NCBI RefSeq assembly: GCF_016592615.1
Contig: NZ_AP013043.1
Coordinates: forward strand, 1,140,001 to 1,172,000
Length of the DNA stretch: 32,000 nucleotides
Origin: Isorropodon fossajaponicum endosymbiont JTNG4
GTDB lineage: Bacteria > Pseudomonadota > Gammaproteobacteria > PS1 > Pseudothioglobaceae
Direction of reading: 5' to 3'
Positions within the stretch are counted from its first letter, which is position 1. Every line of letters starts with the position of its first letter. This document shows, one piece after another, positions 1 through 32,000 of this stretch. The notes under the pieces are model-generated. The model did no database searches and had not been told where the DNA came from. It worked only from the letters and a program-made list of their open reading frames with translations. The position numbers and the translations under genes are program-made.

Positions 1-238
1 ACAGCACTAAATCTATGACTCATTTTTTATCAAATTGGCAAAAAAAATGGCGACCATGTTGCTTTGCTAATTAGTGGTGCTGATGGGTTAAGTGAGTCAG
101 TCAAAAAATATTGCCCATCAATTATAGGGGTTGTCAAATTTAACATTGCCACACGCATTTGCAAGGCTGCTACTAGCGGTAGAACAAATTTATCGCGCCC
201 ATTCATTACTTACTAATCGCCCTTATCACAGAAAATAA
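1..238 (+). pseudogene. rlmH: 23S rRNA m3-pseudouridine1915 methyltransferase RlmH, 3' part, disrupted
   Basis: The RlmH C-terminus is readable but spread over three frames: STKSMTHFLSNWQK | NGDHVALLISGADGLSESVK | [42 protein letters not shown]. Compare E. coli ...LLIGGPEGLS...[36 protein letters not shown]. The frame changes sit in an A8 run (40-47) and an A6 run (103-108). A TAG at 125-127 aligns with the conserved Trp. The stop is at 236-238 and the 5' end lies outside the window. Confidence 0.75.
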
Positions 239-260
239 TACAACAATCAATCGAGGAATT

Positions 261-920
261 ATGAAACTAGAACTGATCAGCTTTAAACTTTGTCCATTTG
301 CACAACGCGCTATTATTTCACTTAATACGCAAAATCTTGATTTTAAGATGACTTATATTAATCCAATGAACCTGCCTGATTGGTTTAAACAAATTTCACC
401 AACCGGGCAAGTGCCTTTGTTAAAAGTAGATGATAAAGTGGTGTTTGAATCTTTGGTAATAACCGAATTTATTAATGAAATAAGTAGCCATAGTTTTCAT
501 CCTAGTGACCTCATTCAAAGGGCTAATAATCGCTCTTGGATTGTATTTTCATCAGGTATTCTTGGTGACTTATTTGGCATTATCACAGCTGATGAGGAAA
601 AATTTAACCACTCAAAATCAGCATTATTTACCAAATTAGCAAAAATTGAGGCAGTTAAAAACAAAGCTAAATTTTTCAATGGCAATGATTTCAACATGAT
701 TGATGCCGCTTTTGCACCAATATTTATGCGCCTAAACTGGATTAATGAATTTACCAATAACACTTTATCACTTGATGAGTTTAAACATCTAAGCGCGTGG
801 AGTAAAGAGCTGTTACAAGTAGATGTGGTTAGAGGTTCAGTGGTTGAGGGGCTGGATGATGCTTATTATTCCAATATTGAAGCGCGTAAAGGTCATCTAT
901 CAACCCTGCTTATTGACTAA
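261..920 (+). CDS. glutathione S-transferase family protein
   Basis: 219-aa ORF. The N-terminus MKLELISFKLCPFAQRAIISL...GQVPLLKVDDKVVFESLVITEFI has the GST thioredoxin-fold pattern, followed by a helical C-terminal half. Confidence 0.75.
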   Translation: MKLELISFKLCPFAQRAIISLNTQNLDFKMTYINPMNLPDWFKQISPTGQVPLLKVDDKVVFESLVITEFINEISSHSFHPSDLIQRANNRSWIVFSSGILGDLFGIITADEEKFNHSKSALFTKLAKIEAVKNKAKFFNGNDFNMIDAAFAPIFMRLNWINEFTNNTLSLDEFKHLSAWSKELLQVDVVRGSVVEGLDDAYYSNIEARKGHLSTLLID

Positions 921-942
921 AGCCTTCCAAATGAGCAAGGCT
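921..942. terminator. short hairpin between convergent genes
   Basis: agcctt-N10-aaggct (6-bp arms) fills the 26-bp gap between two convergent stop codons. There is no clear U-tract. Confidence 0.3.
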
Positions 943-946
943 CTCT

Positions 947-1294
947 TTAAAGAATAGACAAAATATTTTCAGGTGGACGACCGATAACAACGCCTTTGCT
1001 TGTTCTTACAATGGGTCGTTCAATTAGTTTTGGAGTTTTGACCATGGCATTAACCAGTTGATTTTCAGTTAAAGCCTTATCATCTAAACCCTGCTCTTTG
1101 TACTCAGGCTCGCCTTTACGCATGAGCGATCTGGCTTCAAGGTTTAAATCGGTTAATAATTGCTTGAGTTCGCTACTGCTGGGTGGATTTTCTAAATATT
1201 TAATTATCTCAAAATCAACATTTTTTTGTTCTAAAATGGCTAACGTTGTTCTTGATTTAGAACATTTTGGATTGTGATAAATGATTGTACTCAT
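947..1294 (-). CDS. ArsC/Spx-family reductase (YfgD/ArsC-like)
   Basis: MSTIIYHNPKCSKSRTTLAILEQKNV... carries the family N-terminal IYHNPxCSKSR motif. I start it at the internal ATG (1294) because the ORF-track start at 1348 adds 18 unrelated residues and would overlap the divergent gene. Confidence 0.8.
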   Translation of the reverse strand: MSTIIYHNPKCSKSRTTLAILEQKNVDFEIIKYLENPPSSSELKQLLTDLNLEARSLMRKGEPEYKEQGLDDKALTENQLVNAMVKTPKLIERPIVRTSKGVVIGRPPENILSIL

Positions 1295-1306
1295 GACTAA
1301 ATAAAT

Positions 1307-1882
1307 ATGACAAAAAATCCCATTATACCTACAAAGCACGTATTTCAATTAGGCAATAAAATTGCCAAATTTGGTTTTATATGTTCGCTATTTTTAGCTT
1401 TGAATATTGCTCAGGCAATCAGCATTGATGACATTGTCAAGTCTGCTAATAACCTATGGCAAGAAGAGAGGAAAATCAAAATGCCTGATTTTTCTCTAAC
1501 CGACCTTAACGGCAATGTGCATACCAATAAATCCACTCAAGGTAAATACTTAGTGGTTAATTTTTGGGCAACTTGGTGTCCGCCTTGTTTAAAAGAAATT
1601 CCAGCTTTTGTTGAGTTTTATGAAAAAAATAAGGACAAAGTTCTTATTCTAGGGCTTGACTATGAACAAGCTGACAAAGCGGCTATTATTGAGTTTACTG
1701 ATACATTTATGGTGAATTATCCTATCATCCTTTTTGATGATAAAAACGGCGCTCAATTCACAAAATTTGGCGAAGTGCTTGGCATGCCAACGACTTATAT
1801 CTATGGACCAAATGGCAACTTGGTTGATTATCAGATGGGCGAAATGGACATGATGGCTTTAGAAAAAACCATTTCAAAGTAA
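1307..1882 (+). CDS. TlpA/ResA-like periplasmic thiol:disulfide oxidoreductase
   Basis: 191 aa with a hydrophobic signal/anchor (FGFICSLFLALNIAQA) and the thioredoxin motif NFWATWCPPC. Confidence 0.8.
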   Translation: MTKNPIIPTKHVFQLGNKIAKFGFICSLFLALNIAQAISIDDIVKSANNLWQEERKIKMPDFSLTDLNGNVHTNKSTQGKYLVVNFWATWCPPCLKEIPAFVEFYEKNKDKVLILGLDYEQADKAAIIEFTDTFMVNYPIILFDDKNGAQFTKFGEVLGMPTTYIYGPNGNLVDYQMGEMDMMALEKTISK

Positions 1883-2818
1883 CCAATCTTTAGAATGGTT
1901 ACCATTATCACGCACCAACTTAGGTACTAAATACCCACTTAAGTTATTTTTTAATTGTTGATGTAGTTGAATGGCATAATCATCTTTGACTAAAAAATCT
2001 TGTGCGCCCTGCACTTTATCTACCATGTGTAAATAATAGGGCAATATACCCAAATCAAACAATTTCAAACAAAGTTCTGTCAATGTCTCTATTGAGTCAT
2101 TCACACCTTTTAATAATACTGATTGATTGAGCAAAGTAACACCACTTAGTTTGGTGATTTTTTGTGCAAATTGAGCAGACAACTCTTGTACGTGGTTTGT
2201 GTGTAACACCATGACAACATTTAATCTTGAATGGTTAAGCATATCTACTAATTTATTGGTTATTCTACTAGGTGTCACAACAGCACTGCGTGTGTGAATG
2301 CGTAGTGTTTTTATATGCGCAATATTTGCAATATTATCAATCAATACGCTAAGTTTATCGTCACTCAAACTCAACGGATCGCCACCACTTAATATCACTT
2401 CATTGATTTTTGTATCATTAATAATATAATTTTGTATCTCAATCCAATTGCTGATAGCATCATGCTTAGCATAGTTAAAGTTTTGCCTAAAACAATATTG
2501 GCAATGAATGGCGCAAACTTGTGAGGCGATTAATAGTACTCTATTTGGATATTTATGAATAAGCCCAGCCACGGGGGAGTGTTTTTCATCTTCTAGTGGC
2601 GATAAACTAAAACTTGTATTTTTCGATAAACCTTTAGCACTGATGACTTGCTTTAGTAAGGGGTCATCCTTGTTACTTTTATCAATCAATTGTGCAAATT
2701 CTAAGGGGATTTTAATGGGAAAGGTTTGATCTTTGAATGCTTCTGTTTTAAAAAAATCATTACTTTGGTTGGCACCTTTAAGGGCATATCTCGCATGATG
2801 TTGCCAATTATTTTGCAT
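1874..2818 (-). CDS. epmB: EF-P beta-lysylation protein EpmB (lysine 2,3-aminomutase-like radical SAM)
   Basis: 314 aa with the radical-SAM cluster CAIHCQYCFR, an SGGDPL motif, and the overall YjeK/KamA pattern. Confidence 0.85.
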   Translation of the reverse strand: MQNNWQHHARYALKGANQSNDFFKTEAFKDQTFPIKIPLEFAQLIDKSNKDDPLLKQVISAKGLSKNTSFSLSPLEDEKHSPVAGLIHKYPNRVLLIASQVCAIHCQYCFRQNFNYAKHDAISNWIEIQNYIINDTKINEVILSGGDPLSLSDDKLSVLIDNIANIAHIKTLRIHTRSAVVTPSRITNKLVDMLNHSRLNVVMVLHTNHVQELSAQFAQKITKLSGVTLLNQSVLLKGVNDSIETLTELCLKLFDLGILPYYLHMVDKVQGAQDFLVKDDYAIQLHQQLKNNLSGYLVPKLVRDNGNHSKDWLL

Positions 2819-2832
2819 TATAGTTAGCGCAT

Positions 2833-2860
2833 AAAAAAACCCCGATAACGGGGTTTTTTT
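2833..2860. terminator. bidirectional rho-independent terminator
   Basis: aaaaaaaccccg-ataa-cggggttttttt: a GC stem flanked by A7 and T7, directly downstream of the minus-strand ORF 2876-3061. Confidence 0.8.
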
Positions 2861-2875
2861 ATGCGTTTTAAATAT

Positions 2876-3061
2876 CTAGCAGAAGTTAGTAAAATTAGTG
2901 TCTGTGTGCTCTTTACCATCTTCATAGCCTGACTCCCATTCGTCAGTAATTCTTTGCTCTTCAATTTTAGGATTATTTAAAAAACCTGCAACCCAGCCTT
3001 GAGTATAGTTATCGTTTACACCCATTTCTTCCATTTTTTTAACGCCTTCATAGTAAGTCAT
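2876..3061 (-). CDS. small acidic hypothetical protein (61 aa)
   Basis: MTYYEGVKKMEEMGVNDNYTQGWVAGFLNNPKIEEQRITDEWESGYEDGKEHTDTNFTNFC. It is preceded by an AGGAG Shine-Dalgarno 7 nt upstream of the ATG and followed by the strong terminator at 2833-2860. Confidence 0.55.
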   Translation of the reverse strand: MTYYEGVKKMEEMGVNDNYTQGWVAGFLNNPKIEEQRITDEWESGYEDGKEHTDTNFTNFC

Positions 3062-3175
3062 TACCGATACTCCTTAATAGTGTTTATAGTTTTATTTACT
3101 TATATCAGCCCATCTTTCAACCGACATAAGAGAAAGGTAATATTATAACCATTTAATTCCAAGACAAGAAAAAAA

Positions 3176-5341
3176 ATGAATTTATCTGAAATAACAAGCG
3201 GCCTAAACGACAAACAATGCCAATCAGTCACATTAAGTAATGAAAAAAATGCTTTAATACTAGCGGGTGCAGGCAGTGGCAAAACCAGAGTGCTCACACA
3301 TAGAATCGCTTATTTAATCACACAAAAAGATATTCGAACCGATGCTATTTTAGCGGTTACTTTTACTAATAAAGCCGCTGCTGAGATGCGTGAAAGGCTA
3401 AGTACTCTATTAAGACGCCCTATTCAAAGCATGTGAGTGGAAATATTTCATAGCTTGGCACACCGATTATTACGCACTCATTATGAAAAAGCTAAGTTGA
3501 CTTCTGGCTTTCAAATTTTAGATGCACAAGACCAGTTTCGCATTGTCAAACGTCTAATGAAAGAAAATCACATTGATGAATCTAAGTTCCCCATTAGAAA
3601 GGTTCAGTGGTTTATTAACAATCAAAAAGGCGAAGGTATTCGCCCGCAAGACATTGATCCTGGTTATAACTATTTTGTTAAAAAGTCTTGAAGTGTTTTG
3701 AACTTTATGAAGCGCACTGCCAAGCAAATGACCTAGTTGATTTTGCAGAACTACTGATACGTAGTTATGAGCTATTAAAAAATAACACAGACTTGCTTAA
3801 TCATTATCAAGCGCGCTTTGAGCATATTTTAGTGGATGAATTTCAAGATACCAATACGGTGCCAATACAAATGGATTAAATTATTGTTTAGTGGCAATAA
3901 TTAAGTATTTTGTGTGGGTGGTGATGACCAATCTATTTATGGCTGGCGCGGTGCAAAAATTGAAAATATCACCAAACTATGTACAGGTTTTACCCCTATT
4001 GAAACCATCCGCTTAGAACAAAATTATCGCTCAACTGGTAATATTCTAAACGCCTCTAACGTCTTGATTACCCATAACGCCAATCGTATGGGTAAGTCTC
4101 TTTGGACTGATGCTGGCAATGGTGAATTGATTGATGCCTATGAAGCGCGAACTGAAACAGATGAGGCAGATTATGTCATCAGTAGTATTCAAAAATTAAT
4201 CACTGATGGTGCATCACCTAGTGATTGTGCTATTTTGTATCGCTCCAATGCCCAATCTCGTAACTTTGAAGAAGCGCTCATAAAATACAACATTCCTTAT
4301 ATTATCTATGGTGGTTTTAGGTTTTTCGAGCGTGCTGAGATTAAAGATGCTTTAAGTTATTTGCGTTTGATAGAAAATTCTGCTGACAATGTTGCCTTTG
4401 AACGTGTGATTAATTTCCCAACTCGCGGTATTGGCAATGCAACGGTTGAAAAAATACGCACCTTTGCACAAGATAACCACACCAGTCTTTTTCAAGCAGC
4501 CATACAAATGTCATCCACCCTACCAACTCGCGCTGCCAATGCATTAAGTAGCTTTGTTAACCTAATTGAGCAAATGACAGACGACACAAAGAACCTAGAT
4601 TTATCTGAAGAAGTAGCCAACTTGCTTAATACATCAGAATTAATGATGCATTATTCTAATGATAAAACCGATAAGGCTGGCAGTAAAAAAGAAAATCTAG
4701 AAGAACTAATCACCGCAGCGCAACAATACAACCATGAACAAGATAGCGGGATGAACGAAGTGGTGGGGTTTATCTCTTTAGCACCACTAGATTCTAGTGG
4801 TGACACCAATGCGCCTATTAACCAAAATGTACAACTTATGACCATACACTCAGCCAAGGGGTTGGAATTTCCTTATGTATTTTTGGTTGGTATGGAAGGG
4901 GACTTATTCCCCTCTAGACAAAGCAAGGATGAGCCTCATTTAATGGGTGAAGAAAGACGATTATGCTACGTGGGCATGACTCGCGCTATGAAAAAACTAT
5001 CACTCTCTTATGCTATTAAACGCTTTTTGCACGGACAATCCTTATACGCTTATCCTTCACGTTTTTTAGACGAAATTCCAAGTAAATATTTAAATAAGAT
5101 TAAGGCTAAATTTGGTGCAACAATACAAAATTACAATGATGATAAGGCTTTTGATCAAAGTATTACACCCAAATCTGATGGCCAATTATTCATCGGCGCT
5201 TCAGTTAAACACACCAAATTTGGCGTGGGCACAGTGTTAAATTTTGAAGGGCAAGGCGATTCTACTAGGGTGCAAATAAAATTTAAACAAGTAGGCACAA
5301 AATGGCTGATTAGTTCGTATGCAAACCTAGGATTCGTTTAA
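3176..5341 (+). pseudogene. uvrD: DNA helicase II UvrD, multiply disrupted
   Basis: Four consecutive ORF pieces are collinear with E. coli UvrD ([16 protein letters not shown]..., VDEFQDTN, GDDDQSIYGWRGA, LEQNYRS, TIHSAKGLEF, YVGMTRA, C-terminal KFGxGTV...IKWL). The lesions are: TGA at 3434-3436 where UvrD has Trp (GMWVGTFH); a frameshift near 3680-3690 at an A5 run; a frameshift near 3862-3870; and an in-frame TAA at 3902-3904. Confidence 0.9.
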
Positions 5342-5916
5342 ACCTATCTTTATGACTGTTGAATATATAATACATAATAATGGCGTACTGCACCATCGTC
5401 CAGATTAAACAAAAACACTCAAACCAAACTAACAGCACTTATAGAGGCAATCAAACGCCCTAAAAGTTTTTTACACCAGTAACTTTAAAAAAAAATTAAG
5501 CGTAGATTATGGTTAATGGCTAACCCGACAAAATCCACAACACATAATTAAAGTCTTATGTGTGTGGCGTTCAACTGCTAGATTAATACCATAACTTGCA
5601 CAAAATACAATAGCTCCAATATTATCAACGACCTAATATTTCCTTTTCAAAGCACTGCTTAAAAGCGCCATCTTTAAATCCACTATAGGCGGTCTCCCAG
5701 CCAGCCATCTTACAAGGCTCCTGTCCAGCCTTTTTCCCAAGAATTAAGATAGTTAGCCCCATGGATTTGGAGCAAATTGTCGCATGCCTTTACAATTGTA
5801 TTTAGCATTTTTTCTATCACCTAAGTTAATTTTATCGGTCATTCCAAAGTAATCTAAAAAACCAGAATAATATTTAACCCTATTGTTTGCAATGCTCTAA
5901 CCTACTTGGACACATT

Positions 5917-6646
<730 letters not shown>

Positions 6647-6771
6647 AGCGTTGGTGTTGTTGTTTACTCGCTTATCTTTGACTTGATAGTAATAACTACT
6701 GCGAGGAAGTTTGAGTAATGCTCATAATTCTTTAGTATTGTATTGTTGGCAAGCCTTGTTTATCTTGATAA

Positions 6772-7123
6772 TCATATCACTTGGTGATTGTCCACAGCGA
6801 ACAAGGCTGTTGCCTTTTTTAAGATTTCATTGTCCCTTTGTGCGCGCCAAAGTTGTTTCTCAAGCAGTTGTATTGTTTGTTGTTCAGAAGTCAGCGCTTT
6901 GCCTGACTCTGGTGTTTGTCCACCAAGCTCTGCTAGGTATTGTTTTCTCCATCTGCTAACTGCTGAGGAGCAAGCTCCTGATATTATCATGATTTTTTTT
7001 ATTGGTGTAATTCTCATGCACCATGAGTTTGGCATAATCTAGTGTTCCCCCCTCAAGGGGGTATTGAACAGAATGTTCAACGGTAAAAGTCACTCGTTGT
7101 TTTCTTGATTTATATTGTGTCAT
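6772..7123 (-). pseudogene. type-A IS orfA (HTH transposase N-part), frameshifted
   Basis: Same sequence as the intact 116-aa orfA at 30015-30365, but with T8 (6993-7000, equal to A8 on the coding strand) instead of A7, which splits the reading frame. Confidence 0.8.
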
Positions 7124-7188
7124 TACTGACCTCCTTATGGTTTGTATTATAAGGCTATCTTTGTGTCCAATAAAATTAGACTATTGCA

Positions 7189-7433
7189 CCAACTCAAAAT
7201 GCCTACATTGAGAGATTTAACCGTACAGTAAGACAAGAGTGTTTAGATCTGCATTTGTTTGATTCTGTTGAGCAAGCACAAGATGCAACCACACAGTGGT
7301 TATGGGTTTATAATAACGAACGACCGCACTTTGCCCTAGGTGGCATACCACCTAGGGCAAAGGTGGCGTGATAAGATGACTGTAAACAAGTCAAGCCTCT
7401 ACTTTAGAGTTGTATGGAAAATTGGGGTATTAA
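7189..7433 (+). mobile_element. 3' fragment of IS3/IS407-like element, type B
   Basis: Encodes ...TQNAYIERFNRTVRQECLDLHLFDSVEQAQDATTQWLWVYNNERPHFALGGIPPRAKVA*, the C-terminal end of an IS3-family DDE transposase. It ends in the terminal repeat ...ctactttagagttgtatggaaaattggggtatta, which matches the other end of type B at 24416-24448. It appears identical by eye to the reverse complement of 29706-29949. Confidence 0.85.
7329..7362. repeat. perfect 15-bp palindrome with 4-nt loop inside type-B IS
   Basis: ctttgccctaggtgg-cata-ccacctagggcaaag, overlapping the codons for FALGGIPPRAK. It is repeated at about 29777-29810. Confidence 0.9.
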
Positions 7434-7445
7434 ACACTCGTTGAA

Positions 7446-8026
7446 TTAGAAAAGCTCTCGTCTATTTTCGAAGATGAAGAATTGCTTGTAAGTGTTTTGG
7501 GTGAAGCTACCGTTTACCCATGAGTGAGAGTAACTCAAGGACAGTGATCTTATAGGTATTTCTCCAAAAAACCCAGCAGTTATCCCTGCCCCAAATGTGT
7601 TGACATCCGAAAAGTGGATGAACCTGTAGTATTTTGGTGTACTATAGAGCTAGAAGTGCCAAGTATGGGAACTTGAATTTGTTGTAACATTTGAGTTTAA
7701 TGTTCTAGGGAATATACTATTCACTTGTATTTTTGCTTGATTGTTGACATCAAGTTTTATTTTATTTTCAATAATTGCTGGATAGTTTTTGTAAGCCGTA
7801 ATTGATGTTGCACCGGCAGCATATTCTGTCGTATTGGGGAGAATAATGCGTTGTTTTACTATTAACAGGTACCCTCTAACACTTGTTAAGTTAGAAACAT
7901 TAGTGCGCTTATAAATTTCATATCCAACAATAGTTTGTCCAAAAACTTCGCCTGCTTCTTTATTTTTCAGTTCAAATTCATGATTAGCACTGTAAAATTT
8001 TTATAATACTGTCTATTGTTCGTCAT
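7446..8026 (-). pseudogene. unknown Asn/Ser/Thr/Tyr-rich protein (about 193 codons), disrupted
   Basis: ATG at 8026 gives MTNNRQYYKN. The frame then changes inside a tataaaaatttt run to ...YSANHEFELKNKEAGEVFGQTIVGYEIYKRTNVSNLTSVRGYLLIVKQRIILPNTTEYAAGATSITAYKNYPAIIENKIKLDVNNQAKIQVNSIFPRTLNSNVTTNSSSHTWHF*LYSTPKYYRFIHFSDVNTFGAGITAGFFGEIPIRSLSLSYSHSWVNGSFTQNTYKQFFIFENRRELF*. The internal TAG is at 7650-7652. The length of 581 nt is not divisible by 3. Confidence 0.5.
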
Positions 8027-8109
8027 TTTAAAATATCTCTTGTGGATTATATCGTGTTTAATATCAATTAATTAAAATTTTACCATTGTGTTAAACAATA
8101 AAAATACAA

Positions 8110-8921
8110 CTATATCCAATTAAAGATAATGTTTCCAGGTGCCCCTGTATGACTACCATCTTTACCTACAATGCCAAATTTACCAGCCCCTCCATTTGAA
8201 CCATCAGTAGCTGCATGACTTCCAATACCTTTGTTACCACCATGACCACCGTCACCTCTAGACCAAAATAATGCTGTTTTTGTAACTGGTTGTATCAAGC
8301 TTTTATGCTCTTTAGGAAAACTAATAATAATAGGATTGCCATTTGCACCATTACCACCAGTACCACCAGTACCAGATGTTGTAAAAACAACCAAACTACC
8401 CGCACTTTCATTTGCTATACTTTTTATTACAATATTTGCAGGGAGGTTTGCAAGTCCATAATTGCCAATTCTAGCATCTTTGCCGTTTGAGCCAGTATTG
8501 CCCATTAGACCCATTGCCTCCAGACCCAGCCCACGTGCAAATACCTGGACTTGTGGCGCTTTTATCACTTCCATGTGCAGCTGGTCCATAATAGTTTTTA
8601 CCATTCGAGCCTGCACTACCATTATTACCTTTGTACCCCAAAATACCGATACTTAGAACTACGATTGTTTGCTGTTATAGTCAAAGCAGTAGTAATAGAT
8701 GTAATTGACCCTCCATCAAATGTTAATATATCTGCATTAATAAAATAAGACGAGGCTGCGGGCCCTACAACAATATCTTTATTGATGACTATATCTTTCC
8801 CATACATTACGCTTCCTTTAAAAGGAAATGCGATATCTATATAATCCAACGTTTTTTTAGCCATTAAATTATTTTTTCCAAGCATATAATCAGCAATTTC
8901 TTGTAAAAAAACATTATTCAT
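8110..8921 (-). pseudogene. unknown Gly/Asn-rich repeat protein (about 270 codons), two frameshifts
   Basis: ORF 8625-8921 (MNNVFLQEIADYML...TITANNRSSKYRYF) continues in a second frame as GYKGNNGSAGSNGKNYYGPAAHGSDKSATSPGICTWAGSGGNGSNG. It then joins the third frame (ORF 8110-8622) from NTGSNGKDARIGNYG...SGTGGTGGNGANG...GDGGHGGNKG...SNGGAGKFGIVGKDGSHTGAPGNIIFNWI*. The length of 812 nt equals 270 codons plus 2. Confidence 0.55.
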
Positions 8922-9091
8922 ACAACTATGTGGTAGACTTTTAGAAAATACTCAAATATACTAATAGTTATAAACTAAAACTTTTACATAATTGTGAATA
9001 ATCATCAAAAAACCACCTTTCACCAACTTAACAAAAATTTACCATTTGGCTAATCAAATATAGTCATGCAAAAGTGTCAGATTAAAAAAAA

Positions 9092-9817
9092 TTAACTACC
9101 CCATAAAAGTTGCATATTGGCTATCGCTGCGAGTGATGCGGTTTCAGTTCTTAGTACACGAGAACCTAACAATAAAGACCGATAGCCTGCTTGTATAGCT
9201 TGATTGATTTCTATTTCACTGAGTCCGCCTTCGGGACCGATTAAAATACTTGCCTTATCAACTGCTGTCAACTCTAATAGAGTTTGCTCACAACGATGAT
9301 GCAGAACAAAGCCGTTGACAATTGGTTGTTGTAGAAAATCTCTCAAATTGACAGGTGTGAGCACTTCTGGAATAACAGAACGTCCCGACTGCTCACAAGC
9401 ACCAATAACAATCTTTTACCAATGTGATTGATGCTTTGTTAGTTTGTCTAGTTTGTCGCCTTTGAATCTAACCACACAGTGCTGAGTAAAAATAGGAATG
9501 GTTCTATTAACACCCAATTCCACGGCTTTTTGTATTAAAAAATCCATCTTTTCGCCTTTGGCAATACCTTGAACCAAAGTGATGTCCAATTTAGACTCAG
9601 ACGTATTTTGAGTGCAAGTGTATACTTCAATCTCACAATATTTTTTTACTTGCACAAGTGTGGCTAAATAGTTCTTGCCATCACCATTAAATAAAGTAAT
9701 CTCTTGGCCTTGAGGAAAGCGCAATACTTTTGCTAAATGACGTGATGCATATTCATCAAGCATCAATTTCTCATTAATTTGCAAGGGGGTATTTTGGTAC
9801 AATCGTACGTGTTTCAT
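9092..9817 (-). pseudogene. rsmE: 16S rRNA m3U1498 methyltransferase RsmE with one in-frame nonsense codon
   Basis: MKHVRLYQ...FNGDG...GIAKGEKMDFLIQKAVELGV...KLDKLTKHQSHW*KIVIGACEQSGRSVIPEV...ILIGPEGGLSEIEI...LGSRVLRTETA. Both halves are in the same frame. The TAA at 9416-9418 sits where RsmE proteins have Gln in the (R)WQKI motif. Confidence 0.85.
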
Positions 9818-9883
9818 GGTATCTTTGTGCGTAATAAATAGTGAATAGAAATGTTCATACAATTAAGCCATATTTGATAAAAA

Positions 9884-11101
9884 ATGATACATCAAAAAAG
9901 AAGACATGCACTGCTAAACCAGCTTGACAGCAATGCAGTTATTGTTGTTAGCACCAACCCTGAGCAGAATCGTTCTGGTGATGTTAATTACCCTTTCCGC
10001 GTGCATAGTGACTTTTACTACCTAACTGGCTTCCAAGAACCTGAGGCTCTGGCAGTTTTTTCTAAAAATCACTATACAATATTTTTACGTCCTAAAGACA
10101 AAACGCGTGAAATTTGGGATGGGGAACGTTTAGGAGTTTATGATGCGCCCAATACCTTAAAATCAAATTATGCTTTTTCTATAGATTTATTAAAAATAAA
10201 ATTACCCCAAATAATTCTTAACAATCAAGTTTATTTTGATGCTAAAACTTGCCAATTAGACAACGACATTTCACGCCTTTTATTAAACCATCAATTGAAA
10301 TCACTCGCCCCAACTTTGCACGAGATGCGCCTTATTAAAGACGAACTTGAGATAAGCACCATGCAAAAAGCTGCTAATATTTCAATCAAAGCGCACCAAT
10401 TAGCAATGCAAGCAATCCAACCCAATATGTTTGAATTTGAAGTGCAAAGTATTTTTGACGGACACTTTACTAGGAATAATGCCCAACATGCTTACACGCC
10501 TATTGTTGCAGGGGGTGAAAATGCTTGCGTACTACACTACATAGAAAATAACAAAAAACTCAATAAAGACGACTTAGTTTTAATTGACGCTGGCGCTGAA
10601 GTGGATTGCTACGCTTCAGATATCACCCGAACTTTTCCAGTTAGTGGTCAATTTTCCCGTGCACAGAAACAAATTTATCAGATTGTGCTTGATGCTCAAA
10701 TCAATGCCATCAATACCATCAAACCCGGTGTAAAAATTAATGAGCCTCATAAAGTTGCTACTAATACAATCGAACAAGGTTTAATTAACCTTGGCATATT
10801 AAAGACTGGTGGTGATTTATCACAATTTTATATGCATGGCACAGGGCATTGGCTTGGCCTTGATGTGCATGATGTGGGTCAGTACAAACAAGACGCTCAT
10901 CACAGAAAATTTGTAACTGGCATGATAACCACTGTCGAACCCGGCATTTATATTCGTAAGGATGATAAAATTAACCCAATTTATCACAATATTGGCATCA
11001 GGATTGAAGATGATGTATTAGTAACCACATCAGGAAATACAGTACTAACCAAATCCCTCGCTAAAGAAATCAACGACATTGAGTCACTTATGAGCCAATA
11101 A
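9884..11101 (+). CDS. pepP: Xaa-Pro aminopeptidase
   Basis: 405 aa with the creatinase-like N-domain plus M24 metal-ligand pattern (DAGAE..CYASDITRT, HGTGHWLGLDVHD, EPGIY, RIEDDVLV). Confidence 0.85.
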   Translation: MIHQKRRHALLNQLDSNAVIVVSTNPEQNRSGDVNYPFRVHSDFYYLTGFQEPEALAVFSKNHYTIFLRPKDKTREIWDGERLGVYDAPNTLKSNYAFSIDLLKIKLPQIILNNQVYFDAKTCQLDNDISRLLLNHQLKSLAPTLHEMRLIKDELEISTMQKAANISIKAHQLAMQAIQPNMFEFEVQSIFDGHFTRNNAQHAYTPIVAGGENACVLHYIENNKKLNKDDLVLIDAGAEVDCYASDITRTFPVSGQFSRAQKQIYQIVLDAQINAINTIKPGVKINEPHKVATNTIEQGLINLGILKTGGDLSQFYMHGTGHWLGLDVHDVGQYKQDAHHRKFVTGMITTVEPGIYIRKDDKINPIYHNIGIRIEDDVLVTTSGNTVLTKSLAKEINDIESLMSQ

Positions 11102-11105
11102 CACT

Positions 11106-12125
11106 ATGAACATACAACAAGCAATTAAACAAATTATTAAAAAACAAGATCTTAGTGAAAGTGAGATGTACGCGGTGATGAATGACGTTATGACAGGCAA
11201 AACTACTGATGCACAAATTGGTGGTTTTTTAGTTGGCCTTGCGATAAAGGGTGAAAGTGTTGATGAAATTACCGCCGCTGCCAAAATCATGCGCTCTTTG
11301 GTCAAAGGCGTCACCATTAAAAGCACTCAACACTTAGTGGACACTTGTGGCACAGGTGGTGATGGACTGGGGTTGTTTAATATCTCAACTGCATGTGCCT
11401 TTGTTGTAGCTGCTGCTGGCGGGTCGGTTGCTAAGCATGGTAATAGTAGTGTTTCTTCAAAATCAGGCAGCGCTGATGTCTTAAAGGCAGCTGGTGTTAA
11501 TCTTGATATGAGTGTTGAAAAAATTAGCAAATGTATTGAAAAAATTGGCATCGGATTTATGTTTGCACCTTTTCATCACGTTGCCATGAAGCACGCCATT
11601 GGAGCGCGCAAAGACCTTGCCATTAGAACTATTTTTAATGTCCTAGGTCCATTAACCAACCCTGCTAAAGCACCTAATCAGGTCATGGGTGTTTATGCTC
11701 AATCTTTAGTTGAACCGATTGCTCATGTTTTAAAAAATTTAGGTGCTAAACATATCATGGTTGTGCATTCTAAAGATGGCTTAGATGAAATTTCAATTGC
11801 TGATGACACGTTTGTGGCCGAATTGAAAGATGGCCAAGTTAGCACTTACACCATTAACCCTGCTGATTTTAGTTTACCACTGGGTGATTTAAATAACATT
11901 AAAGTCAATAATGTGGATGAGTCATTAGTACTGATTCAACAAGCACTTGATGGTAAAGATGGCGTGGCCAAAAATATCATTGCCCTTAATTCAGGTGCAG
12001 CTATTTATGTGTGCGGGCTTGCAAATTCACTACAAGAGGGTGTTAATAAAGCGCTTAGTATTTTAAACAGCGGTTCAGCCCATCAAAAATTGGATGATTT
12101 TGTCCGTGAATCAACGGGTTGTTAA
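11106..12125 (+). CDS. trpD: anthranilate phosphoribosyltransferase
   Basis: 339 aa with DTCGTGGDG, NISTA, KHGNSSVSSKSGSADVL. Confidence 0.9.
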   Translation: MNIQQAIKQIIKKQDLSESEMYAVMNDVMTGKTTDAQIGGFLVGLAIKGESVDEITAAAKIMRSLVKGVTIKSTQHLVDTCGTGGDGLGLFNISTACAFVVAAAGGSVAKHGNSSVSSKSGSADVLKAAGVNLDMSVEKISKCIEKIGIGFMFAPFHHVAMKHAIGARKDLAIRTIFNVLGPLTNPAKAPNQVMGVYAQSLVEPIAHVLKNLGAKHIMVVHSKDGLDEISIADDTFVAELKDGQVSTYTINPADFSLPLGDLNNIKVNNVDESLVLIQQALDGKDGVAKNIIALNSGAAIYVCGLANSLQEGVNKALSILNSGSAHQKLDDFVRESTGC

Positions 12126-12139
12126 TATAGGGTTTTATA

Positions 12140-12682
12140 ATGAATAAAGAAACTAACCTCATTTGGATTGATTTAGAAATGACAGGGCTTATGCCTGAAA
12201 AAGATGCCATTATTGAAATTGCCACTATTGTTACTGATGCACAACTCCATATTATTGCACAAGGCCCTTCTTTAGCCATTCATCAAAACGATGAAATTCT
12301 AGATAATATGGACCAGTGGAATGCCGAACACCATACCAGTTCTGGGCTGCTTAGGCGCGTTAGAGAAAGTAACCTTTCTTGCAAACAAGCAGAAGCCCAG
12401 ACCTTAGAATTTTTAAAAAAATATGTTAGCAAAGGTGCCTCACCAATGTGTGGCAATACCATTTGTCAAGATAGGCGTTTTTTGTATAACTACATGCCAA
12501 AACTAGAGCAATTCTTTCACTACCGTCATATTGATGTTTCCACCCTTAAAGAGCTGGTTGTGCGTTGGAAACCTAATGCAAAAATGGTCTTTGAAAAAGA
12601 CTCTGCACACTTGGCACTTTCTGATATCCAAGACTCAATTGATGAGTTAAAGCATTACCGAAACATTTTTATTAATGTCTAG
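12140..12682 (+). CDS. orn: oligoribonuclease
   Basis: 180 aa with [11 protein letters not shown] (DEDD exonuclease motif I), [12 protein letters not shown], and [18 protein letters not shown]. Confidence 0.9.
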
Positions 12683-13532
12683 CATTTGGCTTGCCCCTGC
12701 AAAAATTAACTTATTTTTGCACATTAACAACAAAAGAGAGGATGGTTATCATAATTTTCAAACCATTTTTCAGCTGCTTGACTATTGCGATGAATTAAAA
12801 TTTTCTATCACTAGTAATGGTGTTATTAAACGCATTAGTGGCAATGAAGATGTAGAGCAAAGCCAAGATTTAATCGTTAAAGCGGCCAAAGCACTTCAAC
12901 AACACACCGGCACAACGTTGGGTGTTAACCTCTCAATCGTTAAAAATATTCCAATGGGTGGTGGTTTAGGTGGTGGCTCTTCAGATGCAGCAACCACATT
13001 AGTGGCACTTAATCAACTTTGGGATACAAAATTAACCCAAGTGCAACTGATGAAATTGGGGTTAAGTTTAGGTGCAGATGTACCCGTATTTATTTTTGCT
13101 AAAAGCGCTTGGGCAGAAGGTATGGGAGAAATTCTAAGCCCTGTTAAAACACCTAATCATTATTTTTTAGTGGTCTTTATTAACCAACATATTTCAACTA
13201 AAGAAATTTTCTCTCATTATGCATTGACAATGAGCAAACCTCAAGGGAAAATAGCCAAGTTCTCTGAACTTGTAAATACTCATAATGACTGCTTACAGGC
13301 AGCCATAACGTTAGAGGCAGAAATTGGTGTTGCACTAGAACACCTTGATACTTGCGCTAATCATATTGGTCAAGCTAGAATGAGTGGCACAGGTAGCTGT
13401 GTTTTTAATGAATTCTTAACTGAGAAAGACGCTTTGGCAGCGGCTAAAAAAGTGCCAAAAAAATGGATGAGTTTTGTATCGCGTGCAATCAACACTTCTC
13501 CGATTCATAGTTGGGCTGTCGCCAAGCGGTAA
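12675..13532 (+). CDS. ispE: 4-diphosphocytidyl-2-C-methyl-D-erythritol kinase
   Basis: 285 aa with [11 protein letters not shown] and the GHMP motif [14 protein letters not shown]. The last ~21 nt of the ORF run into the tRNA-Gln gene. Confidence 0.88.
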
Positions 13533-13586
13533 GGCAACGGGTTTTGATCCCGTCATGCGCAGGTTCAAATCCTGCCAGCCCAGCCA
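13512..13586 (+). tRNA. tRNA-Gln (anticodon UUG)
   Basis: TGGGCTG acceptor pairs with CAGCCCA. The D-arm is CGCCAAGCGGTAAGGC, the anticodon stem-loop is ACGGG-TTTTGAT-CCCGT, the T-arm is GCAGGTTCAAATCCTGC, and CCA is encoded. It closely resembles E. coli tRNA-Gln. Confidence 0.9.
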
Positions 13587-13656
13587 ACTTCTTTTTATGT
13601 TTTGTCTTCTTATCAGCGTATAATATAGCTACTTTAATAGTATTGATTAATCCTCT

Positions 13657-14610
13657 ATGTCTCTTGACAAAATTAAAATCTTTAGCGGTAATGCTAATCC
13701 TGAGCTTTCTGGCGAAATCATTTCTAGTTTAAATATCGTACAAGGTAAAGCACTGGTGGGTAGATTTAGCGATGGCGAATCCCAAGTTGAAATATTAGAG
13801 AATGTACGTGGTTGTGATGTGTTTATCATTCAGCCTACTTGTGGACCTTCTCCGGCTGAAACCTTAATGGAACTTTTGGTTATCGTTGATGCACTTAAAC
13901 GCTCATCAGCTACACGAATTACTGCTGTTGTGCCTTATTTTGGCTATTCAAGACAAGATCGTAGATCACGCCTAACTCGCGTACCCATCACAGCAAAACT
14001 TGCTGCAAAAATGGTTGAATCTGCAGGTGTTGATCGAATATTAACTGTTGATTTGCACGCAGATCAGATTCAAGGCTTTTTCAATATCCCAATTGATAAT
14101 ATTTATGCCCAGCCTGTTTTAATTGAAAACATCCTATCTAAAAATTACCAAGACATCGTTGTTGTATCTCCTGATGTAGGTGGCGTAGTAAGAGCACGCG
14201 CTGCTGCAAAGCGCTTAAATGATGCAGACCTTGCCATTATTGATAAACGACGCCCAGCACCCAATATGGTCAAAATCATGAATGTTATTGGCGATGTTGA
14301 GGGTAGAACTTGCATTCTGATTGACGATATGGTTGATACCGCTGGTACACTTTGCCAAGCCGCTAGTGTTTTGAAACAACGGGGCGCTAAAAAAGTAGTG
14401 GCCTACGCCACACATGCCGTTCTTTCTGGCAATGCCATTCACAATATTGAAAACTCTGAGTTAAATGAGTTGGTAACAACCAACACCATTCCACTTAATG
14501 CCGATGCTGCCAACTGTTCTAAAATTAGGCAATTGTCCATTGCACCAACAATGGCTGAGGTTATCAAACGAATTAGCGAAGAGCAATCTATTAGTACTAT
14601 TTTTACATAA
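13657..14610 (+). CDS. prs: ribose-phosphate pyrophosphokinase
   Basis: 317 aa with [22 protein letters not shown], and the PRPP loop [11 protein letters not shown]. Confidence 0.92.
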
Positions 14611-14668
14611 TAGTCAGATAGAAAAATACCACAACACAAGGCTATGATTTTTAGCCGATAACTTTGGG

Positions 14669-14674
14669 TATAAT
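14669..14674 (+). promoter_or_regulatory. possible -10 box upstream of rpoD
   Basis: TATAAT lies 38 nt upstream of the rpoD ATG. There is no convincing -35 at canonical spacing. Confidence 0.25.
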
Positions 14675-14712
14675 CCATCCTTTGGTTTGTCAAACACATT
14701 AACTTTAAATTT

Positions 14713-16524
14713 ATGAAATCCACAACTAAAGCACACAAGCAAGCACTACAAAAACTCATCATGGTTGGTAAAGAGAAAGGCTACTTAACCTACTCTGAAA
14801 TTAATGATATTCTGCCAGAAGACTTATTAACCCAAGAGCAAGTAGAGCCTATTGTTACGATTCTTGAAGAGTTGGATATTACTGTTTCTGATACTGTGCC
14901 AGATGCAGATACCTTGGTAGTTGAATCTGGTGCTAAAGCACAATCAACGTCAGCAGAAGCAGCAATAGCAGCACTTGCAGCACTGGATTCAGAATTTGGC
15001 AGAACAACAGACCCAGTTAGAATGTACATGCGTGAAATGGGTGTTGTTGCTTTACTAGAGCAAGAAGATGAAATCCGCATTGCTAAAGAAATTGAAGCTG
15101 GCGTGTTTGAAATCATGAAAAGCATCACTTTATATCCTGTGATTACTAACTTTTTTTTCAAAGCGCACACCCGCCTAGAAGAAGGAAAATGTAAAATGAC
15201 CGATGTGATTATCGGCTATCAAGGCGATGCAGAAGACTTTGCTGCAAAAAAAGCCGCTTTTGATGCAGGTGAGTTTGATGACGATGAAGAATATGAAGAT
15301 ATGGAAGAAATGGAATACACAGGACCTGATGAAAATCAGGTGTACGGCCGTTTTGAAACCGTATCAAAATGCTCCGAAATTTACAACAAAACCAACGAAA
15401 AATTTGGTTTTCGTCATAAAAAAACAATTGAAGCGCGCCAACGATTATCTCAAGGCTTGTCAGACTTACGCCTAGCGCCCAAACTGGTCAATACCATGAT
15501 AGAGGTTATTTGCAACCGCGTGGACCAAGTCAAAAAACAAGAAAAAACCATTCAAAATGCATGTTTAGATGCGGGCATGGATCGATTATATTTTTTTGAA
15601 TCATTTTCTAATAATGAAACCAATTTTGACTGGCTTAATACCATCAAATTAGACGAGAAGACTAAAGAAAAATTAAAGGTCAGCAAAAATGAGATTTATT
15701 ATGCACAAAAAAATCTCCAACAATTTGAAGAGGAAATGCAACTCACTATTGCTGAGCTTAAAGCATTAAACAAAATGTATCGTCGTGGTGATCGTCGTGC
15801 CAAAAAAGCCAAATCACAAATGATTGAAGCAAACCTTAGATTGGTGATTTCAATTGCGAAAAAATATGCCAACCGTGGATTGCAATTCTTAGACCTAATT
15901 CAAGAAGGCAATGTTGGCTTAATGAAGGCGGTTGATAAATTTGAATATCGTCGCGGTTACAAGTTTTCTACTTACGCTACTTGGTGGATTCGTCAGGCCA
16001 TTACTCGCTCTATTGCAGACCAGGCGCGCACCATTCGCATTCCAGTCCACATGATTGAAACCATCAATAAACTTAATCGTGTACGTCGCCAACTCTTGCA
16101 GAAATTTGGTCGCGAGGCTTCCCCTGAAGAGTTAGCAACTGAAATGGAACTGCCAGAATACAAAATTATCAAAATTCTAAAAATTGCCAAGGAGCCTTTG
16201 TCAATGGAAACCCCGGTTGGTGATGATGAGGACTCTAATATTGGTGATTTTATTGAAGACACCAATCTATCTTCACCGGTTGAGATAACCACCAAGGAAA
16301 GCTTAAGAGAAACCACAAGCGAGTTACTTTCTAACTTATCGCCTCGCGAGACTAAAGTATTAAAAATGCGTTTTGGTATTGATATGAATACTGACCACAC
16401 TTTAGAGGAAGTTGGTCGTCAATTTGATGTCACTCGTGAGCGCATTCGCCAGATTGAGGCCAAAGCACTGCGTAAGCTAAGACACCCTTCTCGTGCGCAT
16501 AAATTACAAAGCTTCCTAGAATAA
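14713..16524 (+). CDS. rpoD: RNA polymerase primary sigma factor
   Basis: 603 aa with an acidic region 1, region 2 ([27 protein letters not shown]), and region 4 ([30 protein letters not shown]). Confidence 0.95.
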
Positions 16525-16532
16525 TCCTTTAG

Positions 16533-16609
16533 GGGCCTATAGCTCAGTTGGTTAGAGCAATCGACTCATAATCGATTGGTCCTTGGTTCAAGTCCAAGTA
16601 GGCCCACCA
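16533..16609 (+). tRNA. ileX: tRNA with CAU anticodon, most likely tRNA-Ile2 (lysidine-modified)
   Basis: Cloverleaf with GGGCCTA/TAGGCCC acceptor, anticodon loop CTCATAA, variable region TTGGTC and T-arm GGTTCAAGTCC, as in E. coli ileX. The acceptor pairs C4-G69 and C5-G68 (TilS determinants) are present, unlike elongator tRNA-Met. CCA is encoded. Confidence 0.7.
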
Positions 16610-16634
16610 TTTTCATCAATACTTATCATAGCCA

Positions 16635-17420
16635 ATGAGGTATGATAATATAACCATGTTTGATTTACTCATACCGCCATTAATTAAGCTAACCACTCAA
16701 GTTGGTGATATGATTATGTCACTTTATAAAAGTGAGCTTGATATTAAAATCAAATCAGATGAAACGCCACTGACTATTGCTGATAAAAACGCACATAAAC
16801 TAATTATTGAGGCACTTTCAAAACTCACGCTAAACACCACGCCCATACTTTCAGAGGAATCTGAAGTAATTAAATTTTCTGAACGCTCTAAATGGCATGA
16901 ATACTGGTTAATCGACCCACTTGACGGCACGCGTGACTTTCTTGAGCAAACAGGTGAGTTTTGTATTTGTATTGCTTATATTAAACAAAACAAACCAATA
17001 TTTGGCATGATTTATGCACCACTAAGCAAAACACACTACTATACAACAGATGCAAACAAAACGCTCAAACAACAAGAACGTATTGTTCAGACATTAAATG
17101 TACACACCAGCCATCGCCCTTTAAAAATTGTCATTGGTCATTGGTCGTCACACAACAAACAATTGCAAGACCACTTAGGAAAATGTAGTACTTATGAAGT
17201 ATCTCAACTGGGTAGTGCGCTAAAATTTTGTGCTATTGCAGAGGGCAAATATGACTACTATCCAAGATTTGGTCCTTGTTCTGAATGGGACACTGCTGCT
17301 GGCGTATGCATTTTACAAGGCGCAGGTGGCAGTGTTGTTAACCAAGATGGAGAGCCTCTAAGTTACAATACTAAAGACGATTTAACCAGCCCAATTTTCT
17401 TTGCTTCAAACAAATCTTAA
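16635..17420 (+). CDS. cysQ: 3'(2'),5'-bisphosphate nucleotidase (inositol monophosphatase family)
   Basis: 261-aa ORF with WLIDPLDGT and SEWDTAAG motifs. The true start may be the ATG at 16656 (MFDLLIPPLIKL...). Confidence 0.8.
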   Translation: MRYDNITMFDLLIPPLIKLTTQVGDMIMSLYKSELDIKIKSDETPLTIADKNAHKLIIEALSKLTLNTTPILSEESEVIKFSERSKWHEYWLIDPLDGTRDFLEQTGEFCICIAYIKQNKPIFGMIYAPLSKTHYYTTDANKTLKQQERIVQTLNVHTSHRPLKIVIGHWSSHNKQLQDHLGKCSTYEVSQLGSALKFCAIAEGKYDYYPRFGPCSEWDTAAGVCILQGAGGSVVNQDGEPLSYNTKDDLTSPIFFASNKS

Positions 17421-18239
17421 AGACAAATCTATTGCTTGAATATTCTTAGTGACACTGCCTGTAGAGATAAAATCAACACCGGTATTAGCCACTGCTACAA
17501 TGGTGTTTTCATTGATATCGCCAGAAGCCTCCAAGGGTAATTTACCTTTAGCAAAGCCAACCGCTTGTATTAAGTCACTTATGGAAAAATTATCACACAA
17601 CGCTCGGGCGACACCACTAAGTGTGAGCGCTTCTTGTAATTGGCTCAAGTTTTCAACTTCAACAATTAAAGGAAGATTTGGGTATTTCTCTATTGCTAAT
17701 TTAACTGCTAAGGTGATTGAGCCTGAAGCAATAATATGATTTTCTTTCAGCATAATACAATCATACAAGCCCATACGATGGTTAACACCACCACCGCATT
17801 TTACTGCGTATTTTTGTGCCAATCTTAGCCCAGGAATGGTTTTTCTAGTATCTAGCAATTGTGCATTGGTGTGACTAATTTTATTCACTAAGTCATGAGT
17901 TTTTGTCGCCACAGAGCTTAACATCTGTAAAAAGTTAAGCGCCACCCTTTCGGCGCTAATAATGGCCTTGGAAGCACCTATTAAAACACACAGAACTTGT
18001 CCTGAATTAACGCACTCACCATCTTTAACTTTCCAATCTAGTTTGATTTTATCGTCAAGTGATAAAAATGCACTTTGTGCGTATTCCACGCCACAAATAA
18101 CACTGAATTCTCTTGATATAATCTCAGCTGTAATTATTTTATTTAATAACAAATCAGCAGAAACATCGCCAGAACCAAAATCCTCAGCCAATGCCAATGC
18201 CACACTATTAAGAATGTGTTTATTCGTTAATAAATTCAT
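17406..18239 (-). CDS. nadC: nicotinate-nucleotide pyrophosphorylase (carboxylating)
   Basis: Collinear with E. coli NadC (ERVALNFLQMLSSVATKT, LLDTRKTIPGLRLAQKYAVKCGGGVNHR, KENHI, VEVEVENL, GVDFISTGSVTKNIQAIDLSLRF). The start is uncertain (18239, 18260 or 18269). Confidence 0.88.
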   Translation of the reverse strand: MNLLTNKHILNSVALALAEDFGSGDVSADLLLNKIITAEIISREFSVICGVEYAQSAFLSLDDKIKLDWKVKDGECVNSGQVLCVLIGASKAIISAERVALNFLQMLSSVATKTHDLVNKISHTNAQLLDTRKTIPGLRLAQKYAVKCGGGVNHRMGLYDCIMLKENHIIASGSITLAVKLAIEKYPNLPLIVEVENLSQLQEALTLSGVARALCDNFSISDLIQAVGFAKGKLPLEASGDINENTIVAVANTGVDFISTGSVTKNIQAIDLSLRFV

Positions 18240-19305
18240 AAATAATACGTGCTGACTCATCACTAGCATCTAAGTCTAACTGTTGATGGATTGCATTAAA
18301 CGCTTTGATTAACGCTTTATTATCACGACTCACGATTGCCATGGCATGTTTGGCGATATTGTTGCCGCTGGCATTATTTTGAATCAATTCTGGCACTAAA
18401 TTTTTATTGGCAATTATATTTGGCAAGCTAATATATTTACTCTTGACCAATCTTGAAGCAATAAAATAACTAAAACTAGACAATTTATAAACAACCACCA
18501 TAGGCACACCAACCAGTGCCAACTCCAACGCCGCAGTGCCCGATGCAACTAATGCCAAATCTGCATTTAACATACGCACATGTGCACACCCAAGTGAAAT
18601 TTCAACTGGAGCATTCCCTACTTGGACAGTCACCCAATCTAATAATTCATCATTCGCTAAGGCTAAGTGAAAGGTTAACATTGGATCTTGCACGGACATT
18701 ATTTTAGCTGCTAGCAGCATTTCAGGCAGTAATCTTTTAATTTCACTTTGCCTAGAACCCGGCATTAGAAGAATATTTTTTGTCTTAATATGTGGCTTTC
18801 TAGGTCGCAAACTTTGTGCTAAAGGATGCCCAACAAATAGCGCTCTTTGATTGTGCGCTTGATAAAAACCTACTTCAAATGGAAATAAACACAGCACTAA
18901 ATCTGTTGATTGTTTAATTTTTTTAATCCGAGATTGGCGCCAAGCCCAAACCGAAGGCGAAATAAAATGCACGGTTTTTACACCTTGAGATTTAAGCTTT
19001 CTCTCAATTATAAAATTAAAATCTGGCGCATCAACACCAATAAAAACATCGGGTTTTTGATTAGAAAAATAGACAATAATAAGTTTTCGCAAATGCAATA
19101 AAGACGGCAATTTTTTTAAAACCTCACTAAAACCCATCACATTGACTTGCTTTTGATCCCAATGTTGCACACATCCAGCAGCCGTCATTTTATCCCCAGC
19201 TAAACCCTCAATACTGACATCGGAATTTTGTTTTTTTAAGGATTGAATTAGCTTGGAACCAATCAGGTCACCTGAGGTTTCCACTGCACTAATTGCAATC
19301 CTCAT
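18220..19305 (-). CDS. lpxB: lipid-A-disaccharide synthase
   Basis: MRIAISAVETSGDLIGSKLIQSLK... plus the rest of the family pattern. I prefer the start at 19305; the ORF-track start at 19350 overlaps yhbY by 38 nt. Confidence 0.88.
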   Translation of the reverse strand: MRIAISAVETSGDLIGSKLIQSLKKQNSDVSIEGLAGDKMTAAGCVQHWDQKQVNVMGFSEVLKKLPSLLHLRKLIIVYFSNQKPDVFIGVDAPDFNFIIERKLKSQGVKTVHFISPSVWAWRQSRIKKIKQSTDLVLCLFPFEVGFYQAHNQRALFVGHPLAQSLRPRKPHIKTKNILLMPGSRQSEIKRLLPEMLLAAKIMSVQDPMLTFHLALANDELLDWVTVQVGNAPVEISLGCAHVRMLNADLALVASGTAALELALVGVPMVVVYKLSSFSYFIASRLVKSKYISLPNIIANKNLVPELIQNNASGNNIAKHAMAIVSRDNKALIKAFNAIHQQLDLDASDESARIIYEFINE

Positions 19306-19312
19306 TGGGTGC

Positions 19313-19615
19313 TTACTTTTTTGGAAGGATAATTTGTGGTTCTTCATCAAAGCTACGGTAAATCACCACAATATTGCCAATTACTTGTACCAAATGGGCA
19401 TTAGAAGCATTAATAACTTTATCAATTATTTTTTGCTTTTGCTCTCTCTCGTCAATACGTATTTTAATTTTTAGCAATTCATGCTTTTCCATGGTTGCCT
19501 TAAGTTCTGCCAAAACAGACTCGCTTAATCCGTGCTGTCCTATCATTATGACAGGCTTTAGACTATGGCTTTTTGATCTAAGAAATTTTTTTTGGTTGTT
19601 GGTTAATTTAATCAT
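19313..19615 (-). CDS. yhbY: ribosome assembly RNA-binding protein YhbY (CRM domain)
   Basis: 100 aa: LTNNQKKFLRSKSHSLKPVIMIGQHGLSESVLAELKATMEKHELLKIKI. Confidence 0.85.
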   Translation of the reverse strand: MIKLTNNQKKFLRSKSHSLKPVIMIGQHGLSESVLAELKATMEKHELLKIKIRIDEREQKQKIIDKVINASNAHLVQVIGNIVVIYRSFDEEPQIILPKK

Positions 19616-20849
19616 TAATCATATGCTCTTTGTTAAATAAATCTTGAATAGTTTCACGTTCTCGCACTAGTGTGTGTTGATTGCCTGATACCATTACTTC
19701 CGCTACTCTAGGGCGAGAGTTATAATTTGAGCTCATGGTAAAGCCATAAGCGCCAGCAGACATGAGTGCTAAATAATCTCCTTCAGATAAGGAAAGTTTT
19801 CTATTTTTGGCTAAAAAATCACCTGTTTCACAAATGGGTCCCACCAAATCCCAATTAGCATCAACGCCTTTAGAATTTTCATTAACGGGCAATACTTGAT
19901 GATAAGCTTGATAAAAGGCAGAGCGTAATAAATCATTCATTGCGCCATCAATAATTGCAAATGATTTATCTGAATTTTGCTTTAAGAATTCAACTTTGGT
20001 AATAAATACACCCGCATTGCCAACAACTGCCCGACCCGGCTCTAAAATAATTTTTAAATCGCCCACTTTGTCAAGAATTGAGGCGATATAAGCATTAATA
20101 TCAATCGTTTGTTCATTGTCATACTTAATGCCAACACCGCCACCTAAATCCAAATGAGTAATATGAATATTAATTTTATCAAGTTTGGCAACCAGTTCAA
20201 GCACTTTATCAAGTGCGTCTAAAAAAGGAGACACTTCTATTAATTGTGAACCAATATGGAAATCCAGCCCTTTGACGGTTAAATAGAGTGAATCATGTGC
20301 CATTTGATAAATAAGAGTAGCATCATCAATATCAACACCAAACTTATTTTCTTTAAGTCCTGTTGAAATATACGGGTGTGTTTTTGCATCAACATTAGGA
20401 TTAACACGCAGCGAAATTGGTGCTTGCACGTTCATATCTTTTGCCACTTGCTCAATGCGATTCATCTCTGCCATGGACTCAACATTAAAGCAAAAAATGC
20501 CCACTTCTAGAGCACGTTTAATTTCAGCCTTTGTTTTAGCCACACCTGAAAATACACAGCGGGATGCATTTACTCCAGCAAATAAAACGCGCTCTAATTC
20601 ACCAATAGATACAATATCAAAACCTGAACCTATTTTAGACAAGACATTAAGCACTGCTAAATTAGAGTTGGCTTTAACCGCATAGCAAATTAAATGCGGA
20701 TGTGTGCCAAATGCCTGGTCAAACTCATACCAGTTATTCTCAATATCAGTGCGAGAATAGACATAAAGTGGCGAGTCGTAAGCATCCATTAAATCTGTTA
20801 TAGCAACAGATTCAGCATGTAGTATGTGATTTTTATAAGAAAAACCCAA
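19608..20849 (-). CDS. lysA: diaminopimelate decarboxylase
   Basis: 413 aa with YAVKANSN (PLP lysine), HIGSQ, GGGVGI, EPGRAVVGNAG, and CETGD. Apparent TTG start. Confidence 0.9.
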   Translation of the reverse strand: MGFSYKNHILHAESVAITDLMDAYDSPLYVYSRTDIENNWYEFDQAFGTHPHLICYAVKANSNLAVLNVLSKIGSGFDIVSIGELERVLFAGVNASRCVFSGVAKTKAEIKRALEVGIFCFNVESMAEMNRIEQVAKDMNVQAPISLRVNPNVDAKTHPYISTGLKENKFGVDIDDATLIYQMAHDSLYLTVKGLDFHIGSQLIEVSPFLDALDKVLELVAKLDKINIHITHLDLGGGVGIKYDNEQTIDINAYIASILDKVGDLKIILEPGRAVVGNAGVFITKVEFLKQNSDKSFAIIDGAMNDLLRSAFYQAYHQVLPVNENSKGVDANWDLVGPICETGDFLAKNRKLSLSEGDYLALMSAGAYGFTMSSNYNSRPRVAEVMVSGNQHTLVRERETIQDLFNKEHMIND

Positions 20850-20855
20850 GATTTA

Positions 20856-20987
20856 TTATGCCGTTTGAGTGGTATTTGGCAAGATTAATAATGACGATTT
20901 AACACGTTCCAATTCGCCCATCTTGCCACAAGCAGAAATACCAACAACAATAAAGGCTAATACTATAAATTTGATTATTTTTTCCAT
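20856..20987 (-). CDS. lptM: small lipoprotein, LptM (YifL)-like, 43 aa
   Basis: Below the ORF-track cutoff. MEKIIKFIVLAFIVVGISACGKMGELERVKSSLLILPNTTQTA* has a signal peptide plus lipobox (ISAC) followed by the CGxxGxL pattern. It lies immediately upstream of lysA, a position where small YifL-type lipoprotein genes are commonly found. Confidence 0.6.
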   Translation of the reverse strand: MEKIIKFIVLAFIVVGISACGKMGELERVKSSLLILPNTTQTA

Positions 20988-21030
20988 ACCGTCTCTTGAC
21001 CTGTTTTTTTATTTAAAAACAACACTTATT

Positions 21031-21690
21031 TTACAGCAATTCTTTTAATAGTTTAGTGAACACACGACGCCGTATATTAAAAGCACCTAAACTTTTTAAA
21101 TGCGGATTCTCAACTTGGCAATCAACTAATTTATAAGGCATATTTATGAGCAAATACACAAAAGCAATTTTAGAAGCGTCTCGTACTAATGAAAACATAG
21201 ACTCACCAAAAAACACCTGCCCTAAAGCAACGCCATAAAGCCTGTCTACCAATTTAGAATCTTCATACACCTCAACCGAATGTGCAAATCCTTGTGAGTG
21301 GAATTCAGTATAAGCATGTGCCATATCATTATCAATCCGGGTGCTGTCTTGATTTTTACGCTGAATGGTTTTACAATGGTGAATCACACGTTCAAAGTTT
21401 GTATTGACTTTAACCTCAAACTTATCAGAACGAATCGTTTTATTAAGGCTTTTTGAAATATGAAGCCGCTCTAAAGTAATCACCATTCTTGGATCTGGAG
21501 AATGCCAAAGCACTGGCTCTGACTTACCATACCAAGGGAAAATTCCCTGTCGATACGCACTCAAAAGTCGGCTGGTTGTTAATTCACCACCCAATGCGAT
21601 TAGCCCATTGGGCTCTTTTAACGCCAGCTCAACATCTGCAAAAGGAGTATCAACAGATGACAAAACAAAATTCTTAGGTATTTCAATCAC
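21031..21690 (-). CDS. aat: leucyl/phenylalanyl-tRNA--protein transferase
   Basis: 219 aa with AYRQGIFPWY, AHSVEVY, and YGVALGQVFFGESMFS. Confidence 0.88.
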   Translation of the reverse strand: MIEIPKNFVLSSVDTPFADVELALKEPNGLIALGGELTTSRLLSAYRQGIFPWYGKSEPVLWHSPDPRMVITLERLHISKSLNKTIRSDKFEVKVNTNFERVIHHCKTIQRKNQDSTRIDNDMAHAYTEFHSQGFAHSVEVYEDSKLVDRLYGVALGQVFFGESMFSLVRDASKIAFVYLLINMPYKLVDCQVENPHLKSLGAFNIRRRVFTKLLKELL

Positions 21691-21837
21691 TGGAACGTCA
21701 TATCAACTAGATGTAGTTTAGGGAATATAAAAAATGATTGTTATTTGATAGTCATCAAAAGATGTTGCCTAAGGCATCAGTGTGCGTTAGTGCGTCTTTA
21801 TCAATTCTGCTGGTAAGTTGGTTGGTGACGTTGTACA

Positions 21838-22241
21838 TCATATCGCCTGCATGTGTTTTAAAGGTTGGGTTGTTTTGGGTATCATAATGATAATATTTTT
21901 GGGTGTTATAACTGTTCTTTGATAATAATCTGCCCGTTTGTTATATATCTGTGGGACATTTATTTTTCTTTGTGGGGTGTAGTAACAATGCCAATATCTG
22001 TTTTGCCTTCTGCAAGAACCTTTCCAGTTTTTACTGGTACAGTCGGTGTTTCTGTAGTGATGCTTACCATTAACTGTTTTCACGTAAGTTAATGTTGCAT
22101 TGCCAAATTTTCTGTAGTAGTAATTGGCTTTGGCTCGATAACTATTGGCTAGTCTTTGGTAATTTTGATAATACTGATAATACTGATAATATCTATCCGA
22201 ATAATAATCTAGTCTATCGGCATAATTTTCATAACTATTAC
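21838..22241 (-). CDS. Tyr-rich basic hypothetical protein, 5'-truncated by IS insertion
   Basis: This is the only open frame: ...NSYENYADRLDYYSDRYYQYYQYYQNYQRLANSYRAKANYYYRKFGNATLTYVKTVNGKHHYRNTDCTSKNWKGSCRRQNRYWHCYYTPQRK.... The first 17 codons of the ORF-track call (to 22293) are IS type-A left-end sequence. Confidence 0.4.
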
Positions 22242-22306
22242 TGCAATAGTCTAATTTTATTGGACACAAAGATAGCCTTATAATACAAACCATAAGGAGG
22301 TCAGTA

Positions 22307-22658
22307 ATGACACAATATAAATCAAGAAAACAACGAGTGACTTTTACCGTTGAACATTCTGTTCAATACCCCCTTGAGGGGGGAACACTAGATTATGCCA
22401 AACTCATGGTGCATGAGAATTACACCAATAAAAAAAATCATGATAATATCAGGAGCTTGCTCCTCAGCAGTTAGCAGATGGAGAAAACAATACCTAGCAG
22501 AGCTTGGTGGACAAACACCAGAGTCAGGCAAAGCGCTGACTTCTGAACAACAAACAATACAACTGCTTGAGAAACAACTTTGGCGCGCACAAAGGGACAA
22601 TGAAATCTTAAAAAAGGCAACAGCCTTGTTCGCTGTGGACAATCACCAAGTGATATGA
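22307..22658 (+). pseudogene. type-A IS orfA, frameshifted (A8 at 22430-22437)
   Basis: Identical to 30015-30365 except for A8 versus A7 and a G/A change, so the N-terminal 40 codons are out of frame with the HTH/leucine-zipper part. Confidence 0.75.
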
Positions 22659-22783
22659 TTATCAAGATAAACAAGGCTTGCCAACAATACAATACTAAAG
22701 AATTATGAGCATTACTCAAACTTCCTCACAGTAGTTATTACTATCAAGTCAAAGATAAGCGAGTAAACAACAACACCAACGCT

Positions 22784-23512
22784 ATGATTAAATTAATCAA
22801 ACAAACTGCTATTGAAGTTGGATACACCTATGGCAAACGCAGAATGCGAGTAGTTTTGAATAACCAAGGTTATAACATTGGTATTTACCAAACTGCAACG
22901 CTAATGAAAAAAGCCAATGTAGTTGCCATACGCCCAAGAAAGCGTCATTATTACCCTAATACTAGATTGATGTTTAAAAAGGCAAAAAACCTATTAAATC
23001 GTGTGTTTGAGCAGCAATCAATTAATACGCATTGGGTTGGTGATATTACCTATATCAAAACCTATCAAGGTGGGAGTTATTTAGCCAGTGTGTTGGATTT
23101 AGGCTCAAGACAAGTTGTTGGTTGGGCATTGTCAAAACAGCCTAATGCTCAGTTGGCAAAGGATGCGCTTAGTAATGCTGTGTCTAGACACCAGCCCAAT
23201 ACAAATAAACACATGTTTCACTCTGATCAAGGGACTCAATACTCTTCTAAAGTTTTTATTGATTATTGCAACAAGAACAACATTACTCAAAGCATGAGCA
23301 GGCGAGGTAATTGTTGGGATAATGCGGTCATGGAGCGTTTCTTTAGAAGTCTGAAGACTGAGAGATTAAATTATCAAAGTTTTGCAAATCATAGTGAAGT
23401 CGTGCAAAATGTAGAGGGTTATATCTACTTGTATAATTACAAAAGGATTCATTCAGCGATTGGGTATTTAACACCTGCTCAAAAGATGGCTGAATTGAAA
23501 AAAGCGGCTTGA
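22784..23512 (+). CDS. type-A IS orfB (DDE transposase catalytic part), ORF intact
   Basis: 242 aa with DDE-region motifs. An in-frame TGA at 22706-22708 separates it from the frameshift site, so an OrfAB fusion cannot be made as written. Confidence 0.8.
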   Translation: MIKLIKQTAIEVGYTYGKRRMRVVLNNQGYNIGIYQTATLMKKANVVAIRPRKRHYYPNTRLMFKKAKNLLNRVFEQQSINTHWVGDITYIKTYQGGSYLASVLDLGSRQVVGWALSKQPNAQLAKDALSNAVSRHQPNTNKHMFHSDQGTQYSSKVFIDYCNKNNITQSMSRRGNCWDNAVMERFFRSLKTERLNYQSFANHSEVVQNVEGYIYLYNYKRIHSAIGYLTPAQKMAELKKAA

Positions 23513-23541
23513 AATGTGTCCAAGTAGGTTAGAGCATTGCA

Positions 23542-24449
23542 CACTCACCGAAACCCTACATTTCCCTAAATCATGCCTTCATTGTGAAGATCCGCCACTG
23601 AATCAAACGTTCTAATGATTGAATAACTCGTCTTGCTGGCATGGACAAGTCCACATCAATATTCAAGCCTTCCCGATTGTAATCATCGACAACATTAAAA
23701 GTTCTAATGTGCCTGCCATCAGTGAGTGAGTCTGACATAAAATCCATTGACCAAGTTTGGTTAATAGTTGTTGGCACACTCAGTGCTTCGGGTTTATCTC
23801 TTTTGATTCTTCTTCTTGGCTTGATTCTTAGATTGAGCTCCAGTTCTTGGTAAATGCGATACACTCGTTTATGGTTAAATTTGTAGTCTTTAACATTACG
23901 TAGATATAAATAGCACAGTTTAAAACCCCAACGCTTGTGCGTTGCGGTTAAGCGCAGTAGACAATCGGCAATTAAAGCATTGTCATCACTGAGTTTTGGT
24001 TGATAATAATAAGTGCTTTTACTAATGCTACAAACTTCGTAAATAAGTTTGATACTTGTGTTCTTATTTTGTTCATTGATGTTTAAAGCCATCCTCACGC
24101 CACTGGGATGGCTTTAGAACTTTTTTGCTAAGGCATCCTTTGTAATTTGCAGTTTCAACTCACTCTCAGCATACATACGCTTGAATTGAGCATTTTCTGA
24201 TTCTAGCTCTTTTAAGCGTTTAACCATAGAGACAAAATCTGTATCACCGTATTTAGATCTCCATTTGTAAAATGTGGCTTGAGACATTGCGTATTCACGG
24301 CATAGATCAGCCACAGATATGCCTGATTGGTTTTGTTTGAGTATGTTGACTATTTATGACTCTGTATATCTTGATTTTTTCATGTGAAAACTCCTTATTT
24401 TTTATTATAGAATTTTCTACTTTAGAATGGTGGTTTTTTGGGGTATTAC
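23542..24449 (-). mobile_element. 5' part of IS3/IS407-like element, type B, truncated by type-A copy 2 and internally decayed
   Basis: The left terminal repeat (complement of ctactttagaatggtggttttttggggtatta, 24416-24448) matches the type-B right end at 7400-7433. orfA is at 24114-24383 (MKKSRYTES*IVNILKQNQSGISVADLCREYAMSQATFYKWRSKYG...) with an in-frame TAA at 24354-24356. A slippery GCA_AAA_AAG lies near the orfA stop. The orfB N-part is at 23571-24098 (SKSTYYYQP..., HKRVYRIY, WSMDFMSD, TFNVVDDYNRE) but sits in the orfA frame, which implies an extra indel. Confidence 0.85.
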
Positions 24450-24454
24450 ATTAA

Positions 24455-24909
24455 CAAATTAAAGAAGTAGTGCCACGTCATTCATTGGTGCCATTAGTAA
24501 ACAATACAGGAGTAATTGCGGGCCCTGTTGGAGAGTTGGCAAAACTTTTAGCGGTTATGGCACTACTTAGTAGACAATTGATTTCAAAGAAATTAACTTT
24601 ATTTTATGTGGTGTTATGTACTTTAGGTTTTTCGATGATTGAAAATGTTTATTTTTTTTTGAAATATAGTGAAATTTTGTTTATAAGGGCGAATCCAGCC
24701 CATATGGTATTTTCTGCAATATGGGGTAGTGCCTTAGGCGCTTGGCTGACTAAAGAAAAAAGTTTTTCGTATTTTTTATTTGCGTTGTTTCTGGGTAGGG
24801 GCTACATGCAAGTTGGAATTTATTTGCAATAAAAAATACAACGTTTCATATTTATCTGTTTATTGCAGTACCTTGGATTGGTCTTAGCTTTATTAAAAAT
24901 CAACTTTAA
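24455..24909 (+). pseudogene. PrsW-family intramembrane protease, 5'-truncated by type-B IS and frameshifted
   Basis: Motifs appear in order: GPVGELAKL (EExxK-like), LGFSMIENVYF, RANPAHMVFSAIWG, and then, after a frame change near 24800-24812, GLHASWNLFAIKN...IKNQL*. Confidence 0.6.
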
Positions 24910-25352
24910 ATTTATACATTGCTTCATTAAATTGGTGATATTTCATTTCTTCATCAGCTACAAATAAAAAACATCATATTTATTTAGTAATTGTCTCACT
25001 ATATTTTGATTAATGTTGTATTTTTCTAATTTACCCGATATTCCAACATTTTTATTTAGCTTGTTGGCAATATAGCGGGCTGATGCAAAGTGATGAGAGC
25101 CACCACTATTCATAAGAAATATCCGTTTATCCCAGCTATAAGCCTCCAAAAGAATCATGGTCATGGTGGTGAATAATTCTTATTTCATCATGTGCTAAAT
25201 TTTCATTTAGTTTTTCTGTGGTAATAGGGGCTATCATTTCTTTAGAATTTGTTTTACCATGTCATCTAAATTTATAAAATCTTCAAGTTTAGATTTAGAA
25301 GCAAAAAGACCACTAACATTTTGTATATCGCAAATATAATTTCTTTCAATCT
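24893..25352 (-). pseudogene. unknown protein remnant, at least three frame disruptions
   Basis: Pieces in three frames read collinearly: ERNYICDIQNVSGLFASKSKLEDFINLDDMVKQILKK | MIAPITTEKLNENLAHDEIRIIHHHDHDSFGGL | AYSWDKRIFLMNSGGSHHFASARYIANKLNKNVGISGKLEKYNINQNIVRQLLNKYDVF | FLFVADEEMKYHQFNEAMYKFKVDF*. No family was recognised. Confidence 0.4.
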
Positions 25353-25432
25353 TGCAACCCTAGAACCCGTGAGGAGGATTTTGAAAAAATACCTCCTTCA
25401 AACCTCCTAAATTTTTGATAAACAGAGATAAG

Positions 25433-25799
25433 TCAGCTTTGCTTTTGACTGTGAGAGTCTGTAGTTTTCTGTGATTTTTCTCTACTTGATTTCATTTCTT
25501 GTTGGCGTTTGTTTTTCACAAACTCGATCAATTCACCTTGATTAATAAGGCCTTGCTCTTTAGCTTGTTTTATTTCATCAAGACTGATTTTATCAGTTGC
25601 CATATTTAGGCTGTTTTGCATAATTTTCCGGGCTTGTTCTATCTCTTGCTTTTCACCAAGAGTATCGACCACTTTTTATCATCTGAAAATTTAACACTAG
25701 CTTCTGCATTAAAATAGTCTTTGGCAACAGATTTATAAGCAGACACACGCTCAAATAAAGAATCATCTTTAGGGGTAAAGATATGAGCGTTATTAGACA
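25433..25799 (-). pseudogene. unknown charged ~121-aa protein, one frameshift
   Basis: MSNNAHIFTPKDDSLFERVSAYKSVAKDYFNAEASVKFSDDKK joins (V)VDTLGEKQEIEQARKIMQNSLNMATDKISLDEIKQAKEQGLINQGELIEFVKNKRQQEMK... across a T5/A5 run at 25674-25678. Confidence 0.45.
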
Positions 25800-25864
25800 T
25801 GTTAAAATTATAAGCCAGTAGTTTTATTAAAAAACTAATTTTACACCATGCTAATATACTTACT

Positions 25865-26303
25865 TTGAATACTCAACAACCGCCCTATACAGAAGAATTA
25901 AAGCATATTGCAGATAGTATGGGCATCTCTCTGTATCAAAGGCTTACTATAGCAGAAGCATCGCTATTTTTACGCATATCAGTAGCAGAGCTTAGAAAAA
26001 TTTTAAAGCAGGGAAAACTTAACCATACAGAGATAACAGAAAAAAATTATGAATTTTTTGGTTATCAACTATTAGAATTTTTATTAAGTACCACTACCAA
26101 AAATAAAATTAAGCCAATTATTCCTGGAAAAACACCTGATAGAATTATATAGAGCTAAAGAAGTGCAAAATATGACAGGGCTATCAAGAACGACTTTATG
26201 GCGATTAGAGAATAAAGGTGAGTTTCCTTATCGGGTAAGCCTTGGTGGAAACAGTGTAGGTTGGAAACTTAGCGAAATAAAAGGGTGGATTGATGAAAGA
26301 TAG
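25865..26303 (+). pseudogene. tandem helix-turn-helix regulator, second module AlpA-like (prophage/integrative-element type), one frameshift
   Basis: The first module is LTIAEASLFLRISVAELRKILKQGKL. After ...PDRII a 1-nt shift near 26145-26152 leads into RAKEVQNMTGLSRTTLWRLENKGEFPYRVSLGGNSVGWKLSEIKGWIDER*, the AlpA/excisionase-type pattern. Confidence 0.6.
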
Positions 26304-26354
26304 AGAAAATTTAATGTGTATACATACTGGTATGCATTTTTAAATAAGAAAATA

Positions 26355-26390
26355 AAAAACCCTTTAGAAGTCTTTTTTTAAAGGGTTTTT
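26355..26390. terminator. bidirectional terminator between convergent genes
   Basis: aaaaacccttta-N12-taaagggttttt, placed between the AlpA-like gene (+) and the transferase gene (-). Confidence 0.65.
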
Positions 26391-26557
26391 GTGTATAAAA
26401 ACGGTGGAGATGGGGATTTTATACTCGATAACGAGAGAATCTGCAAATGAGGCTTGTTGTGTGTCCTTCTAGGACATTCTTAAGAATTTTTTGTTGGTTG
26501 TTTAGATGGTTTCTATTTTACTGGTTTGGGTTGATTTATGCAAAGGTCTCATTTAAA

Positions 26558-27331
26558 CTAATTAACGGACTTCTTAAGTATTTTTTCTAAATTTGCATAT
26601 TCAAATATATCAAGCAAAGATGTGTTTGAGCAATTATAGATTTTATTTTTTTCTAACAACATTTGGTACTGTTTAAATATTTTTCCAGTAGCTGCAAATG
26701 TATGTTGATTGTATGACTTACCTTTCATGGTTCTTGAAATTTCATTTTTTTGATGAAGCCCCTCTTTGTAAAACCTCCATTGATTTCCCTGATTGCATAC
26801 ATAATTATGATCTATTCCTAATAAGTATATCTCATCAAAGCCCATATAGATAGCACTTATTAAGGCATAAATACTGATAGTGTTTGCATTCCATATCATA
26901 TTTGTCATCTTTATATCTTTTTTATTAAAACTGTAATATTCACCTGTATTGATTCCTGTGTAATACCAATTCACTTGATGGTTGTTAAAAAGTTCGTATT
27001 TATTGAGTATATATCTTGTATTATTTTTGTAAGTGTTAAGTCCAAATAGTATTTTTGTATGTTTAGGTATATATTGTTCCATATCTTCAAACCAATCTTT
27101 CCATTCTTGCTCTGTTTGTGGTAAATGAATTGGTGCTGTCATATAATATTTTTCAACATCACCACTCATTATTTCTTGAAAGTCTGGATGAACATAAAAG
27201 TTATTTAAAGCGAAAACAATTTCATTTTTTAATACTTTTAAATTTTCTTGTTTTATGGATGGTCCACTACCCAAAAGAAAACATCTTTGTCCTTTATGTT
27301 TGTCCTCAAGTTCTATGTTTTTTGCGACCAA
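26558..27331 (-). CDS. putative nonulosonic-acid (sialyl) transferase, GT42/Cst-like
   Basis: 257 aa with an apparent TTG start. Motif-level match to Campylobacter Cst-II as I remember it: CFLLGSGPSIK vs IIAGNGPSLK; ALNNFY vs RCNQFY; ISIYALISAIYMGFDEIYLLGIDHNY vs SGVYMCAVAIALGYKEIYLSGIDFYQ; IYNCSNTSLL vs LYCLCPNSLL. It lies downstream of the CMP-sugar genes. Confidence 0.55.
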   Translation of the reverse strand: MVAKNIELEDKHKGQRCFLLGSGPSIKQENLKVLKNEIVFALNNFYVHPDFQEIMSGDVEKYYMTAPIHLPQTEQEWKDWFEDMEQYIPKHTKILFGLNTYKNNTRYILNKYELFNNHQVNWYYTGINTGEYYSFNKKDIKMTNMIWNANTISIYALISAIYMGFDEIYLLGIDHNYVCNQGNQWRFYKEGLHQKNEISRTMKGKSYNQHTFAATGKIFKQYQMLLEKNKIYNCSNTSLLDIFEYANLEKILKKSVN

Positions 27332-27420
27332 GTCCTTATATTTTTTTAAAAGAATTAGAGGTTCTTATGTTGTTTATTTTGCCTAATAAAATAGGTGGCA
27401 AGAATGATTTTATTTTATTT

Positions 27421-28584
27421 TTAGTTACCATTATTTTTCTTTAAAATAATTTCAATAAATTCTCTTACTGCGCCATAGCCACCAGTTCTTTTAAGTTGGA
27501 TAATATTTGGTATGCATTTTATTTCATCTACTGCATTTTTTGGACAGGCAGATACAGATACTTTTTCTAGCAATTCCCTATCATTAATATCATCACCAGC
27601 ATAAGCAACTTCATCGAGCGTTATATTTTCCATTTTACAAATTTCCTTAACAACTTGTAATTTCTCACCATGCTCAACATCTTGATATAAATAATCCACT
27701 TTTAACTTTCTTGCTCTGTTTTCCACTATTTTTGTCTTCTCACTAGTGATAATACCTGTCTTGATACCAACATTCTTTAATAACTCAAAACCCTTTCCAT
27801 CATGTGTATTAAATTTTTTAAATTCTTCACCATTCTCTCCATAATACATACCCGCATCAGTTAGCGTGCCATCCACATCACTTAAAAACAATTTTATTTT
27901 ATTTTTAGGCTTTTGGTAGTCAGCATATTTTTTCATTAATTGTTCCGCAATAAGCCAATCATCCGGCTCGTCCAATTCAAGCATTGTATGTTCTAGCATT
28001 TCATAAATTTCAATCTTGCCACTTAACCTATTCTTATATTTTTTTACATTGCCAACAGAGCTAATATAAATTGCGCCATTTTCTATCAAGTTGCCAGAAA
28101 AATCTTGCCTTTTAGGACGGTATTGATAGTTGTAATTTAGTGCTTTTCCGTTTTTATCCCATAAAAATCTTTTAAAAACCGCGCATGACAACAGACTATC
28201 TGCGTTAGATTTTTGCAGCTTGTCAATTGATAGGTCAATATCTTCTGCCGTTGTAAATGGAGAGGTTGCTTGAATTAATAAAAATAAATCATCATTGGAA
28301 AAATCTTTTTTATCTAAAAATTCAAGCATCACATCTTCTGTTGAGGCCGAATTAGAAGCATTTCCCTTGTCCCTGTCATAAAGACTAACTTTAGAAAAAT
28401 TAAAATGACTCACAGCTGATTTTATCTCTTTACAATCTGTAGCTACATACACTTTATCAATATGCTTAGAATTAACAACTGCAAGTAGAGCCCAATATAT
28501 TAAAGGCTTGCCATTCAATTCTTTAATATTTTTAAAGGCTACTGACTGACTACCACACCTAACTGGAATAAATGCTATATTCAT
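27421..28584 (-). CDS. neuA: bifunctional CMP-nonulosonate synthetase (NeuA-type cytidylyltransferase) / KdsC-type HAD phosphatase
   Basis: 387 aa. The N-domain has IAFIPVRCGSQSVAFKNIKELNGKPLIYWAL, LIQATSPF and RPKRQDF...ENGAIY. The C-domain has LFLSDVDGTLTD (DxDxT), HDGKGFELLKNVGIKTGIITSEKT and YAGDDINDRELL. Its ATG overlaps the upstream stop (ATGA at 28581-28584). Confidence 0.85.
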   Translation of the reverse strand: MNIAFIPVRCGSQSVAFKNIKELNGKPLIYWALLAVVNSKHIDKVYVATDCKEIKSAVSHFNFSKVSLYDRDKGNASNSASTEDVMLEFLDKKDFSNDDLFLLIQATSPFTTAEDIDLSIDKLQKSNADSLLSCAVFKRFLWDKNGKALNYNYQYRPKRQDFSGNLIENGAIYISSVGNVKKYKNRLSGKIEIYEMLEHTMLELDEPDDWLIAEQLMKKYADYQKPKNKIKLFLSDVDGTLTDAGMYYGENGEEFKKFNTHDGKGFELLKNVGIKTGIITSEKTKIVENRARKLKVDYLYQDVEHGEKLQVVKEICKMENITLDEVAYAGDDINDRELLEKVSVSACPKNAVDEIKCIPNIIQLKRTGGYGAVREFIEIILKKNNGN

Positions 28585-29462
28585 TTTCTATTTTTCAATT
28601 TATCTCGTTGGGCTTGTTCAATTAGCAGTATTTCACTATCTTTAAAATTCAGTGCTTTGTAAGTAGCATTTAAATCTCTTACTAATTTCTGAAGCCCTTG
28701 AGGTTCTAATGATGCAGCATGGTCTGTACCTTTCCATGTCCTATCTTTGGTAAAATGCCTCTCTATCCATCTTGCCCCTAAAGTATAAGCAGCAATATCC
28801 AAGGCAACCCCTAAATGATGACCAGAAAAACCTATTTGATTTACTCTGTTTCCATAATTATCATATAACCAGTTAATCTCAAGTAATGCAACATCCTCAG
28901 CAGGAACAGGATATCCAGAAGTGCAAGAATAAATTAATAATCTTGATTTTGCTTGGTTTGTTTGTTCAAAGAACTGAACAATTTCCTCAATTTCGTCTTT
29001 TGTTGTCATGCCGACCGACAACTGAACCTGCCCTGTAAAATCGTCTCTAAGCACCTTCAACATATCAAAATTATTATTGCAAGCCGAAGGAACTTTTAAA
29101 AACTCAGGTTCAAGAGTTATCATTTCTTTTGCAGAAGTAACATCCCACATTGAGGCGCTATAAATCATGCCGATATTATCACAATACTCTTTCAACTCTT
29201 TATTTTGAGCCACATTAAATTCTAAAAATTCTCTATGCTCTCCATAGGTCTCACCATACGAATTATGCGCTACAGGATGTTTTGCTTCGTATTGCTCTTT
29301 GGTTAATAATTCCTTATTATTTCGTTTTTGAAATTTAACATATTTAGCGCCAGACTCTTTTGCTAAATCAATTAATTCTTTGGCAATCTTTATGTTACCC
29401 ATATGATTACAGCCTATTTCAGCTATTACTTTGGGTTCTTGATAGTTATGGTTAAATGGCAT
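28581..29462 (-). CDS. neuB: NeuB-family nonulosonate synthase, NANS-like (9-phosphate type), lacking the SAF/AFP domain
   Basis: The start is set at the ATG 29462 (AGGAG 7 nt upstream), giving 293 aa. Motifs are IAEIGCNHMG and KFQK. AHNSYGETYGEHREFLEF resembles human NANS SKHSWGKTYGEHKRHLEF. CTSGYPVPAEDV and GFSGHHLG are present, and ERHFTKDRTWKGTDHAASLEP resembles NANS ERHITLDKTWKGSDHSASLEP. The protein ends where NANS and NeuB begin their C-terminal SAF/antifreeze-like domain. Confidence 0.8.
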   Translation of the reverse strand: MPFNHNYQEPKVIAEIGCNHMGNIKIAKELIDLAKESGAKYVKFQKRNNKELLTKEQYEAKHPVAHNSYGETYGEHREFLEFNVAQNKELKEYCDNIGMIYSASMWDVTSAKEMITLEPEFLKVPSACNNNFDMLKVLRDDFTGQVQLSVGMTTKDEIEEIVQFFEQTNQAKSRLLIYSCTSGYPVPAEDVALLEINWLYDNYGNRVNQIGFSGHHLGVALDIAAYTLGARWIERHFTKDRTWKGTDHAASLEPQGLQKLVRDLNATYKALNFKDSEILLIEQAQRDKLKNRK

Positions 29463-29487
29463 ATTTACTCCTATTTTAAGTTTAAAT

Positions 29488-29515
29488 AGAGATTGTCTAA
29501 AACTTTCCAATCTCT
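29488..29515. promoter_or_regulatory. 8-bp inverted repeat in the neuB 5' leader
   Basis: agagattg-N12-caatctct lies 26-53 nt upstream of the neuB ATG. It could be an operator or an mRNA hairpin; its function is unknown. Confidence 0.3.
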
Positions 29516-29606
29516 TTTGTACGTGAATAGTTATCTCCAATATGAATAATAATATCATAAAAATAATTATTCACTTTATTACAATACTTATCCCTATATT
29601 TTTTTT

Positions 29607-29705
29607 TCATAATCCTTCATTCCGTTTCTTTTCTATTATCTCTATTTCGTCATCTGTAAAATTATGCTCTTTAAACCAATCAATGCCATAAGGAGTGTCA
29701 TATTG
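29607..29705 (-). pseudogene. 3' remnant (33 codons) of a gene cut off by the type-B IS
   Basis: ...QYDTPYGIDWFKEHNFTDDEIEIIEKKRNEGL*. The rest of ORF-track call 29607-29798 is IS-end sequence. Confidence 0.45.
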
Positions 29706-29949
29706 TAATACCCCAATTTTCCATACAACTCTAAAGTAGAGGCTTGACTTGTTTACAGTCATCTTATCACGCCACCTTTGCCCTAGGTGGTATGCCACCT
29801 AGGGCAAAGTGCGGTCGTTCGTTATTATAAACCCATAACCACTGTGTGGTTGCATCTTGTGCTTGCTCAACAGAATCAAACAAATGCAGATCTAAACACT
29901 CTTGTCTTACTGTACGGTTAAATCTCTCAATGTAGGCATTTTGAGTTGG
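29706..29949 (-). mobile_element. 3' fragment of type-B IS (second copy of 7189-7433)
   Basis: It appears by eye to be the exact reverse complement of 7189-7433, including the 15-bp palindrome, and has the same junction with the type-A left end. Confidence 0.85.
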
Positions 29950-30014
29950 TGCAATAGTCTAATTTTATTGGACACAAAGATAGCCTTATAATACAAACCA
30001 TAAGGAGGTCAGTA

Positions 30015-30365
30015 ATGACACAATATAAATCAAGAAAACAACGAGTGACTTTTACCGTTGAACATTCTGTTCAATACCCCCTTGAGGGGGAAACACTAGA
30101 TTATGCCAAACTCATGGTGCATGAGAATTACACCAATAAAAAAATCATGATAATATCAGGAGCTTGCTCCTCAGCAGTTAGCAGATGGAGAAAACAATAC
30201 CTAGCAGAGCTTGGTGGACAAACACCAGAGTCAGGCAAAGCGCTGACTTCTGAACAACAAACAATACAACTGCTTGAGAAACAACTTTGGCGCGCACAAA
30301 GGGACAATGAAATCTTAAAAAAGGCAACAGCCTTGTTCGCTGTGGACAATCACCAAGTGATATGA
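30015..30365 (+). CDS. type-A IS orfA, the only intact copy (116 aa, A7 at 30138-30144)
   Basis: MTQYKSRKQRVTFTVEHSVQYPLEGETLDYAKLMVHENYTNKKIMIISGACSSAVSRWRKQYLAELGG...LEKQLWRAQRDNEILKKATALFAVDNHQVI. This shows the typical IS3 OrfA HTH, a leucine-zipper-like segment, and a slippery site near the end. Confidence 0.8.
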   Translation: MTQYKSRKQRVTFTVEHSVQYPLEGETLDYAKLMVHENYTNKKIMIISGACSSAVSRWRKQYLAELGGQTPESGKALTSEQQTIQLLEKQLWRAQRDNEILKKATALFAVDNHQVI

Positions 30366-30490
30366 TTATCAAGATAAACAAGGCTTGCCAACAATACAAT
30401 ACTAAAGAATTATGAGCATTACTCAAACTTCCTCGCAGTAGTTATTACTATCAAGTCAAAGATAAGCGAGTAAACAACAACACCAACGCT

Positions 30491-31176
30491 ATGATTAAAT
30501 TAATCAAACAAACTGCTATTGAAGTTGGATACACCTATGGCAAACGCAGAATGCGGGTAGTTTTGAATAACCAAGGTTATAACATTGGTATTTACCAAAC
30601 TGCAACGCTAATGAAAAAAGCCAATGTAGTTGCCATACGCCCAAGAAAGCGTCATTATTACCCTAATACTAGATTGATGTTTAAAAAGGCAAAAAACCTA
30701 TTAAATCGTGTGTTTGAGCAGCAATCAATTAATACGCATTGGGTTGGTGATATTACCTATATCAAAACCTATCAAGGTGGGAGTTATTTAGCCAGTGTGT
30801 TGGATTTAGGCTCAAGACAAGTTGTTGGTTGGGCATTGTCAAAACAGCCTAATGCTCAGTTGGCAAAGGATGCGCTTAGTAATGCTGTGTCTAGACACCA
30901 GCCCAATACAAATAAACACATGTTTCACTCTGATCAAGGGACTCAATACTCTTCTAAAGTTTTTATTGATTATTGCAACAAGAACAACATTACTCAAAGC
31001 ATGAGCAGGCGAGGTAATTGTTGGGATAATGCGGTCATGGAGCGTTTCTTTAGAAGTCTGAAGACTGAGAGATTAAATTATCAAAGTTTTGCAAATCATA
31101 GTGAAGTCGTGCAAAATGTAGAGGGTTATATCTACTTGTATAATTACAAAAGGATTCATTCAGCGATTGGGTATTT
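30491..31176 (+). pseudogene. type-A IS orfB, 3'-truncated
   Basis: Identical to copy 2 orfB up to ...[10 protein letters not shown]. The ORF then runs into unrelated flanking DNA. Confidence 0.8.
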
Positions 31177-31311
31177 GGCTTGCTACACGCTTTAGTTTCT
31201 CGTCCATGGAACTTAATTGGCGGGCATAGTGTTTCTGCTGCAGTAGGTGTTGCTTGTTTTTATTTGATTGCTGATATCAATTGCCATCCCACCAAATTAA
31301 GCCATTATTAG
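31177..31311 (+). pseudogene. possible 3' remnant of a membrane-protein gene abutting the truncated IS
   Basis: Open frame GLLHALVSRPWNLIGGHSVSAAVGVACFYLIADINCHPTKLSHY*, ending at the hairpin at 31308-31346. There is no start codon and no recognisable family. Confidence 0.25.
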
Positions 31312-31346
31312 CAAATAGCTCATTGTGTGAACTGGCTATTTGCTAA
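31308..31346. terminator. perfect 12-bp hairpin between convergent gene ends
   Basis: ttagcaaatagc-N15-gctatttgctaa. No canonical U-tract on either strand. Confidence 0.35.
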
Positions 31347-31356
31347 AACACGTCAA

Positions 31357-32000
<644 letters not shown>

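Follow-up and report, generated by a model that had tools for sequence, protein, structure and literature searches.

Sequence evidence for an eroding, non-functional uvrD in a vesicomyid clam endosymbiont of the Candidatus Ruthia clade

Both methyl-directed mismatch repair and nucleotide excision repair depend on UvrD (DNA helicase II), which also takes RecA filaments apart. Its fate in vesicomyid clam endosymbionts has been described by Shimamura et al. (2017, PLoS One 12:e0171274; PMC5310779), who PCR-amplified and sequenced uvrD from 12 of these symbionts and found it “collapsed and degraded” in those of Isorropodon fossajaponicum (Ifos_S) and Abyssogena phaseoliformis (Apha_S). In a 2020 preprint, Ca. 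R. phaseoliformis and Ca. R. southwardae are likewise listed as having lost the gene, and the reported losses thus comprise Ifos_S, Apha_S and these two. Expression was tested by Shimamura et al. in Vok and Cpac_S only. The same authors report, in all these symbionts, a “uvrD paralog” (uvrDp) of about 1050 aa without the seven helicase motifs, which is a distant paralog and not a second uvrD. Erosion of recA, mutY, uvrB and uvrC is on record in vesicomyid symbionts as well (Kuwahara et al. 2011, as cited in PMC5310779; Shimamura et al. 2017) and took place in the same setting of reductive genome evolution and by the same mode as described below, that is, a substitution or small indel followed by accumulating small deletions. 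In Ifos_S itself, the literature has mutY intact and, by implication, recA too.

Here we describe the uvrD locus of a 32-kb stretch of DNA, referred to below as the window. Judging from the comparisons that follow, we put at roughly 95% the probability that this locus is an eroding, non-functional but orthologous uvrD of a thioautotrophic vesicomyid endosymbiont of the Ca. Ruthia clade, belonging to the I. fossajaponicum symbiont lineage or to its immediate sister. The pseudogene and its very lesions are already known for the lineage, having been published in 2017 and restated in the 2020 genome comparisons; what the window contributes is set out at the end.

The pseudogene occupies positions 3176..5341 of the forward strand, and its 2166 nt equal the length of an intact orthologue. 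No uninterrupted ORF spans it. Instead, the ORF list of the window contains four pieces (3176-3436, 3437-3691, 3688-3879 and 3914-5341), which match the equivalog profile NF008743 collinearly at profile positions 1-85, 89-168, 172-228 and 247-718 of 720, with E-values of 1e-28, 2e-30, 1e-22 and 3e-186, respectively. These matches are far beyond chance and the feature is real, with homology running in order along the whole profile, even though the best single fragment, at 620.8 bits, falls short of the curated single-protein cut-off of 965 bits for NF008743/TIGR01075. The largest piece also matches the structure of E. coli UvrD (2IS1) at 1.9e-120. When intact UvrD (P0001) was used as the tblastn query, one HSP covered its residues 1-721, the conceptual translation of the locus was 84% identical to it, and no second uvrD copy was found within the 32-kb window, where this is the only such locus. 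The locus is orthologous along its whole length to E. coli UvrD and to the intact 721-aa UvrD of Ca. Ruthia and Thioglobus.

Orthologues were collected by a scan of species-representative genomes, and lesions were mapped by three-way nucleotide alignment. Intact 721-aa UvrD orthologues in the same synteny are present in Ca. Ruthturnera sp. CSMAG_640 (L032), whose gene (L032:5227-7392) is 88.5% identical to the window copy at the nucleotide level, and in a further genome (L001). Upstream of uvrD the window carries two intact genes on the reverse strand, a radical-SAM lysine-2,3-aminomutase-like gene (1874-2818) and a 61-aa ORF (2876-3061), and both are also found upstream of uvrD in L032, in L001, in the Abyssogena southwardae symbiont Asou_11_S2 and in Ca. 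R. magnifica (Rmag_0320-0322; PMC5310779), which supports orthology by position. The region between the 61-aa ORF and uvrD (3062..3175, forward strand), a putative promoter and leader, is conserved with genomes that have an intact uvrD, and comparison with these relatives revealed no visible shared lesion in it. A search of the window with Rfam returned two tRNAs only. Look-ups by exact protein sequence, made for the epmB-like protein, the 475-aa and 86-aa uvrD pieces, GST, prs and yhbY of the window, matched no record.

Measured against the intact orthologues, the alignment places five ORF-disrupting lesions in the gene, namely two nonsense codons and three indels. The most upstream of them, TGG to TGA at Trp87 of the MWVGTFH sequence (3434..3436), ends translation from the native ATG after 86 codons, and the other four lie downstream of it. 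Just beyond this stop, GGT ACA has become GAA ATA (3440..3445; G89E and T90I), which turns GTFH into EIFH at two residues that are each 100% conserved in 111 intact relatives. There follow two frameshifts, a 2-bp deletion in a homopolymer that is A7 in the orthologues and A5 here (3680..3684) and, 12-15 nt past it, a +1 T insertion in a T run (T3 to T4; 3696..3699), and then a +1 C insertion (3862..3863) that changes GTG-CAA to GTGCCAA and restores the original frame. The second nonsense codon is AAA to TAA at Lys243 (3902..3904), and it is closely followed by GAT to GGT (3920..3922; D249G), by which GDDDQ of helicase motif III becomes GGDDQ. Since the three indels sum to zero, the gene is still 2166 nt long and the start-codon frame is regained from 3863. 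In all, 16 window-specific changes affect residues with a conservation of at least 97% among the 111 intact relatives.

As a consequence, the SF1 helicase motifs (Walker A/B, Ia, III-VI) are no longer found on one polypeptide. The 86-aa piece carries Walker A and another piece, in a different frame, carries DEFQD, whereas the longest surviving ORF (475 aa from a GTG start; 3914..5341, forward strand) holds motifs III-VI and the C-terminal domain; as this ORF is devoid of the ATPase motifs Walker A/B, it cannot yield a helicase. In contrast to a functional UvrD, the window copy thus has no uninterrupted ORF, is mutated in the motif Ia region and in motif III and, as shown below, is not under purifying selection. 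The first-pass annotation had described four collinear ORF pieces covering UvrD, as borne out by the profile matches (NF008743 positions 1-718 of 720), and two nonsense codons, TGA at 3434-3436 at the Trp of MWVGTFH and TAA at 3902-3904, whose positions proved exact in the alignment. Its two frameshifts, near 3685 and near 3866, need revision: the frame is indeed disrupted at both places, but by three indels, the one near 3685 being compound (-2 in the A-run plus a T) and the one near 3866 being the C inserted at 3862-3863. The multi-hit nature of the pseudogene consequently stands, with the count of lesions rising from four to five. Its proposed comparison with sister-genome orthologues likewise came out in favour of a pseudogene, given the intact 721-aa UvrD in the same synteny.

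The published Ifos_S sequence (PMC5310779, Fig 3 and S5 Fig) has the same flanking gene order as the window (cf. Rmag_0320-0322), and it carries the same TGA followed by the GAA-ATA codons, the same “--” gap in the A-run, an additional C at the same place (in the row “ACGGTGC--CAATAC”) and the same TAA followed by GGT-GGT-GAT. The +T insertion is illegible in the machine-read text of S5 Fig, and the numbering of the row concerned (475-530), one base short compared with the other rows, fits the net -1 that the insertion would leave. Lineage-specific codons are common to the two sequences as well, namely AGC at Ser8, CGT at Arg72, GGG at 525 and GGA at 719. With four lesions legible in an independent, PCR-derived sequence and the row numbering fitting the fifth, the lesions are biological and already published. 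The Ifos_S amplicon differs from the window in having an extra 466-nt gap at gene positions 1605-2070, which correspond to window positions 4780-5245 and are fully present here, and the window is thus not identical to the published sequence. This difference could possibly reflect a strain polymorphism, a sister lineage such as the symbiont of Ab. mariana, or a stretch missed in the PCR or sequencing behind the published data; at the junction of the stretch (4780-5245), the window shows only T-rich microhomology.

The closest protein match to the window gene, a UvrD fragment of 580 aa, belongs to Ca. Ruthia sp. Asou_11_S2 (GCA_019400385.1), the symbiont of Abyssogena southwardae mentioned above. 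Its contig is 98% identical to the window over positions 1-5886 at the nucleotide level, with the same upstream synteny, and differs from it downstream of 5886, where the window has an insertion sequence. The uvrD of Asou_11_S2 is also broken and drifting, but it has none of the five lesions of the window; its own are a +1 A at the equivalent of window position 3362 and CAA to TAA at the equivalent of 5126. Between the two genomes uvrD diverges by 2.7%, compared with 0.5-1.75% for the flanking segments. When substitutions were polarised with Ca. Ruthturnera sp. CSMAG_640, uvrD showed nonsynonymous to synonymous counts of 20:1 on the window branch and 13:5 on the Asou branch (33:6 combined), whereas four flanking genes together showed 5:3 and 2:8, respectively; uvrD thus has an omega of 1.47, as opposed to 0.16 in the flanking genes (Fisher p=0.0012). 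In addition, the polarised divergence of uvrD (51/2166 = 0.0235) equals the synonymous divergence of the flanks (11/474 = 0.023). These values show a loss of purifying selection and fit neutral drift of uvrD on both branches over the whole time since the split, and they agree with the inference in the first-pass annotation that the gene has been inactive for some time. Its second inference, a host-restricted setting, agrees with the placement of the organism in the Ca. Ruthia clade, whose members are maternally transmitted symbionts of vesicomyid clams.

The same figures hint that constraint on uvrD was lost at or before the split of the window and Asou lineages, although with counts as small as the 11 synonymous changes in the flanks an ancestral loss is something that we infer rather than observe. 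Relaxed selection on uvrD probably dates back to the ancestor shared by the Abyssogena and Isorropodon symbionts, given that three members of this clade have different lesion sets and that the divergence of uvrD between the window and Asou_11_S2 equals the synonymous divergence of its flanks. It is conceivable, if on balance unlikely, that a single release from constraint took place in that ancestor before any ORF-breaking lesion had arisen, in which case the symbionts of the window/Ifos_S lineage, of A. southwardae and of A. phaseoliformis would each have gained their own, non-overlapping lesions thereafter. No ORF-breaking lesion is common to the window and Asou_11_S2, and the only non-conservative change at an invariant site that they share is G488E, the Gly being invariant in the 111 intact relatives; this change would be a candidate for the initial event, the alternative being that a partner function had been lost. 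It is also possible that uvrD was inactivated independently in these lineages soon after they split.

The kinds of change accumulated on the two branches differ. On the window branch, uvrD has 15 AT>GC against 9 GC>AT changes, such that 15 of 28 changes are AT>GC transitions and 12 of 28 are A>G on the sense strand, whereas on the Asou branch (L081:9790-11960) the corresponding counts are 4 and 15 (Fisher p=0.013 for the contrast). Together with the homopolymer indels, the window spectrum is suggestive of mismatch-repair deficiency, although this is no more than a lead, some 50 changes in a single gene being far too small a basis for such a claim.

Several other explanations can be envisaged for a uvrD in this state. 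The lesions could be sequencing or assembly errors, such as homopolymer miscalls, in a gene that is intact in the organism, and two of the three indels do lie in homopolymer runs (A5 and T4). However, both stop codons, the -2 deletion, the extra C and the missense codons next to these lesions can all be read in the PCR-derived Ifos_S sequence, the numbering of which fits the +T; two of the lesions are base substitutions rather than indels; the gene has a 20:1 excess of nonsynonymous changes and 16 changes at near-invariant residues; and this assembly shows no such damage in the genes flanking uvrD, which are intact. We therefore consider errors of this kind extremely unlikely. Alternatively, the gene could be expressed by recoding, with TGA being read as Trp (by code 4 or by suppression) and the shifts being bypassed by programmed frameshifting, which would explain why the TGA falls exactly on a conserved Trp codon and why the indels sum to zero. 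Yet the TAA codon and three separate shifts would need to be bypassed as well, in a protein with mutated catalytic-motif residues and an omega of about 1.5, and the probability of such recoding is in our view close to negligible. Its TGA-as-Trp component is ruled out by the 21 intact genes of the window, in which all 52 of 52 Trp codons are TGG, no TGA occurs in frame and TGA ends 4 genes; with codon usage conforming to the standard genetic code, the TGA in uvrD is a true stop.

A different kind of explanation holds that a truncated product has been kept for a new role, the candidate being the 475-aa ORF (3914-5341), in which the 2A/2B domains persist along with the Tudor-like domain that binds RNA polymerase at the C-terminus. 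Consistent with it, a long ORF does survive, it matches structures of the C-terminal UvrD domain (7EGS and 6YI2), and the 466-nt deletion of the published Ifos_S is absent from the window. Nevertheless, on the window branch the 475-aa part has taken 13 nonsynonymous changes against at most one synonymous change in the whole gene, among the residues altered being the near-invariant ones affected by D249G, D271G, L381F, K479E, S537P, E575G, D591G and E719G. Moreover, the ORF begins at a GTG, a nonsense codon deprives the Asou_11_S2 gene of its C-terminus, and the published Ifos_S lacks most of the region in question. A retained function of this ORF thus appears very unlikely, and we return to uvrD as an eroding pseudogene.

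The surroundings of the gene are of interest in their own right. At 544 bp downstream of uvrD lies an IS3-family insertion sequence (copy 1; 5885..7188, reverse strand), and it is exactly at the edge of this element (5886) that synteny with the 98%-identical Asou genome breaks off. It is one of three copies of about 1.3 kb that are 99-100% identical to each other (5885-7188, reverse strand; 22242-23544 and 29950-31176, forward strand). Their ends are inverted repeats (TGCAAT...ATTGCA), and an A6G slippery site lies where orfA gives way to orfB. Most differences among the copies are homopolymer indels of one base (A8 vs A7, +G), as a result of which orfB of copy 1 is split; copy 3 is without its right end. 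Recent IS activity of this sort is unusual among vesicomyid clam symbionts; it matches the 2020 preprint, in which transposases are described from Ca. R. phaseoliformis and Ca. R. southwardae, unlike most vesicomyid symbionts. A 244-nt segment that includes a long palindrome (CTTTGCCCTAGGTGG..CCACCTAGGGCAAAG) is present twice with 100% identity (7189-7432 and 29706-29949), adjoining the left end of copies 1 and 3 but not of copy 2. This segment may represent either another small mobile element or a flank that was co-transposed. Directly beside copy 2 there is a different IS3-type remnant (23571-24314, reverse strand), consisting of a 66-aa orfA and a truncated 175-aa orfB, after which comes a truncated fragment of a PrsW-family protease (24470-24832).

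The region downstream of uvrD differs among three related genomes, with nagZ in CSMAG_640 (L032:7400-8900), small ORFs and a 461-aa protein that weakly matches Glyco_hydro_19 in Asou (L081:12500-16307) and the IS in the window (5342 onwards), and this suggests that it is a hot spot of rearrangement. Farther along, two adjacent ORFs on the reverse strand (8110-8921; 170 aa and 98 aa) have no Pfam match, the 170-aa one being Gly-rich with repeated GGxG/GNG motifs. The gene rsmE (16S rRNA methyltransferase, PF04452; 9092-9862, reverse strand) contains a single in-frame TAA (9416-9418; HW*KIVIGACEQ), which, going by E. coli RsmE, is probably a CAA to TAA change at a conserved Gln; rsmE is thus a candidate for a second young pseudogene in the window. 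Finally, a low-GC (~30%) block bounded by IS copies (25865-29558) holds an HTH gene and a gene for an AlpA-like regulator (26163-26303), followed by genes for a NeuB-family synthase, a cytidylyltransferase-HAD fusion and an MptE-like protein. It looks like a horizontally acquired island for the biosynthesis of nonulosonic-acid (sialic-acid-like) sugars.

Taken together, decay of uvrD in this lineage would have proceeded by point substitutions and by slippage in short homopolymers, much as has been described for recA, mutY, uvrB and uvrC of these symbionts. As the window gene is still full length, it stands at an early stage of decay, unlike those eroded genes. Loss of UvrD would predict a mutator and hyper-recombination phenotype for the window lineage, as the first-pass annotation had also proposed; the one published test of such a predicted phenotype was negative. 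To the published record the window adds a sister with a wholly different lesion set, drift at the neutral rate on both branches and a gene in which the published 466-nt deletion is absent. It thereby captures the early erosion of a DNA-repair gene in a marine, maternally transmitted chemosynthetic symbiont and adds to the emerging picture of reductive genome evolution in these bacteria.

Follow-up and report, generated by a model that had tools for sequence, protein, structure and literature searches.

A predicted Kdn-9-phosphate-type cassette for CMP-Kdn synthesis, with a frameshifted transferase gene, in the clam gill symbiont JTNG4

Organization of the locus

The window analyzed here, a stretch of 32,000 nucleotides, comes from the genome of Isorropodon fossajaponicum endosymbiont JTNG4, a gill symbiont of a vesicomyid clam. 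As originally predicted, it contains three co-oriented ORFs on the minus strand. The first (28581–29462) encodes a NeuB-family aldolase of the Kdn-9-phosphate-synthase type, 293 aa in length and made up of the TIM-barrel NeuB domain only, with the SAF domain absent. The start at 29462 is correct, as judged from homologs, in the hundreds, that are also 293 aa long and from an AGGAG located 6 nt 5' of the ATG; on the same grounds, a longer ORF extending to 29558 was rejected as the gene. A genuine ATGA stop/start overlap (28581–28584) leads into the second gene, encoding a 387-aa fusion of a cytidylyltransferase (CMP-nonulosonate synthetase) domain (27910–28584; residues 1 to ~225) and a KdsC-family HAD domain, the predicted Kdn-9-P phosphatase (27424–27909; residues 226–387). 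The end of this gene is overlapped by 11 nt by the true start (ATG at 27431) of the third gene (26558–27431), which encodes a putative CMP-nonulosonate (Kdn) transferase of ~290 aa, PF01973-like and with a predicted GT42-like fold.

The module was originally described as intact, but the transferase gene is frameshifted. An A7 homopolymer (27341–27347, minus strand) has one extra A, and therefore the first 31 codons (27336–27431) terminate at a TAA; the 257-aa ORF with a TTG start (26558–27331) is only the 3' part of the gene. An A6 run and an intact 292-aa transferase gene are present in two close relatives, Candidatus Ruthia sp. Asou_11_S2 (L033) and a Logan assembly contig (L034), which are 97.7–98.1% identical in DNA; the extra A is seen in a three-way DNA alignment. 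When one A is deleted in silico, a 290-aa reading frame is restored, with about 97% identity to its L033 counterpart.

The stretch around the module is indeed broken, consisting of gene fragments (PrsW, 24470–24832; DUF6685, 24958–25164; a second IS3-family fragment, 23571–24314) and IS copies. An IS3-family element with rve, HTH_21 and HTH_Tnp_1 domains (copy 3, 29706–31176, plus strand) abuts the upstream end of the module and is 99.7% identical to 5960–7432 and 22242–23469. Copy 2 (22242–23541, plus strand) forms a direct repeat of copy 3 (self-BLAST; direct repeats D1/D2), and the two bracket a segment (23542–29705) with a GC content of 0.322, vs 0.381 ± 0.013 for 11 core genes, a comparison of the kind proposed with the original prediction. 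On these sequence grounds, the low GC and the direct-repeat IS copies, a foreign origin and IS bracketing are supported, and the module is taken to be horizontally acquired. The upstream region of the operon (29463–29705, 243 bp, minus strand) holds the AGGAG ribosome-binding site and ends at the IS; it is ~324 bp shorter than in the Ruthia relative, with homology lost at about 29708. Its promoter-like site, TTTAGA-17-TAAAAT (29501–29473), is no better than chance, with 22 such sites found vs 18.3 expected. No gene for supplying Man-6-P is present in the window.

The synthase and the cytidylyltransferase-phosphatase fusion

The synthase matches the Pfam NeuB family with 224 bits, has no Pfam match to SAF, and falls below the equivalog cut-offs for PseI and for NeuB_NnaB, in the latter case at half the required score (199.7 vs 399.65). 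It is 63.9% identical over 285 aa to the Kdn-9-P synthetase of the alga Prymnesium parvum, compared with 38% for human NANS, 31% for BT1714 and 30% for NmNeuB of Neisseria. In a phylogeny, also suggested at the outset, it forms one clade with the Man-6-P-specific P. parvum enzyme, with a bootstrap of 1.0 (100%). All three of the signature motifs quoted in the original prediction are present in the protein. Such NANS-type motifs recur in all three enzymes for which phosphosugar use has been verified by biochemistry (NANS, BT1714 and that of P. parvum), and are lacking in N. meningitidis NeuB. Metal- and PEP-binding residues are conserved, and the position aligned to NmNeuB E134 is occupied by Cys in JTNG4 and by Ser in P. 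parvum. These comparisons support the synthase as a member of the 6-phosphosugar-using enzymes. The P. parvum enzyme gave 100% conversion with Man-6-P, and 0% with ManNAc-6-P, Man, ManNAc, ManN, Ara-5-P and Ara (PMC6200933). From this 64%-identical eukaryotic protein, we infer that the bacterial SAF-less clade would have the same specificity.

For the N-terminal domain of the fusion protein (Pfam CTP_transf_3, 70 bits), the top match among solved structures is 9t4z, PpNeuA (E 9e-38), whose aligned stretch reads identically to the published P. parvum CMP-Kdn synthetase. The identity to that enzyme is 39%; mouse CMAS follows with E 1e-24 and N. meningitidis NeuA with E 1e-8. The P. parvum CMP-Kdn synthetase does not accept Neu5Ac (PMC6200933). 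The HAD domain scores 172.1 bits against the NCBIfam Kdn-9-P phosphatase model NF058599, 8 bits short of the cut-off of 180, and 123 bits against the KdsC equivalog, where the cut-off is 208. Among solved structures, it is closest to that of BT1713, the Kdn-9-P phosphatase of Bacteroides (3e81; E 4.5e-40, 48% identity). The proposed fusion of a KdsC-type phosphatase to the cytidylyltransferase is thus borne out, and the catalytic motifs, the loss of which would have counted against the 9-phosphate route, are all conserved (DVDGT, T/S, K, GDDIND). The domain also shares E56 and K67 with BT1713; these positions are occupied by R and A/S in two KdsC structures.

The third gene

Homologs of the third gene are 285–295 aa long and begin with a conserved stretch of ~33 residues, in which a helix is predicted with high confidence and K6, P10, P11 and F26 are near-invariant. 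The earlier label of "GT42-like" holds for the predicted fold, which resembles Cst-II, and fails for sequence, since there is no Pfam match to PF06002 (GT42) and the match to PF01973 (MptE-like/Maf_flag10) is below the cut-off (30.3 vs 34.6 bits). PF01973 domains have been described as GT42-like and as transferring nonulosonic acids (bioRxiv 10.1101/2020.06.03.131540). An AlphaFold2 model of the homolog P0122 (pLDDT 91) was searched against the PDB with Foldseek, and the top nine matches were bacterial sialyltransferases, including Cst-II, Cst-I and a P. multocida sialyltransferase (probability 1.0), followed by eukaryotic GT29 sialyltransferases. The fold match is moderate (TM 0.43–0.50, rmsd about 7.5 Å), and no catalytic residues could be mapped in the family. 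A family profile searched against the PDB placed Cst-II first, with a full-length alignment (E 0.008) and matching motifs GxGPS, NxFY and GxxEIYLxGxD.

In metagenomes, the family is tightly linked to the Kdn module. Of the 55 family loci that extend 500 bp or more upstream, 40 carry the fusion gene, and of the 33 that extend 2.1 kb or more, 21 carry a Kdn-type synthase; the exact order of synthase, fusion and transferase is seen in 12.

Gene neighborhoods of related loci

Among 25 genome loci, the synthase and fusion genes are neighbors everywhere but in L014, one short contig. L007 lacks the cytidylyltransferase part, and its synthase is followed by the HAD part alone. A mannose-6-P-isomerase-like gene often lies directly upstream of the synthase in related loci. 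For example, a gene with CBS, MannoseP_isomer and cupin domains is immediately 5' of the synthase in L004, L026, L028, L029 and L030; a homolog lies ~0.75–0.8 kb upstream of the synthase start in L043, L044 and L096, and another precedes a more divergent synthase (57% identity) in L084. Strains of Campylobacter concisus are an example of bacteria with an intact cassette, in a locus of the L029 type. The Ruthia relative has a ManC/PMI gene 5 kb upstream of the module. In the inspected neighborhoods, no credible UDP-GlcNAc 2-epimerase was called, nor any NeuC/GNE-type epimerase, ManNAc kinase or NanE; L004 has a weak, sub-threshold match to Epimerase_2.

Proposed pathway and alternatives

We consider it likely that the locus, acquired horizontally, is a cassette for CMP-Kdn synthesis and Kdn transfer, the most likely starting compound for CMP-Kdn being mannose-6-phosphate. 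The SAF-less aldolase would condense mannose-6-phosphate with PEP to Kdn-9-phosphate, the C-terminal HAD domain of the fusion would release Kdn, and the N-terminal domain would use Kdn and CTP to form CMP-Kdn. In intact cassettes, the third protein, a single-domain enzyme with a Cst-II-like modified GT-A fold, would then transfer Kdn from CMP-Kdn to a surface glycan, presumably of the O-antigen, capsule or LOS type. The three genes were probably once translationally coupled, with overlaps of 4 nt between the first two and 11 nt between the last two, and IS3-family elements appear to have cut the cassette off from neighboring glycan genes. If the genes are expressed, the JTNG4 cell is probably still able to make CMP-Kdn. 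Barring a sequencing error or a bypass of the frameshift, it probably cannot attach Kdn with the third enzyme. The original proposal of a 9-phosphate route is well supported by the synthase clade and motifs and by the HAD motifs, and can be sharpened to Kdn, which had been called at least as plausible as Neu5Ac and is the better-supported product. The kind of pathway is already known and the transferase is out of frame by one extra base; the locus is therefore a re-annotation and not a new system.

An animal-type route to CMP-Neu5Ac, from ManNAc-6-P through Neu5Ac-9-P and Neu5Ac, would agree with the public annotation ("N-acetylneuraminate synthase" and "N-acylneuraminate cytidylyltransferase") and with the 38% identity and signature motifs linking the synthase to human NANS. 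The phosphatase does not tell Kdn from Neu5Ac, because BT1713 is said, from work by Dunaway-Mariano and Allen, to hydrolyze Neu5Ac-9-P as well. The closest characterized synthase shows 0% with ManNAc-6-P, and the closest characterized cytidylyltransferase rejected Neu5Ac. With the epimerases and the kinase not called in the inspected related loci, and with mannose-6-P isomerase-like genes directly adjoining there, this route is unlikely. The missing SAF domain also speaks against it; that domain of NmNeuB reportedly supplies Arg314, which contacts the N-acetyl group (Gunawan and co-workers, 2005). We regard as highly improbable the classical bacterial route, in which unphosphorylated ManNAc or mannose is condensed with PEP and the HAD domain serves a structural or other purpose. 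The synthase does belong to the NeuB Pfam family, with N. meningitidis NeuB as its best solved structure by sequence, and the KdsC-like domain of vertebrate CMAS is reportedly catalytically silent (Oschlies and co-workers, 2009), so fusion does not guarantee that a HAD domain is active. However, the synthase shares only 30% identity with NmNeuB, compared with 64% for an enzyme that strictly uses Man-6-P and gave 0% with free Man and ManNAc, it reaches half of the NeuB_NnaB cut-off, the HAD motifs and the BT1713-type substrate-contact residues are all conserved, and wherever a locus is long enough, as also in L007, synthase and phosphatase domain occur together. It is also quite unlikely that the third gene encodes no glycosyltransferase and instead an MptE-like nucleotide-binding enzyme, e.g. 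of the pyrophosphokinase type, modifying the sugar or acceptor. Its sole Pfam match, PF01973, is named for an archaeal 6-hydroxymethylpterin diphosphokinase, and the family profile weakly matches a solved 6-hydroxymethylpterin pyrophosphokinase (8sd5, E 0.068). That match is local, spanning only ~29 residues of the nucleotide-binding loop, against the full-length alignment to Cst-II; the pyrophosphokinase is not among the top 50 structural matches, which are headed by the sialyltransferases, and the gene is tightly linked to one producing a CMP-sugar.

A decaying remnant in JTNG4, in which the transferase gene is a true pseudogene, no glycan is decorated now, and the two biosynthetic genes are open only because the lesion is recent, is a real possibility, somewhat short of even. 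The +1 frameshift removes the conserved N-terminal helix, and an AAGGA sits only 1 nt before the putative TTG restart. Further lesions specific to JTNG4 are a 6-nt deletion in the transferase gene and, upstream of the synthase, the ~324-bp deletion and the IS at a distance of 244 bp. The ManC, GMD and Wzx genes preceding the module in the Ruthia relative are missing, the rest of the segment between the two IS copies consists of fragments, and there are other truncated genes in the genome. However, none of the three genes carries a second inactivating lesion, sequencing errors too are most commonly single-base differences in homopolymers, and another transferase could be encoded elsewhere in the 1.45-Mb genome. 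Relative to the Ruthia homologs, dN/dS is 0.20–0.28, with a significant nonsynonymous deficit in the three genes (p 0.011, 0.0006, 0.026), which shows past purifying selection on all three. Retention had been read as a sign of selection, but dN/dS speaks for past selection only, and the last step is broken, with an IS close upstream and the upstream glycan genes missing at the locus. The suggestion of host mimicry is not supported either: free-living marine bacteria carry the same cassette within O-antigen/capsule-type clusters of the ordinary kind, which leaves nothing to link it to clam mimicry.

Relation to known systems

The P. parvum system is among the closest, with a synthase that is likewise SAF-less, of similar length and in the same clade, and with the same predicted chemistry from Man-6-P through Kdn-9-P and Kdn to CMP-Kdn (PMC6200933). 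There, no Kdn-9-P phosphatase can be recognized, and the cytidylyltransferase is a separate protein that carries a membrane anchor at its C terminus, whereas in JTNG4 phosphatase and cytidylyltransferase are fused and the operon includes a transferase gene. In B. thetaiotaomicron, the genes adjacent to BT1713 encode the synthase, BT1714, and the cytidylyltransferase, BT1715. To our knowledge, BT1714 is the only characterized bacterial Kdn-9-P synthase; this 346-aa protein includes a SAF domain and shares only 31% identity with its JTNG4 counterpart, and therefore the two bacterial Kdn systems are not orthologous. The pathway follows the same logic and includes a dedicated Kdn-9-P phosphatase of the KdsC type (Wang et al. 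2008; 3e81, 4hgo), 48% identical to the JTNG4 domain and sharing E56 and K67, and both the Bacteroides locus and the JTNG4-type cassette lie in a surface-polysaccharide cluster. The three Bacteroides enzymes are separate proteins, unlike the JTNG4 fusion, to which the 249-aa cytidylyltransferase gave no BLAST match, and the candidate transferase encoded next to them belongs to the polysialyltransferase type PF07388 rather than being PF01973-like.

The vertebrate NANS/NANP/CMAS pathway also follows a 9-phosphate route, and NANS shares the motifs SxGxTYGxHxxxLE and DxxWKGxDHxxSLEP with the JTNG4 synthase, but has a SAF/AFP-like domain and prefers ManNAc-6-P. In vertebrate CMAS, too, a cytidylyltransferase reportedly continues into a KdsC-like domain at the C terminus (again Oschlies and co-workers, 2009), and both domains of the mouse protein match the fusion protein (1qwj, E 1e-24; 3ewi, E 2e-16). 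The vertebrate phosphatase step is carried out by NANP, an unrelated HAD enzyme, and the KdsC-like domain of CMAS is reported to be inactive, whereas the JTNG4 HAD domain keeps all catalytic motifs. NmNeuB (SiaC, 1xuu) belongs to the same TIM-barrel fold family as the JTNG4 synthase, in which its E25, K53, K129, S132, S154, Y186, S213, H215, E234, H236 and D247 are conserved; the JTNG4 protein has no SAF domain, E134 and N184 are replaced by Cys and Ser, and the loop motifs differ. The classical NeuB/NeuA route needs no phosphatase, unlike the 9-phosphate route.

The third-gene family shares its best predicted-fold match and motifs with Cst-II/Cst-I (CAZy GT42), at about 20% identity and with an extra conserved N-terminal helix. 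Like genes of the Cst/Maf group, it adjoins a CMP-nonulosonate synthetase gene. The Maf flagellin nonulosonic-acid transferases (PF01973) are multidomain, in contrast to its single domain of ~290 aa, and its donor would presumably be CMP-Kdn, vs CMP-Neu5Ac, CMP-Pse or CMP-Leg for Cst/Maf.

The synthase and its closest characterized relatives

All three minus-strand ORFs of the original prediction are present, and the ATGA overlap that it described between the synthase and fusion genes is real. The three proteins are each 100% identical to NCBI entries of JTNG4, the gill symbiont of the vesicomyid clam Isorropodon fossajaponicum. The synthase gene (28581-29462) encodes a 293-aa protein with a NeuB domain (224 bits) and no Pfam match to a SAF domain. 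A longer ORF, extending to 29558, was rejected as the synthase gene because hundreds of homologs are exactly 293 aa long and an AGGAG lies 6 nt 5' of the start at 29462. When aligned with the Neisseria meningitidis NeuB (NmNeuB), the metal- and PEP-binding residues are kept (E25, K53, K129, S132, S154, Y186, S213, H215, E234, H236 and D247). We also inspected a five-sequence alignment for the motifs S-x-G-x-TYG-x-H...LE and D-x-x-(W/M)KG-x-D...SL-x-P and for a Ser at NmNeuB N184. The window synthase has SYGETYGEHREFLEF and KDRTWKGTDHAASLEP as well as the Ser. These NANS-type motifs, which had been noticed from the sequence, are common to all three biochemically verified 6-phosphosugar users, namely human NANS, BT1714 of Bacteroides thetaiotaomicron and the Kdn-9-P synthetase of the haptophyte alga P. 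parvum, and are missing from NmNeuB. At NmNeuB E134, which is among the three glutamates proposed to be catalytic in NeuB, the window synthase has Cys (motif KVPSACNNN), the P. parvum enzyme has Ser, and both NANS and BT1714 have Asp. Since the P. parvum enzyme is active, an acidic residue at this position is not required in this clade.

Over 285 residues, the window synthase shares 63.9% identity with the Kdn-9-P synthetase of P. parvum, compared to 38% for human NANS, 31% for BT1714 and 30% for N. meningitidis NeuB. For this comparison, the algal sequence was translated from the gene published by Wagstaff et al. 2018 (PMC6200933) and confirmed as a P. parvum protein, the BT1714 sequence was taken from the B. 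thetaiotaomicron locus reached via BT1713 (L035), and the human NANS sequence was verified. The algal enzyme converts Man-6-P fully and shows 0% conversion with ManNAc-6-P, Man, ManNAc, ManN, Ara-5-P or Ara, and it is the single member of the SAF-less clade that provides the assay basis for Man-6-P use (PMC6200933). In a neighbor-joining tree with one classical NeuB as the only outgroup, a clade with a bootstrap value of 1.0 (200 replicates) unites the window synthase with 14 bacterial relatives and the P. parvum enzyme, and leaves NANS, BT1714 and NmNeuB outside; this placement agrees with the separation from classical NeuB that had been proposed. Scores against the NeuB/NnaB equivalog TIGR03569 (199.7 bits, cut-off 399.65) and the PseI equivalog TIGR03586 (130.9 bits, cut-off 340.25) are well below the cut-offs.

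An "environmental" cluster of SAF-less NeuB homologs had been noted earlier, without functional assignment (PMC8208679). The family is very abundant in marine metagenomes, with at least 8000 scored candidates, the best 120 of which are at least 80% identical. Within the tree, the haptophyte synthetase is placed inside the bacterial clade, and the SAF-less synthase is 75-85% identical across Campylobacterota, Gammaproteobacteria and one Bacteroidota TARA scaffold (L001, L003-L027 and L029). Taken together, this inter-phylum identity and the nesting of the alga suggest that the gene may have moved recently between phyla, and between bacterium and alga in either direction.

The cytidylyltransferase-phosphatase fusion

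The fusion protein (27424-28584, minus strand) has an N-terminal CTP_transf_3 domain (PF02348, 70.2 bits against a gathering threshold of 22.6) and a C-terminal KdsC-type HAD domain. Profile searches recognized the NeuB, CTP_transf_3 and HAD domains expected for the first two genes. Solved relatives of the cytidylyltransferase half include the P. parvum CMP-Kdn synthetase, mouse CMAS and bacterial NeuA. The best of these is 9t4z ("PpNeuA"), which in the aligned stretch is identical to the published P. parvum CMP-Kdn synthetase, an enzyme that does not accept Neu5Ac (PMC6200933).

The HAD half is closest to BT1713, the Kdn-9-P phosphatase of B. thetaiotaomicron (E 4.5e-40, 48% identity), with KdsC enzymes 12-16 orders of magnitude worse. 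It was checked for loss of catalytic residues using the pattern DxDxT, T/S, K and GDDxxD, along with the Glu and Lys mutated in deposited BT1713 variants (E56, K67). All of the catalytic motifs are kept, as SDVDGT, GIITSE (T/S), K and GDDIND, and the E56 and K67 positions are Glu and Lys as in BT1713; in two KdsC structures, 3n07 and 3mn1, these positions are Arg and Ala/Ser. The top NCBIfam family for the domain is the Kdn-9-P phosphatase equivalog NF058599, although the score of 172.1 bits is 8 below its cut-off of 180. The KdsC (Kdo-8-P phosphatase) equivalog NF007019 is missed by far (123 bits against 208), and the broader YrbI/KdsC subfamily TIGR01670 is matched (136.7 bits against 106.95).

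Gene context and predicted product

Gene order was compared across 25 genome loci, which belong to Campylobacterota, Gammaproteobacteria, Bacteroidota and one "Eubacterium" MAG. The fusion gene adjoins the synthase in every locus except one short contig; in L007, the phosphatase part alone follows the synthase. In five loci, the synthase is directly preceded by a gene of ~250 aa that combines CBS, MannoseP_isomer and cupin domains (L004, 7238-7999; L026, 7249-7998; L028, 1-504; L029, 3869-4612; and L030), and tblastn places homologs of it a short way upstream of the synthase in L043, L044 and L096. This gene is absent from the window and from its Ruthia relative, Candidatus Ruthia sp. Asou_11_S2 (L033), with no remnant detectable. 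In the Ruthia relative, ManC/PMI, GDP-mannose dehydratase, an epimerase and a Wzx flippase are encoded upstream of the module. No credible UDP-GlcNAc 2-epimerase or ManNAc kinase was seen in the inspected neighborhoods of related loci. The one sub-threshold Epimerase_2 match, in L004, is probably a GT-B-fold protein. In the Thiohalomonadaceae MAG locus L026, a BNR-repeat (sialidase-like) ORF at 12899-14005 lies ~3 kb 3' of the Kdn module; it could be a hydrolase that acts on Kdn, or a BNR protein with no such link.

The relatedness of the enzymes, the mannose-6-P-isomerase-type neighbors and the lack of a credible epimerase or kinase together favor Man-6-P as the predicted substrate and Kdn as the predicted product. 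The 9-phosphate route of the original prediction, and its idea that Kdn could be made from mannose-6-P, are therefore supported by the relatives of the synthase, cytidylyltransferase and HAD domain as well as by gene context. The pathway logic is the same as in the Kdn route of B. thetaiotaomicron and P. parvum and in the vertebrate NANS/CMAS route. For the synthase and the cytidylyltransferase, the orthologs are the algal enzymes and not the Bacteroides ones. The phosphatase domain is of the Bacteroides type, and the cytidylyltransferase-phosphatase fusion mirrors vertebrate CMAS. A Kdo pathway (KdsA/KdsC/KdsB) was also considered. It was rejected because the aldolase is of the NeuB family and not KdsA, the closest characterized synthase rejects Ara-5-P (PMC6200933), and the HAD residues are those of the Kdn-9-P phosphatase and not of KdsC.

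Kdn/Neu-type sugars are frequent among environmental prokaryotes (PMC8157484); a search for literature on JTNG4, or on sialic acid in Ruthia or Vesicomyosocius, returned nothing relevant. Public annotation assigns the module genes to Neu5Ac enzymes and a hypothetical protein. Reading them as enzymes for Kdn from mannose-6-phosphate would correct the annotation of the symbiont genes and of a great many homologs in marine metagenomes. This re-annotation is well supported and places the module as a new member of a known pathway type, to which the third gene adds a candidate Kdn-transferase family.

The third gene: a candidate transferase family

Homologs of the third-gene protein are 285-295 aa long and share a conserved N-terminal segment of ~33 residues. 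The original prediction called the product a GT42-like transferase. The predicted fold points that way, but the sequence profile does not: neither the window protein nor three full-length relatives match PF06002 (GT42) at E up to 0.1. Against PF01973 (MptE-like/Maf_flag10/DUF115), the family straddles the threshold of 34.6 bits (window 30.3, Ruthia orthologue 30.5, L001 relative 33.7, full-length homolog P0122 35.1), with matches to the C-terminal third of the model only. An AlphaFold2 model of P0122, which is 71% identical, was built from a 75-sequence alignment and has a pLDDT of 91.3. When this model is compared with the PDB by Foldseek, the first nine places go to Cst-II and Cst-I of C. 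jejuni and to a sialyltransferase of P. multocida (probability 1.0, E down to 8e-6, TM 0.43-0.50), followed by eukaryotic GT29 sialyltransferases. Searching PDB sequences with the family profile gave Cst-II first (E 0.008), in a near end-to-end alignment with GxGPS, NxFY and GxxEIYLxGxD in common. In the modified GT-A fold of Cst-II, the GxGPS loop lies in the N-terminal part and binds CMP. Maf PF01973 domains are themselves GT42-like and transfer nonulosonic acids (bioRxiv 10.1101/2020.06.03.131540).

A metagenome scan with the family alignment gave 73 loci. Where at least 500 bp of upstream sequence was available, the fusion gene was found in 40 of 55 loci, and with at least 2.1 kb a Kdn-type synthase was found in 21 of 33; the exact synthase-fusion-transferase adjacency of the window occurs in 12. 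In a second architecture, a methyltransferase and a Wzx flippase are inserted. The best reading of the third gene is thus a putative CMP-Kdn-dependent transferase acting on a surface polysaccharide. No description of a bacterial CMP-Kdn transferase was found in the literature searched, and an uncharacterized protein family is singled out here as the candidate. Distant relatives (38% identity) adjoin other NeuB-type synthases. Some loci with a third-gene homolog (L028, 4266-6578; L058; L078) also have a 770-aa fusion of HMGL-like and CTP_transf_3 domains, or a distinct NeuB (24-26% identity), which hints at related transferases being used in other ulosonic-acid pathways.

A frameshift in the candidate transferase gene

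The island had been described as three intact genes. As the sequence stands, this is two-thirds true: the ORF at 26558-27331, with a TTG start and 257 codons, is only the 3' part of the third gene. The conserved N-terminal segment is encoded upstream in another frame, from an ATG at 27431 that gives an 11-nt overlap with the end of the fusion gene. With one A fewer in the A7 run at 27341-27347, the frame is restored and a 290-aa protein results. The Ruthia relative and a Logan assembly contig (L034), whose DNA is 97.7-98.1% identical to the window over 26409-29601, have A6 at this place; in each of them the gene is intact (292 aa) and overlaps the fusion gene in the same way. Restart at the TTG would depend on a poorly spaced Shine-Dalgarno sequence. 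Two departures of the N-terminal fragment from the family consensus, Tyr to Asn and Tyr to Ser, were considered as decay following the frameshift, and this was rejected since both residues also occur in the intact Ruthia orthologue.

The dN/dS ratios relative to the Ruthia orthologues are 0.20 (synthase), 0.22 (fusion) and 0.28 (transferase with the frameshift corrected), with significant nonsynonymous deficits (p 0.011, 0.0006 and 0.026, respectively), indicating that all three genes were under purifying selection until recently. Three explanations fit these alignments: the frameshift arose very recently, it is a sequencing error in the homopolymer, or slippage allows it to be tolerated. A7 is reportedly short for efficient transcriptional slippage. 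A broader reading, which we consider possible but doubtful, would make the A-run an on/off switch by slippage and not a dead lesion. It would also take the ~290-aa, borderline-PF01973, Cst-II-fold family as a dedicated bacterial Kdn-transferase, forming with the SAF-less synthase and the fusion a compact mobile "Kdn cassette" that spread among Campylobacterota, Gammaproteobacteria (including SUP05/Ruthia-type clam symbionts) and Bacteroidota and was a plausible source of the haptophyte Kdn enzymes.

Two other small differences from the Ruthia sequences were seen: an AAAAAT unit (6 nt) is lost inside the transferase gene (26646-26652), and A3 replaces A4 upstream of the synthase, at about 29507. 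Both lie in A-rich repeats, which would fit if mutation occurs mainly by slippage, or if homopolymers were misread during sequencing.

An island bracketed by IS copies

The module genes are lower in GC (0.28-0.345) than 11 core genes (0.381 +/- 0.013) and lower in GC3 (0.24-0.26 against 0.306), in the comparison with the core that had been suggested. They lie in a low-GC segment (23542-29705) bracketed by direct copies of an IS3-family element on the plus strand, at 22242-23541 and 29706-31176. These and the longest copy, at 5888-7432 on the minus strand, are 99.7% identical. A composite transposon was rejected because, compared to the longest copy, both bracketing copies are truncated at their outer ends, the left by 244 bp and the right by ~72 bp. 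Homology to the Ruthia contig ends at an IS end, and ~324 bp upstream of the synthase are missing from the window relative to Ruthia.

The rest of the sequence between the bracketing copies consists of fragments: a second, different IS3-family element (23571-24314, minus), a PrsW protease (24470-24832, plus; profile positions 48-161 of 196) and DUF6685 (24958-25164, minus; positions 69-128 of 207). By blastx and tblastn, no remnants of PMI-cupin, methyltransferase, Wzx or ManC, which accompany the cassette in other genomes, were found in the island flanks, and a promoter and terminator scan gave nothing above chance. Retention of the module, which was seen as being of a host-mimicry type, had been taken as a sign of selection. 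The claim of selection needs correcting to purifying selection that lasted until recently and is now followed by a frameshift and IS dismantling; active maintenance for host mimicry is not borne out by the data. A vertically transmitted chemosynthetic symbiont has gained part of its surface-glycan repertoire horizontally, and IS activity and homopolymer slippage are now breaking up this part.

A stretch of ~148 bp just 3' of the transferase gene (26409-26556) recurs inverted at the far end of the Ruthia contig with 89% identity (84-240 and 11555-11702 in L033), and may be a small repeat element that broke the Ruthia assembly. Elsewhere in the window, core genes are truncated as well: a uvrD-like ORF retains only the C-terminal helicase domain (3914-5341, plus), an rsmE-type methyltransferase is a fragment (9416-9862, minus), and a helicase C-terminal fragment (31597-31977, minus) lies ~0.4 kb beyond the third IS copy. 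These truncations agree with earlier descriptions of vesicomyid symbionts, in which genomes evolve by reduction and NER is lost (PMC5310779).
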